This document shows positions 1 to 64,000 of a stretch of 64,000 bases of DNA, piece after piece. Numbering within the stretch: position 1 is the first letter of the stretch; each line of letters opens with the position of its first letter. The notes below the pieces were generated by a model. The model was not told the DNA's origin, searched no databases, and saw only the letters and a program-made list of their open reading frames with translations. Source of the stretch: Pirellulales bacterium (GTDB lineage Bacteria > Planctomycetota > Planctomycetia > Pirellulales > JADZDJ01); contig CAWGBP010000014.1 in the NCBI GenBank assembly GCA_963820835.1, positions 5,715 to 69,714 of the forward strand, read 5' to 3'. Position numbers and translations under genes: made by a program.

Positions 1-222
1 GAGCAAGAATTCCGCACGGTAGCGCTTCGGCATCCGATGCAAATAATCGACGAGGCGAGTTGCCGGCCCAACGCAGACGATTAGCACGCCCGTGGCCAGC
101 GGATCGAGCGTTCCTGCATGCCCGGCCTTTGCCGGCCGCACTAGCTTTTGGACTTGGTCCACGACCCGGCGCGATGTGACGCCGGCAGGTTTGTTGATGT
201 TCAGCAGTCCAAACGGCGTCAT
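1..222 (-). CDS. truB: tRNA pseudouridine(55) synthase TruB, N-terminal part (runs off the window)
   Basis: Manual translation MTPFGLLNINKPAGVTSRRVVDQVQKLVRPAKAGHAGTLDPLATGVLIVCVG has the TruB motifs KPxGxTS and GHAGTLDPLATGVL. Confidence 0.93.
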   Translation of the reverse strand, partial: MTPFGLLNINKPAGVTSRRVVDQVQKLVRPAKAGHAGTLDPLATGVLIVCVGPATRLVDYLHRMPKRYRAEFLL

Positions 223-233
223 TGTTAAGAGTC

Positions 234-1828
234 TCAAACGCCGCGAATGGAAATATCACATAACCTCGAAATCTCCTCCACCGACTTCTCCCCCAGATTA
301 CTAAACCGCAAACGCAGGGCCGCCGGGTCATCGACCGCCAAGCGTGCCAGCGACTGAAATTTGAAATCAAGCACGTCGTACAATTGCGGGTCTTGGTTGC
401 GCGCATGCCCCAGCGGATACATGATTAATCCGCTCGACAACGATCCCAGCCTGGAGTGCTCGATTTCCAGCGTGGTCGGAATTCCATCGGGATATTTGGC
501 ATCGTATTCGGGTCCACCATGGCGAAACTCAATCTTCTCCATCAATCGCCGCGTCGTTGGATCGATCAGCGCCGCATCGTCGTAATCCGCCGGCAAGAGC
601 ATCAAGTCTTTCCATCCTACCCGATTCGTCTCGAATCGCCTTTCGCAAGAGCGTGGCAATGATATAGACCATCGAATGATCGGCGCTTTGCCGCGTGTGC
701 GGATCGCGCTTTGCCGGGTCGCCAATGATATGAAACGCCGGCTCGTAAATCGTAATGCGCACCGCTCGAATATCGTCTGCACTTTCTACCAGCGCGCTAT
801 GGCGGTTCAGCAAATCGATCAAGCCTTGAATGGCGCCGGCCGATTGATGTTCATACAGCCCCAGCTTGAAATGCATGCCCATGATCGCAAAATCGTCTCC
901 GCCGGCCCCCAGTACCAGCTCGAACGGGCTGCAATTCTTTCGCTGGGGCTTCTCGAACAAACAAAAAACTGCTTCCGGATTACGAAACACATCGGCCGGT
1001 CCCACGAAGCCGCGCATCGCGCTGGGCGCTCAAAACGGCTACCTCGGTGCTAATCGCCGCCGAGGCTCCCTTGGAATCCGACAATTGCTTGCCGTGGCGA
1101 ATCGCCCGAAACGGCACGTAGTGCGCGACGACCATGCCGATAGCCGATTCGATTTTGTCGACCGTCGCGCCACACATTGCGCCATAAACGGCGGCCGATG
1201 CAATCGCTCCGTGCAGCACGTGGTCGATTTTGTACGACTTAAGCGAAAACACTTCCGCCAGCCGGCCGCGAATTTCGTCAATGGCCAGCATGCCGCGCAG
1301 CGCCGTCGTCCCGTCCAACCCGCACTGCTGCGCAGCCGCAATCGCCACGGGATAGTAATCATTGTGGCCAAATTCGCCCGCCGTGTGCCCGCGCGCCGGA
1401 TCGTAGCCGAAATTTGTGCCGTTGGAGTCCCACTCACGCACTGCCGAAGAGTTGGCGACCACAGCCTTTTCCGGCTTCACTCTGAGCGCTGAGCCGAAAC
1501 ACGTCGCGCCGCGGAGTTGTTTAACCCCGTCGCCGCCCGATCGTCCCCTCTCCCGTTGCGAGATTGGGGCCGGGGATGAGGGGATCTGACCCCCTTCCCA
1601 TCGATACTCCAAAGCCTCCTGCCGCAGCACCATTGGCGCATTGCACTTGCATGCCAGGGCCGAGACCCCGCACGCCACGCTATCGATATGAAACCGCTGG
1701 AGCCGCTGCCAAACGCGCTGGTCAACCGCCGCCGCATACTTCCCGGTGACAAAATCGATCGCATACTCGGCAATCCCTCGCGCCTGATTCGATTCGGCCG
1801 GTAATGTGATGAATTGAGTCACAGCCAT
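234..1828 (-). CDS. prpD: MmgE/PrpD family protein (2-methylcitrate dehydratase-like), split by two frameshifts
   Basis: ORFs 980-1861, 529-1017 and 234-782 join into one protein: REWDSNGT, GHNDYYP, SDSKGASAA, HFKLGLYEHQSAGA, TRQSADHSM, YPDGIP. Confidence 0.85.
1544..1584. repeat. CCCTCTCCC...GAGGGG-type REP-like palindrome inside prpD
   Basis: tcccctc-tcccgttgcgagattggggccggggat-gagggga; encodes the extra peptide IPSSPAPISQRERG. Confidence 0.55.
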
Positions 1829-1922
1829 TCTCATCAGGGTCTTGACCAGCAACGCCCACAAACTGCAATTTCCGCGTTACAATGCATAATTGAGTAATCC
1901 ATTTTACGCCGACGGGCACACC

Positions 1923-3971
1923 ATGCAATTCGAGCGCCTCGGACCCTACAAAATCGGCAAACGCCTCGGCCGTGGAGGCATGGGCGCAGTATTCGAAGGT
2001 ACCGACGCCGAAACCGGTCAAGCCGCCGCCGTCAAAGTGCTCAATGCGCACCTGGCCGACGATGCCGGCTTCCGAGAGCGCTTTGAAATGGAAATTGAGA
2101 CGCTCAAAAAGCTCCAGCATCCCAACATCGTGCGCATGCTCGGCTACGGCGAGCACGACGGCTACTTGTTTTATGTCATGGAGCTTATCAAAGGCCGCAG
2201 CGTCGAGGAAGAATTGCAAGCGGGCCGCCGCTTCACTTGGCGCGAAGTGGTTCACGATGCGGTGAAACTCAGCAAGGCCCTGCGCCACGCGCACGATCAC
2301 GGTGTGATTCATCGCGATATAAAACCCGCGAACATATTGCTCACCGAAGACGACGACGTGAAGCTTACCGATTTCGGCATTGCGCGGCTGTTTGGGAACA
2401 CACAGATTACGATGGAAGGTGGGCTTGTCGGCACGGCGGAATATATGTCGCCCGAGCAGGCCGCCGGTGATCGGGTTACGCCGCAGAGCGATTTATATAG
2501 CTTGGGGGGCGTGATGTTCGCCATGCTTGCCGGCCGCCCGCCGTTTCGCGGCGGGTCGCTGGGGGAAATGTTGCAAAAACAGAGCTTCGAGCCGCCGCCG
2601 CCGGTCACGCGCTACGCCCGCGATGTTCCTGCCGAAGTCGAGGAGGCGATTACGCGATTGCTTTCGAAAGACCCGCATTCGCGCGCCACAAACGCCTTGA
2701 TTCTTAGCCGGCAGCTTGCGGCCATGGAGCATGGCCTGTCGCTCATGGCAAACCGTCCCGGCGAAAACCAAGCAGGTGTAAAAGGGCCCGCCGATAAGAC
2801 GCAAGTCGGAACCGGCATTAAGCCCGCACCGTCGAATCGCACGGTGAGCGATAAGGTCGAACCGGCCGATCCCTTCGAAGCCACTCAAATTGTCGAATCA
2901 ATTCCCCCAGCGCCATTGCGCAGACGGTGATGCCGCTGGCTCTCTCCCGCCGGACGAGGGGCGTGGCGAAAGGGTGGTTCCTTCCTTGCTTTCTGCCGGT
3001 GGTAATGGGGCCGATCCTGTCCGAGATCGCACCGCGATCCCCGACGACGCGCCAAGCGCTGCCAGCGCTCGGAAGTACGTTCCGCCCATCTCTTCGCCCG
3101 CAGTCAGACCGGCGCCGCGCAATCGCCGGGCGACGAAGAAGGCTTGGAACCGTTGCCGCTCCCGGCCGCACCAGCCACTACGATCGAGAATCGTTTTGTA
3201 ACTCTCGAGGAAGAGCGCCGCCGCCGCGCAGAACAAGATCTCGCCTCCGACGAGCGCCCGGCCATATTGCAAATTGCTGTGCTCGCAATGCTCTTGTTTG
3301 CGACCATCGGCGTTCTGTGGTACTTCATGCAGCCCCCTTCGGCCGACAAGCTCTACGGCCGAATTGTCGCTGCGGCGCAAGATGAAGATCCCGTGGCTCT
3401 CATGGGCGAGCAGGACGACGTACGCAATTTTCTGGATCGCTTCCCAAACGACCCGCGGGCCGGCGATATCAGGCACTATCAAGATGAAATCGAGTTGGAA
3501 CGGTTGGAGCAGCGTTTTCACATCCGCGCTCGCTTCCCCGGTCGTGAAGATCAGCTCACCCCGGTCGAGCACGATTACCTCGAGGCCGTGAGCTATGAAA
3601 CGAGCGATCCCCAGCAGGCCGCCGACAAGCTCCGGGCGCTCGTGCAACTGTACGGCCCCGCGGCACAATCGTCCGACCATACCAAACTGTGTGTGGAATT
3701 GGCCCAGCGCAAATTGGAAAGCTTTCAAAGTGAATTGGCCAAAGATGTCGCGGATAGAAAAAAAGTCCTAGACGCCAGCCTGCGGCGAGCCGAGCAAGTG
3801 CGAATAAAAGATCCGGCCGAAGCCCGCTCTATCTGGCAAAGCATTGTAGAATTGTACGGCAATAAATCGTGGGCGGCCGACGGCGTGGCCAAAGCCAAAG
3901 CTGCGCTGTCTCAAAGCACCGCCCAGCAACCGGCAACTCCAGCAAGCGATCATACGACCGACGTGCGCTAG
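1923..3971 (+). CDS. Membrane-anchored Ser/Thr protein kinase (two compensating frameshifts at about 2915 and 3105)
   Basis: LGRGGMGAV, AAVKVL, HRDIKPAN, DFG and GTAEYMSPE motifs; TM helix and helical C-terminal domain in ORF 3144-3971 (same frame). Confidence 0.88.
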
Positions 3972-4006
3972 ATCACCTCTTCACCTCTTCACCTAGTCAT
4001 CCGTTC

Positions 4007-5005
4007 ATGCCCGATCCTGCCTTCCCCACGACTCGCCTTCGCCGTTTGCGCTATCATCCGCTGGTGCGCGAACTCGTGCGCGAAGTTCGGCTGGCGCCAT
4101 CGAATTTCATTTTGCCCATTTTCGTCCGCGCGGGCCGCAACGCGAAACAAGAAATCGCCTCCATGCCCGGGCACTTTCAACTTTCGGTGGATCGGCTGGC
4201 CGAGGAAGCTAAAACCATCGCCGACCTGGGGTTGAGTGGCGTACTGGTCTTCGGCATTCCCGAAAAGAAAGACGCGATTGGCACCGACTCCTACAGCGAC
4301 GCGGGCATTGTGCAGCAAGCCGCTGGCGCCCTCAAGCAAGCCGCCCCCAACTTGCTGGTCATCACCGACGTTTGCTTCTGCGAATACACTGATCATGGCC
4401 ATTGTGGCGTGCTCAATGAAAAAACGGGCTGCATGGATGTCGACAACGATGCCACGCTTGAACTACTCGCCAGGCAAGCCGTCAGCCACGCTAAAGCCGG
4501 CGCCGACGTTGTCGCTCCCAGCGGCATGATGGATGGCATGGTGGCCGCCATTCGCCGCGGTCTCGACGCCGCCTCTCTCGCGCACGTTCCGATCATGAGC
4601 TATGCAGCCAAGTTCTCAAGCGCCTTCTATGGGCCATTTCGCGAGGCGGCTGAAAGCGCGCCGGCTTTCGGCGATCGCCGCAGCTATCAAATGGATCCCG
4701 CCGCCGGGGCAGGCCAAGCGCTGCGCGAAGTCGAGCTCGATTTGCGCGAAGGGGCCGACATTGTCATGGTCAAGCCGGCCCTGGCATATCTCGATGTCAT
4801 CAGTCAGGTGCGTTCGTCGTTCCCCGGCGTCCCGCTGGCGGCATACAACGTCTCCGGCGAATTCAGCATGGCTAAAGCGGCCGCCGCCAAGGGTTGGATC
4901 GATGAAAAAGCTGTCGCCCTGGAAATGCTAACCGCCATTCGCCGCGCCGGCGCGAGCATCATCGTTACGTACTGGGCCAAAGAAGCGGCCGTGTGGGTTC
5001 GCTAG
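4007..5005 (+). CDS. hemB: Porphobilinogen synthase (delta-aminolevulinate dehydratase)
   Basis: DVCFCEYTDHGHCG, APSGMMDG, SAFYGPFREA, MVKPA and AYNVSGE motifs. Confidence 0.96.
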   Translation: MPDPAFPTTRLRRLRYHPLVRELVREVRLAPSNFILPIFVRAGRNAKQEIASMPGHFQLSVDRLAEEAKTIADLGLSGVLVFGIPEKKDAIGTDSYSDAGIVQQAAGALKQAAPNLLVITDVCFCEYTDHGHCGVLNEKTGCMDVDNDATLELLARQAVSHAKAGADVVAPSGMMDGMVAAIRRGLDAASLAHVPIMSYAAKFSSAFYGPFREAAESAPAFGDRRSYQMDPAAGAGQALREVELDLREGADIVMVKPALAYLDVISQVRSSFPGVPLAAYNVSGEFSMAKAAAAKGWIDEKAVALEMLTAIRRAGASIIVTYWAKEAAVWVR

Positions 5006-5044
5006 CCGGTTTCGCGTCGATCGGCCGCTCTAATGTACCCGCCG

Positions 5045-6589
5045 TCACGTCCGAAATCGTGGCAGGAACAGATCGAATTGCGAGCCGTGCTTCGAAGGCG
5101 CCGAACATTCGATCCAGCCTTGCAATTGCTCGACAATCGCCGCGACTAGCGACAGGCCCAACTGCACCAAATGATTGGCGGGTTTGGCGCCAAAGCTATT
5201 GATGCCAAACGTGGAATCGAACAACAGCGCCCGCATCGTCGGCTTCATGCCTTTGCCGCTGTCGCCAATTCGCAATCGCACGAACTCGCCGGCACGGCTG
5301 CCGTGGTGCTCGTCGACGTCGGCAGCTGCAATGGTGACGTTTTCGGCTTCGATGCACCAGCTCCCGCCGCGCGGCATGGCATCTTGAGAGTTCAGCGCCA
5401 ATTCCAAAAGCGCCTGCCCCAAGAGCAGCTCATCGGCGGCGACGTCCCATAAATCGGCCGCGGGCTTGTATGCCAGGGCAATATTGGCGTTCATACGCGG
5501 CGATATTTCACGCAAGAACTTCGGCAGAAACAGGCCCAAATCGAGTTCCTTCATTTGTCCCGTCGGACGACCGGCAAGCGACGAGAACATCGTCAATCGT
5601 TGTGCCAACTCAGCGGCTTGCTGCGCGGCAAGTTCGACTTGTTCGAGCCGCCGATGCGTATCGCTTTGCTCTTGAACTTCAGTCAGCGCAAGCGATGTGT
5701 TGGTCAGTATGCCGCTGAGCAAATTCGTTAACGGATGTGCCAATCCGCCGGCTAAGCGGCTAATGGCTTCCATCTTTTGAGCGCGCTCTTTGCGCTGGTC
5801 AATCTGGCGGCGGAGGCGATCGACTTCCAATCGCCCGCTGATGTTTCGCAAAGTCAACACTGCGCCCAATAGCTCTCCTCGCGAATCGCGAATCGGCGAA
5901 ATCGTCCCTTCGATGGGCTCGCCTCCGCCCGAGGTCGAAATCGCCCAAGCCGTATCGGGCAAATCGGTTCGAGCGCCCGTCGTTGCAACCTTATCGAGCA
6001 GGTCATCCAGGGGAATTGCTCCTCCGGCCGAAACCAGGTTGCAAACCGCCATCACGCTTTGTCCGACCGCGGCATCGCTCAACCAACCGGTCATGTCTTC
6101 CGCGGCCCGATTCATAAATCGGATCTTCTTCGTCGGATCCAAGGCGATGATCGACTCGTTGATCCCGTTGTGAATCGCCGCCAGCCAACGCTCGGTCTCC
6201 TCCAGTTTTTGTTCCGCGCGGTGCTTGGCAACGGCCATTTCGATAGTCGTCTGCAACTCGCGCTCTTCATAGGGCTTGATCAAGTAGCCAAATGCCTCGG
6301 TTTCGCTTGCCCGCGCCACCGTATCCGGATCGGAAAACGCCGACATGTAGACGACCGGAACTCCAAATTGCTTGCGAATGCTGCGCACCGCCGCAACGCC
6401 ATCGGAATTTCCCTTCAAATGGATATCCATGAGCACCAGATCGGGCCGATGGCGCCGGGCTTTTTCAATCGCCTCGGCCGCGGAGGAGGCAATGCCCGAT
6501 ACTTCGTATCCAAATTGCTCCAGCTCATTTTGAATTGCGGTGGCCACTAAGCGCTCGTCTTCGACCACTAGAATTTGAGTTGCCGACAT
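5045..6589 (-). CDS. Receiver-PAS-histidine kinase-like hybrid protein
   Basis: N-terminal REC (ILVVEDE, DLVLMDI, YLIKPY), PAS, H-box LAGGLAH, HATPase with D-x-G-x-G; G2 box degenerate. Confidence 0.88.
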   Translation of the reverse strand: MSATQILVVEDERLVATAIQNELEQFGYEVSGIASSAAEAIEKARRHRPDLVLMDIHLKGNSDGVAAVRSIRKQFGVPVVYMSAFSDPDTVARASETEAFGYLIKPYEERELQTTIEMAVAKHRAEQKLEETERWLAAIHNGINESIIALDPTKKIRFMNRAAEDMTGWLSDAAVGQSVMAVCNLVSAGGAIPLDDLLDKVATTGARTDLPDTAWAISTSGGGEPIEGTISPIRDSRGELLGAVLTLRNISGRLEVDRLRRQIDQRKERAQKMEAISRLAGGLAHPLTNLLSGILTNTSLALTEVQEQSDTHRRLEQVELAAQQAAELAQRLTMFSSLAGRPTGQMKELDLGLFLPKFLREISPRMNANIALAYKPAADLWDVAADELLLGQALLELALNSQDAMPRGGSWCIEAENVTIAAADVDEHHGSRAGEFVRLRIGDSGKGMKPTMRALLFDSTFGINSFGAKPANHLVQLGLSLVAAIVEQLQGWIECSAPSKHGSQFDLFLPRFRT

Positions 6590-6623
6590 GGGTACACCTT
6601 TTCGTGATATAAAATAAATGAAT

Positions 6624-7760
6624 TCAGTTCTTTTCTGAGAATGCTATTTGCGCACGCGTGCCGTGCTGATTCGACCATTGCAGCTCTCCACCCAACTGAT
6701 CACACAGCGCCTGCACAATCGCCAGCCCAATGCCGCTTTGGCGCGGTGCTTCGTTCGGCGTAAAGCCGACGCCATCGTCGGCAACGGATAAACACAATTG
6801 GCCGTTCTGGCGATGCAGCTCGACTCGAACCTCGCCCGATTTCCCATTGGGGAACGCGTATTTCAGCGCGTTGGAAACCAATTCATTGACGACGAGTGCA
6901 CAGGGTACAAGCTGATCGATGTTCAGCGTTGTTTGATCGACCGAGACAGTGCAAGTGACGTTTCCCGCCCCGCCGTAATACGATCGCAATAGCTCTTGCG
7001 TCAATTGTTTGAAATATGCCGCCAGATCGATCTCGGTGAGGTTCGGCGCGCCGTACAATCGCTGATGAACCATCGCAATCGCTCGCACCCGATGCTGGCA
7101 CTCCTTAAACACGTCGCGCGATGCGCGATCTTGAATTTTGCTGCCTTGCAAGCTGAGCAAACTGGTGATGATCTGCAAATTGTTTTTGACGCGATGATTG
7201 AGCTCGCGAATGAGTATTTCCTTCTCTTTGAGCGATAATTCCATGTGGCCCAGCGCCACGCGCAGCTTGCCTTCCGATTCGATCAGCGCCGCCGCCGCCG
7301 CCTCACGATCGCCAATCTCCCGCCGCAGCGATTGATTCGCCGTGGCAAGTTCCGCGGTGCGCTGCTGTACGCGAGCGTCGAGCACGCTGTTGGCCTCTTG
7401 CAAGCGCAGCGCAATGTGTTGGTACCTGTCCTGCAAATAGCAAATTAAAAGTGCGACGAACCCAAAAATGAGAAACCGCGTCAGGTCGGCAACGTCCAAC
7501 AAAATAGAGAAGACCGGCGGGATGATGAAAAAATCGACAGCGAGCGTCGAAACAACTGTCGCCAATACTGCCGGCCCTTTTCCGCACCACCAGGCGACCG
7601 CAGCAATCGCAGCAAAGTACAAATCGGTGGGCGCTTCGTGCAGTGGGGGCAAATAAAATGTCAGCGCAGTCGCCGCCGCCACTGCCAGAACACTCACGGA
7701 ATACGCCAAATACGGGCGCTCCCGCAATTGCCCCATCTGAACCGTGGCGGTTAGGTTCAT
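6624..7760 (-). CDS. Membrane sensor histidine kinase (DUF4118-like TM region, HisKA_2/HWE-type)
   Basis: ELNHRVKNNLQII H-box, NELVSNALKYAF, DDGVG, GIGL; four N-terminal TM helices. Confidence 0.9.
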   Translation of the reverse strand: MNLTATVQMGQLRERPYLAYSVSVLAVAAATALTFYLPPLHEAPTDLYFAAIAAVAWWCGKGPAVLATVVSTLAVDFFIIPPVFSILLDVADLTRFLIFGFVALLICYLQDRYQHIALRLQEANSVLDARVQQRTAELATANQSLRREIGDREAAAAALIESEGKLRVALGHMELSLKEKEILIRELNHRVKNNLQIITSLLSLQGSKIQDRASRDVFKECQHRVRAIAMVHQRLYGAPNLTEIDLAAYFKQLTQELLRSYYGGAGNVTCTVSVDQTTLNIDQLVPCALVVNELVSNALKYAFPNGKSGEVRVELHRQNGQLCLSVADDGVGFTPNEAPRQSGIGLAIVQALCDQLGGELQWSNQHGTRAQIAFSEKN

Positions 7761-8171
7761 AATGCACCCGCGGTTCGTTTGAGTTTTACAAACTCGGCGG
7801 CGACGGAACGAATACTTCGAATCTCCGCTCGGCAGTTCAGCCTGACACGAGGTTCGACTGGCTTCAAGAGCTTATTTCGGAGAGCTGTCGATTCGAAGGA
7901 TTGTTGCAATCGCCAATTCTTGAGCACCGACCAATTTTAAGCGTCTCGGGAAGAGAAACGGGTTGAATGCGGTATTTGAGCGAGATACGACCAATCTACA
8001 CCCTAATACTTTTACGAAGCATATATTGGAGATGTTCACGACTGTGTTCAAACCCTACTGGAACGCTTGCTGCGCCGCGTTTTATAATCAAGGCAGCAGA
8101 TTCAGCGCGCTCCGCACCCTCCAGCCCGCCCCTCTCCCAACGAAAGACGGGGGAATGCCAAAGGATTCGTC

Positions 8172-8576
8172 ATGCCCGTGCAGATGGAATTGTCGCGGAT
8201 CATTATCAGCGAAATTAACGACCAGCAGGTTATTTACCTGAAAGAGGTCGAAGGCGATCGCACGTTTCCAATTCTCATCGGCATTTTCGAGGCAACCAGC
8301 ATCGACCGGCGCGTAAAGCAGCATCATTCGCCGCGGCCGCTGACGCACGATTTGCTCGTGAACATTGTCGATCAGCTCGGGGGCGAACTGCAGGATGTCG
8401 TAATCAGCGAACTGAAAGAGCACACGTACTTCGCGCTGATTCGTGTGCGCAAGGAAGGAGAACTGATTGAGATCGACGCCCGGCCGTCGGATGCCATCGC
8501 GGTGGCCGTGACGACCGATCCGCCGTTGCCGATTTACGTGGCGGAAGAAGTGCTCAACGACGTGCTGGGGGAATGA
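8172..8576 (+). CDS. Bifunctional nuclease family protein (DUF151)
   Basis: FPILIGIFEA, RPLTHDL and IDARPSDAIA motifs. Confidence 0.92.
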   Translation: MPVQMELSRIIISEINDQQVIYLKEVEGDRTFPILIGIFEATSIDRRVKQHHSPRPLTHDLLVNIVDQLGGELQDVVISELKEHTYFALIRVRKEGELIEIDARPSDAIAVAVTTDPPLPIYVAEEVLNDVLGE

Positions 8577-8662
8577 AAGCAGAAGGCAAAAAGCAGAAAG
8601 CAGAATAACAAAACACTGGCTGTGTGCAATTTCTGCCTTCTGCAGTCTGCCTTCTGCCTTTG
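8577..8662. repeat. Inverted pair of 7-bp tandem repeats (aagcaga)n / (ttctgcc)n between convergent genes; possible bidirectional terminator
   Basis: Direct reading; the 23-mer ttctgcagtctgccttctgcctt recurs exactly at 28786-28808. Confidence 0.7.
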
Positions 8663-8663
8663 G

Positions 8664-10431
8664 TCAATTGCGGGCGAAGGTTTTCTTCAAGCAGGCCAGC
8701 GCCGTTTGGCCGGCGTTGCCATCGACCAGCACGTTGACGCGGACTTCGCTCGTGCTCATTAGATCGACGTTGATGCCTGCATCCGAGAGCGAGCGGAACA
8801 AGCCCAGCGCCACGCCACTGTGGCTGCGCATGCCGATGCCTTGCACCGAAATCTTGTCAATCTTGGGCGAACTGGTCACCGGGCCGCACCCGGAATCGCG
8901 GGCAACTTTTTCGGCGATCTCTATGCTTTTGGCCAGGTTTTTTTCTGGCACGGTGAACGTAAGGTTCGCTTTGCCGGCGCGGCTGTAGCTTTGCACGATC
9001 ATATCGACAAAGATGCCGGCGGCGGCGATTTCTTTGAACAGCGTGGCCGCGGTACCGGGGCGATCGGGAATTTCGTCAATCGAAACACGGGCTTGGGCTT
9101 CGTCGAGCGAGATTTCGTCGATCGTCAAATCTTCCATGCCTTGCAGTTCGCGAACGATTTCGAGTTCGCTGGTGACGATGGCGTGCTGCGCCGGAATCGC
9201 CGGGCTTGCCGTTGCGCGGGTCCTTATCCAGACCAAATGCCGCATGCGCGGCTCGCAGCGCGGCGGCGGCTTGGTCGCGGGCCACGAGCACGCTGATTTT
9301 GATTTCGCTGGTCGTGATGGTTTCGATGTTCACACCGGCATCGCCCAGTGCCTGGAAGAATTTCTGAGCTACGCCGGTTTGCCGCGCCATGCCGAGACCG
9401 ACGACCGAAAGCTTCGCTACGTTGTCGTCGTGTGATACACCGCCGGCGCCCAACTCGGCCACAGCTTCGCGGGCGGCTTCCATAGTGATCGGCACATCAT
9501 CGCGCGGCACCGTGAACGAAATATCTGCCTTGCCGCCGGCGCTAACGTTTTGCACGATCATATCGACCGCAACATTGCGCTTGGCGATGCGCGAAAAAAT
9601 GGAATGGCTCATTCCGGGTTTGTCTGGCACTCCTTCGATGGTGATGCGGGCTTCGTCTTTCACTAGCGCCGCGCCGCACACTGGCTGTGTGGCCGATTCC
9701 GGATCGCCGACAATCATCGTGCCCGGCACGTCGCTAAAGCTCGATCGCACGTGTACTGGCACGCCGAACTTTTTGGCGAACTCGATCGAGCGGCCGTGCA
9801 TGACGCCCGCGCCGAGGCTGGCCAGCTCGAGCATTTCATCGTAGCTGATGCGTTTCATTCGACGGGCTTCGGGCAGTTGTCGAGGATCGGTCGTGTAAAC
9901 ACCATCGACGTCGGTATAAATTTCGCAGGTATCTGCCCGTAGCACGGCTGCTAAGGCGACGGCGGTTGTATCGCTGCCTCCGCGGCCCAGCGTTGTGATA
10001 TTGAAATTCTCGTCGATGCCCTGGAAGCCTGCGGCAATGACGATGTTTCCCTCGTCGAGCAGCTCACGCATACGCTCGGTCGAAATGGAATGAATGCGGG
10101 CTTTGGTGTGAGTGCTGTCGGTGCGAATGCCGATTTGAGCTCCGGTCAAGCTCACGGCTTTGTGCCCCAGCGATTGAATGGCCATGGCCATTAGGGCCAC
10201 GCTGACTTGCTCGCCGGTCGAGAGGAGCATGTCCATTTCGCGAGCGTTTGGGCGCTGGGTGATCTGCCCGGCTAAATCGACCAAATGATCCGTTTGATGC
10301 CCCATGGCGCTGACGACCATGACCACTTGGTTGCCCTGCTGCTGAGTGCGAATGGCTTTGCGAGCGGCGGCCAGAATTTTTTGGCTATCGGCAACGCTGG
10401 TTCCGCCGAATTTTTGAACAACGATGGGCAT
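8664..10431 (-). CDS. lysC: Aspartate kinase with multiple ACT domains (frameshift at about 9200)
   Basis: VQKFGGTSV, TTLGRGGSDTTA, YTDVDGVYTTDPR; ACT repeats continue in ORF 8664-9245. Confidence 0.93.
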
Positions 10432-10521
10432 GAAGCAGGGTTCAGGGGTCAGGGTTCAGGAATCAGAAATTTTGGCCGGTCGTCTTTATTATCGCTCGCG
10501 GTTTGGCAGTAAATTGCTAAG

Positions 10522-10618
10522 AGCGTCTGACAAAATGATCTGGGAGAGGGGGACAGTCCCATTTTGCTCCGCGGACTCCGCAAAATCGGGACGGTCCCCG
10601 ATCATTTTGTCAGACGCT
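10522..10618. repeat. 97-bp palindromic MITE/REP-like element
   Basis: Perfect 19-bp terminal inverted repeat agcgtctgacaaaatgatc / gatcattttgtcagacgct with inner stem ggggacagtcccattttgc...gcaaaatcgggacggtcccc. Confidence 0.8.
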
Positions 10619-11826
10619 ATAATTGCTTTTGCCCAAAAAATATCCCATCAGCCGCCAGCCTTCTTCGAACGCCAACGATGATTTGGCGGCGGCAATTTCG
10701 TCATAGGTCGTCGCCGCGTCGGGCTGGATGCCTGCCCCGGCCATAGTAAATGGCACCGCGCCGTGGTTGTGGGTTTTTAAACGCAATGGGGTAGGATGAT
10801 CGGGGGATATTAGAATGCGGTAATCTCCCTGGTTTTTCAAGGCCTCGTGAAGCGGCCCGACAATGTGGCGATCAATCTCTTCCAGCGATTTCACTTTCTC
10901 TTCGATAATGCCCATGTGCGAGGCTTCATCGGTCGCTTCGACGTGGACGCAAATCAAATCGGTGTGCGCAAGGGCTTCGATGGCGTAGCGCCCCTTCGCG
11001 GCGTAATCGGTATCGATGTAACCGGTTGCGCCGGGCACCTCGATTCGCTGCCAGCCGACAAGTGTGGCCAGGCCGCGGAGCAAATCGACGGCGGTAATCA
11101 TCGTTCCGTGAACATGATATATCTGTTGGAACGGTTGTAATTTTGGGACGCGACCAAGGCCCCAAAGCCATATGTTCGTAGCGGGCAGCTTATCCGCGGC
11201 GCGGCGGGCCTTGTTTACCGCATGATCGGCGAACAGATCGACACTTTCGGCCATTAAACGATTGAGCAAGTCGCTCCCCGGGCCGCGCGGGTGATCGTGC
11301 AGCACCGATTTACCGGTCAGATCGTGCGGCGGTGTGGCCCGCGTATCGGCCGAAAATGGCGCGGATTCTTGGCTCCGCGATACACGAGCAAATTGCGATA
11401 ACTCACACCGGGAAAGAATTGCAACTGATCGCTGCCGATGCGCTCTTGTGCGGTCGTCAAAAGCTGCCTGGCTTCTTCGGTGGAAATGTGGCCGGCGGTG
11501 AAATCGCGCATCGTTTGGTTTTCGACCGTGACCAAATTGCAGCGAATGGCCCAATCATCCGGCCCAAGCTCGATGCCTTGCGCGGCGGCTTCGAGCGGCG
11601 CGCGGCCGGTGAAATGCGCAAGCGGGTTGTAGCCCAACAGGCTCAGGCAGGCGACATCGGACCCGGCCGGGAGCGACGGGGGTACGTTGTTGGAGCGCCC
11701 AACGACGCCGGCTTTCGCCACTTCATCCATGGCCGGCGTGTGCGCCGCCTGAAATGGCGTTTTGCCGCCGTGCGATTCTTGCGGCTCGTCGGCCGCTCCG
11801 TCGGGAATGATCAGGGCGTATTTCAT
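10610..11826 (-). CDS. apgM: Cofactor-independent phosphoglycerate mutase family protein (ApgM-like, proposed homoserine kinase type); frameshift at about 11370
   Basis: IIPDGAAD, AGSDVA, FTGRAPLEA, HVEATDEASH, SPDHPTP. Confidence 0.85.
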
Positions 11827-11872
11827 GAACAAGGGGGCAGGATGCAGGGCGCAGGGCGCAGAAAGCAGAAAT

Positions 11873-13170
11873 TCATTCTTGCACTCGCAATTTTACGCTA
11901 ATGGGGCGCACGCTGGACATGCGGTCAATGGCTTCGGTGGCGGCTTCGACATTTTTTTCCGTTGCAGTGTGAGTCATGATCACCAGCGGCGTAAACCCGT
12001 CGGGCGTGCGGCCAAGCTCATGCTGAATGACCGAGGCAATCGAAATATTGTTCTTTCCCAAAATGCCTGCGATATCGCCCAGCACGCCAGGTTTGTCGGC
12101 CGCCATGAACCGCAAGTAAAACTTGCCGCTCGACTGGCCGTGATCGAGCGCCCGCACGGCAGCGCCTTGGCTGGACCACAATTCCAAATTGCGGAAGGTG
12201 ATGGGAGCGCGGCCGACGACCATGTCGATCATGTCGGCAACGACGGCCGAGGCAGTCGGCATTTGGCCGGCTCCCTGACCGTGAAACATCAGCGGACCGA
12301 CGGCATCGCCCACCACACGAATGGCGTTGAACGCGCCGCGCACTTCGGCCAGCGGCGCGCCGATTTTGACTAGCATCGGCGAGACTTGCAAATCGACGGC
12401 GCCAGCTTGCAATTGAGCCATGGCAATGAGCTTAATGCGGTAGCCAAGCTCTTTGGCATAGTGTAAATCGGCCGTTTCCAGGTTGTCGATGCCGCGGCGG
12501 GGGATGTCGCGCCAGTTGACGCGCACGCCGAAGGCCAAATGAGCCAAGATGGCCAGCTTTTGCGTGGCATCGCTTCCATCGACATCGAGCGTTGGGTCGG
12601 CTTCGGCGTAGCCGAGTTTTTGAGCCTCGTGCACGGCCGTTTCGTAGTCGGCCCCGTGCTCTTCCATTTGCGTGAGAATGAAGTTGCTGGTGCCGTTCAA
12701 GATGCCGCGGATCGATTGAATCTGGTTGGCCGACAAGCACTGGCTGATGTTGGCGATGATCGGAATGCCGCCGGCCACCGCTGCTTCGAAGGCAATGCAC
12801 AGATCGAGCGCGCGGGCGCGATCGAACAATTCGGGGCCATGTTCGGCCAGCAGGGCCTTGTTGGCCGTGACCACGTCTTTGCCGCTATCGAGCAGCTCGA
12901 GCATGATTTCGCGCGCAGGCTCCAGGCCGCCGACCAGGTGCGCGACGACTTTGATTTCCGGATTGCGCGTGATGCTTTTCAGATCGGTGGTGAGGACGCC
13001 GCACGGCAAATCGAGGCCGCGTGTTTTGTCGCCATCGCGCACGACGACCGATTCCAGGACGATTTTGCGCCGGTGTGCCGCGCCGCCCGTTCGCCATGCT
13101 CGATCAACAGCCGCGCCACGCCGGTGCCGACGGTTCCCATTCCGACGATGGCGACTTTGGTTTGATCCAT
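11873..13170 (-). CDS. hom: Homoserine dehydrogenase with C-terminal ACT domain (frameshift at about 13065)
   Basis: VGMGTVGTG, VVTANKA, FEAAVAGGIP, GILNGT, GYAEADPTLDVDG. Confidence 0.94.
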
Positions 13171-13321
13171 GATTACAGCGATTAGCAATTAGCGGCTAGC
13201 AGTTAGCGAGGGGCAGAAGCGGCATAGAAAGGGTAGAATCTGCCATGCTAAAATGCGGGGCGTGGAAACGTCAAGCGCAAAGATTCCGGCTATTGCTTCC
13301 GTAAATTCTAACAGTCGAAGC

Positions 13322-13657
13322 ATGATACTCGGCCTAATAAGACCGTTGAAAGAAAACGCTCGGTTCACCCGTGAAGCTTGGTGTGAATTTGTGCAGACTC
13401 GACCGGAGTTTAGAAAAAGGCCCCGGCGACAATTCCCAAATCCATTTACCGGTGCAATCGCATTGACGCCTGAGCACGATGATGCAGCGGATGTTGTTGC
13501 TGGTGAAAAAATCATTGGACACGTTTCGTGGTCGATGAATGAAGAGATTCTTGCGGTTGTGAAAATTGAGCCCGACCGAATGCCACTAGTTGAGGAATGG
13601 ACACGTTTGTTAGGTGGCGAGTTTCACGTGATCGCCGACCCGTTCGAATATGCTTGA
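13322..13657 (+). CDS. Hypothetical protein (lower GC, NPFTG motif)
   Basis: 111-aa ORF filling the gap between hom and the M42 peptidase. Confidence 0.55.
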   Translation: MILGLIRPLKENARFTREAWCEFVQTRPEFRKRPRRQFPNPFTGAIALTPEHDDAADVVAGEKIIGHVSWSMNEEILAVVKIEPDRMPLVEEWTRLLGGEFHVIADPFEYA

Positions 13658-13727
13658 CGTTTATCCGATTTGATCGGGCTATCGCCAGGGCCGTTTGTCT
13701 TGCCAGATTACTTCTACGGTGAAATGA

Positions 13728-14792
13728 ATGAATATGGACTCCGCACCACTCAACTTTCTGAAACAACTCCTCGAGACGCCCAGTCCTTCTGGATATGAGA
13801 AGCCGATCCAGGATGTGGTTCGCCGCTATGTGGCCGAGTTTGCCGACCGAGTCACCACCGATTTGCACGGCAACGTGATCGCGGTGAAAAATCCCGACGC
13901 GAAGCTGCGCGTCATGCTCGCCGGGCACTGCGACCAGATCGGCATGCTCGTGCAACACATCGACGCCGAAGGCTATTTGTACGTGCAAACCATCGGCGGT
14001 TGGGATCCGCAGCAGTTGGTTGGCCAGCGGATGACGGTCTGGACCGCCGGCGGCCCCGTGCCGGGCGTGATTTCGCGCAAGGCGATTCACTTGCTGACCG
14101 AGGAAGAACGCAAGCAAGTCGTGAAGCTCAAAGATATGTGGCTCGACATTGGCGCCAAAGACAAGGCCGAGGCGGAAGGGCTGGTTTCGATCGGCGACCC
14201 GGTCACGCTGCAACTTGGTTTCCAACCGATGCGCAACAATTTCGCCAATTCGCCCGGCATGGACGACAAGACCGGCCTGTGGGTCTGCATCGAGGCGCTG
14301 CGGCGCGCGAGTGCAAAGAAACTGAACTGCGCGCTGTTTGCGGTTTCGACCGTGCAGGAAGAAATTGGCCTACGCGGCGCTCAAACCAGCGCTTTCGGAA
14401 TCGATCCGCACGTGGGCATTGCCGTCGACGTGACGCACGCCACCGATTGCCCGACGGTCGACAAAAAGCAGGAGGGGGATGTCGCGCTGGGCAAAGGCCC
14501 GGTGATTTATCGCGGGCCTAACATGAACCCGCGGGTAGTGGAAAAACTGATCGAGACGGCGAAGGCGGGCGAAATACCCTATCAACTGGCGGCCAGCGGC
14601 CGAGCCACGGGAACCGACGCCAACCCGATTCAGATCAATCGGGCAGGCGTCGCGGCGGGATTGGTGAGCATTCCCAGCCGCTACATGCATAGCGCCGTCG
14701 AGATGATTTCGCTGGATGACATCGACCGGGCCGCTGATCTGTTAGCCAACTTCGCCGCCAGTGTGGGCGCAGGCGACGATTTCACGCCGTGA
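13728..14792 (+). CDS. M42 family metallo-aminopeptidase
   Basis: PSPSGYE, AGHCDQIG, MDDKTG, TVQEEIGLRGA, GTDA, RYMHS. Confidence 0.93.
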   Translation: MNMDSAPLNFLKQLLETPSPSGYEKPIQDVVRRYVAEFADRVTTDLHGNVIAVKNPDAKLRVMLAGHCDQIGMLVQHIDAEGYLYVQTIGGWDPQQLVGQRMTVWTAGGPVPGVISRKAIHLLTEEERKQVVKLKDMWLDIGAKDKAEAEGLVSIGDPVTLQLGFQPMRNNFANSPGMDDKTGLWVCIEALRRASAKKLNCALFAVSTVQEEIGLRGAQTSAFGIDPHVGIAVDVTHATDCPTVDKKQEGDVALGKGPVIYRGPNMNPRVVEKLIETAKAGEIPYQLAASGRATGTDANPIQINRAGVAAGLVSIPSRYMHSAVEMISLDDIDRAADLLANFAASVGAGDDFTP

Positions 14793-14863
14793 GGTAAGTG
14801 ATCAAGCAGTTAGCTATTGCCGATTGGCGAGCTGACTTTTTGAATTCCCCAACTCATTCGCTA

Positions 14864-16231
14864 TTAGCCAATCACGTGTTGAAAGCCGGTGACTGTCAGC
14901 GATGTGAATTGGTTGTGCGTTAACACTGCGGTATCGCCGGTTTCGCCGGAATCTTGAAATACTGCTTCGGTCGCCGAGCTATTGGCCACCGAGAGCACGT
15001 CGTATTTTCCCCCTTCAAGATCGGCGAAAAGTCCATCGGTATGCAGACGGCTGATCGCCACGCTATCGGTCAGCGGGCTGCCAAGAATTGAAGCGCCGCC
15101 AACGACGACTATGTTGGAAAGCACCACCGACCTTTCACCTTCCACGCTTAGAAATATGTCGCTCGGGCCGGTGGCGGTCCCGTTGACGTTGAAGTGCGAA
15201 TTCGTAACGACGACTGGGCCACCGGCGTTGATTCCGGCCGTGCCATCGAGTGTGGTCAGATTGTTCACGCTGACCGAGCCAGTGCCGCCACCAGCGCTGA
15301 CCCCTGCCGACTCGGCGGTGACGTTATTGACGACGATATTGCCGTTTTGAAACGCGCCGATTTCAAAGTCTGAACTGGCTTGGGCGTTGGAAACGGTCGC
15401 AACTAGGTGCTGGCCAACGGGGGTGCCGGCATAGACTGCTTCCAAGAAGCCCCCGGCCTTGATTTTGTTCATTGCGAGCACGGTGGTGCCGTCGGAGAAA
15501 CTGACGGCGAAATCGGCTCCGGCGGTCAGATTCGACAGAGTGATAGTGTTGTGGGCGTTTTTGCCATTGGTACTGTTTTCAGCATCGAAGCCCATGTCGC
15601 CTAAAGATTGGCAGTTCGTCACGGTAATGGCGCCGATGCGGGAAAAATCGTCGACTTCGAGCCCCGATCCGGCGGAGGATCCGGTTACCGTTAAAAAGTC
15701 GGTCTGCGCGCCCCCTTCAACGACCAATTGATTTCCACCATGGCTATTGGTGACGACGACGGTGTTCGTGCCGTTGTGTGCCTCGACTTCGAGTTCAGAG
15801 TCGGCCGTGCATTTGTTGACAGTTATCGAGTCGTTACCTGCTCCGGTGGTAACACTAATATCCGCCGCATGGATGTTGTTAAGCTGGATTGCTTTGTTGC
15901 CTCCACCCGAGAATTGAACAGTCAAATCGCCCGACAACGTGCCGTTGGAAACCTTGAGGATGTCGTTCCCTGCAGCGAGATCGGTCGTGATATCGGTGAC
16001 GCCTGTGAACGTTTCCGCGGCATTTGTGCCGTCGATCTTTGTGCCAATCCCCTTCACCTGCCAAGCGCCGCTGGCCAATTGCGTCAATTGAACGTTGTTG
16101 GCGGCGGCATCACCGGTCAGCGTGAGCAGACCGCCGGAAAAACTTGTGACAACATTGCCGGCCAACAACGCGCGGTTTTCCAGCGTCTCGAAGCTAAAAT
16201 GTTTGTGCACCAAGGTCTTTGAACGCGGCAT
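14864..16231 (-). CDS. Secreted beta-solenoid repeat protein with planctomycete extracellular N-terminal motif
   Basis: FETLENRALLAGNV start, about 22-aa TGxGND-type repeats, C-terminal GFQHVIG. Confidence 0.8.
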   Translation of the reverse strand: MPRSKTLVHKHFSFETLENRALLAGNVVTSFSGGLLTLTGDAAANNVQLTQLASGAWQVKGIGTKIDGTNAAETFTGVTDITTDLAAGNDILKVSNGTLSGDLTVQFSGGGNKAIQLNNIHAADISVTTGAGNDSITVNKCTADSELEVEAHNGTNTVVVTNSHGGNQLVVEGGAQTDFLTVTGSSAGSGLEVDDFSRIGAITVTNCQSLGDMGFDAENSTNGKNAHNTITLSNLTAGADFAVSFSDGTTVLAMNKIKAGGFLEAVYAGTPVGQHLVATVSNAQASSDFEIGAFQNGNIVVNNVTAESAGVSAGGGTGSVSVNNLTTLDGTAGINAGGPVVVTNSHFNVNGTATGPSDIFLSVEGERSVVLSNIVVVGGASILGSPLTDSVAISRLHTDGLFADLEGGKYDVLSVANSSATEAVFQDSGETGDTAVLTHNQFTSLTVTGFQHVIG

Positions 16232-16310
16232 GAAAATAATCTCCAGTGTATTCCTATGGTTGTTTGGTCAAGAAAAGAGTTGCGCTGCTATTCTCCACGT
16301 CTCGTCGAAC

Positions 16311-17611
16311 CTAAAACCCAATAATATGTGCGAAGTTTGGCCCGATGTTGACGTCGCTCGAATGAATTTGCACGCCGGTTAAGAACGCGCCCGTGCCGCC
16401 GGAATTGAGAATATCCATTTCGGCTGCGGTGAAACTGACGATAGTCAGCACATCTTTGTTGCCCGGACCTACGTCAGCAGAAAAGACATTTGGACCGATG
16501 TTGATCTGGGTGAGCGTGACCGCATCAGTTCCGCCTCCAGAGGTAACGTTCAAGTTGCTGTCGGAAGTGTATTTGACGACGCTGATGATGTCTTTGCCTG
16601 CACCGGTTTCGACGGTATCGACCGAGTTGGGCCCGTGGGTCTGAACATTAACCAACGAAATGACGTTGTTTCCGTTCTCGCCATTTACGGAAAGATTTCC
16701 ACCTGCAGACACGTTCGATAAGGCGATCGTATCGTTGCCGTCGCCGCCGGCAACCGTAACATTGGTGCCGAACTGCATGCGGGAGATACTTAAGGCATTG
16801 CTTTTCGAGCTAGCGCCCGGGCGCTAATATTCAGTTCTCGATCGCCAACACAATTTTGGACGGCAATGACGTTCGTGCCATGGCTTCCGTCGACGAATAT
16901 TGAGCCATAGCCAACATTGCAATTGGCGATGGTGACCGTGTTAGTGCCTGCGGTATCGAATGAGTAACTCGATATTCCTACAAGCACGTTACTATTGGTA
17001 ATGACCGTTTGGTTAGTCCGGCCGAGCGTAACAGCCTCCAAGTCGCCTTCGCCGGAGCAATTGGACATTACAACCGTGTCGTTGCCCGTGCCGCTGGCGT
17101 CGAGCCGGGTCGATGCGGCGCTCGTTTTTGTGGCAACGATGGTGTCGTTTTTACCGGCTGTATAAACGTTAATTTGGTTTTCCGAGGAGACGTTGTTGAA
17201 GATGATGGAATTGTTTCCGCCCGTTAACGAAATATCGATGTCGCTGAGCGAATGAAAATTGTTCAGCAGAATGGTGGTGTTGCCGGCAGAATCGCTGATA
17301 TTGAGGACGTGGGGGAGCGTGCCGCCAGAGAGTTGCATGGTGTCGTTGCCGGCGCCCAGGTCGATGCCAATGTCGGTGACGCCGGCGAAATCCGCCGGGC
17401 TGTTGATGCCATTGATTTTTGTGGCGATGCCTTTGACCTGCCAATCGCCGTCGGCCAGCCGCGACACCTGAATACTGTTGGCAGCGGCGTCGCCGGTGAC
17501 GGATAGGCCGGTGCCGGAAAGAACAGCGGTAACATTGCCGGCTAACAGGGGGCGGGTTTCTAGAGATTCGAAGCGGGAAATACGGCCGAAGCGAGTTGAC
17601 GAGCGGTGCAT
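16311..17611 (-). CDS. Secreted beta-solenoid repeat protein, paralogue 2 (frameshift at about 16800-16830)
   Basis: FESLETRPLLAGNV start in ORF 16790-17695; C-terminal part in ORF 16311-16778 ending NFAHIIGF. Confidence 0.75.
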
Positions 17612-17691
17612 TGAGGAATACTCCGAGTGTAAATCATCGAATGCAAAAGAAAGATTTAAATCTGAATGTCGGTTCGTCTTCGGCTGAACAT

Positions 17692-19286
17692 TCAAATGCC
17701 GAAGCGCCAGCGGAAGTCGGTGACGACTGGGGCCGTGGCGAAGTGGTTGGCTGCCCCGACGATCGTTCCGGTGGTTCCGCCAGTGTCCTCGAGGAATTCA
17801 AAGCCGGCGGTGCAGTTGACAAGTGAAAGAGTGTCGCGATCGCCCGGACCAATGTCGACTAAGAGGTTGCGGATACCGCAGTTTACCGCGTTGAGCGTCA
17901 CGAGATCGGTGCCCCCGCCCGTAAGAACCGCTAAATTGCCGACGGTATCCACGTGCGAGAGCGATATCGTGTCGTTGCCATCATCAGTCAGAATCGTATT
18001 GTCGGCAGTTGGCCCCTCAGCGATCAGGCTGCTATTAACCAGCGAAACGACGGATTTGGCGTCGCCGGTGCGGATGGTGTTGCCGGCATCTTCCCTGCAG
18101 CTCATTGTCAGATAAGCGAGCGATAGGATTGCGACCCCATCGCCGGCTTGCACGAGATTTTCTGAAGAATCGCGGGAGGACATTGTGACATGCGACATGA
18201 CGATGGCGGTGTTGCCGTCGCCGGTTTCGACCTGATTGCTGCAGTTGTCGACGCAGGTCATTTGGACGTTGGACATGACGATGGAAGTGGAGCCGTCTTG
18301 CATTTCGATGAGGTTTTTGGTCTGGCTGTCGGCTTGCATCTTGACGTTGACCATGGCGATCGAGACTTTGCCGTCGCCGGTTTCGATGATGTTACCATCG
18401 TTGTTGCTGCCGTTCGTCATGTTGACGTTGGCCAGAGAGACCGTCGACGTGCCGCTAATCGGGTTGATGACGTTTTTCGATTGATCGCCGCCTGTCATGG
18501 CGACTTTTGCCAAGGAGATGGTTGATTGCGGACCGCGCGTGAAGATTCCGTTGATTCCATTGGTAGCCACTGTCCAGGAGACATTCGACAGGGAAATGAC
18601 GGTTTTGCCGGGGAGCAGAAGATTGATTTCGTTGGAACTGTTGTCGCCACCGGTCCATTTGACATTCGAAAGAGCGATGGTGGACGGACCTTGTCCGGGA
18701 AATATGCCATTAAATGTGTTATCACCACCGTTGACGGTAACATTCGACATCGAAATGTTAGCGCTGCCTGTGGCCGATTCGATTTCGGTCGAACCAGAGG
18801 AGGTTATGCCCGTCACGATGGCCGTGTTGTTCCCGTTGCCTAGGGAAACGACCAACGAATTGCCGGTGCTGGCAGTATCTAAACCCGCAGTAATGTTGGC
18901 GATCTGGACGATGTCGTTGCCATCGGTCGACGACGGGAGAGTGCCGTCGGCATTAATCAGCAGAGCTCCGGGCACGTTTCCGTGGGAAACAATGAGCGTA
19001 TCGCTGCCGCCATTGAGCGTAATGGCGATGTTGCCGGTCACCGGCACGTTCGTTGTAAACGCAGAGTTGCCGCCGTTAATTTTTGTGGCGATTCCCGTCA
19101 CCTTCCAGCGCCGGAAGTGAGCTGAGTGACCTGAATATTGTTGTTGGCATTATCGCCGCTGATATCCAATTCGCCGGCATTCACGGCGACGAGCACATTG
19201 CCGGCCAGCAGTGTGCGCGTCTCCAAGCACTCGAACATGAAAAGCTGCCTTGTTTTTCGATTCCGATTTCGACGGAGCGTCCTCAT
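17692..19286 (-). CDS. Secreted beta-solenoid repeat protein, paralogue 3 (frameshift at about 19105)
   Basis: FECLETRTLLAGNV start in ORF 19098-19340, continues in ORF 17692-19101 with 26-27-aa repeats. Confidence 0.77.
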
Positions 19287-19530
19287 TTTCGCAGCCTTTG
19301 TGATTTTGGGAATTGATGAGGATTTGGGAAACCTCAGCAAAATATGCAGCCGTCAAAAATAACGTGCAATTATCGCGGACACCAGTAGGTCGAAACACAG
19401 ACATTTCCTCATTTCCCTGTCAGAATGGCACAGTCTTGGAGCTCGAGCGGTTGGACGAGGGAATGCCAAAACACGTACCAATCCCCGTAACAGCCGTGCT
19501 CGCAAGGCCTTGCCGAAGCGGCAGCATCGT

Positions 19531-19547
19531 CGGCACAACGCTTGCTT
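19531..19547 (+). promoter_or_regulatory. Putative sigma54 (-24/-12) promoter upstream of the chaperone operon
   Basis: cGGcacaacgcttGCtt: exact GG-N10-GC spacing with GGCAC and TTGC. Confidence 0.55.
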
Positions 19548-19732
19548 TTATGTTGGGCCGCTTAGGCTTTCGCCTGCCAAATGCGGCGACTGCCTACCTG
19601 AAAGCAGGTGTCTGAGTACCTATGTGTCTTGGTGTATTAGCGGCGACTTTTTGCCAACACCAGAGGCCTTTAGGCACATAGACACCAAGGAAACCCAAGA
19701 CACTTACACAAATACTCCGGAGGATTTTCGCT

Positions 19733-21433
19733 GTGGCAAAACAAATGGTGTTCGACGACGAAGCACGCAATCCGCTGGCTGCGGGCGTCAGTAAGCTGGC
19801 TCAAGCAGTCCGCAGCACTCTTGGCCCCCGCGGCCGCAATGCCGTCCTCGATAAAGGCTGGGGCTCGCCGAAAATCACCAAAGACGGCGTTACCGTGGCG
19901 GAAGATATCGAACTCGACGACCCCTACGAAAATCTGGGCGCGAAGCTGGTGAAAGAGGCGGCCAGCAAAACCAACGACGTCGCCGGCGACGGCACGACCA
20001 CGGCCACCGTGCTGGCCGAGGCCATTTACAAGGAAGGCCTGAGAATGATTGCCGCCGGCGCCGACCCCATGGCACTGTCGCGCGGCATTTCGAAAGCCAC
20101 TGAAAAAGTCATCGAAGCCATCAAAAAGATGGCCACGCCAATCGACGAGAAAAATCGGAAGGAAATTCAGCAAATTGCCACAATCGCCGGCAATAACGAT
20201 CCTTCGATTGGCGCTGTGCTTTCCGAAGCCTTCATGAAGGTCGGCAAAGACGGCGTCATCACGGTTGAAGAAGGCAAACAGAGCGAAACGACGGTCGATG
20301 TGGTCGAAGGCATGCAATTCGACCGCGGCTATCTCTCGCCCCACTTTGTCACCAATCAAGATCAGCAAATTGTCGAACTCGAAAACGCCGCTGTGCTGAT
20401 TTACGAAGATAAAATCTCCAACGCCAAGAACCTCGTTCCGCTGTTGGAAGCGATCAGCAAAGCGAATAAGCCGCTGTTGATTATTGCCGAGGACGTTGAA
20501 GGCGAAGCACTGGCCACGCTGGTCGTGAACAAGCTCCGCGGTATTTTAAGTGTGTGTGCCGTAAAAGCTCCGGGCTATGGCGATCGGCGCAAGGCGATGC
20601 TGGGCGACTTGGCGGCACTCACCGGCGGCACCGCCATTTTCAAAGATCTTGGAATTCAACTCGACTCGGTGAAGATTTCCGACCTGGGCAAAGTGAAAAA
20701 AGTGATCGTCGATAGCGAGAATACGACAATCGTTGGGGGCGGAGGGGATAAAAAAGCCATCGAGGGCCGCGTCCAGCAAATTCGCAACGAAATCGAAACG
20801 ACCGACAGCGATTACGACCGCGAAAAACTGCAGGAACGGTTGGCGAAGCTGGCCGGTGGCGTGGCCCAAATCAATGTGGGCGCAGCGACCGAAACCGAAA
20901 TGAAGGAACGTAAATACCTGTTGGAAGATGCCCAATCGGCCACCAAGGCGGCGCTCGAAGAAGGCATTGTGCCCGGTGGCGGCGTGGCGCTGATTCGCGC
21001 GGAGAAATCGCTCGATAAGCTCGGCTTGGAAGGAGACGAGGCGCTGGGGGCCAAGATCGTTAAGAACGTGCTCGACTGGCCGCTGCGCTGGATTGCCGAA
21101 AATGCCGGGGTCGATGGCGCAGTAGTCGTCAACCGCGTTCGCCAAATGAAAGGCAAAAACGATGGCTACGATGCCGACAAAGACGAGTACTGCGACCTGA
21201 CGGATCGCGGCATTATCGATCCGGCCAAGGTAGTTCGAACTGCGCTGCAAAACGCCGCCAGTGTGGCCGCCCTGCTGTTGACCACATCGGCCTTGGTCAC
21301 CGACATTCCCAAGGAAGAAGATGAACACGCTGGCCACGACCACGGTCACGACCACGGCATGGGTGGTATGGGCGGCATGGGTGGAATGGGCGGTGGCATG
21401 GGAGGCATGGGTGGCATGGGCGGAATGATGTAG
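19733..21433 (+). CDS. groL: Chaperonin GroEL (copy 1, His-rich plus GGM tail)
   Basis: [31 protein letters not shown] repeats. Confidence 0.97.
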
Positions 21434-21549
21434 GACTGCAGACTGCAAACAAAATGCAGCATTAAGAACGCGAATTGCTTGGCGTCGCCGACCGCAAGGG
21501 CGAAAAGAGACCCAAAAAAACTAACCATTCATAATTGAGGAATTCAAAC

Positions 21550-21849
21550 ATGCCTAAAACCAAACTTCGTCCGCTCGATGATCGTGTTGTCGTGAAGCCC
21601 GTGGAAGCCGAGGAGCGCACCGCTGGCGGTATCGTCCTTCCCGATACGGCCAAGGAAAAGCCGCAGCGCGGCAAAGTCGTTTCCATCGGCCCCGGCAAAC
21701 TGCTCGAAAGCGGTCAGCGCGGGAATCTCTCGGTCTCAGTCGGCGACGAAGTCATTTACGGCAAGTATTCGGGCACCGATATCGAAATCGAAGGAGACGA
21801 CGTGAAGATCCTTCGCGAAACGGAAATTTTGGCGAAGGTGGTCGGCTAG
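21550..21849 (+). CDS. groS: Co-chaperonin GroES
   Basis: [33 protein letters not shown]. Confidence 0.97.
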
Positions 21850-21953
21850 GGTCGATCATCAAGTTTGAGTTTTGAATTCATTTAGCCTCGGCAAATCGCC
21901 GGGCGCCAATCAAACAAAAAGTAGCGAACTCACAATCAATTAGGAACCTAACC

Positions 21954-23576
21954 GTGGCTGCAAAGCAATTACTGTTTGAGAATCAGGCCCGTGCGAAAAT
22001 GCTCAAGGGCGTGGAAAAGCTGGCCGACGCCGTGGCCGTAACCATGGGTCCCACCGGCCGCAACGTGATCATCGCCAAGTCGTTCGGCGGCCCGACGGTG
22101 ACCAAAGACGGCGTGACCGTGAGCAAGGAAGTTGATCTGGAAGATCGCTTCGAGAATATGGGCGCGAAGCTGGTGAACGAAGTGGCCAGCAAAACCTCCG
22201 ACGTAGCGGGCGACGGCACGACGACTGCCACAGTTCTAGCCCGCGCCATTTTCAAGGAAGGCTGCAAAGTCATTGCTGCCGGCAGCAATCCTATGGCGGT
22301 GCGGCGCGGCATCGAGAAAGGTACCGAAGCCGCGGTGGAACATTTGAAATCGATGGCCAAGCCAGTTTCGGGCAAGTCGGAAGTCGCTCAAGTCGGGTCG
22401 ATCAGTGCCAATAGCGACAAGGAAATCGGCGATCTGCTAGCCGACGCATTGGAGAAGGTCGGCAAAGATGGTGTGATCACGGTCGAAGAAGGCAAGACGA
22501 TGGAAACCACCGTGAAATTCGTCGACGGCATGCAATTCGACAAGGGCTACATCTCGCCGTATTTCATCAATCGTCCGGCTGAAATGGATTGCTTCCTCGA
22601 AGACGCGCTCATTCTCATTTACGAAAAAAAGCTCAGTAATTTGCGCGAACTGGTGCCGGTGTTGGAGAAAGTCGCCCAGTCTGGCAAGCCGCTGTTGATC
22701 ATCGCCGAAGATGTCGAGAGCGAAGCACTCACGGCGCTCGTGGTGAATCGCCTCCGCGGCGTGCTGAACGTGTGTGCCGTGAAGGCGCCCGGCTTTGGCG
22801 ATCGCCGCAAAGCCATGCTTGGCGATATTGCCATTGTGACCGGCGGCACGCTCATCAGCGAAGATTTGGGCTTAAAGCTTGAGAATCTGGAGCTGAACCA
22901 ACTCGGCCGTGCCAAGAAGATCACCGTCGATAAAAACGACACCACGATTGTCGAAGGGGCCGGTAAGCAGGCCGATATTCAAAATCGCATCCAGCAAATT
23001 CGCAATCAAATCGAAAACACCGACAGCGAATACGATCGCGAAAAATATCAGGAGCGCCTGGCTAAGCTAACCGGCGGCGTGGCGATCATTTCCGTTGGCG
23101 CCAGCACCGAAGCCGAAATGAAGCAGAAAAAGGCCCGCGTGGAAGACGCCCTGCACGCGACCCGTGCGGCGGTTGAAGAGGGCATTCTGCCCGGCGGTGG
23201 TGTGGCGCTGGTCCGTTGCCGTGAGGCGGTCGAAAAAGCTCGCGGCGGCGCGAAAGGTGAAGAGAAAACGGGCATCGACATCGTGCTGCACGCCCTGGAG
23301 GCGCCCATGCGTCAAATTGCCGACAATTGCGGCATCGATGGCTCGGTAGTGGCCGACGAAGTGCGGTCCAAGCCAACGAACACCGGCTACGATGCCAACA
23401 GCCGCGAATACGTCGATATGGTGAAGGCCGGCATTATCGATCCGCTCAAGGTCGTTCGCACGGCGATTTCCAACGCCGCGAGCATTGCCGGCTTAATGCT
23501 TACGACCGAGGCGCTGGTAACGAATTTGGAAGATGAAGACAAGAAACTGCGAGCGCCCGAAGGCGTCGTTCGGTAA
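21954..23576 (+). CDS. groL: Chaperonin GroEL (copy 2, no GGM tail)
   Basis: [38 protein letters not shown]. Confidence 0.97.
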
Positions 23577-23618
23577 ACCATTTGAACCGCCGGCTCGCTC
23601 GGTATTTTCCAATTGAGC

Positions 23619-23652
23619 CGGGCCGCTTCGATCAAGCGAGGCGGCCCGTTTT
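23619..23652 (+). terminator. Intrinsic terminator after groEL2
   Basis: Stem cgggccgcttcg / cgaggcggcccg followed by tttt. Confidence 0.7.
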
Positions 23653-23692
23653 CGATTGAGTCAAACTGCTATAATTGCTTGATAGCGACGAC

Positions 23693-24144
23693 ATGGCGGC
23701 TGAGCAATTCCTGTTTCGCGGAACGACCGATAATTGGCCAGGAAGTTTACGCGTTACAATCGGTCCGCCGGACATGCACGTCTACAGATCCTTTGGTTGC
23801 AACTTCTATTTGCCTTGGAGGCTGCTCGCAAAGGGAGGGCGGTTGTCGTCGTCGCGGACAGAGCCAAATTGAAACAGCTCGAACGAATTCCAAACCACTT
23901 TGCCGCGGTGGAGTGTGAAGTTGTTCTGGAAATATTGCCGGCGACGTTCTTGGATTTTACCTTACACGTGATTCCAGTTGCTTTGGCACGCGATAGCCTT
24001 ATTAGCATGGGGTTTGAATTGCCGCATATAATCTCGGATATTGCCCGCTTACGTGCCGAATTGAATGATACATTTAACAAAGAACAACGATTGAGCATGC
24101 GACAAACTCATGAGTTCCTCTCCCGTTGCGGAGTCTCGTTATGA
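23693..24144 (+). CDS. Putative ADP-ribosyltransferase-like toxin domain protein (two single-T frameshifts as sequenced)
   Basis: Removing one T at about 23746 and one at about 23804 gives FLFRGTT...TCTSTDPLVATLFA...VECEVVL (R-S-E-like); TGnTATAAT at 23667-23675. Confidence 0.55.
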
Positions 24145-24491
24145 ATGATCGCAACATTGAGTTTATTGTGGACGGCTTTGTCACTGGAGAATCGGGGCGA
24201 TTTTCCGTCGTCGGCCGTTGCGGCGATGAACCCATTCATGTCGGAGATACCTTCCGATGCCTATTTCGCTATAAGTCTGGGTCCTATCCGAAAGATGCTG
24301 AGATGCCTTCCTCTCGCGAGGAGAAACAGTGTCCGGTGGAATTGCGAATCGAAGGTATTCATGCCTATGAACAAGATCTCGCGGAACTTGGGCCAGGCAT
24401 GACCGGATCGATCGCTCTGCGCGGCCAGGGAGTGCAACTGGTTAGCCCGGGCTCAGTACTAGGCATGCCTTGTCCAAAATGCAATGCCTAA
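24141..24491 (+). CDS. Stand-alone EF-Tu domain II-like beta-barrel protein
   Basis: SVVGRC..IHVGD and IEGIHAY..LAELGPGMTGSIALRG...PGSVL align by eye with EF-Tu domain II; ATGA overlap with the upstream ORF. Confidence 0.6.
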   Translation: MNDRNIEFIVDGFVTGESGRFSVVGRCGDEPIHVGDTFRCLFRYKSGSYPKDAEMPSSREEKQCPVELRIEGIHAYEQDLAELGPGMTGSIALRGQGVQLVSPGSVLGMPCPKCNA

Positions 24492-24501
24492 TACTCGATC
24501 C

Positions 24502-25689
24502 ATGGCCACAATGGCAACCAAGCGCGATTACTACGAAGTGTTGGGCGTCGGGCGCAACGCTCAGCAAAAAGAGATTGCCGACGCCTATCGCAAGCTCGCG
24601 CTCAAATATCATCCCGACCGCAATCCGCACAATCCCGATGCGGCCGATCATTTTAAAGAGGCGGCTCAGGCGTTCGAGGTGCTTACCGATGACGAAAAAC
24701 GCGCCCGCTACGATCGCTATGGGCACGCCGGAGTGGAAGGCGGCGTCCACCAGTTCACGGACGTGAACGATATCTTCGAGGCGTTTGGGCAAATCTTCGG
24801 CGGCGGAGCTTTTGGCGATTTGTTCGGCGGCGGGCGCTCGTCGCGCCGCCCGCGCAAGGGGGACGATGTCGCCTGCGAACTCGAAATCGACCTGTTCGAA
24901 GCGGCTCGCGGCACGAGCAAGACGATCGAATTCGAGCGCCATGAAGCATGCCCCGAGTGCAAGGGGAGCGGGGCCAAGCTCGGCAGCAAGCCGGAAACGT
25001 GCCGCTATTGCGGCGGCCGTGGCCAAATCATGCAGTCCAGCGGCATTTTCCGCGTGCAAACAACCTGTCCCGCCTGCCACGGCGCGGGCCAATTGGTTAA
25101 AGATCCGTGCGCAAAATGTAATGGCGCAGGCTATCAACTCAAGCGCCTGTTTCGCGAGGTGAAGGTACCTGCGGGAATCGACCACGGCATGCGTATTCGC
25201 TTGACCGGGGAAGGAGAGCCCAGCCCCAATGGCGGGCCGCCGGGCGATTGCTTCTGCGTCATTAGCCTGAAGAAGCATCCGCTGTTTGAGCGCGAAGGGC
25301 ACGATCTTATTTGCCAGGTTCCGCTCAGCTATGCCCAGGCGGCGCTGGGGGCCACCATCGAAGTACCGACGCTCGAAGGCCCGGAAGAATTGGAAATTCC
25401 CGCCGGAACCCAGCCGGGCGAAGTGTTTAAGCTTCGCCGCCGCGGCATGCCCGATCCGCGCGGCAAGGCGAAGGGAGATTTGCTCGTGCTGGTGAGTTTA
25501 GAGGTGCCCAAGTCGCTCACGGCTCAGCAAGAAAAGCTGCTGCGCGATTTGGCCACCGAAGAACGCACTAATGTGAGCGCCCACCGCAAATCGTTCCTGG
25601 AGAAATTGAAATCGTATTTCGTTCCGGCCGACGAGCCGGCGCAGGAAATGGAGGAACAACATGGCCAACGTAAACAAAAATCGAAATGA
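24502..25689 (+). CDS. dnaJ: Chaperone DnaJ
   Basis: RDYYEVLGV, HPD, G/F region, four CxxCxGxG repeats. Confidence 0.97.
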   Translation: MATMATKRDYYEVLGVGRNAQQKEIADAYRKLALKYHPDRNPHNPDAADHFKEAAQAFEVLTDDEKRARYDRYGHAGVEGGVHQFTDVNDIFEAFGQIFGGGAFGDLFGGGRSSRRPRKGDDVACELEIDLFEAARGTSKTIEFERHEACPECKGSGAKLGSKPETCRYCGGRGQIMQSSGIFRVQTTCPACHGAGQLVKDPCAKCNGAGYQLKRLFREVKVPAGIDHGMRIRLTGEGEPSPNGGPPGDCFCVISLKKHPLFEREGHDLICQVPLSYAQAALGATIEVPTLEGPEELEIPAGTQPGEVFKLRRRGMPDPRGKAKGDLLVLVSLEVPKSLTAQQEKLLRDLATEERTNVSAHRKSFLEKLKSYFVPADEPAQEMEEQHGQRKQKSK

Positions 25690-26206
25690 AGCCGGCGGCG
25701 GCGACGGCCCGGCCGACGATTTGGCGGCCGCCACCGACGAGATGACCGCCGATCAGGAAATGGATTTGGTGCGCGGCGAGCTCGGCGAAGCCCGCGACAA
25801 AATGCTGCGCGCCCAGGCCGAACTCGATAACTATCGCAAACGCGCCCGCCGCGAACTGGAAGACGAGCGCAAATATGCCGAAATCAATTTGCTGCGCGAC
25901 CTGTTGCCGGTTCACGACAATATCGTGCGGGCGATCGAAGCAGCCGGCAAAAAGGCCGACGCGACCGCGCTCTTAGAAGGGCTGAAAATCGTCCGCAAGC
26001 AGCTCGATTCCGTGCTGGAAAAACACCATTGCGAGCCTATTACGGGTGAGGGGCTTCCCTTCGATCCGGCCATGCACAACGCGATGATGCAGCAACCGAG
26101 CCCCGAACATCCCGAAAATACCGTGCTCAACATCGTGCAATCGGGCTACCACTTGCACGACCGCGTGCTGCGGCCGGCGCAGGTGATCGTTTCGAAAAAA
26201 GAATGA
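25661..26206 (+). CDS. grpE: Nucleotide exchange factor GrpE
   Basis: AELDNYRKR, FDPAMHNAM, GYHLHDRVLRPAQV. Confidence 0.95.
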   Translation: MANVNKNRNEAGGGDGPADDLAAATDEMTADQEMDLVRGELGEARDKMLRAQAELDNYRKRARRELEDERKYAEINLLRDLLPVHDNIVRAIEAAGKKADATALLEGLKIVRKQLDSVLEKHHCEPITGEGLPFDPAMHNAMMQQPSPEHPENTVLNIVQSGYHLHDRVLRPAQVIVSKKE

Positions 26207-26279
26207 TAGCAGAGTAGCCAAGTCGAATCTAGAATCCTCACTCGTTGCATCGTCTCTTGTGACCCCTGACCCGTTCCGC

Positions 26280-26618
26280 ATGCCTACTTACGACTACGTT
26301 TGCGACGCTTGCAACCACGCGTTCGAGCAGTTTCAATCGATCACAGCCGAAGCGCTGCGCAAATGCCCCAAGTGCGGCAAGAAGAAGCTGCGCCGGCTCA
26401 TCGGCACCGGCGCCGCCATCATGTTCAAAGGTTCGGGATTCTATAAGACCGATTACCGCAGCGATTCGTACAAGAAGCGCGCCGAGGCCGATAAGCCTGC
26501 CAGCGACTCAAAATCGGATGGCGGCAAAGCGGAGAAAAAGGCCGATTCGAAATCGGAGACTAAATCGGAATCGTCGAGCTCCAAGAGCGCCGAAAAAAAA
26601 TCGCCAGGCAAAAAATAG
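26280..26618 (+). CDS. FmdB family zinc-ribbon protein
   Basis: MPTYDYVCDAC...CPKCG...FKGSGFYKTDY. Confidence 0.9.
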   Translation: MPTYDYVCDACNHAFEQFQSITAEALRKCPKCGKKKLRRLIGTGAAIMFKGSGFYKTDYRSDSYKKRAEADKPASDSKSDGGKAEKKADSKSETKSESSSSKSAEKKSPGKK

Positions 26619-26629
26619 CCGCACGTTCC

Positions 26630-26815
26630 ATGGCCACGCTCATTTGTCCGATCTGCGGCAAGTCGTTCGAATCGGACAAGTCTCAATCGCTTCCATTCTG
26701 TGACGAGCGTTGCAAGCAGATCGATTTTTCGCGCTGGCTGGATGAGAAATACCCGCTTCCCTTCGAACGCACAATCGAGCCCAGCGAAGACGACGGCGAT
26801 TCGGTCGATTCATAA
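26630..26815 (+). CDS. yacG: DNA gyrase inhibitor YacG-like zinc finger
   Basis: CPICGK...PFCDERCKQIDFSRWLDEKY. Confidence 0.85.
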   Translation: MATLICPICGKSFESDKSQSLPFCDERCKQIDFSRWLDEKYPLPFERTIEPSEDDGDSVDS

Positions 26816-27052
26816 TCGTTGTCGATCAAGACCGTTTGAAGCGTTGCATTTGGCCGCCAGACGTGCTCTTTGCGATCCACCAGCATCGCCAAAATCGCTG
26901 TTGCCGAGCGAGACTTCCGCCTTATAATGCCGATCAACCTATCTTTCCTGGCTTGCCGCAAATGCGTTGTTTCTGGCTTTTATGCTAGATTTTAGGGGCT
27001 TGCCAGACAATCAGAACTGAAGACTGCCGGTACCCGCACCGGGGAGATCCGC

Positions 27053-28272
27053 ATGGCCGACAACGAACAATGTATTCGCGAAATTCGCTGGAATGAACTC
27101 TTTCCTTGGCTCGGTTTAGTGCGAGCCGTGCGGCTGGCGTTCGCCCCGCGAATGCTGATTCTGGCCGCCCTAGGTTTAGCGGCCACAAGCGCCGGTTGGC
27201 GAGTGATTGGATACGTATTTGAGGGGACCGACCAACCGGCTCTTAAAGAATTGACAACACACAGTTTTGAACCTGGGTCCATGCTTCCGAGCGAACCGCC
27301 GGGAGTCAGCATCAGCGTGTTGGATCCAGCCACCAGCGCCGCTCAATGGCCATGGAATGTTTTGAGTTCGCCATTTCGCGAATTATTCGAAGTGAATAAG
27401 TGGAACGTCACGGTCGCACTATTCACCTATCTGCTGCTGTGCGGATTGTGGGCAGTGATCGTTTGGTCGCTGTTCGGCGGTGCGCTCATGCGCATTGCAG
27501 CGCTTTGGTTTACGCGCGAAGATCGGCTAAGTTTTCGTAAAGCTCTGCTAGGTTGGGCGGTTTTCAAATGGCCCGCATATGTCGGCGGCCCGCTGTTTCC
27601 GCTGTTAGGCGTGCTGTTGGCGGTGATTCCAATTGCACTGCTCGGAATTTTGTTGAAGCTCGATGCCGGTGTGCTGGTGCTAGGCATTGTGTGGCCGCTT
27701 GTGCTCGCGTGCGGATTCTTTTTAGCCATCTTGCTCGTGGGCTTGCTCTTCGGCTGGCCTTTGATGTGGCCGACCATCAGCGCCGAAGGAACCGACAGCT
27801 TCGATGCCTTAAGCCGCTCGTATTCGTATACCTATCAGCGTCCTGTGCATTATCTGTTCTATGCGGCGGTGGCGGGGATTTTGGGAATGTTGGCATGGGT
27901 CGTAGTGATCATCTTCGCCAACGGCGTCATCAGCTATAGCTACTGGGCGGCTAGCTGGGGCAGCGGCGGTGGGAGAATGGAAGAAATTCGCGCTTACGTC
28001 GAGGGAGCCGCGGGTGTGCTGCCAGAACCCACCTCGACCATGCGCTGGGCGCAGCGGCGATCGGGTTTTGGGTAAGCGTCGTAAAAATCGTTGCTGTCGG
28101 TTTCTTGTTCAGCTACTTCTGGAGCGCGGCCACGTACATTTATTTCTTATTGCGGCAATCGGTCGATGCCACCGAAATGGACGAGGTCGCCGTCGAAGAG
28201 GAAACCGAAAGCTACGGTTTGCCCCCGCTAACCAACGAAGGCGGCGTTCCGCAAGTAGCGGAAGGACAGTAA
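27053..28272 (+). CDS. Multi-pass membrane protein (frameshift at about 28045)
   Basis: Several TM helices, EGTDSFDALSRSYSY; continues in another frame (SYFWSAATYIYFLLRQSVDATEMDEV) to TAA at 28272. Confidence 0.75.
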
Positions 28273-28324
28273 GCGGGCGGCGACTCTGGCCATAGGCTCG
28301 CTTCACTCGCAAATTCGGTTCATT

Positions 28325-28687
28325 TCATACCAAGAATTGCTTTAATAGCGCGATCATTCGCGCCGCAAACTGCCCGCGTGGCAGCACAAGATCGCAGCCG
28401 GCCGCTTGGGCAGCAGCTAATTTCTCCTCTTGCACGTGCGGGCCGAACGCAACGATCGCCCGCGGCGAATTCGCAAGCGCCCTCAGCATTGGGACGAGTT
28501 GCTTCACATCCAATCCCGGGCAATTCAAATCGATCAGCACGAGGCTTTTCTCATTCGCAGCCTCTTGCAGCTTTGCCACCAGCGCCTCCGAATTGGCCAC
28601 AGTCTCCAGCCGTGCGCCCAGTTGCGCTGCGATTCCACTTACGCGCGACGGAAACACAAGATCGCTGGTGAGAAACAAAATTAGCAT
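28325..28687 (-). CDS. Atypical single-domain receiver-like protein
   Basis: SDLVFPSRV, LVLIDL, VAFGPHV, AGCDLVLPR. Confidence 0.75.
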   Translation of the reverse strand: MLILFLTSDLVFPSRVSGIAAQLGARLETVANSEALVAKLQEAANEKSLVLIDLNCPGLDVKQLVPMLRALANSPRAIVAFGPHVQEEKLAAAQAAGCDLVLPRGQFAARMIALLKQFLV

Positions 28688-28688
28688 G

Positions 28689-28808
28689 GCAGCAAAGGCA
28701 GAAGGCAAAAAAACAAAAGGCAGAAGGACGCTGTGACCCAAAGCTAACGGAGCGCACAACCAGAAATCGAATTCCTCTTTCTGCTTTCTGCAGTCTGCCT
28801 TCTGCCTT
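28689..28808. repeat. Inverted pair of 7-bp tandem repeats (aggcaga / ttctgcc family)
   Basis: Same unit family as 8577-8662 with a shared exact 23-mer. Confidence 0.65.
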
Positions 28809-28809
28809 A

Positions 28810-29157
28810 TCACACCGCTTCCGGCCCGCGCATCGGTCCGGCAATTGAAATACACTCATCGGCCGGCAATACAAAAATTTTGCCATCGCCAATTTCACCT
28901 TCGGTGCCGGTGCGGGCCACGTGAGAAATTGCTTCGACGGTGCGGTCCAGAAAATCGTCGTTCACGATGATCTCCAAGGCTATTTTCCGTAACAATTGCG
29001 TTTTGTATTCGTGACCGCGGTACATTGCGGTGCGGCCGCGCTGGCGGCCGTAGCCTTGCGCATCGCACACCGTCATGCGCGTAACTTCGATTTTCGTTAG
29101 CGCCTGCCGCACGGCTTCGAGCTTGGTCGGTTGAATGACGGCGATGATCAATTTCAT
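28810..29157 (-). CDS. glnB: P-II family nitrogen regulator
   Basis: MKLIIAVIQPTKL, GYGRQRG, YRGHEY T-loop, GEIGDGKIFV (glnB versus glnK not resolved). Confidence 0.88.
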   Translation of the reverse strand: MKLIIAVIQPTKLEAVRQALTKIEVTRMTVCDAQGYGRQRGRTAMYRGHEYKTQLLRKIALEIIVNDDFLDRTVEAISHVARTGTEGEIGDGKIFVLPADECISIAGPMRGPEAV

Positions 29158-29313
29158 CGCGAAGTGCTCCGGAGAACATTGGGTGCCGAAAAACCAATCG
29201 CCAAGATAACGCGGGAGGGCCCAAGCTTCAATGCGCGAAAATTCGCGCTTGCCGCGAAAGCGGTTCGGCAAGCGAACCGCAGCGCCACAAATGATGGCGC
29301 AATTTCTTCGAAG

Positions 29314-32172
29314 CTACGGCGCGGTCAATTCCATGTGCGCGTCGAGCACTTTGCCAATTCGGGCTGAGCTTTCGGTCAAATGGTCGCGCGTGTAATCGTC
29401 GAGCTTCACGTTGCTCGCCAAGAGCTTATTCATGCGCTCTTGCAGCGACTTGAGCTCGGCGAATGCCACGGTTTGACAATCGGCCGGCGCGTGGATCACC
29501 CGCAGGCCGCTGGCCGAATCACCGGGCATATAGAGTTCCGAATTGCCCATTGCCAGGCTCGACAAGCGGTCGAGGTACTCGCGCTGCAAATTTCGCCGCA
29601 AACTGCTGATCGCCGGCTTGCGATTGGTGTATTCGCCCCCCTGGACGCTATCGACCTCCGAAAAAATCGTCTTTGTCAGCCGGTTAAGCAACTCGGCGGT
29701 CGTAAAAGCATCTTGATCGGTGGGCACCTTCAACTCGCTGTCGTGCAACCGATCGAGCGTAATGGGTGACATCAACTGGTCGAGTATGTTGTCCTGCCAC
29801 ATGGCAATCACCTCATGGATCGGGTAATCGCTGCGCAGCGGCACTTCCATTCCCCAATGGTCCCACCGCGAAGAGGCCAAATGATTGTAGAACTCCGGCG
29901 GGAAATCGAACGGCTTATCGCTGAACACTTGCCGTTGGAGCAAATCGAGCGCTTCGCGCTGTTTCTTGGCATCGACCACGACAAACGGATCGGCCGCATT
30001 CGCGTCCCCCTTGTGGCTGCGGTTCAAATACGTGCCGCCCACATAGCGGGCCGCAAAGTGCATCGCCCGGCCGTAATTTGCCAAAAGCACGCCAAAGGTT
30101 TGGCGGGCGCGCTGGTATCCTTCGCCTTCTTTGACAACCCGATCGAGCACCGTCGACCACAGCCCGGAAATCAATTCGGCCCGCTGCTTGGCGTATTCAA
30201 CAACGTCGCTGCCCAAGTCGAACTGGTTGGAAAGTGGATCGGCATCAATGCTCAATCCCTCGCGGCTGCCGCGCGTGTCTTCATCGGTGGCATAGCGCAA
30301 CGCCGGCTCGGCACTGCGCGAGGTAATTTTGTCGAGTTCCTTTTTCTCTCCCTCGGACGAACCGGCCGACAGCGGCTTATAGCCATATTCAATGGCCCAC
30401 ATGTCGTACGGCCCGATGGTCGAGGAATAATAATCCCCCTGCTTTTTCCCCTTGGGTGCAATGTTGATCGGGGCGTAATCCATGACCGAGGCCGTCAGCC
30501 CGGTCTCCTTTGTTTTTTCAGGATTTTGAATGTCATCCAGCGACAAATAGGCACTGGCCTTGAAGTTATGCCGCAGCCCGAGCGTGTGTCCCACTTCGTG
30601 CATCGTTACTTCTTTCAAGCCTTGACGCACGAGCTTTTCCAGTTCAACCCCCGATTTTTCAGGATCGCTTGCCGTCAAAATCGCGCCGCCGAATGCGAAA
30701 TCCATAGAGCGCGCTGAAGCCAGCTCGCAATCGTTGTGTACCGAGGCAAATTCGCTCGCGTTCGGGTGCAACAAATTCGGCTTGGAGCCCAATTCCATCG
30801 TGCCCCCCGTGAGCGCGCCAATGTTCTGCGGCGTGAACGTTTCGTAACTGGTTTTCCACGCCCTCAGAAAATCGGAATCGAAGATGATTTGTGCATTAAG
30901 AATTTGTCCGTTGGTCGGATTCACGCGCGAGGGGCCCATCGCCGCGGAATACTTAGTATTCGTGGTAATCCAGCGGAACGTGTTGTAATTAATATCTTCG
31001 GGGTCCCAATCGGCGTTGTCGGGCTGTTGGCGCACTTCAATCGCGTTCACAAAGCCAGCCTTTTCCAGCGCCTTGTTCCACTCCAGAATCCCTTCGCGAA
31101 TCGGCGCACGATACTTATAGGGAATGGTCTTCTCGAGCCAGAACACAATCGGCTTTTTCGGCGGCGAGACATCGGAGCTCGAATCGGCCTTCGCCAAATC
31201 CCAGCGGTTGATGTACCGCACAAACTGCTCGTCGTCTCCTTTTTGTGAGTAATCCTTTAAGACCGTGAGGAAATAACCCACGCGATCGTCGGCCAGCCGC
31301 GGCTTGTAGCCGTTCGAGGGCAAATAGCTAAGCGAGTAGTGCACATTCACAGTCGCGCCGCGCGTGTCGGGCACATTGTCCATTTCCCGCGTGCCGCTGG
31401 AGGCATAGGTGGCGGCCACTTCGAGTTCGTCGTTGTCGGGAAATGCTTTCACCGTGGCCCAAGTCGAACGCTGCGGCGAGAAGCTGAAGCCTGGCAGATC
31501 GTGGGCCAGCATGGGTAAGTCGGTCATGAACACGCTGTTCAAATCGACAACGTATGCACCCGACGGGGAGATGGTCACAATTGGCAAGCTAAACAAAATG
31601 CTGTCGGTAAAGCCCAATCCCACGGCCTTCTCTTCGGGGCTGCCTTTGTTCGCGGTAAATCGCACGTTGCGGCGAACCACGTAGATAAAATCGTCGACTT
31701 TGCGGAACTGCCAAATCCAGTCGTCGCCGAAGTTCAGGCTCATGCCGCCAAGCAGCGAACCCTGCCCAATGCCTTTGGCAATCGAAATGACAATGATGAA
31801 ATCTTTGTTCAATTGGCTGGGCGAAATCTCCGCGTAAACGGTACCTCCTTTGTGATCGAGCTTGATGAGGCCGGGGACAACGTCGGCTTCTTTCACCACT
31901 TCAGCATAGGGGCGATATTTCGATTTCGTTTCGCTCGACGACGATTTGGACTTCTCATCACTGCTTTTGGAGCTCGACGACTCGCTTGACTCAGTGGCCG
32001 CTTCGGTCTTGACCTGCTTGCTTTCCGATTTATCCCCCGATTTTTCTCCTCCCTTATCGCCTGCCTTTGCCTCATCGGCCAGCGCCACCCGGCTCATGTT
32101 GGCCAATCCCAATCCAAAGCCAAACGCGGCAGCAAGCGCCAGAGCCCAAGCAAATCGGCATGAAATTGCCAT
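29314..32172 (-). CDS. Secreted zinc-dependent metalloprotease (DUF5117/DUF4953 type)
   Basis: HEVGHTLGLRHN zincin motif, SVMDY Met-turn, PRLADDRVGYF, N-terminal signal peptide. Confidence 0.88.
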   Translation of the reverse strand: MAISCRFAWALALAAAFGFGLGLANMSRVALADEAKAGDKGGEKSGDKSESKQVKTEAATESSESSSSKSSDEKSKSSSSETKSKYRPYAEVVKEADVVPGLIKLDHKGGTVYAEISPSQLNKDFIIVISIAKGIGQGSLLGGMSLNFGDDWIWQFRKVDDFIYVVRRNVRFTANKGSPEEKAVGLGFTDSILFSLPIVTISPSGAYVVDLNSVFMTDLPMLAHDLPGFSFSPQRSTWATVKAFPDNDELEVAATYASSGTREMDNVPDTRGATVNVHYSLSYLPSNGYKPRLADDRVGYFLTVLKDYSQKGDDEQFVRYINRWDLAKADSSSDVSPPKKPIVFWLEKTIPYKYRAPIREGILEWNKALEKAGFVNAIEVRQQPDNADWDPEDINYNTFRWITTNTKYSAAMGPSRVNPTNGQILNAQIIFDSDFLRAWKTSYETFTPQNIGALTGGTMELGSKPNLLHPNASEFASVHNDCELASARSMDFAFGGAILTASDPEKSGVELEKLVRQGLKEVTMHEVGHTLGLRHNFKASAYLSLDDIQNPEKTKETGLTASVMDYAPINIAPKGKKQGDYYSSTIGPYDMWAIEYGYKPLSAGSSEGEKKELDKITSRSAEPALRYATDEDTRGSREGLSIDADPLSNQFDLGSDVVEYAKQRAELISGLWSTVLDRVVKEGEGYQRARQTFGVLLANYGRAMHFAARYVGGTYLNRSHKGDANAADPFVVVDAKKQREALDLLQRQVFSDKPFDFPPEFYNHLASSRWDHWGMEVPLRSDYPIHEVIAMWQDNILDQLMSPITLDRLHDSELKVPTDQDAFTTAELLNRLTKTIFSEVDSVQGGEYTNRKPAISSLRRNLQREYLDRLSSLAMGNSELYMPGDSASGLRVIHAPADCQTVAFAELKSLQERMNKLLASNVKLDDYTRDHLTESSARIGKVLDAHMELTAP

Positions 32173-32727
32173 CGAACGAATCCTCAGCAAGAAAGAAACG
32201 GGGTCGCTTAATATTGCTCGGACGGCGAGAGATTGCCTGGCCCGAGCGCCGTCTGTGATGCAGCACATCCCTATCAGTACATCTTATCTGCCTTACGGAC
32301 GGGAAAACAATCGGGTTCTGTAAGCTAGGCAAGCCGTTACCGACGTTTCACCACGCCTGCTCGGCGGCCAACTTCATTATATTTGAAACCAGATTGATCC
32401 GGCGAGCGCAAGCCATTTAGTCCGGCCACAATCGAACATTTGCCGCCATTGCGACCTGTATAACCCCAACCCGACTCCAGCCGCACTTGAGGGCATTGAT
32501 GAAGGCTTTTTTGTCGATCGCCGGAGTATATTCCGCTGGCTGCGTCCTGCTTACGATGGTGATAGGATCCAATGCAGGTTTCCGCGTCCAAGAAACGCCT
32601 GGGCCAGCCGGCGGCATCCCCCAAATTGCTCTGTTTCGCCGTGGTCTGCTAAATTAACATCTTGGCTTGGAAAGAGTTGCTGCCCCAAGCCATTTCTGCG
32701 CTTTTTGACAATGTCGAGGTATTTGGA

Positions 32728-34775
32728 GTGAGTCCCCGAGTTCCACGGCTGATTTTTGCCTGTGCTGCGATTTTGGCAGCGATTCTCGCCGGCCGCGCCG
32801 CAGCCCAACTCGAACCCATCGGCGGCGAAAACCCTTTGCGCAGCGCGCAGAAGCCGACAAGGTGAAAGCCTCCGCTTACTTCACCGTAGCGGCCCCCGGC
32901 AAGCCGGCAATGCTCTACGTAACCGCCGAGATCGCCCCCGACTGGCACATTTATTCGATCACTCAAAAACCGGGCGGGCCGATCAAAACCCGCATTAAGC
33001 TAACTGAATCGAAGGCCTTCAAACTCGCCGGCGAATTCAAGGCCCAGAAAGACCCCACCCTCCACAAATACGCCGACATCTGGCCCGACCTGAAGGTCGA
33101 AGAGCACGAGGGCACAGTCACTTGGGCCGCCCCCATTGAGTTCGCCGCCGATACCGATCTGGCGAAGCTCGAAATCGCCGGCGCCGTCTATGCCCAAGTT
33201 TGCTCCAAAGAGTGCATGCCTCCAAAAGATTACAAATTCGTAGCCCATTTGAAAGCCGCCGATTCGCCCGGTAAATCGGAAGCGCCTGTCCCGGTGCCGA
33301 TACCAGCGCCACCGGCCGGCGGCGCCGGCGAATCGACATCATCGGCCGCGGCCGATGGCTTCGACGAAGCGCTCGTCGCCCAAAACGTGCAAACGCATTA
33401 CACCGCCCTCGAACTCATTGCGGGGGCATTTTTCGGGGGCATGCTACTAAACCTCATGCCCTGCGTTTTCCCGGTGATCGGCCTCAAGATTCTGTCCTTC
33501 GTCGAGCAAAGCCATCACGATCGCCGCCGACTGCTGGTCCTCAACTTATGGTACACGCTCGGCGTGGTTGTCGTATTTCTCGGCCTGGCCGCGGTCGCGG
33601 TTGTACTGAGGACAACTTTCAACATCGATTTCAAATACGGCAATCAAAACGGCATCCAGGGCTACGCCATCGGCATGGCCGCGGTCATGTTCGTCATGGG
33701 TATCAGCCTCTTGGGCGTGTGGGAAATCCCCATTCCCGGTTTCCTCGGCTCCGGAAAATCCGGCGAAATCATGCAGCACGAAGGAGCCGCCGGCGCCGTC
33801 GCCAAAGGCGCTATCACCACCATGCTCGGCGCGTCATGCAGCGCGCCCGTGGTCGCTGTGGCGTTTGCGTTCGCGCTCGATCGCACCACGCCCGTGTTGG
33901 CCACCTTCGCGATCTTCGCCTTGATTGGAGTGGGGATGGCAAGCCCTTATTTGATCTTGGGCTCGAGCCCGCGCTTAATCCGCTTTCTTCCCAAACCGGG
34001 CGCATGGATGGATACATTCAAACACATTTGCGGATTTATCATGCTGGGCGCGATGGTCTGGGTGCTCACTTGGCTAAAGCTGCCCTACGTGGCGCCGACA
34101 GTCGCGTTCCTTGTTGGCCTGTGGGCCGCCTGCTGGTGGGTTGGCCATGTTCCCCTCACCGAGCCGGCCAGCAAGCGATTACGCGCTTGGGGCGAAGCCG
34201 CGGTCTTTTCAGTGGCCGTCGGCTGGTTCGCGTTCGCGTGGCTCGCTCCGGCGATGGAAAATCGCTACGACGAGGCGCTGAACTCTGAAATCGCCAAGCG
34301 TTTCGGGACATCGACGCCAATCGCAGGTAGCACCGCTGCCGGTTTTGCTCAACCTGCCCTGCCAGACAAGGACGATCACACGAGCCGCCTACCGTGGCAG
34401 CCTTTTAGCAAAGATCTGCTCAAGCAGCTCACGCGGGAACATAAAACGGTCATGGTCGATTTCACCGCCGACTGGTGCCCGAATTGCAAAACGCTGGAGA
34501 AATTCGTACTGAACACCGCTGGAGTAAAGGCAGCGGTCGATGGCAATCGAATCGTGCCGCTGGTGGCCGATTACACCGATTTGCCGCAAGAAATCACCGA
34601 CATGCTCACGCTGCTCAAAGCCGGCGCTGTGCCGGTGTTGGCCATCTTCCCCGCCGGCGACCCCAATCACCCCATCGTCTTCCGCGGCGGCTACACGCAG
34701 CAAACGCTGATCGATGCGCTCACTAAAGCCGGCCCCTCCCAATCGGTCGCTGCCGCCGAAACGGCCATGAAGTAG
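32728..34775 (+). CDS. dsbD: DsbD-family thiol:disulfide interchange protein (frameshift near the N-terminus at about 32840)
   Basis: WHIYS, QVCSKECMPP, LNLMPCVFPV, LPKPGAWM, DFTADWCPNCK. Confidence 0.88.
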
Positions 34776-34822
34776 CGGTCGAAAACGCCCCTCGGTAAAC
34801 CTCTACTGCCGGCACTCGCCCA

Positions 34823-35872
34823 TTAAAGAGATTTGGAGTTGCTAGAGCTTTCTTTTCGCAGCATGTCGTCCAAGACGGACTGCAGTTTGCCTGCTGCCAT
34901 GGTCGTAGCCAAGTTTCCCTCGCGATCGATCACAAAAACTGCCGGCACGGCCCGAATGGCCCACTTGCTCGAAAACTCGCTCTCCAAACCTTTTTCCTGA
35001 AAAAACTGCGGCCAGGTAATTTTGTGTTTGGCGACGCAGTCCTTAAACTCAGACTTTGCATCGGGCGAATCCAAGGTTACACCGACAAACTCGACGCCGC
35101 GGTCCTTGTAGTCCGCGCATAACTGGTTGTTCTCGGACATCGATGCAACGCATCCGCCGCACCAAGTGGCCCAGAAATCGACGACGACAATTTTGCCTTT
35201 GAGATTCTTGATCGAGATCGGTTTGCCGCTGATCAAATCGTTAAACGAGAGCTCGAATGGTTTCCCGATTCCGGCCACTTGCACCAGATTGCTCTTGGCG
35301 AGCGTGCCATACATCGTGTCGGTATAAGGTTCCGCAGCGGTGCGCTCGAACGACGGCACTTGATCTTCCAGTCTTTTAGCACTGCGGCCAAAATTAAAGA
35401 GCAACTCCGCTCCGCGTTCGTCCTGAGGCGCTGCCTGAAGAAAATCGTCGACTGCCGCCTTGTCAGACTCAAACGACAATCCCACCCAAGCGCACGATTC
35501 CGCGCGAATATAGAGCAGATCCGCCCGGCGGCCTGAATCGGTCGTTTCCTGCAACATGGGAGCGAGTTCGCCGTCCAGCTCTTTGAGTTGGCCCGCATGC
35601 GCAAAGCTCAGCCAGCGGTCCATCATCAGCTTCCAGACATCGGCGTTTTGCGGGAATTGTTTATACAGAGCCGCGATTCGGGCGTTGCGCTTCTTTTGGA
35701 AGGCCATTATTTGCTCGTTGAACGATTCGCGATAAGCGAAATCGCCCATCCGCGCATCATCAAATTGGGGCTGTGGAATCGCCTCGATCCCGGCGATTTC
35801 TTTGGTCACCGGATCCTTCGAGCAGCCTGCGACGAGCGCCAGTACCGCGCAAACAAAAAGAACCTTCATCAT
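34823..35872 (-). CDS. TlpA-family disulfide reductase lipoprotein
   Basis: Lipobox VAGC; VVDFWATWCGGC; AVPAVFVIDREG. Confidence 0.88.
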   Translation of the reverse strand: MMKVLFVCAVLALVAGCSKDPVTKEIAGIEAIPQPQFDDARMGDFAYRESFNEQIMAFQKKRNARIAALYKQFPQNADVWKLMMDRWLSFAHAGQLKELDGELAPMLQETTDSGRRADLLYIRAESCAWVGLSFESDKAAVDDFLQAAPQDERGAELLFNFGRSAKRLEDQVPSFERTAAEPYTDTMYGTLAKSNLVQVAGIGKPFELSFNDLISGKPISIKNLKGKIVVVDFWATWCGGCVASMSENNQLCADYKDRGVEFVGVTLDSPDAKSEFKDCVAKHKITWPQFFQEKGLESEFSSKWAIRAVPAVFVIDREGNLATTMAAGKLQSVLDDMLRKESSSNSKSL

Positions 35873-36025
35873 TTCACTCCGTTGAAATGCCTCGACGCGA
35901 GCACTGACACTATAAAACCAAATGTCGCTCTTCTGTCAACAACAGTTCAAAAGACGATTAACGCTGACCGCCGGACTGCCCGTGGGCTGTGTTGTTTATC
36001 TCTGCGAGCAAGCCTGGATCATCCC

Positions 36026-36142
36026 AACGCCGCAGGCGATGCATTCCATAGCCCAGGGTCGCGCTAGCGCACCCTGGGATCAAATAATGCGACTACCCGC
36101 ATTACTCCGTACATTTTTGTTATTGGAACCCTGCAAGGGTTC
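36026..36142. repeat. REP-like hairpin cluster downstream of tnpA
   Basis: cgccgcaggcg; cccagggtcgcgctagcgcaccctggg; gaaccctgcaagggttc. Confidence 0.75.
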
Positions 36143-36171
36143 TACAAAATGACGAAGGCATTCGAAATCAT

Positions 36172-36627
36172 TCAATCCCAAACATACCGTTCATCGATCG
36201 GTACGTCATACTTCGCACACAATCGCCGGAACTCATCTTGAAAATTCTCATGGCGATGATGTTCTTCCTGATGGCGAATGTATTCAGTCAGTTGTTCAAC
36301 GTGGCCAGGACTGACGGAAAACGCTCCATAGCCATCTTGCCAATAAAAATCGCCCAACGATGGCTTCTCTTGTTTAATCCATTTCGATGAATCGCGTTTA
36401 AGTTCTCGCAATAGGTCAGCGACGTTGATTTGCTTTCCGAACCTAAACAGCAAATGCACATGATCTTCAACGCCACCGACGATCAACGACGGACAATCCA
36501 AATTCCGCGTGATTCCAGCCAAATACGCGTGGCACTTTGATCGAAGCTCCGCATCCTTGAAAAATGGTCGTCGATACTTAGTCGAGAATACGATGTGCAA
36601 ATAGATTTGCACTAACGATTGGCCCAT
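36172..36627 (-). mobile_element. tnpA: IS200-like / REP-associated HUH (Y1) tyrosine transposase
   Basis: HIVFSTK, EDHVHLL (HUH), WQDGYGAFSVS, YIRHQ, DERYVWD; no tnpB; hairpins on both sides. Confidence 0.9.
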
Positions 36628-36662
36628 GCTCCATCCCTTCCCTTTGCTCGCTGGCACATGTG

Positions 36663-36786
36663 CAACCGCTTCGCGGTTGAAATCCGAAAGGAAAAGAATA
36701 CGTTCTCGCGATCTTCGTTCCCAGGGTGGCATCCCGGCGGCCGGGACTTACCCTGGGCTTTGAAGTTTTGCCCCTGCGGGGCAAAA
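36663..36786. repeat. REP-like hairpin cluster upstream of tnpA (mirror of 36026-36142)
   Basis: caaccgcttcgcggttg; cccagggt...accctgggct; ttttgcccctgcggggcaaaa. Confidence 0.75.
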
Positions 36787-36862
36787 TCCGCGCTTTCCCA
36801 CCTCCGCAGGCATTGCATTCTGAAGCCCATGTCGAAGATTCGCCGCGCCCAGAGTCTCATCT

Positions 36863-37876
36863 CTACTGCGATTCCCGCGCAAGCCTAAAACCAAGCGATA
36901 ACCAGCAATTCGTCGGTCGAGCAGCGGAACGATACGCGCACCGGTTTGCCACGGCTGGAAAGCAGAAGCCTCCTCCGCGATTTGCTCTTCCGTCCGACAT
37001 AGCAGGACCGTACGGATCGTCCTCCCGCGCTTCCTTGTAATAATGCCGGTCATAGTAATCACCACACCACTGCTGAACATTCCCGAGCATGTCGTATAAA
37101 CCGAAAGCATTCGGTCGAAAGCTCCCGACCGGGGCCGTCAACGCAAATCCGTCGTTTGTCTTTTCTGCCAATCGCCTATTCCGATACGCCTTCAATAAGG
37201 CTTGATCGGCAATGTTTGCGATTTCGACAAGCTTGTCCGCGTCGTCCCCGTTATAAAACCGTGTCGTCGTGCCAGCCCGGCAAGCGTATTCCCACTGCGC
37301 CTCGCTTGGCAGGCAATAATTTTTCCCTTCTTTCTTGCTCAGCCAATCGCAAAAGGCCATCGCGTCGTTCCAGCTCACGTTCACGACGGGGTGATTGCTC
37401 GTTTGCCCAGCAAAACCCCAATCCATCGGGGTGCCGCCGCGGTCCCGCCTTGAAACTCTCCCGTCCGCCCCCCAGCGTTCTCCCAGATTGGAATTTTTTT
37501 CCGCGTCGCTTCGGTAATTGGCGTCCTTGCAGAACGTTTGAAACTGCCCAACAGTCACCGGATAGATCGCCAAATAATAAGGCCGGGTCAACCGCACTTT
37601 GTGCAGCAATTCCTTATCGCCATCGTCGCGCCCTACCTCCGTTTCGGGCGATCCCATCATGAATTCGCCCGGTGGAATGAGTACGAATTTCATATCTAAG
37701 GAATTTATGTCGGCGACTTTGCAATCCAGATACGTGGCCCACTCTTGCTGTTTTTCCTTGATCTGCTGCTGGCCGAACGGCACTGTGAGCAATCCCGGCG
37801 GATCGGCCAATGCCCACGATGCGCTCCCTGCAACGCTTGCCAGAAGTGCCACGGCCACAAAAGTGATGCTTCGCAT
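36863..37876 (-). CDS. Secreted formylglycine-generating-enzyme (FGE-sulfatase) domain protein
   Basis: IPPGEFMMGS, HPVVNVSWNDA, LPSEAQWEYACRAG, PNAFGLYDMLGNV, GFRLAR. Confidence 0.92.
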   Translation of the reverse strand: MRSITFVAVALLASVAGSASWALADPPGLLTVPFGQQQIKEKQQEWATYLDCKVADINSLDMKFVLIPPGEFMMGSPETEVGRDDGDKELLHKVRLTRPYYLAIYPVTVGQFQTFCKDANYRSDAEKNSNLGERWGADGRVSRRDRGGTPMDWGFAGQTSNHPVVNVSWNDAMAFCDWLSKKEGKNYCLPSEAQWEYACRAGTTTRFYNGDDADKLVEIANIADQALLKAYRNRRLAEKTNDGFALTAPVGSFRPNAFGLYDMLGNVQQWCGDYYDRHYYKEAREDDPYGPAMSDGRANRGGGFCFPAVANRCAYRSAARPTNCWLSLGFRLARESQ

Positions 37877-37961
37877 AATGATGCCTCGATTCATTGCCGC
37901 AAGGATATCCTGGATGTGGACAACGTTCTACGTGTTAAAAAATTGGCGGCCTAACCCGAAC

Positions 37962-38017
37962 TGAATACTCAGGCAGCCTCTCGATTATTCGGGCAAAACG
38001 TATTTGTCGGCCAAGCC
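37962..38017 (+). repeat. Tripartite repeated site, copy 1
   Basis: Boxes end in CA at 37975, 37995 and 38013, then AGCC; near-direct repeat of 39482-39538. Confidence 0.75.
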
Positions 38018-38078
38018 GTGTCTCACCCGCAATTGCGCCTGAAGTCAAAGAAGCTGAGCCGGCGCCATCAGGTTAAAA

Positions 38079-38097
38079 CCCGCCCATCGGCTACAAT
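38079..38097 (+). promoter_or_regulatory. 19-bp repeated promoter-like motif CCCGCCCATCGGCTACAAT, copy 1
   Basis: Identical at 38841 and 39078; TACAAT 6 nt before an ATG. Confidence 0.75.
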
Positions 38098-38103
38098 GCG
38101 GGC

Positions 38104-38334
38104 ATGAACGCCGCAGAGCTAGTCCGTTTCATGGACGACTACTACCGGATTTCGGTAGCCTTGACGGAATTCAAAATCGTCAATGCCTATCTGGACGATC
38201 CGGTCTTCCCAACCAAAATCGTGTGTGAATGTGCCAACGGCCAGAAGATCGAGCATCTATTCCCAGAAAATGCGCCGACAGAGCTGCGGCTTGAGGTATG
38301 GCAATACTGGGCCAGAATGAAGGGGCTTAAATAG
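38104..38334 (+). CDS. Small hypothetical protein (76 aa)
   Basis: Starts right after the repeated motif and stops right before tripartite site 2. Confidence 0.65.
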   Translation: MNAAELVRFMDDYYRISVALTEFKIVNAYLDDPVFPTKIVCECANGQKIEHLFPENAPTELRLEVWQYWARMKGLK

Positions 38335-38397
38335 GCCGCGCAAGTTTTTGGGCAGAAGTTTTAGTTTTTGGGCAACTCGGAGTTTTTAGGCAAAGCC
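38335..38397 (+). repeat. Tripartite repeated site, copy 2
   Basis: Boxes end at 38354, 38374 and 38392, then AAGCC; last 35 bp identical to 39436-39470. Confidence 0.8.
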
Positions 38398-38399
38398 GC

Positions 38400-38555
38400 A
38401 TGGCCACATTCACTCTCACCTGCCGCCGCTGCAAGACTAAGATGATCGGCCGCGCCACCGAATCGTCTCATGGGACGTGGCTTTGCCCCACTTGCCGTGA
38501 AAAGGAAACGCCACCGCAACCCAAAAAGTTGCTGGCCAAAAAACGCGACCGCTAA
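38400..38555 (+). CDS. 51-aa zinc-ribbon microprotein
   Basis: MATFTLTCRRCKTKM...WLCPTCREK; fills the gap between sites 2 and 3 exactly. Confidence 0.6.
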   Translation: MATFTLTCRRCKTKMIGRATESSHGTWLCPTCREKETPPQPKKLLAKKRDR

Positions 38556-38618
38556 GCCGCGCGAATATTTATACAGAAATCGGATTTTCTGAACAAAACC
38601 GATTATTTATGCAAAGCC
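38556..38618 (+). repeat. Tripartite repeated site, copy 3 (divergent)
   Basis: Boxes end at 38575, 38595 and 38613, then AAGCC. Confidence 0.7.
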
Positions 38619-38630
38619 GGGGAGCAAGCC

Positions 38631-38825
38631 ATGAAAAGACTATTCGCCTTTCGCGACCTATTCTGGCTCGCTCTAGTGATTGCGCTCTCCATTTGTTAGT
38701 GGATGGACCATCGCAGGCTCACTGCTGATTCATTCGACAATTTGCAATTGACCCACGGCAGCGGCCTCCTGCGCATCGATCAGCCCGACGATCAAGCTAA
38801 GCCTTCAGGTGGCGGGTTGTTCTAG
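38631..38825 (+). pseudogene. Small membrane-anchored protein with an in-frame TAG
   Basis: MKRLFAFRDLFWLALVIALSIC*WMDHRR...; GGGGAG RBS; TAG at 38697 (probably from TGG). Confidence 0.5.
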
Positions 38826-38840
38826 TCGCGCGCCGAGTCC

Positions 38841-38859
38841 CCCGCCCATCGGCTACAAT
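38841..38859 (+). promoter_or_regulatory. 19-bp repeated promoter-like motif, copy 2
   Basis: Identical 19-mer, 7 nt before ATG 38867. Confidence 0.75.
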
Positions 38860-38866
38860 CCGGGGT

Positions 38867-39076
38867 ATGGCTCAAAAGATAGGAACCATAATTCAAATTC
38901 TGTCTTTGGTCGTATTGGCGACTTCAGCGACCACATTTTTTGTTTTGCGAGGCTTACCGCTGAGCACTGCCGGGCGGTTACCGAACCTATATTTGATGTT
39001 CGCCGCGATCGGCTGTTGGATCATTGGCAGTATCGTCAAAACAATCTCTAGGGCTCCGCCACCATTCACGAAATAG
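38867..39076 (+). CDS. Small 2-TM membrane protein (69 aa)
   Basis: Two hydrophobic segments; follows the repeated motif. Confidence 0.65.
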   Translation: MAQKIGTIIQILSLVVLATSATTFFVLRGLPLSTAGRLPNLYLMFAAIGCWIIGSIVKTISRAPPPFTK

Positions 39077-39077
39077 C

Positions 39078-39096
39078 CCCGCCCATCGGCTACAAT
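39078..39096 (+). promoter_or_regulatory. 19-bp repeated promoter-like motif, copy 3
   Basis: Identical 19-mer, 6 nt before ATG 39103. Confidence 0.75.
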
Positions 39097-39102
39097 GCGG
39101 AC

Positions 39103-39426
39103 ATGGAAATAAAGCAAGCGCCTACGTCCGGCTCTGAACTACTTGGGCGACTATTTCATACGCTCGCGCGGGCAACGTCAGTCAGCGGCTTTCTTATGGC
39201 GCTGGCACGGTTCATCTACCGTCCGCACCTTGGTTCCAACCACATGGACGACAGATACCTTATTGCCTCCGGGCTGATTGGGCTTGGCATTGATTTGGTT
39301 TTGCTGTCGCTCTTGTTGTGCGCCGTGGCGGCGAGTTGGAACCTAAAGGTCAAGCGACGGATTCGGCCGTATGTCATTCTCGATATTGTGTCGCTTGGAA
39401 TAATGTTCCTCTCGCCACCGACTTAA
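39103..39426 (+). CDS. Small 3-TM membrane protein (107 aa)
   Basis: Three hydrophobic segments; stop abuts site 4. Confidence 0.65.
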   Translation: MEIKQAPTSGSELLGRLFHTLARATSVSGFLMALARFIYRPHLGSNHMDDRYLIASGLIGLGIDLVLLSLLLCAVAASWNLKVKRRIRPYVILDIVSLGIMFLSPPT

Positions 39427-39427
39427 T

Positions 39428-39470
39428 GCCGCTTGAGTTTTTGGGCAACTCGGAGTTTTTAGGCAAAGCC
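39428..39470 (+). repeat. Repeated site, copy 4 (two boxes)
   Basis: agtttttgggcaactcggagtttttaggcaaagcc identical to 38363-38397. Confidence 0.8.
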
Positions 39471-39481
39471 CGAGCGCACCC

Positions 39482-39538
39482 TGATTATTCGGGCAGCCGC
39501 GCCATTATTCGGGCAAAACGGATTTATCGGGCAAAGCC
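39482..39538 (+). repeat. Tripartite repeated site, copy 5
   Basis: Boxes end at 39495, 39515 and 39533, then AAGCC. Confidence 0.78.
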
Positions 39539-39540
39539 CC

Positions 39541-39569
39541 TTGACAAATGTTCATGTGTACACTACCAT
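39541..39569 (+). promoter_or_regulatory. Sigma70-type promoter with a palindromic operator in the spacer
   Basis: TTGACA-17 bp-TACCAT; TGTTC-ATGT-GTACA at 39549-39562. Confidence 0.5.
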
Positions 39570-39981
39570 AAATTCGCGACTGCGGCATTCCGCAGTTCGA
39601 TCTTTGGCAATTGATAAAGGTTCTCACCACAATCGCCCCGGCGGCCAGCTTGCGCTGGGCTGAATTTACGCGCCGAGGCCAACTCGTTTTGTCCGCGGCG
39701 TGTGCCATTCGCAAGCTGCGATCTCGAATGACTTTACGATTGACGGCCCGACGCACAAATCGAGTCGCGATTGACAGAATGCTCCGACATTTGTCTCTCG
39801 CCGACCTCTGAGCTTTCTGAATTCGCGGCTTCCGCACGCGACATTCGCGGACAAAATGGCAGAGTTTTGCCCGGAAATAAAAATCCCAGGCAAAATGCCG
39901 CCGTCCTGCGGCAAATGATCCGAGAAATCTGCATCGCACCATCGCAGATTTGTCTTTTTGTCACTGCGCCCCGGGGCGGCC

Positions 39982-41045
39982 CTACTCCCACACCGCACCA
40001 CTCGGCCCCTTCGACAATCTGCCCGATCGGCCAGCTTTCGCAGCCGCAGTTAGCAAGCTGCTCTCGAATGCTTTCGGCATAGTACGGACTGACGACCAGC
40101 ACTAGGCCGAGGCCTTGATTGAAGACTTGATCCATTTCGGCCTGATCGACCTCACCCAATTTTTGCATCCATGTGAAAACTGGCGGCACTGGCCAAGAGC
40201 CGCGTCGAATGATGGCGCGACGATTTTCCGGAATGATCCGCCCCAGGTTCTCTAACAACCCGCCGCCAGTGATGTGTGCAATGCCATGCACAACTTCTTT
40301 GACCGTGTAGTGGCTCAAAATCTCGCGTACCGCTTGGCATAAATATGCGTGGGCTCAGCAAGCACGTCGCCAACCGGGCCGCCAAGTTCATCGACCACGT
40401 CGCTCGGGCTTGAACCCAGCAATCTCGAACACGATCTTTCGCGCCAGGCTGTAGCCGTTGGAGTGCAACCCGCTGGAGGCCACGCCGATGACCACATCAT
40501 CCGCGGCAATCGCCCGGCCGTCGATGATTTTCTTGCGTTCGACCACCCCGACGCAGAACCCGGCCAGGTCGTAGTCGCCGCGCTGGTACAAGATCGGGCA
40601 TGATGGCGGTTTCGCCCCCCAAAAGCGCGCAATCGGCCTCAACGCAACCGTTGCTAATGCCTGTGACGATTTGCTCCAAAAGCGGCGGATCGTCGTGCGA
40701 CATGGCCACGTAATCGAGGAAAAAAAGCGGCTCCGCCCCGCAGCACAAGGCGTCGTTCACGCTCATCGCCACCAGATCGATGCCCACCGTATCATGCCGC
40801 CCGCAAAGTTGGGCCACTTTCAGCTTGGTGCCCACGCCATCGGTGCAGCTTACCAAAACAGGGTCTTCATACTTTCGAGCGAACAGATGATTCGCGAAAT
40901 CGAGTTGAAACAAGCCCGCAAATCCGCCGTCGAGCGGAATCACCCGAGGCGTAAAGGTGCGGTGCAAAAGCGGAGGCAGCCGACCCATGCTCTGGCGATA
41001 GAGTTCCAGATCGACTCCGGCGTCTTTGTAGGTGGCCTTAGCCAT
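39982..41045 (-). CDS. purM: Phosphoribosylformylglycinamidine cyclo-ligase (AIR synthetase), several frameshifts
   Basis: [49 protein letters not shown]. Confidence 0.93.
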
Positions 41046-41474
41046 GCAGCTTCCCAAGTGGTGGCGGCGAGCCGCGATTTTAAGTTGCGCCAGTGCCACC
41101 TCGCTAGGGGCGACCGCGAATTACGTCGATTCGTTCGCCCGCTCAATGAGCGAAAGATTTCCAATCCGCAATCGGCAAATGAGAATATCCGCCGCAGTTG
41201 CCGTAGCTACCCTGGGAACCGTCCACTTTTTCCCCCCTCCGGCAAACTCGCCGCATGCTGTTCGACCGGCGGGAATCTGGTATTCTCTGAAAACGAAACA
41301 ACAGTGACGAGCCAACCGATTTTTTGCCTTTCGAGGTGAAGTTTTTTAAACTCGCGGCTGCCGCGCCGCAATCAAGTGGTATGTTACTTGGGCAGTCGGT
41401 TCACAACGACTGGCTTCCGGTAACTTCCACCAGCGTCAATCTCGCCGGCGCTGGCCTTGTCGAGGATGGAAGCC

Positions 41475-43661
41475 ATGCCCACAGATCGTCCGCATCGACG
41501 ACCCACTTCGCCCCGAGAAAGGGAATCGGCCTTGCTACGCCCCGCGACCTACGCACATCCTGCGCTGCAGTTTACGCATCCGCTGCCGTATGGCGCCATT
41601 TTGCACGATGGTGGCGTGCAGTTCGTTGTCTTCAGCCGCTCAGCCACAGCCATGCGGCTATTGCTGTACAACCGGGTCGACGATCCCGAGCCGGAGGACG
41701 TCATCGAATTCGATGGCGACACCGACCGCTGGGGCGACATTTGGAGCGTTTACGTGCCGGGCATTAGCGCCGGCCAGTTGTATCACTTCCAGTGCGACGG
41801 GCCGTACGATCCTGAGCACGGCATGCGGTTCAATAGCCGGGCGCGATTGATCGACCCCTACGCCAAAGCGCTCGCCGGCCACTTCCTACCGAGCGAAGAC
41901 GGACTGGTGCGGCCGCCGAAGTGCGTTGTGATCGACGATAATTTCGATTGGGAAACCGACCGCCATTTGAAGCGCCCGCTGGCCGACACGATCATTTATG
42001 AAATGCACGTGCGCGGTTTCACGCGCGACGGCACCAGCGGCGCGGATCATCCCGGCACATACTTGGGAGTAATCGAAAAGATCCCCTACCTGAAGTCGCT
42101 CGGGGTGACGGCCGTCGAGCTAATGCCGGTGTTGGAATATCCCATGGAATCCCCCTGGGGCCATAAGCTCGATCGGCCGAACTATTGGGGATACGACCCG
42201 CTGGCATTCTTTGCGCCGCACCAAGGCTACGCGGCCAGCAGCGAGCCCGGCGCTCAGGTGGTCGAATTCAAGCAAATGGTGAAGGCCCTGCACGAAGCCG
42301 GCATCGAAGTCATTCTCGATGTCGTGTTTAACCACACCGCCGAAGGCAATGAACTAGGTCCCACGCTTAGCTTCAAAGGACTGGAAAACCGCGTCTACTA
42401 CATGCTCGGTAACGGTGGCAGCTTTTACCGCAACTTCACCGGTTGCGGCAACACGATCAACGGAAATCATCCCATCGTCCGAGAAATGCTCTTCTTGTGC
42501 CTTCGGCACTGGGTGCAAACGTATCACATCGATGGTTTCCGCTTCGATTTGGCCTCGATCTTAAGCCGCGACCGCAATGGCGAAATCATTCCTAATCCGC
42601 CCGTCGTGGAAATGATTGCCGAAGACCCGCTCTTGTCGGATACCAAGGTCATTGCCGAAGCGTGGGATGCCGCCGGGGCGTATCAAGTCGGCTCGTTCGC
42701 TAATCTGCGCTGGGCCGAATGGAACGGGCGCTATCGCGACGACGTGCGGCGCTATTGGCGCGGCGATACCCATCTGATTGGCGATTTGGCCACGCGGCTG
42801 GCCGGTTCGGCCGATTTGTACCAGGCCGGCGGACGGCAACCGTACCACAGCATTAATTTCGTCACCAGCCACGACGGTTTCACCCTGAACGATTTGGTCA
42901 GCTATTCGCACAAGCATAATGAGGATAACGGCGAAGGAAATCGCGACGGCGACGATAACGGCTATGGCGCTAATTACGGCGTCGAAGGGCCGACGCGAAA
43001 ATTGGCGATCGAAGCGGTGCGACAGCGGCAAATCAAGAATTTTTTGGCCACGCTGCTCTTAAGCCAAGGCGTGCCGATGCTCCTTGCAGGCGATGAATGC
43101 CGGCGCACTCAGCGCGGCAACAACAATGCCTATTGCCAAGACAATCAGATTTCTTGGTTCGATTGGTCACTGGTGGATAAAAACGCCGATCTGGTGCGAT
43201 TCGTCAAGGGACTGATCGCGCTGCGGCGCAGCAACCCCAGCCTGCGGCGGCGAAGCTTCTTAAGCGGCATTCCGACTAAGCAGGGAGAGCTGCCCGACGT
43301 AAGCTGGTTCAATGCCATGGGACGCGCCGTCGATTGGCGCGGCCTCGAAGAGCAATCGCTGGTGTGCGTTTTTGGCGCGGTTTCGCGGCCGCGCGCCGAG
43401 CGCGAACCGACTGAAGCCATTCGCCTGGAAAACGGCCAAGATGTGGCACGCAGCGTGATGCTGATGTTGAATCCATGCGGACAGGCGCGCGAATTCGTCA
43501 TTCCCGATTTGGTGCGCACCCTTCGCTGGCGCAAGTTTATCGACACCGCCGCCGCGCCGCCGGCCGATATCTATCCGGCGCTCGACGGACCTGAGCCGCC
43601 GCTGCGCGGTCCTATACTCGTGCCTGAGCGCTCGCTCATCTGCTACCTGGCCGAAAAGTAA
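41475..43661 (+). CDS. glgX: Glycogen debranching enzyme / isoamylase
   Basis: YEMHVRGFT, NYWGYDP, DVVFNHTAEG, DGFRFDLAS, IAEAWD, SHDGFTL. Confidence 0.95.
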   Translation: MPTDRPHRRPTSPRERESALLRPATYAHPALQFTHPLPYGAILHDGGVQFVVFSRSATAMRLLLYNRVDDPEPEDVIEFDGDTDRWGDIWSVYVPGISAGQLYHFQCDGPYDPEHGMRFNSRARLIDPYAKALAGHFLPSEDGLVRPPKCVVIDDNFDWETDRHLKRPLADTIIYEMHVRGFTRDGTSGADHPGTYLGVIEKIPYLKSLGVTAVELMPVLEYPMESPWGHKLDRPNYWGYDPLAFFAPHQGYAASSEPGAQVVEFKQMVKALHEAGIEVILDVVFNHTAEGNELGPTLSFKGLENRVYYMLGNGGSFYRNFTGCGNTINGNHPIVREMLFLCLRHWVQTYHIDGFRFDLASILSRDRNGEIIPNPPVVEMIAEDPLLSDTKVIAEAWDAAGAYQVGSFANLRWAEWNGRYRDDVRRYWRGDTHLIGDLATRLAGSADLYQAGGRQPYHSINFVTSHDGFTLNDLVSYSHKHNEDNGEGNRDGDDNGYGANYGVEGPTRKLAIEAVRQRQIKNFLATLLLSQGVPMLLAGDECRRTQRGNNNAYCQDNQISWFDWSLVDKNADLVRFVKGLIALRRSNPSLRRRSFLSGIPTKQGELPDVSWFNAMGRAVDWRGLEEQSLVCVFGAVSRPRAEREPTEAIRLENGQDVARSVMLMLNPCGQAREFVIPDLVRTLRWRKFIDTAAAPPADIYPALDGPEPPLRGPILVPERSLICYLAEK

Positions 43662-43899
43662 ACCGGACCTTCGATCGCATCTCACAAGCGGCCTGATGCT
43701 GCGCTGCGTCCATCGCTGGCCAGAATCTTAGCTGGCAGGGTTTCCGCGGCCCGCCATGCGCGAGATAGCGGTTTCTCGGCTAAAAACGCCCACTTTTGGC
43801 CCATTTGTAACATCGGGCCACCGTCAACGCTTATCTCCTTGGACAGACGAGGCACTTCGCCCCGTCGAACCTCCAACAAATCAGACCAAGGAGATACCC

Positions 43900-44880
43900 A
43901 TGTTTACGCTTTCCATCACTCGCGTACGAACGGGACTGGCATCGTTGGCCATTGTGTTTGCTGCCAGTAACTTCGCCGTCGCCGGCGGAATTGGCGGCAA
44001 ATTGTTCTCTGGCAGTTCCGCCAATTCCAACCGCGGCAACAACACGATTTCCCAGAACACGCAGAACAACAACTTTTTCAGTCAGAACAACACGAGCAAC
44101 CGCGTTCTGGCCAACCAAAAACCTATCGTGTTGAACAATGTGGGCAACAACACGGGCAACAACAAGAGCGACAAAAATATTCTGAATATCAACAAAGTCG
44201 ACAACAAGCTGGCGCTGAACAACAGCCTTGGCAATAAGAAAATATCAGACAACTTCGCCGGCAAGAAAATTCTGCTGTCGGATAACCAAGATAAGAAGCT
44301 CGACAAGAAGTGCGACCCCTGCCACGACAAGTGCTGCTTCCACTCGTGCCCGTGGTGGTACTGCTGGAACTACCCCTGCTGGACTCCGCTGTACGGCTGC
44401 GGCTGCGGTTACTGGTACGATGTGCCGGTGGTCGAAGTTCAGGGGCTCGATCTGCAACTGTTGGCCGTGCGAATGGTCGACAGCGGCGATCCGGAGAATA
44501 ACCTCGGCCCGGCGTTCCGCGTGTGGTTCCGCAACAATAGCAATGTGACGATCGACCACGGCTTCAACGTCCTGGTGCTTGCCGCCCATGATGCGACTCC
44601 GACGGCCGACCTGCCGCAAGCCGGTGTCCGGATTCCCTCGATTGAAGCCGGTCAAACCTTGGCCGCCGACATTCGCCTGCCCGTAGCAGCCAATCAGCCT
44701 GGCCTCCCCATGCTGCACGTGCTGGTCGATAGCCATCGCGAGATTCCGGAAGTGAACGAAGCCAATAATGGCATGGTTTTGGCCCGCGGCGACATTTTGC
44801 CGGTCGAAATGCCAGCGAAAACGACGGCCGGTGGCGAGGGTGGAACGGCTTCCACTGCCCCGGCCGCTGATGCCAACTAA
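43900..44880 (+). CDS. Secreted protein with an Asn-rich region, a Cys/Trp-rich segment and a CARDB-like Ig domain
   Basis: AAGGAG RBS, signal peptide, VDSHREIPEVNEANN CARDB-like ending. Confidence 0.75.
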   Translation: MFTLSITRVRTGLASLAIVFAASNFAVAGGIGGKLFSGSSANSNRGNNTISQNTQNNNFFSQNNTSNRVLANQKPIVLNNVGNNTGNNKSDKNILNINKVDNKLALNNSLGNKKISDNFAGKKILLSDNQDKKLDKKCDPCHDKCCFHSCPWWYCWNYPCWTPLYGCGCGYWYDVPVVEVQGLDLQLLAVRMVDSGDPENNLGPAFRVWFRNNSNVTIDHGFNVLVLAAHDATPTADLPQAGVRIPSIEAGQTLAADIRLPVAANQPGLPMLHVLVDSHREIPEVNEANNGMVLARGDILPVEMPAKTTAGGEGGTASTAPAADAN

Positions 44881-44961
44881 CCAGTTGTACCACAGGCATC
44901 GTGGGAGAGTTGATAGAGGCTGATGAAATCGGGAATTGTCCGGTCGTGCGGGTTGGCTCAT

Positions 44962-44988
44962 CTGGCCGCCGCACGGCCGGTTTTTTTT
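44962..44988 (+). terminator. Intrinsic terminator
   Basis: ctggccg-ccgca-cggccgg followed by T8. Confidence 0.7.
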
Positions 44989-45390
44989 GCGCCGCAAAGC
45001 GGCTTCTCAGATTCATCGGACGACTGTTGCCGGCAAATAAATGGCGAAAAAGCCGACGCACCGCTTGCTAAGTTTGCCCTAACTTCATAGGCTATTGGCC
45101 AAAGATTAGGCGTGATGGTGGCGGACCATCCGACACAGTCTGTGGGAGACGAGTGAGAGGCATGTGATCGCGTCGGCCCCGCCGAAATGGCGCCAATCTT
45201 GCTGGAGCGAGTGGCTCCGGCACTTGTCGAAAGCACGCGCTTTTCAGTGCGAATCGTTCACTTCCCTACGCGCAAGCATTCGCTTCGCGGAGCGGAATAA
45301 GCACGGCTGACAAGCAATCGGTTTTGGCGAAATAGGCGCACGCTGAACTGAAAACGCAGGGCCCAAACCAGCGCCAGGGAGTAGCGTCGC

Positions 45391-45603
45391 ATGCCGGCGG
45401 GAACTATCAAGAAATTAGTGCAGGACAAAGGGTTTGGATTCATCGCCACCAGCGATGGAACCGACGTGTTCTTTCATCACACGACGGTCGCGGATCGCGG
45501 TTTCGATAATTTGGAAGTCGGCCAGCAGGTCGAGTTCACGGTTGACTCTCAAGGCGGAAATAAAGGCAAAGGTCCCCGCGCCGCCTCGGTTACGCCCCAG
45601 TAG
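45391..45603 (+). CDS. Cold-shock domain protein
   Basis: RNP1 KGFGFI, RNP2 VFFH, KGPRAASV. Confidence 0.92.
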   Translation: MPAGTIKKLVQDKGFGFIATSDGTDVFFHHTTVADRGFDNLEVGQQVEFTVDSQGGNKGKGPRAASVTPQ

Positions 45604-45792
45604 TTCGCCTGCGCCTGACTACGATTGCGAGAATCGGCTGGCTAGGTGTACGCGCACGTAGCGCGCAAAACGAGCGCGCCCGATTGCCGAATCTGATCGC
45701 CAGTGCGGCCGCCCCGCCCCAACAACTCAGGGCCTGTCAAACGCGGCGCTTAGCGACAAGTTCGGAGCGCTGAGCTGAGTCGCTGTCAATCC

Positions 45793-46914
45793 TTAAAACC
45801 CCGTCCCGGTCACCGTATTGCCGTCGTGTCGATTGGCCAAGTATTGGTGTACGCCGGGTGTGGTGCGTCCGCTGGGACCGTCGGGATCGGCCGAGTCGAT
45901 GGTGTAGGAAATCGAATGCACCGAACCATCGCAGAACACCATATTGAACGTGGAAACGTGAGCGCCGCCCCAGCGATTGTAGTCGGCTCGGTCGTTCGTG
46001 GCGTTAACGCGATTGGCATCGTGCCGCGGTGCATGATAAGCAGCCACGTACATATCGTTGTCGAAACCCACCCACGCCCACTCATTGTCGGATTGGTCGA
46101 GCCCGGTGGAGTACTCGTCGACGTAGAGAAATTTTTCGCCGACCATATAGGTGTTACTTGTACCATCGGTAATGTCTTTGATACGAACACTGCTGCGCTG
46201 GAACGATACGCCGGAAAAGGTGTTCGCCAGGTTCGTGGGCCAGTCGAAATTCCCGGGAGCCGGAAACGTGGTTGGGGCCAGGCGGTCGTTGCCCGAGCCG
46301 CTGCCGGCATTCAGCTCGTTTCCATAAATGGAATTTAATGTGGCGCCGTCGAGCTGATAGGCGACTTTATCGACATCGCCGCAATTTGCGCTGTAATCGG
46401 AGCGGGCCACAGTTTGCGGCAATGTTCCACCGGCGCCGGTGACATTGTAGACGGTGTATGTCGACGCCGGCGGAAAAGGGTAGGCGCCTATTTCGGAGCG
46501 GCGCGAGGGACACAAAAGACCGGCCACTGGGGAATTCATTTGCTGCGCCAAGGCGTTTGCTTTCGCCGAGCCCGCCAGGCCTTTACCCAGATCGTGCGTC
46601 GATCTTTCTTCCAAGTACGGAAGGCAATTGTAGGCCCAACCGCCGGGCTGGTTCTTCGCATAACCCGCGTCAGGATCACCGGTCCAATTCCAGAACCAGC
46701 CGCCGGTGGGAAAATAGCCCAGCGCGCTTTGATGGTTCAGCCACGCCAGCCCGATTTGGCGCAGATGATTTTTGCACTCGGTGTTTCTCGCCGCCTCGCG
46801 AGCCGCTTGAACGGCCGGGAGCAACAGCGCGATGAGAATCGCGATGATGGCAATGACCACCAACAACTCGACCAACGTAAATCCGCGCCGCGAATTGAAA
46901 CGGTAACGGCACAT
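45793..46914 (-). CDS. DUF1559 prepilin-type N-terminal cleavage/methylation domain protein
   Basis: [43 protein letters not shown]9-DG ([14 protein letters not shown]). Confidence 0.94.
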
Positions 46915-47510
46915 GGCGGCACTCCTCTGTCCTAAGACTTGCGCAAAACGCGCGACAACAGCCAGCAAAATGAGAAAAGCAAGCGCGCTAGTTCGCGAGG
47001 CAACCGCGTTGAACTTTCGGAATCCGAACTCTTATCGCACGGCATCAGCCAAAAAGCTGCCTGGGCGATGGCCCGCGAAAGAATTCGTCATGATCGGTGC
47101 CTTGGCCTAACGCAAATCGTTAAAAATTGGTATAAGCAAATTGGCACCGAGTGTCAACGGAAAAATTAAAGAATTCTTGACGGCACGAGCTTACATCGAG
47201 CGAATTATTATCGAAATAATCCGATATATTGTCGCGCTTCTCGCCTTAGATTTCTGGCGACATGCCATAAATATGGGATTGACGTCGACGGACGTCGATG
47301 TTCGTGCGAACGCTAACAATAATAGATAATTGGTCACGCGAATTCGGTTCAAATCTACTCAGCTGCGAGATCCATTTAAAGCCGCAATCAGTCGCTCGGT
47401 TTTTCGACTTTGCCGCCCCCGATATCTGCTCTCGAAAACGCTGCCTTGCCACGACATAATGCGTGCGACTCGCGCCGGCTGGCCATGCTCAATTGTCGTT
47501 CGACTCACCG

Positions 47511-48960
47511 ATGCTCCAGTTCCTTCACGATTTCTGGCCGCACTTGGTGGGCGTGGCCATTTTCGTGATTGAAACGGTAGCCACCGTGCATGCCGTGCTC
47601 TACAAGCGCGATAGCCGCGCGACAATCGGCTGGGTGGGGTTAATTCTGCTAACGCCCCTGTTTGGAGCAATCCTGTATTGGATTTTTGGCGTCAACCGAA
47701 TCCATCGCCGCGCTATTTTGATGCGCGCCGGTCAACCCGAATCCGAGCCGGCAGCGCTCGAGCACGCCGCGCCGCCAGAGAAAGTTGCCGCGATGATGGG
47801 CGCAGGGGCAGCACTTCTTGCGATTGGCCGACCTGATGCGAAACGTAACCAATCGGCCGCTTTTGGAAGGGAACAATATCGAGCCTTTGATCAATGGCGA
47901 TGAGGCATATCCGGCAATGCTCAACGCGATCAATGGCGCCCAGCGCTCAATTAGCTTGGCCTCCTACATATTCGACAACGACCGTGTGGGGCAGATGTTT
48001 GCCGAAGCCTTGACAAAGGCCCACGACCGCGGCGTCACGGTTCGCGTGCTTATCGACGATATCGGGTCGCACTATACGCGGCCCACCATTGTCAAAGTGC
48101 TGCGCGCAGCCAGCGTGCGCACGGAAACTTTCATGCACTCGCTCATGCCAGGCTATGTGGCCTACTTCAACTTACGCAGCCACCGCAAAATCATGGTCGT
48201 TGACGGCCAATTGGGATTCACCGGCGGCATGAATATTCGGGAGGCGAGCTGGCTATCGATGAATCCCGAAGGCCTGACCCAAGACATTCATTTTCGGCTG
48301 ACCGGGCCGGTGGTAGCCCAACTTCAGGAGGTGTTTGCCGAGGATTGGGCATTTACGACCCAAGAAGTACTGGCCGGCGAACTCTGGTATCCGCCGCTTA
48401 AAGCAGCCGGCGAAATGCTTGCACGCGGAATACGCTATGGCCCCGACGAAGATTTAGGGCTGATGCGCATGGGCTTGATCGGCGCGCTCGGAGTAGCCCA
48501 GCACGAAGTTACAATCGTCACACCCTATTTCATTCCCGACGACGCGCTGATTGCGGCGTTAAACGTCGCAGCCATGCGCGGCGTAAATGTGAACATTATT
48601 CTGCCGGTGAAAGGCAATCTGCGCAATGTTCAGTGGGCCATGCAAGCCACGCTGTGGCAGATATTGGAGAAAGGTTGCCGCGTTTGGCTCACTCCTGAAC
48701 CGTTCGATCATTCCAAACTGATGGTAATCGACGGCATTTGGTCGCTCATCGGCTCAGGGAATTGGGATGCCCGCAGCCTGCGGCTAAATTTTGAATTCAA
48801 CGTTGAGGTTTACCACCGCGGGCTGGCCAAACAGATTGGCCAACTAGCCGAAGCCAAACGGATTCAGGCGAAGGAGATTACGCTCACCGACGTTGACAGC
48901 CGCAGGCTGCCCGAGCGGTTGCGCGATGGAGTTGCACGGTTGATGTCACCATATCTGTAA
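47511..48960 (+). CDS. cls: Cardiolipin synthase (frameshift at about 47815)
   Basis: Two N-terminal TM helices; two HKD motifs, HRKIMVVDG and HSKLMVIDG. Confidence 0.9.
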
Positions 48961-49175
48961 GTTTGAAAAGGTTTGCTGCAACCGCATCTAAGCGGACCGA
49001 TTCGCAGACTTCCCAGACGTTCCATCTTGACACTATTGAAAAGCTAGTTAATCGCTAATCTTTTTTTATTTTCGCTAGCTTCTCAATTTGGCAACCTACC
49101 GATATACTCTGCTCGAATGAGCAGAAGAGAGGTGCCGTTCTTAAAAATCCACGTACAGCAGCTGGAGGTCGGGCC

Positions 49176-50817
49176 ATGAAATCAAGATCCAACAAGGACG
49201 CAATTTACAAATTTAAAAATCGTGCCAAGTCGTTTGAGTCTCTCGAGAATCGAAATCTGCTTGCTGGGAACGTAATCGCCAGTAGCGGAACGGGAGCGCT
49301 CATTATTTGGGGTGACAATAGCGCCAACGTCATCACCGTCACCCAGGTTTCGTCGACCAGCTTCAAAGTGGCTGGAGCTGGCACGAAGGTGAATGGTAGC
49401 AACTCCGCCCAAACGTTTACCGGAGTCGTCGATGGAATTTTCATCAATCTATGTGGCGGTTCCGACGTTTTGACCCTCAAGAACTTGAATATCTACGGCA
49501 GCAGCGGCGAGATTAGTCTCGGTGTGATGTTGGGCGACGGGAACGACGCACTGGTGATGACCGGCGTTACAACCTGCGAAGCGTGTGCCATCAATGGTGG
49601 CAGTGGGAATAACGCGATCGCCATCGACAAGAGTCAATTCGGCTACGATCTCGGAATTCAGACTTACGGCGGCATCGATTCAGTCGCCATTACGCACAGC
49701 ACCGTTTATGGCGCCCTGAGCGTTCAATTAGGAGATGGTGTCAATGCGCTATCGATGGTCAACGACTGCGTCGTCGAGATCCGAGCGGCGGGCACCCCGG
49801 TCAGCGATGTGCCCGATGGATTCCAGGTGCTCGATCTGCGCGTTTTTCGATATCGAATGCGGTGCGCAAATCACTGGCGGCAGTAGTGTCGATGCCATTG
49901 CAATGGTCAATGTTCAAATCGATTGCTTGACGCATATCGACACGTGTTCCGGCAACGACAGCGTGGCCATCGTGAATTCGCGATTCGGCAACGCGCGGCT
50001 GCTGTTCGATGGCCTATCACCGGAAATTACTGACGGCGGCAGCGACAGCGGATTGTGCATTGAAACGGGTCTAGCTAACGACGCCGTAAGCATCGTTACC
50101 ACTACGGTTTACGGCTTTTTGCAGGTAGATACCTCTGGACAAGTATGCTGCCCCTGCTGCGATTCAGGCTCCCCCGCGGTGCAGCCTGACACGCCAACCA
50201 CCTCATCGGTGAAAGATGGCAACGACGTCGTGGCGCTGGTGAAGGTCAATGTATATGCTGCTGCCGTAGAGCCAGTCGCACCGACGATTTCGCCCGACGA
50301 AGTATCCAATTCAGGATGCTGCCTCGAAGATGGAACGCTGCTCATTTACACTGGCAACCAGGTCGATGCTGTGGCGCTCACTTCGGTGTGCACCGACTCC
50401 TTCGCGTCGATCTGCACAACGGACTGTGAGAATAGCAGCCTCGACGGCACCGACGCCGTGGCCATTGCCAATAGCAAGTTCAACCAGGAAGACGAATGCA
50501 CGCGCGACGTCGGCTTGTGCGTCTTCACCGGCAACGGCAACGACGCTGTTTCGATTGCCAAGACCAATGTGGTCGGCAAGACACTCATCGACACCGGTAA
50601 TGGTACCGATGTGGTGACGCTGGCCTTTCTGGTGGCCGACAAGATTTGTGCGGAACTGGGCCCTGGCAATCATGACGTGCTGACGGTTTCTAACTGCACG
50701 GCCACCGACGAGGTGTTCGCCGATGATGGTGGCTCCGGCGGCGTGCTGAGCTATAAGCACTTGAACAACCACTTCACGAATGCGCCGTACATCTCGGGCT
50801 TTAGCACCGTGGTGTGA
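49176..50817 (+). CDS. Secreted beta-solenoid repeat protein, Cys-rich paralogue 4 (frameshift at about 49780-49850)
   Basis: FESLENRNLLAGNV start; TGNGNDAV repeats; C-terminal NHF...GFSTVV. Confidence 0.77.
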
Positions 50818-50932
50818 GTTTGATCAGAAGTCTGCCTTAAAGACATTAATGGAAATCAACACGGCCGTTGGCTCGTCCAGCGGCCGTGTTTTTGCATCTC
50901 CAGTGTTCGGCCAATACTTTGGAGGTCCTCCG

Positions 50933-52708
50933 ATGAAACGCCCTTGCAAGCTGTTTGACCGCCGGAGAACTTTTGAATCCCTCGAGAATCGCAACCTGCT
51001 GGCCGGCAACGTGACCACATCCTACGCGGGCGGCGTGCTTACGCTTACCGGCGATGCGGCGGCCAACAATGTTCAAATTTCAGAAAACAGCAGCTTCGTG
51101 TGGACCGTGAAAGGCAACGCCGGAACCAAGATCGACGGCGCGAATTCGCAAACGTTCTCTACCGTTGTCACCATTAACGCCGATTTGGCAGCAGGCAACG
51201 ACGTGCTGGCGGTGCAAAACGGATCGCTGCTGGGAGAGCTGAACGTCCAATACACGCCGGGCGTTAGCGGCTCTAAAACGACGCAAATCAGCAATCTGCA
51301 AGTTGCCGCCTTGGATGTGGAACAGGCCACCGCGGGCAGCAATGTCGTCTCGTTGAACAACGTGTTTCTTACCACTACCGGCCCATGCAAAGTTGTGACC
51401 GGCGACCGCAACGACGTGGTGACGGAGAATAAAGTCACCGCATTTGCCGCGCAAATCACCACCAACGGCGGCAACGATGTGGTCACCGTCACCAATTGCT
51501 ATGGCGCTGATGCCATCGATGTGGAAACCGGCGATGGGAGCGATGTGGCGACGGTCAGAGACAGTCATTCAGACGCCGAAATCAAAATCGACACCGGCGA
51601 AAATCCCACCGATGGCAACGATGTGATCAACTTTAGCGGCCTTCAGTCTGACTCACTGATCGTGGAAGACCTATACGGCTCCAACACCGTCGTGGGGAAG
51701 AATTCGTCGACCACCGGCGGCGCAATCGACATCGACATGGACGCCGGCAACGATACGGTCATCCTTTCTGGATTGCATGCCGGCGAAGCCTTGTTGGTTT
51801 ACGTGCAGAGTGGCAAGAACGTGGCGACGGTCACCAATTGCACGTCCGCTGGGGAGTTGTATATCCAAGGCGTGGGCCCGGCTTCGACGCGCAACGTGAT
51901 CACCGTCGCCAACTCCAAGAGCACCGCCGAACAATTCTCGATGGACCTTAGCGATGGGACCGACGTGGTAACTGTCAACAATGTTTCAGCGGCAGCCGAT
52001 TCCTACTTTCACGGCTATGGCGGGGCCAACGTGCTTAGCGTTAACAAGCTGCACATCAACGGCAAATACAGCCTAATTACATTGGATGGCAACGATACGG
52101 TCGTCCTGGAAGCAGTTTCGCTCGCGCCCGGTTCCACCAGCGGCGATTTGACGATTGAATTGGGAAACGGACGCAATTCGGCTGTGATCGATCGACTAGC
52201 CTGCGATAACTTGAGCCTTGACGGCGGAAACCAAATCGACGCTGTGACGATGACCAATTCCAGCACTCGCGGACAATCGATGCTCGAACTGAGCAATGGA
52301 AACAATGTGGTCAGTGTCAACGGCGTGCACTCGGGATCCGGATTTTTTATTTTCACCGGCGGAGACAACGACGTGATCGCAGTTGCCAATGCCCGCGGCG
52401 ATACTGGTTTTACCCTCGACGCGGGGCACGGGAATAATCGTGTCTCGATCGTCAACTGCAGCACCGACGGCGAGGCCGACCTGGCAACGGGCAATGGCAC
52501 CGACACAATGACTATCAGCAGCCTGAATGCAGGACTAATCACGATTTCGCTTAATGGCGGCAACAACGATTTACTGACGATTGTAAACAGCACCTCACTG
52601 AGCGATGCGTTCCTCGATGGCGGCAACGGCTCGGGCGACACGCTTGTTAAAACACATAACAATTTGGGCTCGCCAACCATCACCGGCTTTGAACGCGTGA
52701 TAGGATGA
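50933..52708 (+). CDS. Secreted beta-solenoid repeat protein, paralogue 5
   Basis: GGAGG RBS; FESLENRNLLAGNV; about 22-aa repeats; GFERVIG end. Confidence 0.82.
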   Translation: MKRPCKLFDRRRTFESLENRNLLAGNVTTSYAGGVLTLTGDAAANNVQISENSSFVWTVKGNAGTKIDGANSQTFSTVVTINADLAAGNDVLAVQNGSLLGELNVQYTPGVSGSKTTQISNLQVAALDVEQATAGSNVVSLNNVFLTTTGPCKVVTGDRNDVVTENKVTAFAAQITTNGGNDVVTVTNCYGADAIDVETGDGSDVATVRDSHSDAEIKIDTGENPTDGNDVINFSGLQSDSLIVEDLYGSNTVVGKNSSTTGGAIDIDMDAGNDTVILSGLHAGEALLVYVQSGKNVATVTNCTSAGELYIQGVGPASTRNVITVANSKSTAEQFSMDLSDGTDVVTVNNVSAAADSYFHGYGGANVLSVNKLHINGKYSLITLDGNDTVVLEAVSLAPGSTSGDLTIELGNGRNSAVIDRLACDNLSLDGGNQIDAVTMTNSSTRGQSMLELSNGNNVVSVNGVHSGSGFFIFTGGDNDVIAVANARGDTGFTLDAGHGNNRVSIVNCSTDGEADLATGNGTDTMTISSLNAGLITISLNGGNNDLLTIVNSTSLSDAFLDGGNGSGDTLVKTHNNLGSPTITGFERVIG

Positions 52709-52912
52709 GAGCCGTGCCTGGTGGTAGCGCGTCGTACTTGATTCGATTCCGGTCAATTTGGAATTGCGCCAGCCAATTGGGTCTGATAACTTTTTCCCAA
52801 GCAGCCGAAACACTCCTGCCCCATTGGTAGTCTTTTCGTTTATTTCTCCCGGCGCACCTTTTGCAAGCCCACGCGCGATCACATTTAGCCCCGATTTTAC
52901 GGAGAAAACATC

Positions 52913-53571
52913 ATGCGCGCCACTCGTTCTCGCTCCCGGGCTTTTCGTTTTGAAACTCTAGAAAACCGCGCCATGCTGGCCGGCAATGTGCTGGCCAGCG
53001 TCTCCGGCACGACGCTTAATATTACTGGCGACGCGGCAGCCAATTCCATTCAGATCACCCAAAATTCCAGCGGCAATTGGAAGGTGACCGGTGTCGCCAC
53101 GAAGGTCAACGGCAGCAGCTCATTTACCAGCAACACGCTTGTGACCGACATCCTAATCGATCTGATGGCCGGCAACGACACCACCAACATCTCCAAGGGC
53201 AGCCTAAGCGGCGAAATTCTCTGGAGCGATGCTTCGGGCAACGACACCTAAACGTTTCGGCAAGCGACTTCCTCTCGGTTAACACCGGTAGCGGCAGAGA
53301 CAGCATTGCCATCGTCAAAGGCTCCGCTGGTAGCGACGTCGTTGTCGATACGGGCGACAATACCGATGCCGTGACCCTAAGCTCAGTTTCCGCCGCGGGC
53401 AACATGAACGTTGATTTGGACGGTGGCAACAACGACGTACTGACCGTTGTCAATTCCCGCGCGTTGGCCGCCAATTTCGACGGCGGAGACGGTTCCGGCG
53501 ATACGCTCATCCGTTCGCACAACAATTTCGGAACGCAAACCGATTTGAATTTCGAACACATCATCGGCTAA
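52913..53571 (+). CDS. Secreted beta-solenoid repeat protein, short paralogue 6 (frameshift at about 53245)
   Basis: FETLENRAMLAGNV start; C-terminus NFEHIIG in ORF 53077-53571. Confidence 0.75.
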
Positions 53572-53735
53572 CCGCCGGCAACTAGAAAAACGGGCCGCTT
53601 GGCAAAAGCCCTGACAGAAGGGGTTTAGCCATGTTGCATCAATGCCTCCCATTACGATCTTCAGTTCACTAAAGTGAAACAGGGCCTTGGGGGCAGGAAC
53701 GGGGTCATTTCGGATTTCTGAGAGGAGAATTCAGC

Positions 53736-54512
53736 ATGCGAAAATTCAAGCCTGCGTCTCGTTCTTTCGGTTTCGAAAGCTTAGAACCGCGAACCGTGCT
53801 TAACGGGACCGTCGCTGCGACCAACTTAGCTGGCGCACTTACGTTAACCGGTGATGGCGCTAAAAACGTAGTTCTCGTGCATCAGGTCGGCACGAATATA
53901 GACGGCGGCGCAATCGTCCAGGTGCAGGGCGACGGAACGAAAATCGATAATCTAGATACCAGCACCATCGGCAATTTCTTCACCTTCGGCGGCGGAGCCT
54001 CCCTCGGCATCACGTCCATCGATATTAACCTCGGCGGCGGGGCTGATGTTCTTACCTTTTATAACACGACCGTTAGCGGCGAAATTACAGTGAACATGGA
54101 CGACCCGGCCTCGGGCGGCATCGGCGACGGCAACGATGTGCTGGTCATGTCGAACGTGCATGCCGAGACGGGCACCGTGACGATCACTCTCGGCAATGGT
54201 ACCAACGTCGCCTCGATATTCCGCGTTACCTCGGGCAGCGATTTTAGCCTGACTGGCGGCAACGGTCGCGACATTGTGGCGCTCAATTCAGTGCAATCGA
54301 ACACCAGCCCCATCACCGCCAACGACACATTGATCGTCGATTTGGAAGGGGGCAACTTCGACACGCTCACCGTTGTCAATTGAAGCGATGGATTCAACGG
54401 TACCGGCGAGTTCAGCGACTCCGGCTCCAACGCAATTATCGTGGGAGCGAACAACCACTTCGGAGTTCACTTCACCACTGGCTTTCGCTTTCGAATCGGT
54501 GATTTAGGTTAG
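53736..54512 (+). CDS. Secreted beta-solenoid repeat protein, paralogue 7 (in-frame TGA at 54381)
   Basis: FESLEPRTVLNG start; frame continues past the TGA with the family C-cap ANNHFG...GFRFRIG. Confidence 0.72.
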
Positions 54513-55219
54513 CCGGCCGGCTTTAGGTGCGAGGCGCGCTTCTCTTCCGCAGCACTGGGGCGAAAATAACGAGGCACAAGCTCGGCTGCTTCCAGTCGCA
54601 CGCCGGCCTGATGCTTATACCAGGCAAGCTGCCCGACGGCGGTGGCCTTGGGCTGCCAGCGCGATCGGTCGATTTTCGTCACCCAAGCCGGAACTTTGTC
54701 GGCAAGCTTCGCCAGCGCCGGGCCACTAACCGCCGTAGTCGATTCGCGGACTTCACTTGCCGATAATTGCGCGATCCACGCGTCATCGTCAAGAAGCATC
54801 GTCTCGCCGCGCCATTGCCAATCTCCGTCTGGCCCGCGCGAAAAACGAGCAACAAAAAGCTGATTGCGCTGCGCATCGAGAATCGTCCAGAGTTCGCCCT
54901 TTGAAACAGGGGCTTGATGCGCAATGATTTCCAACGTGTTAACGCCAAGCACTTGCGAGCTGACGGCATAGGCGAACATTTTTGCGGTCGTAACGCCCAC
55001 TCTCAGTCCGGTGAACGACCCCGGCCCGGTTGCGACCGCCACTAGTTCGACGTCCCGAGCTCGCCATGCCGCTTCGTCGAGCACCTCGGCAATGCTGGGA
55101 GCGAGCGAAACGGCGCTGCGCACACTTGAATTCAAATCGCGGCCAACAAGCACTCGGTCGTCGTCGAGCGCCGCGATGCTCCCCGTCTGATCGGTGGTTT
55201 CTATCGCCAATATTCGCAA
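54509..55219 (-). CDS. tsaB: tRNA threonylcarbamoyladenosine biosynthesis protein TsaB
   Basis: ILAIET, GPGSFTGLRVG, LDAQR, PRYFRPSAAEEK. Confidence 0.93.
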   Translation of the reverse strand: MRILAIETTDQTGSIAALDDDRVLVGRDLNSSVRSAVSLAPSIAEVLDEAAWRARDVELVAVATGPGSFTGLRVGVTTAKMFAYAVSSQVLGVNTLEIIAHQAPVSKGELWTILDAQRNQLFVARFSRGPDGDWQWRGETMLLDDDAWIAQLSASEVRESTTAVSGPALAKLADKVPAWVTKIDRSRWQPKATAVGQLAWYKHQAGVRLEAAELVPRYFRPSAAEEKRASHLKPAG

Positions 55220-55439
55220 CTTTTCCTCGTATGCTCGGCCCGATTCCAACGCACAGATCGACAACCAAATACGGCGGCGAATGGTTGGCGGCTTGACCAG
55301 TTTATTTAGCCATTTTAGACTGCCAGTTTACCCGCGTTGCGCCCTGTGGCATATAATGAAGTTCGTTTAGCCAATCGCACCGCGAGACGGCGCAGAGTTT
55401 TCAAGGCCCGAGCATCTTCTCCCAATAGGGTCGTGCCGC

Positions 55440-56193
55440 GTGAAGCGAGCTCTCATCAGCGATATTCACAGCAACCTCGAAGCGCTTGAGGCTGTTCTGG
55501 CCGATATTCGTTCCCAGGGGATTACCGAGATCTTCTGCTTGGGCGACATTATCGGCTATGGCCCCAACCCGCGCGAGTGCATCGATTTGGCGATGAAGTG
55601 CCAAATGTGCCTGCTGGGCAATCACGATCAAGGCGCGCTATTCGATCCCGAGGGGTTCAACTCTGGAGCCGAGCGCGCCATCTTCTGGACCCGGCAGCAG
55701 TTGGAAAGCGCACGAGGCAACCCGCAAGATAACGCCGCGCCGTTGGGACTTTCTGGGCGAACTGCCGCGGAGCCATCGCGATAACGGCTTCCTGTATGTA
55801 CACGGTTCGCCGCGAAACCCACTCAATGAATACGTGTTCCCGGAAGATACGATCTGCAGCCCAAAGAAGCTCGAAAAAAGTTTCGCGCTGATCCAACGCT
55901 GCTGCTTCCAAGGGCACACGCACGTGCCGGGCGTGTTCACCGAAGGCATGAACTTTATGAGCCCAGAAGAGATTGGGTATCAATATAAATTCGGCACGGA
56001 AAAGGCAATGATCAACGTCGGCTCGGTGGGGCAACCGCGCGATGGCGATCCGCGGGCATGTTACGTCGTGCAAGAAGACGATAAAATCACCTACCGCCGC
56101 GTGGAATATCCGGCCGAGAAAACGCGGCAAAAAATTCACGAGATTCCCGATCTCGACAATTTTCTCGGCGATCGGCTTTTGGAAGGGCGGTAA
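55440..56193 (+). CDS. Metallophosphoesterase family protein (frameshift at about 55740)
   Basis: [36 protein letters not shown]. Confidence 0.9.
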
Positions 56194-56307
56194 ACTATCG
56201 TCAGGGGCGGGTCATCCGCTCGTAAAGCCGCCTGTCGGCGATTCGTATCGCCTTCTATACTTAAGCCAGATAACGTGCGCCAATTCGGCTAGCCAAGGAC
56301 TGTTTTC

Positions 56308-58719
56308 GTGGAAAAACGCTTTCTCCTCTTCATCGCGTTGTCGATCGCCATTCTGATCGGCAATTTGTATTTGCAGGCCGTCCTGCATCCGCCACAGAAA
56401 CCGCCGGCCGGCAAGGCGGGCGAAGTAGCTGGCCAGAAACAGGGTGTCGGTGAGAAAGCCAACGATGGTAAGGCCGACGAGAACAACGGTAACGAGGGTA
56501 AAAAGGAAGAAGCGAAAGCGGATGATGCTGGCTCGAAACCGGTCGAAGAAAAGCCGAAAGAAAAACCGGCGGCTGAAGAAGCCGCAGTGGCCGAAGAGCC
56601 GGAGGCAAAACCGCAATGGTTTACGCTCGGGTCGGCCGATCTCGATGAAAGCAACCCTTACCGCCTGCTTATAACACTGACTTCGGCCGGCGCCGCAGTC
56701 GAGCGCATTGAAACCAGCAGCGCCAAATACCGTGATTACGAAGACCGCAGCGGCTACTTGGGGCACCTCGCGGCCGAAAACGCCCCTGGCGGTGCAAAAA
56801 TCAACGTCGTCGGCGAGGGCACTCCGGCTGCGCAAGCCGGCCTCAAATCGGGCGACATCATTACCAGCATTGGTGGCCGCTCGATTGCCGATGTGTCGGA
56901 ACTTAACGATGCCCTCGCCACTACAAATCCTGAGCAAAAGATCGAAATTGCCATCGTGCGCGATGGCCAGCCACAAACAGTGTCGGCCACGCTAGCACGC
57001 CGCCCGCTAGAAATCGTCCAGCCCGAATTTACCACCGCCGAACATGCGCCCAAAAACGCGGGGGTGGCGGCCGCCGATGGTCACGACCCCTTTTCGTTTT
57101 TGCTCACGCTGTGGCAGGTCGACGACGAGAAGCTCGCCGACGACGCAGCCCTAGCCGCGGAATTGGATGGCATCAAGCTGCGGTCAGCCCAGTGGGAGGG
57201 AAAGCAGGTCGATTCCGAAACCGTCGAATTCACGCGCAACGTGGCAAAATTCGGGTTACAGATCGTCAAGCGCTATCGCCTGGCCAAAGTTGCCGACGGG
57301 AATTCGGGCTATCAGCTAACGCTGGAAGTCGAACTGCGCAACACCGGCACGGCGGCGCACAAAGTGGCCTATCAACTCGATGGTCCAACCGGATTGCCAA
57401 CCGAAGGCTGGTGGTATTCGACCCGGCCATCACGCGAATGGGGCGGCATCGGCGTGCGCGATGTCGCGATGCTGCTGCAGGGGCAAGATCCAGTCCAAGT
57501 CACTCCCATGGCAATTGCGGCCGGCAAAGTGCAGCCTGCGTATTTATCCGAGGACCCCGATCGATTGCTGGCGTACGCGGGTGTCGACGCGCAATACTTC
57601 GCGGCGGCTCTGCTGCCCGACCCGTTTAAGGACCGCGAGCCGTGGCTGGCGCAAATCAAAGCGATCCTCGTCGGCTCGATGCCGCAAGACGCGCGCTACA
57701 AAACGCTCGGCGACGTGACCTGCCGCTTGGTGACTATTCCGAAAAATCTCGAGCCCGGCGGCCCGCCCCTCAAGCACACTTACACCGTTTTCGCCGGTCC
57801 AAAACAGCCGCAGCTACTCTCCCAATACGGCGACGAGCGGAACAATTTGAGCGAGTTGGTCTATTACGGTTGGCCCATATGGGCCGGGGTCGCGCGGCTC
57901 ATGACGCAAGTGCTCCATTTCTTTTACAGCATTATCGGCAACTATGGAATCGCCATCCTACTGTTGACGGCGCTCGTACGGGCGTGCATGTTCCCCATCT
58001 CGCGCAAACAGGCCCTAGCCGCGCAAACAATGCAGCAACTGAAGCCGGAAATGGACCGGATCAACGAAAAGTACAAAGGCAAGGCTGAAGAGAAAACCCG
58101 CGCCATGCAAGAACTGTGGCGAAAGCACAATTACAACCCAATGTCGGGCTGCTTGTTGGTCTTTCTGCAATTGCCGATATTCATGGGACTCTATCGAGCG
58201 CTGATGGTCGATGTGGAACTTCGGCAGGCGCCGCTTTTGGGATCTGCCATCCGCTGGTGCTCCAATCTGGCTGCCCCCGACATGCTGTGGAATTGGACGG
58301 GGGTCATGCCGTCGTTCATCACTGCGTATCGCGGTTTTGGCTCGCTTGGGCCTTATTTGAACATTCTGCCGCTGTTTACGGTGTGTCTGATGATTTGGCA
58401 GCAACAGATGTTCATGCCCCCTGCGACCGACGAGCAAACGGCCATGCAGCAGAAAATGATGAAATATATGATGGTTTTCGTGGCCTTCATGTTCTTCACA
58501 GTCCCCAGCGGCTTGTGCATCTACTTCATCACCTCCAGCCTGTGGGGCATTGCCGAAAAGAAACTATTGCCAAAAACGATTGCCAAGAAATCCTCCGTGA
58601 GTTCCGAGCCGGGCTTTTGGGCGAAATTGACGGCAGCGGCTAGCGCAACGGCTGCCAATGGCAATGGACGATCCGCCGCCGAGCGCGAGCGCGAGCGAAG
58701 AAAACAGCGGCGGAAGTGA
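56308..58719 (+). CDS. yidC: Membrane protein insertase YidC with an inserted PDZ domain
   Basis: MEKRFLLFI, GNYGIAILLLT, NPMSGCL..LQLPIF, PSGLCIYF; PDZ segment GTPAAQAGLKSGDII. Confidence 0.93.
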   Translation: MEKRFLLFIALSIAILIGNLYLQAVLHPPQKPPAGKAGEVAGQKQGVGEKANDGKADENNGNEGKKEEAKADDAGSKPVEEKPKEKPAAEEAAVAEEPEAKPQWFTLGSADLDESNPYRLLITLTSAGAAVERIETSSAKYRDYEDRSGYLGHLAAENAPGGAKINVVGEGTPAAQAGLKSGDIITSIGGRSIADVSELNDALATTNPEQKIEIAIVRDGQPQTVSATLARRPLEIVQPEFTTAEHAPKNAGVAAADGHDPFSFLLTLWQVDDEKLADDAALAAELDGIKLRSAQWEGKQVDSETVEFTRNVAKFGLQIVKRYRLAKVADGNSGYQLTLEVELRNTGTAAHKVAYQLDGPTGLPTEGWWYSTRPSREWGGIGVRDVAMLLQGQDPVQVTPMAIAAGKVQPAYLSEDPDRLLAYAGVDAQYFAAALLPDPFKDREPWLAQIKAILVGSMPQDARYKTLGDVTCRLVTIPKNLEPGGPPLKHTYTVFAGPKQPQLLSQYGDERNNLSELVYYGWPIWAGVARLMTQVLHFFYSIIGNYGIAILLLTALVRACMFPISRKQALAAQTMQQLKPEMDRINEKYKGKAEEKTRAMQELWRKHNYNPMSGCLLVFLQLPIFMGLYRALMVDVELRQAPLLGSAIRWCSNLAAPDMLWNWTGVMPSFITAYRGFGSLGPYLNILPLFTVCLMIWQQQMFMPPATDEQTAMQQKMMKYMMVFVAFMFFTVPSGLCIYFITSSLWGIAEKKLLPKTIAKKSSVSSEPGFWAKLTAAASATAANGNGRSAAERERERRKQRRK

Positions 58720-58821
58720 CAAGAATGCAAACTGTAAAGTGCGGAATGCAAAATGCACGGTAGGGCGTGATTTGGTTTTGGTTTGCACTCTTCACTTTGA
58801 ATTCTTTAATCCGCATTCTCC
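58720..58821. repeat. Degenerate inverted 7-bp repeats between yidC and mnmE
   Basis: aatgcaa/aatgcgg-type units, then ttgcact/ccgcatt-type units. Confidence 0.5.
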
Positions 58822-60306
58822 ATGTTTTCCCTCGACGACACGATTGCCGCAATTGCTTCGGCAATGGGCGGCGCGGCCCGCGGAATTGTGAGAATCAGCG
58901 GCCCGGAGACGCTGCAAATCGTCGAGCGCTGCTTCAGGCCGTCCGGCGCAAATCTCGACTTGCGGAAATTGCGATCTCCGCACGCATTTGTCGGTGAATT
59001 CAATTTTGGGCAAGATGCGCCTTCAGATGACGTGCAGATCCCGCCCCAGGCGGCGAGCCAGTCGTCGCCGTCTCAACTCGCGTCCCTCGCCCCTCGTCTC
59101 TCGCCCCTTCCCCCTGTCCCCTCCGACCTCTTCCTTTGGCCGACCGCGCGCAGCTACACCATGCAGCCGCTGGCCGAACTTCACACCTTCGGATCTCCGC
59201 CGCTCTTGAATCTCGTTCTGCAGCGTCTCTGCGCGGCCGGCGCTCGGCTGGCCCAACCAGGCGAATTCACGCTTCGGGCATTTCTGGCCGGGCGGATCGA
59301 TCTGACGCAGGCCGAGGCGGTGCTGGGGGTAATCGACGCCGCCGACCGGCGGGAGCTCGACACCGCGCTTGAACAGTTGGCCGGCGGGCTATCGTGGCCG
59401 CTGCAAACGCTGCGCAGCGATCTACTGAATCTGCTGGCCGATTTGGAAGCGGGGCTCGACTTTGGCGAGGAAGACGTTCGGTTTGTCAATGCCAATGAGT
59501 TGCAGCGCCGTCTTTCAGCGGCCGCCGAGCATCTCGATGCACTCGCTCAGCAACTCGGCCGGCGCGGCGAGGCGGGCCAGTTGCCAAAGGTTGTTCTCAT
59601 TGGCGCGCCCAATGCGGCAAAAGCAGTTTGTTCAATGCCTTGCTTGAAGACGATGCGCGCGGCCCTCGTCTCGCCCGATCCCGGCACCACGCGAGATTAT
59701 CTCGCGGCCCGAATCGAGGCCGCTGGCCTTCCGGTACTGCTGTTCGATACCGCCGGAACCAACCAGTCGTCGGATATAGACCCAATCGATGCCACTGCAC
59801 AGCAATTAGGAGCGGGGCAGCATGCGTCGGCCGATTTGCGGCTGCTGTGTATCGACGCCAACTTGCGCAAAAGTCGATTGGGATCAAAATCAGACGACCC
59901 GAGAGAACACCATCGTCGTGCTCACAAAATGCGATTTAGCCGCATACATTGCAATGCTGCCTCTCTCAATAGGCACGAAAAGTGCCTCGATTGCAAATCT
60001 GAACCGTACCAGTAGTAAAACGAAATCTGGACTCGCGGACCTTAGAACCGCAATTCGTGCGGCGCTACTCGCTCGCACCTCCGAAACGGCGGCCTCCATT
60101 TGCACAACTCCCCGCATCGTCGAAGGCGTGCGGCTAGCGAGCGAGAACATCCTGCCGCAATCCACCTGGCAGCCGCCGGTTCGGGGGAGGAGCTTATCGC
60201 TGCGGAGTTGCGCAATGGCCTCACGGAAATTGGCAAGCTTGTGGGAGCCATCTACACCGACGATTTGCTGGATCGCATCTTTAGCCGGTTCTGCATCGGC
60301 AAATAA
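58822..60306 (+). CDS. mnmE: tRNA modification GTPase MnmE (several frameshifts)
   Basis: DTIAAIAS, PGEFTLRAFLAGRIDLTQAEAV, GTTRD, DTAG, C-terminal IFSRFCIGK. Confidence 0.92.
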
Positions 60307-60468
60307 TGCCGCTTTTGCGGATTTTTCTCCGCGAAGCGCTAATTTTGGTTGGCGCAGTTGGCTGGATGGCCTAGATATAAATGGGCCATAACCAGCGCAC
60401 GGCTGAAGCGCGGCCGAATTCCATCGCCACTCAATCTATCTAATGCATTGCTGCAAGGGAGCTTGTTC

Positions 60469-61071
60469 ATGTTCGACAAAGCCAAACGCATTTCGAGTTT
60501 CCTCGTTCTCCGCGGATTATTGGCCCTGGTGTTCGGCGTCCTAGTGCTGGCGCTGCCGCCGGAGGTCGTGGATACAACATTGCTTTTGATGTTTGGCATA
60601 TTCGCCATTGTGGAAGGCACCGTTGCCATGATCGGGGCATTGGCCAGCCGCGATACGTTCGACGATTGGTGGCTGGTGTTGTTGGCCGGCGTGTTCGGAA
60701 TTCTGATCGGCTTGTTTACCTTCACTCGGCCGCTGATGGTCGCCACCGTGCTGGTGCTTTACGTGGGCTTCCGCGCGATCCTGCAGGGAGTGCTGGAAAT
60801 GACCTTCGCCGTGCATTTGCGGAAAGTCATCGAAGGCGAATGGCTCTTCATCCTAGCCGGCATTATTTCCATCTTATTTGGGCTGATCATGATTATGTTC
60901 CCGATCAAGGAGGGCGCGGTTGGAACCGTTAAAGGCGTTGCGGTAATCGGCTGGTTGATCGGCATATATGCCATCGCCGGCGGCGCTATGCAGTTGGTGT
61001 TGGCGGGTCAGATGCGCGATTGGGTCAAACGGATCGAAGAAAAAAAGAATGCGTCGGCCGGCCCGAAATAG
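60469..61071 (+). CDS. HdeD/DUF308 family membrane protein
   Basis: LRGLLALVFGVL, six TM helices, EGEWLFILAG. Confidence 0.87.
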   Translation: MFDKAKRISSFLVLRGLLALVFGVLVLALPPEVVDTTLLLMFGIFAIVEGTVAMIGALASRDTFDDWWLVLLAGVFGILIGLFTFTRPLMVATVLVLYVGFRAILQGVLEMTFAVHLRKVIEGEWLFILAGIISILFGLIMIMFPIKEGAVGTVKGVAVIGWLIGIYAIAGGAMQLVLAGQMRDWVKRIEEKKNASAGPK

Positions 61072-61241
61072 TTTGTGGATTGCAGATTCTCCAAGACCGG
61101 GCAGGGAAATGCCCGCGCCTGAATGCGGGATAGCGCTATTTGTAAGGCCGCGGGGCGGGATTTTCCTATCTTGCCTCGGGCTGTATAATCTAGTGCTTTG
61201 AAGTTGGACCAAAATTCTCCCTAATCGGAGCTATTACGATC

Positions 61242-61574
61242 ATGGCAGTTATCCTTACCGAACGAGCCGCCCAGGAAGTAAAGAAAATCATCGAGGACCA
61301 AAAACTCGGTCCTGAAACCTTGCTCCGCGTGGGCGTGGTCGGCGGCGGCTGCAGCGGCTTCCAATATGCCTTGGGTTTCGACCAGAAGTACGATGCGGCG
61401 GCCGACTCGAAATTCGATTGCTTCGGTGTGCCGGTCGTGGTCGATAAAAAAAGTGCCTTGTACCTCGATGGCACCAAAGTCGATTTCTATGAAGGCCTCG
61501 AAAAACGCGGCTTCACCTTCGAGAACCCCAACGCCGTGAAAAGCTGCGGCTGCGGCAGTTCGTTCCAGGCATAG
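61242..61574 (+). CDS. iscA: A-type iron-sulfur cluster carrier (HesB/IscA family)
   Basis: [23 protein letters not shown]. Confidence 0.92.
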
Positions 61575-61623
61575 GGTCGCAGGGCGCCAAGTCTGTCCGC
61601 GACAGTTGAGTTCCAGTAATTCC

Positions 61624-61654
61624 AAAGCCCCGGCAAATTCGCCGGGGCTTTTTT
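61624..61654 (+). terminator. Intrinsic terminator after iscA
   Basis: aaagccccggc-aaattc-gccggggctttttt. Confidence 0.8.
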
Positions 61655-61710
61655 GCAGCTTTTAGTTTTTGCGCCAATCCCTTAGAATCGAGCCGCGAGG
61701 AATGTAAATC

Positions 61711-62962
61711 GTGGCTGAGAATAAAATCCACATCATTGGCATTGGCGACGACGGCCTGGATGGCATTACCGCGCAGGCCCGGCGACTCATCGACGACGCC
61801 GATTTAGTGCTGGGCGCCGAAAGTACCCTGAAGCTCTTGCCCAAACCAGCGGCTGGCAAACAACGGCTCACCATCGGAGCGAATTTCGATGAGGCCGTGC
61901 AGCAAGTCGATCGCGCCGGCGATAAAAAAGTAGTGGTGCTCGCTTCGGGTGATCCGCTGTTTTACGGCGTGGCCCGCTACTTGTGCGATAAGCTAGGCAA
62001 AGAGCGATTCGAAGTCTTGCCGCACGTCAGCAGCATGCAGTTGGCCTTCGCCCGCGTGAAAGAAAGCTGGGAAGACGCCTATCTCACAAACTTGGCCACG
62101 CATAGCTTCGAATCGATCATCGAGAAAATCCGCGTGGCCGATACGGTCGGATTATTCACAAGCGACAGATTTCCGCCATCTGAGATTGCCAAGGCTCTAT
62201 TGGACCAGCACATCGATTATTTCTCCGCCTATGTGTGTGAGAACCTCGGCTCGCCCGACGAGCGCGTCACGCATGGTTCCCTGAGCGAAATTGCCCGGGA
62301 GCAGTTCGACCCGCTGAATGTGATGATTTTGGTGCGGCGGCCGGAAACTCCCGATCGCCCGACCGATGCACAGCGTCTGCGGCAATTCGGCAACCCCGAC
62401 GAAACATTTCTGCAGGCGCGGCCCAAGCGCGGGCTGCTCACGCCAGCCGAGGTGCGCAGCATTGCACTGGCCGAAATGGCAATCGGCCCCAAGAGCATCG
62501 TCTGGGATGTGGGTGCTGGGAGTGGCTCGGTGTCGATCGAAGCGGCCATGCTCGCCGCCGCAAGGAAGTGCCTACGCTATTGAGATGGATCCGGAAGATA
62601 TCAACCTGATTCGCTCCAATGCCGAGCGGTTTCGAGTGAAAAACCTTGTGCCGGTACTGGGAAAAGCGCCCGAAGCATGGGGCAATTTGCCGCAGCCCGA
62701 TTGCATTTTCGTCGGCGGCAGCGGCCGCGAAATCGCGCGGCTTGTCGAGCTGGCTTACAAGCAACTTAAGCCTGGCGGGCGACTAGTGGCAAACGTGGGG
62801 AGCATTGAGCTCTTGGCCGCCGTCGATGAAGCGCTGCACCGCGCCGGCACCGACGTGCAAGTGCTGATGGTCAACGTAGCCCGCGGAACTTATCAATTGG
62901 AACGCATCCGGTTCAACGCACTGAATCCAACGTTTTTACTTTCTGTTGTGAAGAACAAATAG
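61711..62962 (+). CDS. cbiET: Bifunctional precorrin-6Y C5,15-methyltransferase CbiE/CbiT (frameshift at about 62560)
   Basis: IIGIGDDG, LASGDPLFYG, WDVGAGSGSVSIE, IFVGGSG, LKPGGRLV. Confidence 0.9.
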
Positions 62963-62974
62963 CTAATACCCGAT

Positions 62975-63744
62975 ATGCCTGAGCAGCAGCAACTCGACGT
63001 AATTGCCGTCGGTGCGCATCCCGACGATGTTGAAATCGCCTGTGGCGGCACACTGGCCAAGCTCGCAAAGCAAGGCTATCGGGTGGGCATTGTCGATCTG
63101 ACCGACGGCGAGCCCACGCCGAATTCTCCCGGGCCCGAAGCCCGCGCCGCCGAGGCGAAGGCGGCCGCGGAAAAATTGGGCGTCCTCGTGCGGCTAGAGT
63201 TGGGGATGCCCAATCGCCGGCTGTTCGATTCGTTTGAAGCGCGCGTCGCGCTGGCGAAAGTGTTCCGTCGCTATCGCCCGAAGTTGGTTTTCGGTTTTGG
63301 CGAAAAAACACCACTGGCCTCGCCCGATCATTATCAGGCCATGCAAATCACCGACGCCGGCGTGTTCTATTCGCGGCTGACGAAGTGGGATCAGCACTTC
63401 GACAACCTGCCCGTGCATACGATCAGCGCCTACTTGTACTACACGCTAGCCTTCACCTCGTTTGGAATTCCGGCAGGCGCAGGAAGCCTCGTGGTCGATA
63501 TTGGCGATACCTTGCAAGCCAAGCTCGAAGCGATTCGCTGCTACAAAACGCAGTTCGGCGCGACCCCGGAGAAGCAAATTGAGCAGCGCGTGACGGCGTT
63601 TGCGATTCAACTCGGCACTGCCGCCGGCTATCCGGCAGGTGAAATGTTCTCCAGCCCCCGGCTAATCGGCACCCGCGATCTGATGCACTTCCTCTTCGGC
63701 CAAAAACCGGGCGATCAACCCGCCCCCCGGAACCACCGCGTTAA
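62975..63744 (+). CDS. PIG-L/LmbE family deacetylase (BshB1-like); 3' end approximate
   Basis: Manual translation: [33 protein letters not shown]; the frame stays open to the window end, so the stop at 63742-63744 assumes an indel in the C-run at 63723. Confidence 0.82.
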
Positions 63745-64000
63745 AAGCACAATTGTAGGTTCTGCCGAGAAGCTACGATATGAATTGGCGACTCTATCGA
63801 ATAGTCGGCTTTGCAGTCGCAGGATGGATCTTGGCAGTGCATTGTCACCGAAGCTGCCCCGTGCGATCCTAAACTTTTTGTGCGGTGTTGCCGGATTAGT
63901 TATTGCCCAATCAAAATTGGGCAATGAATCTAAAGCAATTCGGAAAACAATCGGGCTTTGCGCCGACGTCGCTTTCGCTGCCCATCGCTTCGGTGCGGCT

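Follow-up and report, generated by a model that had tools for sequence, protein, structure and literature searches.

The question raised by this locus is how two short genes came to lie in a row of chaperone genes, and what their products might do. The genes belong to a 64,000-nucleotide stretch of DNA from a Pirellulales bacterium, which was analyzed as a whole and is referred to here as the window; the upstream gene, ORF1, is spread over three reading frames and is followed directly by ORF2. A first-pass annotation, made from the letters of the DNA, had read them as a toxin-immunity or defence pair, consisting of an ADP-ribosyltransferase (ART)-like toxin and an antitoxin that acts as a decoy of a translation factor. 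Our analysis suggests that the locus is likely a two-gene toxin-immunity cassette, similar to type II toxin-antitoxin (TA) systems, of a new family situated in the groEL2-dnaJ spacer. The features considered below are as follows.

21954..23576, + strand: groEL2, upstream flank of the insertion; a 540-aa ORF whose DNA is 79-85% identical to groEL2 in five relatives
23619..23648, + strand: terminator-like hairpin 3' of groEL2; 12 pairs, then TTTTC, with the same hairpin in the relatives' spacer
23654..24500, + strand: inserted cassette, approximate extent; stands in for most of the relatives' dnaJ leader
23667..23675, + strand: TGCTATAAT, an extended -10-like word 18 nt upstream of the ORF1 ATG
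23693..24144, + strand: ORF1 as a whole, in three frames; ATG at 23693, 149 codons with two +1 shifts
23693..23746, + strand: ORF1 piece 1; 18 codons, with the aromatic-R-G-T-T motif
23748..23804, + strand: ORF1 piece 2; 19 codons in the +1 frame, with T-S-T-D-P-L-V-A-T
23806..24144, + strand: ORF1 piece 3; 112 codons (23806-24141) and the stop (24142-24144) in the next +1 frame, with E-x-E and a helical C-terminal half
24141..24491, + strand: ORF2, 116 aa, probably an immunity protein or antitoxin; conserved partner with a domain II-like beta-barrel, whose start overlaps the ORF1 stop (ATGA)
24503..25689, + strand: dnaJ, downstream flank; begins 11 nt past the ORF2 stop and is followed by grpE

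The gene pair is an insertion into the groEL2-dnaJ spacer

The ORF1-ORF2 pair is an insertion into the spacer between groEL2 and dnaJ in the chaperone gene row, as the first-pass annotation had claimed: the cassette was absent from this site in five close relatives, and the groEL2-dnaJ distance between the same matched points was 192-231 nt in these genomes vs 933 nt in the window. When the spacer was aligned with those of the relatives, similarity stopped past the T-run of the terminator and restarted 2 nt before the dnaJ ATG. The terminator noticed downstream of groEL2 was confirmed as a hairpin with a T tail, and the lower GC content ascribed to the two ORFs was also borne out (49.3% for ORF1 and 52.7% for ORF2, vs 56.6% for the window, 57.4% for groEL2 and 60.0% for dnaJ).

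An extended -10 element had also been proposed. Its word, TGCTATAAT, is indeed present, but a sigma-70 scan revealed neither a -35/-10 pair nor a -35 partner for this word; therefore, the promoter-like element consists of an extended -10-like word only. Because its neighbors are so close, the cassette is probably co-transcribed with dnaJ-grpE. A similar word, TACAAT, occurs in the dnaJ leader of the relatives.

ORF1 belongs to an unnamed family of R-S-E-type toxin domains

The two +1 shifts in ORF1 sit at TTT (23746-23748) and TT (23804-23805). When an intact 152-aa homologue (L008:2276-2731) was compared with the window by tblastn, all three ORF1 frames were matched in order, with residues 6-17, 22-38 and 39-146 of the homologue aligned to 23705-23740, 23754-23804 and 23806-24126, respectively. 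The three-frame reading is therefore not due to chance, and the protein of about 149 aa that had been obtained by removing two T residues is matched across its three frames by an intact relative. The ATGA overlap that joins ORF1 to ORF2 was likewise confirmed.

An exhaustive HMMER search with the intact homologue, using E<=0.001, defined a family of 318 representatives at 50% identity, and a word-based search with ORF1 piece 3 gave no match. The family conserves R / [ST][ST]DP / ExE: among 127 aligned domains, the R and the [ST] were each present in 125, and the glutamates of ExE in 126 (first) and 109 (second), so that the R-S-E signature noticed in the window holds family-wide. All of these residues are present in the three ORF1 pieces. 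The expectation that homologues would occur at the C-termini of Rhs or other polymorphic toxins also proved correct, as the domain lies no more than 15 aa from the C-terminus in 70 of the 71 representatives longer than 200 aa (among the best 150 of the 318). Seven of nine long proteins scanned carry RHS_repeat, DUF6531, WXG100, DUF637/Fil_haemagg, PT-HINT or LPD22, Rhs core domains were identified by NCBIfam in P0064 and P0153, and the domain is also found in a Streptomyces plasmid gene annotated as a ‘putative T7SS-secreted protein’. On sequence grounds, ORF1 is thus a member of an unnamed family with R-S-E-type motifs, which also forms the C-terminal warhead in toxins of the Rhs, T7SS, CdiA-like and PT-HINT kinds. 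Neither ORF1 nor ORF2 had a naming match in Pfam, NCBIfam or PADLOC, no Pfam ART model matched ORF1, and PDB sequence searches with profiles of the two proteins returned nothing below E 0.6.

ORF1 is predicted to adopt an ART fold

The AF2 model of the L008 ORF1 homologue had a pLDDT of 94.4. Its best Foldseek matches were KptA/Tpt1 (E 2e-3), TreTu/TreX and the cholera/LT toxins, with TreTu in row 15, and by VIA, KptA was the best match (Z 6.2; 79 residues at rmsd 3.1), with Arr at Z 5.3 and TreX at Z 4.9 (85 residues at rmsd 3.5). These are weak scores, with a Foldseek E no better than 2e-3 and a best Z below the tool's caution line of 8. Entries of the ART superfamily dominated the structural matches (KptA/Tpt1, Arr, TreX, LT, PT, DT, DarT, ParT and PARPs); about 40 of the 50 VIA matches listed were ART, PARP, DarT, ParT or MbcT proteins by title, and 22 of 30 Atlas feature matches were Arr clusters. 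The model's secondary structure would place the Arg on strand 1, the Ser/Thr on strand 2 and E-x-E before strand 5. The ART fold expected from the first pass was thus recovered in the homologue model, and ORF1 is probably an ADP-ribosyltransferase-type toxin.

The predicted fold of ORF2 resembles translation-GTPase domain II

ORF2 and its relatives are stand-alone proteins of 116-137 aa that contain no GTPase domain. The whole of ORF2 was modeled as one barrel (pLDDT 83; 58-72 in a 20-residue insert, the R-Y-K...P-D-E region). Foldseek matches of this model had E values of 1.4e-4 to 1.5e-3 and TMq of 0.58-0.65 over 106-112 columns, with domain II of EF-Tu, SelB and EF1A at E ~1e-4 and TMq 0.6-0.65. 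By VIA, 38 chains had a Z of at least 8 (8-11.6), nearly all of them domain II, including EF-Pyl (11.6), PF0907 (11.3), Pbp11 (10.9) and EF-Tu (10.8). The fold match covers the whole GTPase class (EF-Pyl, eRF3, CysN, SelB, EF-Tu and IF2), and 4 of 30 Atlas feature matches were small GTP_EFTU_D2 clusters.

Similarity at the level of sequence was marginal. Pfam GTP_EFTU_D2 (PF03144) matched ORF2 of the window with 15.8 bits (E 0.02), below the gathering cut-off of 30.3, and matched 2 of 28 family members at E<=1 (best E 9.9e-6), whereas the other 26 had no Pfam match. The genome itself (75.5% complete) had no tuf or rpoB match, and the comparison with EF-Tu was made with a relative of the same genus (G001), where hhalign gave the ORF2 profile a probability of 0.4%. 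Altogether, the modeled fold of ORF2 resembles the domain II barrel of translation GTPases. The first-pass likening of ORF2 to EF-Tu domain II without a GTPase domain was upheld for the barrel and for the missing GTPase domain, but not for EF-Tu in particular.

Many type II antitoxins, though not every one, carry a DNA-binding domain. No HTH, RHH or AbrB family was detected in ORF2 with Pfam and NCBIfam, and a tblastn search of plasmids with ORF2 gave no match.

ORF1 and ORF2 are linked in other genomes and are under purifying selection

Metagenome contigs were scanned for ORF1 loci with a 10-row alignment. ORF2 was found directly downstream at 18 of the 22 loci recovered; two of the other four were cut by contig ends, and two encode fused toxins followed by a different small ORF. 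ORF2 is also present at genome loci L003, L007-L010 and L012-L014, and L008 and L010 retain the ATGA overlap. Wherever enough sequence follows a stand-alone ORF1, ORF2 comes next, and L011 has ORF2 with no intact ORF1; the reverse case was not seen. The raw number of loci overstates the number of independent ones because of near-duplicates (L020/L021 and L032/L033/L037). For the fused toxins, hhalign with the ORF2 profile detected no similarity to the genes downstream of those in L031 and L038, at L031:1965-2324 and L038:3453-3779, and gave a weak lead to the family of the gene downstream of the Streptomyces fused toxin (E 0.003, probability 10%). Thus, the co-occurrence of the two genes elsewhere, as anticipated in the first pass, holds for stand-alone ORF1 but not for the genes that follow these two fused toxins.

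The pair is embedded between gyrA and gyrB (13 loci), sufB and sufD (8 loci) or groEL2 and dnaJ, with about 11-40 nt separating it from the flanking genes. Its distribution is patchy, with ORF2 in 3 of 61 genomes of the order and ORF1 in 3 of 401 of the phylum. In the ORF2 tree, which has low resolution (15 of 27 inner branches are open), the copy from the window is paired with P0002, and those from sufB-sufD show a tendency to cluster. The dN/dS ratios between L018 and L019 were 0.157 for ORF1 and 0.125 for ORF2, and both genes are under purifying selection in these relatives.

The frameshifts in ORF1 may reflect assembly errors or decay

Two explanations were weighed for the broken frame of ORF1, namely, indel errors in the assembly and a true pseudogene, in which the two shifts inactivated the toxin, leaving ORF2 as an orphan immunity gene. 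In the same genome, sufB, sufD and a third groEL also change frame, and about 15 frame changes occur in the window within ORFs that are uninterrupted in relatives; the shifts therefore cannot be taken as biology. The frame changes of the window are partly clustered (three in the gene at 1-1837 and two in that at 13734-14502), and sufB and sufD, which the assembly breaks, are essential. Furthermore, apart from the two single-base shifts, the frames used by ORF1 contain no stop and all motif residues are intact, and short-read assemblies show ORF1 as a single frame in L008 and L010 and at 20 of the 22 metagenome loci. On the other hand, frame changes average ~0.2 per kb over the window, which predicts about 0.1 in ORF1, vs the two observed within 58 nt, and real decay is for this reason a serious possibility. 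Decay is also favored by the unbroken state of groEL1, groES, groEL2, dnaJ and grpE around ORF1 (~5.4 kb) and by L011, where ORF2 was kept and the toxin lost. Public reads over this stretch yielded one 151-nt contig (24023-24173), identical to the window, whose coverage excludes 23746 and 23804. We consider assembly errors to be the more probable source of the shifts, and true inactivation to be a less probable but substantial alternative. Programmed frameshifting was rejected, as the homologues are single-frame at both shift sites.

Possible modes of action of the cassette

As a toxin-immunity cassette, the locus would encode in ORF1 an R-S-E-type ART-fold domain of about 150 aa, which would use NAD+ to ADP-ribosylate an essential cytoplasmic target or would destroy NAD+ itself. 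ORF2, presumably coupled translationally to ORF1 via the ATGA overlap, would be the cognate neutralizing protein, a stand-alone barrel of domain II fold that would bind and block the toxin. The first-pass proposal of a toxin-immunity or defence pair fits the linkage of the genes, their predicted folds and the C-terminal position of the domain in polymorphic toxins, while the toxicity of ORF1, its chemistry and target, and its neutralization by ORF2 are what we infer from them. Complex prediction for ORF1 and ORF2 of L008, with alignments as input, gave 0.00, 0.73 and 0.00 in runs performed without controls, which counts neither for nor against a complex.

A special case of the toxin-immunity reading, rather than an alternative to it, is target mimicry, in which the toxin would recognize or modify EF-Tu or another translation GTPase via domain II and ORF2 would be a decoy occupying the docking surface. 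The matches of the ORF2 model to domain II of EF-Tu, SelB, EF1A and EF-Pyl, together with the weak GTP_EFTU_D2 matches in Pfam and the Atlas, make the EF-Tu decoy idea plausible at the level of predicted structure. Precedents for EF-Tu as a partner are provided by the titles of PDB entries 5i4q (a CdiA-CT/CdiI/EF-Tu ternary complex, with domains 2 and 3 of EF-Tu) and 4zv4 (Tse6 bound to EF-Tu), and by an Rhs ART toxin of the Tre kind that, according to the available text of PMC9825190, ADP-ribosylates EF-Tu; however, the same text places the modification in the P-loop of domain I. Moreover, the ORF2 fold is common to the whole GTPase class and to the archaeal stand-alone barrels PF0907 and Pbp11, so that EF-Tu is not singled out, and the marginal hhalign and Pfam results, as well as the downstream genes at the two fused-toxin loci, argue against this reading, with the Streptomyces gene giving a weak hint only. 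We therefore regard target mimicry as unlikely. A fuller version, in which ORF2 is a free-standing copy of domain II that blocks docking of the ART toxin on EF-Tu or a related factor and the pair has become fixed in essential operons (gyrA-gyrB, sufB-sufD and groEL-dnaJ), sharing their transcription and being passed on as a housekeeping gene would be, seems decidedly unlikely.

Alternatively, ORF1 might be an NAD(P)+ glycohydrolase that kills by depleting NAD+, with ORF2 occluding its cleft and the resemblance to domain II being incidental. MbcT, an ART-fold TA toxin that degrades NAD+, is among the structural matches of ORF1 (Z 3.6). As described in the available text of PMC13285283, ART-fold toxins may be NADases instead of transferases, and Rhs toxins of the Tne5 type have NADase activity without protein ADP-ribosylation; however, Tne5 requires a Lys and can do without its Glu. 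The ORF1 family, in contrast, keeps the R / S-T / E-x-E residues of transferases of the cholera/C3 type, and its top structural matches are transferases (KptA/Tpt1, Arr and TreX). The glycohydrolase explanation is on balance rather unlikely.

A role outside conflict was also considered, in which a domesticated regulatory ART and ORF2, as its adaptor or substrate, modify a cellular component from within housekeeping operons. Mobile TA modules are not usually embedded in essential operons and inherited along clades, a feature that makes such a role conceivable, as do the tight spacing at the gyrA-gyrB, sufB-sufD and groEL2-dnaJ sites, the purifying selection on both genes and the clustering of same-context copies in the ORF2 tree. 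Nevertheless, Rhs, T7SS and CdiA-type toxins carry this domain as their C-terminal warhead, the pair is patchy in the order and phylum and missing from the site in five close relatives, and it has the order of genes and the overlap that typify toxin-immunity pairs, all of which makes domestication very improbable.

Relationship to known toxin systems

The ORF1-ORF2 pair is similar to ParT/ParS, DarT/DarG and MbcT/MbcA in that a stand-alone toxin of ART fold lies beside its neutralizer; the toxins of these systems are weak structural matches of ORF1 (Z 3.2-3.6) and share no sequence similarity with it. Their antitoxins differ from ORF2, as ParS is of the Xre type, DarG a macrodomain protein and MbcA helical, and none is a beta-barrel. 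Tre23, TreTu/TriTu, TreX/TriX and TreThr are also similar, in that a small ART-fold domain ends an Rhs protein and an immunity gene lies downstream. Unlike the Tre toxins, ORF1 is stand-alone in a two-gene cassette and has no sequence similarity to any solved chain, and its partner is a predicted domain II-like barrel; the comparison covered the toxins of these systems.

ORF1 is also comparable to the Tox-ART-RSE class, R-S-E ART domains that, in the available text of Zhang et al. 2012 (PMC3482391), end Rhs, HINT and T7SS toxins, those of planctomycetes included. The immunity families assigned to this class there, Imm41 and ADP-ribosyl glycohydrolase, are unlike ORF2, and the terms ‘EF-Tu’ and ‘elongation factor’ are not mentioned in that portion of the paper. 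The pairing of an ART toxin with an immunity protein of domain II fold was found neither in the accessible part of this 2012 polymorphic-toxin catalogue nor in a full-text literature search.

ORF2 shares its barrel, over nearly the whole protein, with GTP_EFTU_D2 domain II, PF0907 and Pbp11, and it differs from domain II in having no GTPase domain, a Pfam score below the cut-off, a 20-residue insert and a gene partner of ART fold. According to PDB titles and the available text of 10.1101/2025.10.28.685041 and PMC9071432, EF-Tu can be recruited as a partner by interbacterial toxins. The EF-Tu-docking toxins CdiA-CT (from E. coli NC101 and EC869), Tse6 and Serratia Rhs2-CT have folds other than that predicted for ORF1 and act as nucleases or NADases, and their immunity proteins are not described as resembling EF-Tu.

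These results define a sizeable, hitherto unnamed ART-type toxin family, whose members serve either as secreted warheads or within stand-alone cassettes, with the stand-alone form paired with a probable immunity family of predicted translation-GTPase domain II fold, which offers a concrete lead to the target of the toxin. The repeated placement of the pair inside essential operons, unusual for TA modules, prompts one to ask how cassettes of this kind are spread and maintained. The locus also bears on annotation, in that small toxin genes such as ORF1 vanish from the ORF tracks of indel-rich, long-read-type assemblies.

Position of the cassette in the window and in related genomes

The putative toxin gene ORF1 and its partner gene ORF2 lie as a two-gene cassette between groEL2 and dnaJ, in the following layout.

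19733-21433: groEL1
21535-21849: groES
21954-23576: groEL2
23619-23648: terminator-like hairpin after groEL2
23667-23675: word TGCTATAAT, between the hairpin and ORF1
23693 (ATG) to 24142-24144 (stop): ORF1, readable only via two one-base forward moves
23693-23746: ORF1 piece 1, 18 codons
23748-23804: ORF1 piece 2, 19 codons
23806-24141: ORF1 piece 3, 112 codons, followed by the stop
24141-24491: ORF2, 116 aa, sharing an ATGA overlap with the ORF1 stop
from 24503: dnaJ, 11 nt past the ORF2 stop, with grpE next

The G+C contents of ORF1 and ORF2 are 49.3% and 52.7%, versus 56.6% for the window. At this site the cassette is missing from three genomes of the same genus and two of the same family, whose groEL2-dnaJ spacing is 192-231 nt. 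The terminator hairpin is kept in the spacer of all five, and in the window the cassette takes the place of most of their dnaJ leader, up to a point 2 nt ahead of the dnaJ start codon, as expected from the first-pass annotation, which had described an insertion into a chaperone operon. Scans of species-representative genomes and of metagenome contigs gave 8 and 22 further loci, respectively. Across loci, the cassette lies between gyrA and gyrB (13 loci), between sufB and sufD (8 loci, plus L027 by eye) or beside other neighbours, with gaps of about 11-40 nt to the flanking genes. Some loci are near-duplicates (L020/L021; L032/L033/L037), and locus counts therefore overstate independence. The family is rare. 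Among 61 genomes of the order, 3 carry ORF2, and among 401 of the phylum, 3 carry ORF1, the window's own genome included in both. We also observed that groES is flanked by two full groEL genes, a third lying on another contig of the assembly, and that the groEL1 product has a His/Asp-rich stretch and then Gly-Gly-Met repeats at its C-terminal end.

ORF1 is a family member read across three frames

A tblastn search with an intact 152-aa ORF1 from locus L008 matched three consecutive frames of the window in the correct order, with no residues lost or gained at the junctions; window ORF1 thus belongs to a real family, and the three-frame reading first made from the sequence alone was confirmed. 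In G039, a genome from the same order, ORF1 and ORF2 relatives are adjacent, and the first 55 residues of that ORF1, which span three frames in the window, lie in a single frame. Compared with its relatives, the window copy has one extra base at each of two positions.

We consider these two bases probably an assembly error. The window contains about 15 frame changes within ORFs that are unbroken in the same-genus genomes G001 or G003 (examples near 300-1020, 9190, 11360, 13090, 14050, 14383, 28000, 40600, 47790, 49840, 55737, 58050 and 62560). Elsewhere in the window's assembly (G000), sufB carries one frame change, sufD two and the third groEL paralogue one (contigs C67:60082-62503 and C48:109996-111550); neither tuf nor rpoB was found in this assembly, which is 75.5% complete. 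From these sequences the assembly looks indel-rich, and gene callers will therefore miss or split many of its genes. Relatives' loci from long-read-type MAGs have similar frame breaks, with gyrA and gyrB split as well, and ORF1 is unbroken in short-read assemblies. Real inactivation of ORF1, against which these same breaks and the intact short-read copies argue, is nevertheless quite possible, given that the two shifts are only 58 nt apart, above the mean rate of frame changes, and that the adjoining chaperone genes are free of them. Public reads do not span the two shift sites.

ORF1 is predicted to be an ART-fold toxin domain

ORF1 had no match among Pfam, NCBIfam or PADLOC models and no sequence match to any solved chain. 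An exhaustive HMMER search recovered 318 cluster representatives at E<=0.001. The best 150 of these comprise 79 proteins of up to 200 aa and 71 longer ones; in 70 of the longer proteins, no more than 15 residues separate the end of the ORF1 domain from the C-terminus. Seven of nine long proteins scanned carry identifiable modules (RHS repeats, DUF6531, WXG100, DUF637/haemagglutinin repeats, PT-HINT with ricin lectin, LPD22), and two had no hit. An annotated Rhs protein of Synechococcus and a Streptomyces plasmid protein annotated "putative T7SS-secreted protein" are also members. By its domain arrangement, the family has the architecture of polymorphic toxins, and the suggestion that ORF1 homologues would occur as Rhs C-termini was borne out.

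In an alignment of 127 domains, the aromatic-R-G-T Arg and the Ser/Thr ahead of D-P are each kept in 125, and the first and second Glu of E-x-E in 126 and 109, respectively; window ORF1 has all of these residues. The usual ART pattern is [QE]-x-E, and conservation of the two positions in the ORF1 family is the reverse. Several stand-alone planctomycete copies (e.g. L010, L013) have Ala in place of the second Glu (position 76 of L008 ORF1), whereas the first Glu is nearly invariant.

The AlphaFold model of L008 ORF1 (pLDDT 94.4, 43-row alignment) has structural neighbours that, at weak scores, are almost all NAD+-using ART-superfamily transferases, in line with the fold proposed at first pass. 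They comprise KptA/Tpt1 (Foldseek E 2e-3; Z 6.2, rmsd 3.1 over 79 residues), Arr (Z 5.3), the Rhs toxins TreX and TreTu, heat-labile, cholera, pertussis and diphtheria-type toxins, DarT, ParT, MbcT and PARPs. In the language-model Atlas, Arr clusters made up 22 of 30 feature hits. Because of the C-terminal toxin architecture, the motifs, the structural neighbours and the Atlas hits, we file ORF1 as a new family of putative ART-fold toxin domains of the R-S-E type. We infer that its chemistry is ADP-ribosyl transfer or NAD+ hydrolysis; a recent ART-fold Rhs toxin is described as an NADase (PMC13285283).

ORF2 is predicted to be a domain II-like barrel

The ORF2 family is small (12 proteins by word-based search, plus the loci from the genome and metagenome scans), with G-M-T-G as its invariant core. 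ORF2 was modelled as a beta-barrel (pLDDT 83.2; two of five models good) that aligns with translation GTPase domain II across nearly its full length (Foldseek E 1.4e-4 to 1.5e-3). VIA gave Z>=8 for 38 chains, among them EF-Pyl (11.6), eRF3 (11.4), CysN (11.1), SelB (11.0) and EF-Tu (10.8), and the archaeal stand-alone barrels PF0907 and Pbp11 scored equally high. In sequence, the link is marginal: ORF2 scored 15.8 bits against GTP_EFTU_D2, below the cut-off of 30.3, 2 of 28 family members matched this model (best E 9.9e-6), hhalign of the ORF2 profile with same-genus EF-Tu found nothing, and small GTP_EFTU_D2 clusters made up 4 of 30 Atlas feature hits. Since the structure matches many GTPases and the sequence link is marginal, the earlier claim of an EF-Tu domain II fold for ORF2 is supported for the GTPase class in general, and neither specific kinship with EF-Tu nor mimicry of it is supported.

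Linkage of ORF1 and ORF2 and a proposed mechanism

The anticipated co-occurrence of the two genes was observed. An ORF2 relative lies directly downstream of ORF1 in 18 of 22 metagenome loci and is present at all genome loci with a stand-alone ORF1; L008 and L010 have the ATGA overlap as well. Two ORF1 loci without ORF2 (L034, L039) are cut by contig ends, and apart from these no stand-alone ORF1 in the genome and metagenome loci is without ORF2. In L031 and L038, the ORF1 domain ends proteins of 393 and 934 aa, respectively, and the small ORFs that follow have no detectable similarity to ORF2. At a gyrA-gyrB locus (L011:3485-4372), ORF2 is intact beside a 115-aa ORF of another kind in place of a recognisable ORF1, of which visual inspection shows only a C-terminal remnant; this ORF2 appears to be an orphan immunity gene. 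The occurrence of ORF2 without ORF1, but not of stand-alone ORF1 without ORF2, is the asymmetry predicted by a toxin and its antidote. In L018/L019, the sole unsaturated pair of loci, dN/dS was 0.157 for ORF1 and 0.125 for ORF2, and both genes are therefore maintained.

We propose that the cassette is probably a toxin-immunity pair in which ORF1 would act as an NAD+-using ART-fold toxin and ORF2 as an antidote that binds it. That ORF2 might do so as an EF-Tu decoy, by target mimicry, is an attractive hypothesis from the first pass, and its sole precedent, an analogy, is the group of EF-Tu-docking toxins seen in PDB titles and in 10.1101/2025.10.28.685041. Among the matches listed by full-text literature searches, no immunity protein was described as having the ORF2 fold, and the searched portion of Zhang et al. 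2012 (PMC3482391) contains neither "EF-Tu" nor "elongation factor".

Inspected by eye, small genes downstream of fused ORF1-domain toxins (L062:2904-3191, L031:1965-2324, L038:3453-3779) show a strand-x-Y...G-x-h-x-L pattern that ORF2 also has. Comparing their profiles with that of ORF2 gave no significant match (hhalign at best E 0.003, probability 10%), and these genes could be very distant barrels of the ORF2 kind or unrelated to it. A 107-aa ORF in genome G015 (L004:1396-1719), with no ORF1 relative upstream, resembles ORF2 in its C-terminal half (E 1.5e-8, residues 49-115) and could represent either a relic or another arrangement.

Follow-up and report, generated by a model that had tools for sequence, protein, structure and literature searches.

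What are the five similar, equally oriented sites that punctuate a run of very small open reading frames in the genome of a Pirellulales bacterium (assembly GCA_963820835.1)? The locus lies in a window of 64,000 nucleotides, the whole stretch of DNA that was analysed, to which all positions given without a contig or locus name refer. The initial annotation of this window offered two readings, an integron-analogous array for gene capture or a stack of one-ended elements that depend on an enzyme encoded at another place. Here we report that the three-box sequence that makes up these sites is one terminal inverted repeat (IR) of a transposon in intact relatives, and we propose, with a probability of about 0.75, that the sites are the multi-box ends of a transposon family with a SWIM + DDE_Tnp_1 transposase, distantly related to IS5 (IS903 group), left behind as stacked solo remnants. 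An apparently exotic "cassette array" would thereby become recognisable as an asymmetric end with three boxes that belongs to an abundant, generically annotated transposon family of soil Planctomycetota and Acidobacteriota, and the motif would offer annotators a cheap marker for both elements and solo ends.

All five sites described in the initial annotation were recovered on the plus strand (Table 1). Direct reading bore out their architecture: in sites 1, 2, 3 and 5, the ...CA ends of the three successive units are spaced by 20 nt and then by 18 nt, and site 4 contains the last two units only. The last unit is followed by AAGCC in sites 2, 3 and 5 and by AGCC in site 1. The pattern TTNGGCAAAGCC, with at most one mismatch, has 8 matches in the window versus 2.3 ± 1.4 in shuffled sequences, and 0 of 100 shuffles reached 8. 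Three sequence flavours can be distinguished, type I (TTTTTGGGCA; sites 2 and 4), type II (ATATTTATACA; site 3) and type III (ATTATTCGGGCA; sites 1 and 5). The identical 35-mer of sites 2 and 4 (AGTTTTTGGGCAACTCGGAGTTTTTAGGCAAAGCC) and the near-repetition of site 1 in site 5 were also confirmed, with 97% identity over 38 nt (38360–38397 versus 39433–39470) and 83% over 54 nt, respectively. Among type I copies (n = 74), the information content is 0.83–1.63 bits per position in the boxes versus 0.37–0.61 in the spacers. No inverted repeat was found inside any of the five sites, which are direct-repeat arrays.

Table 1. Features of the site array and its downstream flank (positions in the window).
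Feature	Position	Strand	Basis or remark
Site 1, degenerate three-box transposon end, type III, terminus GGCCAAGCC	37962..38017	+	Profile E 7e-08
Motif B (CCCGCCCATCGGCTACAAT-N6), -10-box-like position just before the ORF1 ATG	38079..38103	+	Repeat comparison
ORF1, 76 aa	38104..38334	+	Ends with TAG at 38334; no family match
Site 2, intact three-box end, type I	38335..38397	+	Direct reading; profile E 2.7e-12
ORF2, 51 aa, CxxC...CxxC zinc-ribbon-like, basic tail	38400..38555	+	Ends with TAA at 38555
Site 3, intact three-box end, type II	38556..38618	+	Direct reading; profile E 4.5e-09
ORF3, small, hydrophobic N-terminus, in-frame TAG at 38697-38699	38631..38825	+	Frames read directly
Motif B copy 2 and ORF4 (38867-39076, 69 aa, hydrophobic)	38841..39076	+	
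Motif B copy 3 and ORF5 (39103-39426, 107 aa, hydrophobic)	39078..39426	+	Ends with TAA at 39426
Site 4, truncated (last two boxes and terminus), type I	39428..39470	+	Profile E 8e-08, model positions 21-63
Site 5, intact three-box end, type III, last of the stack	39482..39538	+	Profile E 6.4e-10
Flank of the last end: CCTTGACAAA, then sigma-70-like promoter (TTGACA-17-TACCAT)	39539..39569	+	10/12 consensus positions
CTTTGGCAATT, conserved motif downstream of the type of promoter seen after site 5	39602..39612	+	

The sites and the small open reading frames are closely packed. As the initial annotation had observed, the stop codons of ORF1, ORF2 and ORF5 lie 0–1 nt upstream of sites 2, 3 and 4, all of which begin with GCCGC. 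The ATG of ORF2 is located 2 nt past the terminus of site 2, and no site separates ORF3 from ORF4 or ORF4 from ORF5. Motif B has three matches in the window versus 0.01 expected; genome-wide, there are 12 exact copies of CATCGGCTACAAT and 14 occurrences of GGCTACAAT-N6-8-ATG.

The three-box sequence also occurs beyond the window, both in the source genome and in 6 of 10 sister genomes. A profile built from the five window sites recruited 26 further copies from the genome at E ≤ 0.05, and the whole genome contains about 31–34 copies. End profiles were also built from the source genome's own sites; counts per genome were 34 (G000, the source), 11 (G009), 9 (G005), 7 (G008) and 2 in each of three genomes (including G001), and 4 of the 11 family genomes had none, so that the distribution is patchy and the copy number variable. 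Near-copies of site 3 (93–98% identical) are located at C26:153106, C26:157005 and C24:303175 and on contig C7 of G005. Among the matches listed, the sequence is also present in many Acidobacteriota and other Planctomycetota, and a full site was found in 67 of the 118 loci fetched from other phyla and viral contigs. The site was also found in two IMG/VR contigs; for one of these, PHROGs annotation of the surroundings gave no useful information. For the scan of contigs with an 18-base pattern, about 50 matches are expected by chance (our own arithmetic).

Intact elements show what these sites belong to. Their IRs measure approximately 18 bp and begin with GGCTTTGCC, and their target duplications comprise 9 bp in Acidobacteriota and 10 bp in Planctomycetota. 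Three boxes are present at one end and a single box at the other. The cargo genes are oriented in the direction of the end with three boxes; a GHKL ATPase and a protein of the HTH + ImmA/IrrE type are among their products. The element on contig C145 of G009 (locus L039, positions 1166–4534; 3,369 bp) has the IR GGCTTTGCCTAAAAA at both ends, with three boxes at one of them; the first 15 nt are identical between the two ends, and the element encodes an open 427-aa SWIM + DDE_Tnp_1 protein (L039, positions 1187–2467, minus strand). Its left flank, GACGTTCGTG (10 bp), is the same as the flank past the three-box end in an alternative contig, where GACGTTCGTG is directly followed by TGTAC. The source genome itself contains an element on contig C46 (positions 5090–10768; 5.7 kb) whose IRs agree at 16 of 18 positions and which has the 10-bp direct repeat CTATCAACGG on both sides. 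An acidobacterial locus (L178) harbours two elements (3918–7004 and 7014–12888), each flanked by the 9-bp sequence CGCGCGTGA, the latter with IRs identical at 18 of 18 positions, as well as two 100-bp MITE-like copies bearing the same IR; at another locus (L179), three junctions have AGCCCTTT(G) in common. Acidobacteriota thus contain chains of elements with one common target duplication. The motif TGTAC is located 10 nt from intact elements, and TGTAC or GTATAC was found at 8–13 nt in only 7 of 57 distinct family junctions and in 0 of 65 junctions in other phyla.

The window sites match these ends closely. The terminal 18 nt of site 2 read GGCTTTGCCTAAAAACTC in reverse complement; over this length, sites 2 and 4 both agree with the IR of the G009 element at 16 of 18 positions, and the terminal 18 nt of site 1 agree with the IRs of intact elements at 12–14 of 18. 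The view that phased boxes next to a fixed terminus mark a transposase end site is therefore supported by the intact relatives, in which the sequence is the terminal IR, and their IRs, 9–10-bp duplications and DDE transposase likewise speak for the suggestion of stacked one-ended elements with the enzyme encoded elsewhere.

The enzyme, which the initial annotation proposed to look for next to intact copies, lies inside the elements and is a SWIM + DDE_Tnp_1 transposase. Four representatives (L039, 427 aa; L129; L079; L117) match PF01609 with E-values of 1e-17 to 1e-21 and also have the SWIM domain. Among all IS models of NCBIfam, the IS5 family model NF033579 gave the best scores (106.5 and 98.1 bits), which are below its curated cut-off of 140; by NCBI's rule, the transposase is thus a relative of IS5 and not a member. 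On plasmids, the nearest annotated relatives (15 matches listed) belong to the ISPpa3 and ISPam2 families, with 22.6–26.8% identity over 67–77% of the query. In the sections of PMC3281130 that deal with them, both are assigned to the IS5/IS903 group; the direct repeats are given as 9 bp and the IRs as 19–21 bp. The resemblance to IS903 in the initial annotation is supported by the intact relatives with their IS5-related enzyme. By our own count, the IR of ISPpa3, an annotated IS903-group element (GGCGTTGTTGCAGAAGTC), agrees with that of the three-box family (GGCTTTGCCCAAAAAGTC) at 12 of 18 positions. Related transposases at E ≤ 1e-20 number at least 6,745 among the 8,000 candidates examined and, where named in the source annotation, are mostly called just "transposase". 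In the source assembly (75.5% complete), no intact transposase was found; its copies comprise one with a TGA (C66), one that aligns only from residue 91 (C46) and a fragment (C48). There was no transposase match at E ≤ 1e-10 in G005, G008 and G001. Our literature searches found no description of the three-box motif or the transposon family.

The five copies in the window are solo ends, each closing a fragment of small-ORF cargo. None has an inverted partner, a target duplication or a nearby transposase, and no matching 8–10-mer adjoins a terminus within about 13 kb each way; there is therefore no direct trace of transposition in the window itself. Of the 35 ends examined genome-wide, the only two with both an inverted partner and a target duplication are those of the C46 element; the search found none for the other 33. 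A full second end begins 1–11 nt past a first at three loci (window sites 4/5, C32 and G009:C6), and mosaic breakpoints are located exactly past ...AAAGCC, both when C26:153429 is compared with C26:155746 and where the C145 end of G009 branches to C96 and C63. In the Planctomycete family, an ATG with an ORF of ≥ 35 aa follows the terminus at 0–3 nt in 6 of 57 distinct junctions versus 1–2 of 57 at control offsets. Deletions with random end-points would be expected to produce less regularity than is seen in the ATG at the terminus and in the closely paired ends, which counts against the remnant reading.

Next to the stack lies a promoter-like target, similar in kind to those into which intact elements have inserted. 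The sigma-70-like promoter after site 5 contains GTGTACAC at 39556–39563, an uninterrupted paralogous copy of the promoter module, in effect an empty site, is located at about position 8000 of contig C7, and five more modules of promoter and CTTTGGCAATT occur in the genome, all without a site. The flank of site 5 can be read as the putative remains of the insertion target. In the comparison of purM loci, which the initial annotation had proposed as a check for cassette gain, loss or an empty site, the relatives were more distant than close strains: the loci of 11 relatives (L006–L016, with longer versions for G001, G002, G003 and G005, L017–L020) contain no site, and neither do the best 80 metagenome purM loci (0 of 80; ≤ 89% identical). 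In G005, the conserved left-flank gene lies approximately 840 bp from purM.

If the sites are transposon ends, the cleaved terminus would be ...CAAAGCC-3' (GGCTTTG... on the other strand), and together with the adjoining box it would form the terminal IR of about 18 bp. The inner part of this IR, presumably the part bound by the transposase, would be repeated in direct orientation by the other two boxes, which follow inward at 18 and 20 nt. Insertion appears to be orientation-specific and may leave the target beside the new end, so that further copies would land beside the resident end. Deletions anchored exactly at a terminus would then have removed the single-box end and the transposase of the next element, and the residue would consist of units of a cargo fragment and a three-box end upstream of the promoter-like target at 39541–39569. 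The stack is probably inert for transposition now.

Other readings of the same data have to be weighed against solo transposon remnants. The former ends could have been co-opted as cis-regulatory modules and kept as promoter or operator elements for leaderless micro-ORFs and the promoters that follow, which we consider unlikely. Co-option would fit the start codons immediately past the termini (6 of 57 junctions), the fusion of motif B (TACAAT-N6-ATG) to the terminus at C26:155746 and C43:12130, the sigma-70-like promoters after a site in the window and at L032, L021 and L038, and the outward promoters in IS903-group termini that are mentioned in the relevant part of PMC3281130. It is at odds with the variable spacing between a site and the -10 box or ATG that follows it (about 0, 20 or 38 nt), with the neighbouring small gene in Acidobacteriota, which is sometimes on the opposite strand, and with the lack of any predicted sigma-70-like promoter within the sites (2 promoter-like sequences in 37800–40000 versus 1.5 ± 1.1 in shuffles). 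Good conservation of sites where no transposase was found also favours co-option; such well-kept ends without enzyme (G005, G008 and G001) are as compatible with co-option, or with a different enzyme, as they are with relics. A more far-reaching version, a self-stacking transposon as the transposase-based counterpart of an integron, in which the target is regenerated at the three-box end, elements pile up head to tail and are trimmed, and the ends drive leaderless micro-genes, is a speculative scenario with a still smaller chance of being correct; if true, ends that supply expression signals for micro-genes would explain their conservation in genomes without a transposase.

Active one-ended transposition, in which a transposase acting in trans moves DNA from a three-box end to a variable second boundary and gathers neighbouring genes, would account for the variable content with precise ends and for the 33 of 35 ends in the source genome without a detected inverted partner and duplication. 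We regard it as improbable: the units have no flanking duplications, no intact transposase was found in the source assembly, and, to our knowledge, one-ended movement is not known for this (IS5-related) family. Least credible, and very improbable in our judgement, is an integron-like capture of cassettes, in which units of ORF and site are moved by a recombinase encoded elsewhere with the crossover at ...AAAGCC. The window does resemble integron arrays in its compact small ORFs, each followed by a conserved site in the same orientation, in the identity of paralogous units, which stops exactly at the 3' end of the site, and in a cassette content that varies between loci. Unlike the attC sites of integrons with IntI, however, the sites lack an imperfect palindrome or attC-like structure, no nearby integrase or attI/Pc platform is present (0 of 17 PF00589 matches on the window contig C14; nearest tyrosine recombinase to any site locus at ~17–20 kb), no recurring gene family accompanies the arrays in the Planctomycete family, and two ORF pairs are not separated by a site. 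By the refutation test that the initial annotation itself had set, its gene-capture reading fails, because intact DDE transposons with target duplications have the motif at their paired inverted ends, in G009:C145, in G000:C46 and in Acidobacteriota.

As transposon ends, the sites can be compared with known systems. With the IS903 group of IS5 (ISPpa3 and ISPam2 of Paracoccus), the three-box family has in common the DDE_Tnp_1 catalytic domain, IRs of about 18 bp starting with GGC.TTG, and, in Acidobacteriota, the 9-bp duplication given for that group in the pertinent section of PMC3281130; the Planctomycete copies have 10 bp. Unlike the IS903 group, its transposase has an added N-terminal SWIM finger, its elements are 3–6 kb long with cargo genes (versus about 1 kb), three phased boxes at one end are combined with one box at the other, and insertion takes place beside TGTAC in promoter-like targets, with chains that have one common duplication. 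An IS5-like enzyme with multi-repeat ends is unusual for mobile DNA, as are the insertion of elements into promoter spacers and solo ends in stacks that abut start codons. In Tn7, Mu and Tn5053, an end contains several repeats bound by the transposase, and targeting is orientation-specific. The likeness to these elements concerns the end architecture only (direct repeats within an end, unequal ends, fixed orientation to the target), whereas the transposase is of the DDE_Tnp_1 and not the rve/TnsB type and the duplications are 9–10 bp and not 5 bp; accessory targeting genes of the Tn7/Mu kind were not identified in three-box elements. Like solo IS ends and MITEs, the window copies are non-autonomous remnants that keep the IR, but unlike MITEs they are single ends and not IR pairs, have one orientation and are abutted by ORFs on both sides.

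Two further candidates were rejected. An RNA element is not indicated, as the Rfam search over 36000–42000 returned only mir-964, outside the sites and with 26.4 bits versus a gathering score of 100, and no pairing common to the three flavours was seen by eye. A REP/RAYT system was discarded because the Y1_Tnp gene (IS200-like; 36172–36732) occurs only twice in the genome, in neither case in the vicinity of other site loci, and the sites are not palindromic.

The three genes that flank the array (34823–37894) match AhpC/Redoxin-type thioredoxin-fold domains, Y1_Tnp and FGE-sulfatase in Pfam. When 2,253 ORFs of about 40 Planctomycete-family loci were clustered, no large family proved common to most site loci and no protein cluster joined the window ORFs to other site loci; the largest cluster, present in five loci, is an apparent ABC-transporter permease (by eye). 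With ORF1 as the query, no relative was found in metagenome contigs. ORF2 gave only weak zinc-ribbon matches to Pfam, under the cut-off. In intact elements, a small CxxC...CPKC protein adjoins the transposase, as seen by eye.

All five sites in the window are unpaired (solo), multi-box ends belonging to a family of IS5-related DDE transposons whose transposase carries a SWIM domain. Direct reading of the window reproduced the coordinates of the initial annotation for all five, and the pattern it described is real and far beyond chance. When the sites are written out, units ending in CA are spaced 20 and then 18 nt apart and followed by AAGCC, with three units in each of sites 1, 2, 3 and 5 and only the last two in site 4. 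Sites 2 and 4 have a 35-mer in common, sites 1 and 5 show 83% identity across 54 nt, and ORF stops lie 0-1 nt ahead of sites 2, 3 and 4. By sequence, the sites fall into three types (I-III; see table). A -10-like box, motif B (CCCGCCCATCGGCTACAAT-N6/7-ATG), stands ahead of ORF1, ORF4 and ORF5, with its TACAAT at the -10-box position expected for leaderless mRNA. ORF3, which starts with MKRLFAFRDLFW, has an in-frame TAG at 38697-38699 with the same frame open beyond, and represents either a disrupted small gene or a candidate for readthrough.

Coordinates and sequences of sites, elements and neighbouring features (C, contig of the window's own genome, G000, unless G009, a sister genome in the same family, is given; L, fetched locus)
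Feature	Location	Details
Sites 1, 2, 3, 4, 5	window 37962-38017, 38335-38397, 38556-38618, 39428-39470, 39482-39538 (+)	
ORF1, ORF2, ORF3, ORF4, ORF5	window 38104-38334, 38400-38555, 38631-38825, 38867-39076, 39103-39426	
Type I site		TTTTTGGGCA
Type II site		ATATTTATACA
Type III site		ATTATTCGGGCA
Acidobacterial elements	L178: 3918-7004, 7014-12888	CGCGCGTGA on each flank
G009 element	G009:C145 (L039)	3,369 bp; 10-mer GACGTTCGTG on both sides, then TGTAC
G009 cargo	L039: 2856-4464	HTH_3 + Peptidase_M78 (ImmA/IrrE-type) protein, then 175-aa ORF
G000 element	C46:5090-10768	IRs matching at 16/18; 10-bp repeat CTATCAACGG on both sides
G000 cargo	L176 (C46): 2323-4293	656-aa GHKL-type ATPase (HATPase_c_3)
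Promoter + CTTTGGCAATT modules	C7:~8000, C50:~96650, C50:~123870, C53:~240800, C54:~15550; window 39541-39612	
Duplicated 5.8-kb segment	C24:299929-305675, C51:23226-28955	96% identity; micro-gene string and two sites
TTCGTGACCAAGGACGAACTG repeat, examples	C26:166249, C43:11762, C48:186728/187718	
GGAACGAAAGTC-GGCTTTGCGCATTTGATGCTGCC repeat, examples	C4:23647, C5:41842, C17:31045	
IS200-like Y1_Tnp gene	window 36172-36732 (-)	PF01797, E 1e-25
purM	window 39734-41099 (-)	frames 40497-41099, 40388-40642, 39734-40318

One genome per species was scanned with the pattern GGGCA-N8-10-TTTAGGCAAAGCC, which matched more than 116 loci (a lower bound, with about 50 chance matches by our own estimate). 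The full three-box architecture was present in 67 of the 118 fetched loci, mostly from Acidobacteriota and Planctomycetota and including two viral contigs. Gene clustering, limited to site-holding fetched loci of at least 2 kb, revealed a protein of ~430 aa with SWIM and DDE_Tnp_1 domains recurring less than 2 kb from the site, on the box side, in 9 loci, and a small HTH_3 protein likewise recurrent in 9 loci. The initial annotation had supposed an enzyme encoded elsewhere; intact elements encode a SWIM + DDE_Tnp_1 transposase.

In the Acidobacterial locus L178, the flanking 9-mer is also present after the last end; the longer element has IRs identical over 18 nt, and the same IR is found on two MITE-like copies of 100 bp. 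AGCCCTTT(G) is common to three junctions of a further locus (L179). The G009 element combines its transposase gene (427 aa, open) with ORFs for a small zinc-ribbon protein, a protein with HTH_3 and Peptidase_M78 domains and a product of 175 aa, and its ends are asymmetric (single box vs three boxes). The G000 element on C46 contains a truncated transposase, and on C66 an internal stop interrupts the transposase gene, beyond which lie a degenerate end and then TGTAC. The site sequence is that of a transposon terminal repeat in which the box occurs in additional internal copies, target duplications of intact elements measure 9-10 bp, and chained elements have one duplication in common. Cargo genes of the types tabulated are often met in defence or toxin-antitoxin contexts.

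The best NCBIfam match of the transposase was the IS5 family model (106.5 bits, below the cut-off of 140), and the nearest annotated plasmid genes among the 15 matches listed were ISPpa3- and ISPam2-family transposases (22.6-26.8% identity). Passages of PMC3281130 assign ISPpa3a and ISPam2 to the IS5/IS903 group, give their direct repeats as 9 bp and their IRs as 19-21 bp, and report outward promoters at the termini of IS903-group elements. By our own count, the ISPpa3 IR, taken from a plasmid record, matches that of the present family at 12/18 positions. The transposase family comprises at least 6,745 proteins at E <= 1e-20 (8,000 candidates scored), which bear generic names only. The transposon family is set apart by the asymmetric three-box end, promoter-spacer targeting, chains with a shared duplication and spread across phyla.

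A profile of the five window sites recovered 31 copies (E <= 0.05) spread over 13 G000 contigs, so that the motif is not restricted to this locus, a possibility considered initially; copies also occur in relatives. A calibrated sequence-only model gave a patchy copy number across the family (34 in G000, 11 in G009, 9 in G005, 7 in G008, 2 each in G001, G006 and G010) and none in G002, G003, G004 and G007. Between genera, copies of type II share 93-95% identity, compared with ~75% for purM. Among 74 type I copies, boxes carry 0.83-1.63 and spacers 0.37-0.61 bits per position, with GGGCA of box 2, box 3 and the terminus preset by the search pattern in other-phyla copies and box 1 and the T-runs free.

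Sites in G000 occur within tightly packed runs of small ORFs that are often opened by motif B, and many of these ORFs are hydrophobic. An ORF usually ends at or inside box 1, and the sequence 3' of the terminus is variable (ATG at 0-3 nt, motif B, or a "tail" with a TGTAC-containing sigma-70-like promoter). Identity between paralogous units stops exactly 3' of ...AAAGCC (C26:153429 vs C26:155746), and a G009 contig terminates exactly at a site, with two alternative continuing contigs (141-nt overlaps). G000 also contains a duplicated segment (see table) and a second dispersed repeat of ~60 nt, which begins with TTCGTGACCAAGGACGAACTG (18-mer exact in 22 places) and often lies beside micro-gene strings, one copy continuing directly into motif B. 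Twelve near-identical copies of GGAACGAAAGTC-GGCTTTGCGCATTTGATGCTGCC..., detected only through the common GGCTTTGC, suggest another multi-copy element.

Over their terminal 18 nt, sites 2 and 4 agree with the G009 IR at 16/18 positions. None of the five sites has an inverted partner, the flanking 8-10-mers being absent beside upstream termini within ~13 kb each way; throughout G000, partner and duplication occur at the C46 pair alone (2/35 ends), and no single-box copies of type I-III termini were seen. The window holds no such transposase, and each of the three homologues elsewhere in G000 (75.5%-complete assembly) is interrupted, truncated or a fragment. The degenerate site 1 and the truncated site 4 fit remnants of different ages. 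The proposed integron analogy is unsupported, the sites being transposon ends and not attC-like recombination sites; the alternative of transposase ends or stacked one-ended elements was essentially right, as the sequence is the terminal IR of intact DDE transposons.

Site 5 adjoins CCTTGACAAA, followed by a sigma-70-like promoter (TTGACA-17-TACCAT) containing GTGTACAC; the paralogous module at C7 is uninterrupted. Six G000 modules combine a strong sigma-70-like promoter (TGTACA/GTATAG) with CTTTGGCAATT ~35 nt downstream; a CCGTTT-type repeat array is found in all except the window copy, the only one adjoined by a transposon end. The 10-mer CCTTGACAAA recurs exactly at window 48008, 8.5 kb downstream.

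The three-box end lies ~10 nt from TGTAC in 7/57 junctions of the Planctomycete family and, on visual inspection, in over a dozen of its tails; the junction ...GGCAAAGCC-N8-10-GGCTTTGCC... occurs in 8/65 distinct other-phyla junctions. The boxes may be transposase-binding sequences, and insertion beside a resident end would produce same-orientation chains. Deletions anchored at the terminus could then remove the single-box end and transposase of the next element, and would leave units of cargo plus three-box end. Random deletion does not explain that ATG stands 0-3 nt past the terminus in 6/57 family junctions vs 1-2/57 at control offsets, that a second full end follows 1-11 nt past the first at three loci, or that ends are conserved in genomes with no detectable transposase. 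These observations keep alive the explanation that the ends have been co-opted and are now retained as regulatory elements for adjoining micro-ORFs or promoters.

No site was found at the purM loci of relatives or at the best 80 metagenome purM loci, whose highest purM identity (89%) is too low for breakpoints to show. A conserved left-flank gene lies ~840 bp from purM in G005; the same interval spans 5.2 kb in G000 and, besides the site stack, contains one gene each of thioredoxin-like, IS200-like Y1 and FGE type, and the region is therefore variable. The Y1_Tnp gene lies 1.2 kb from the stack and has one further copy in G000 (C42, 36% identity). The window purM is spread over three frames, all spanned by matches to relatives' purM, which reflects either two frameshifts or assembly indels.
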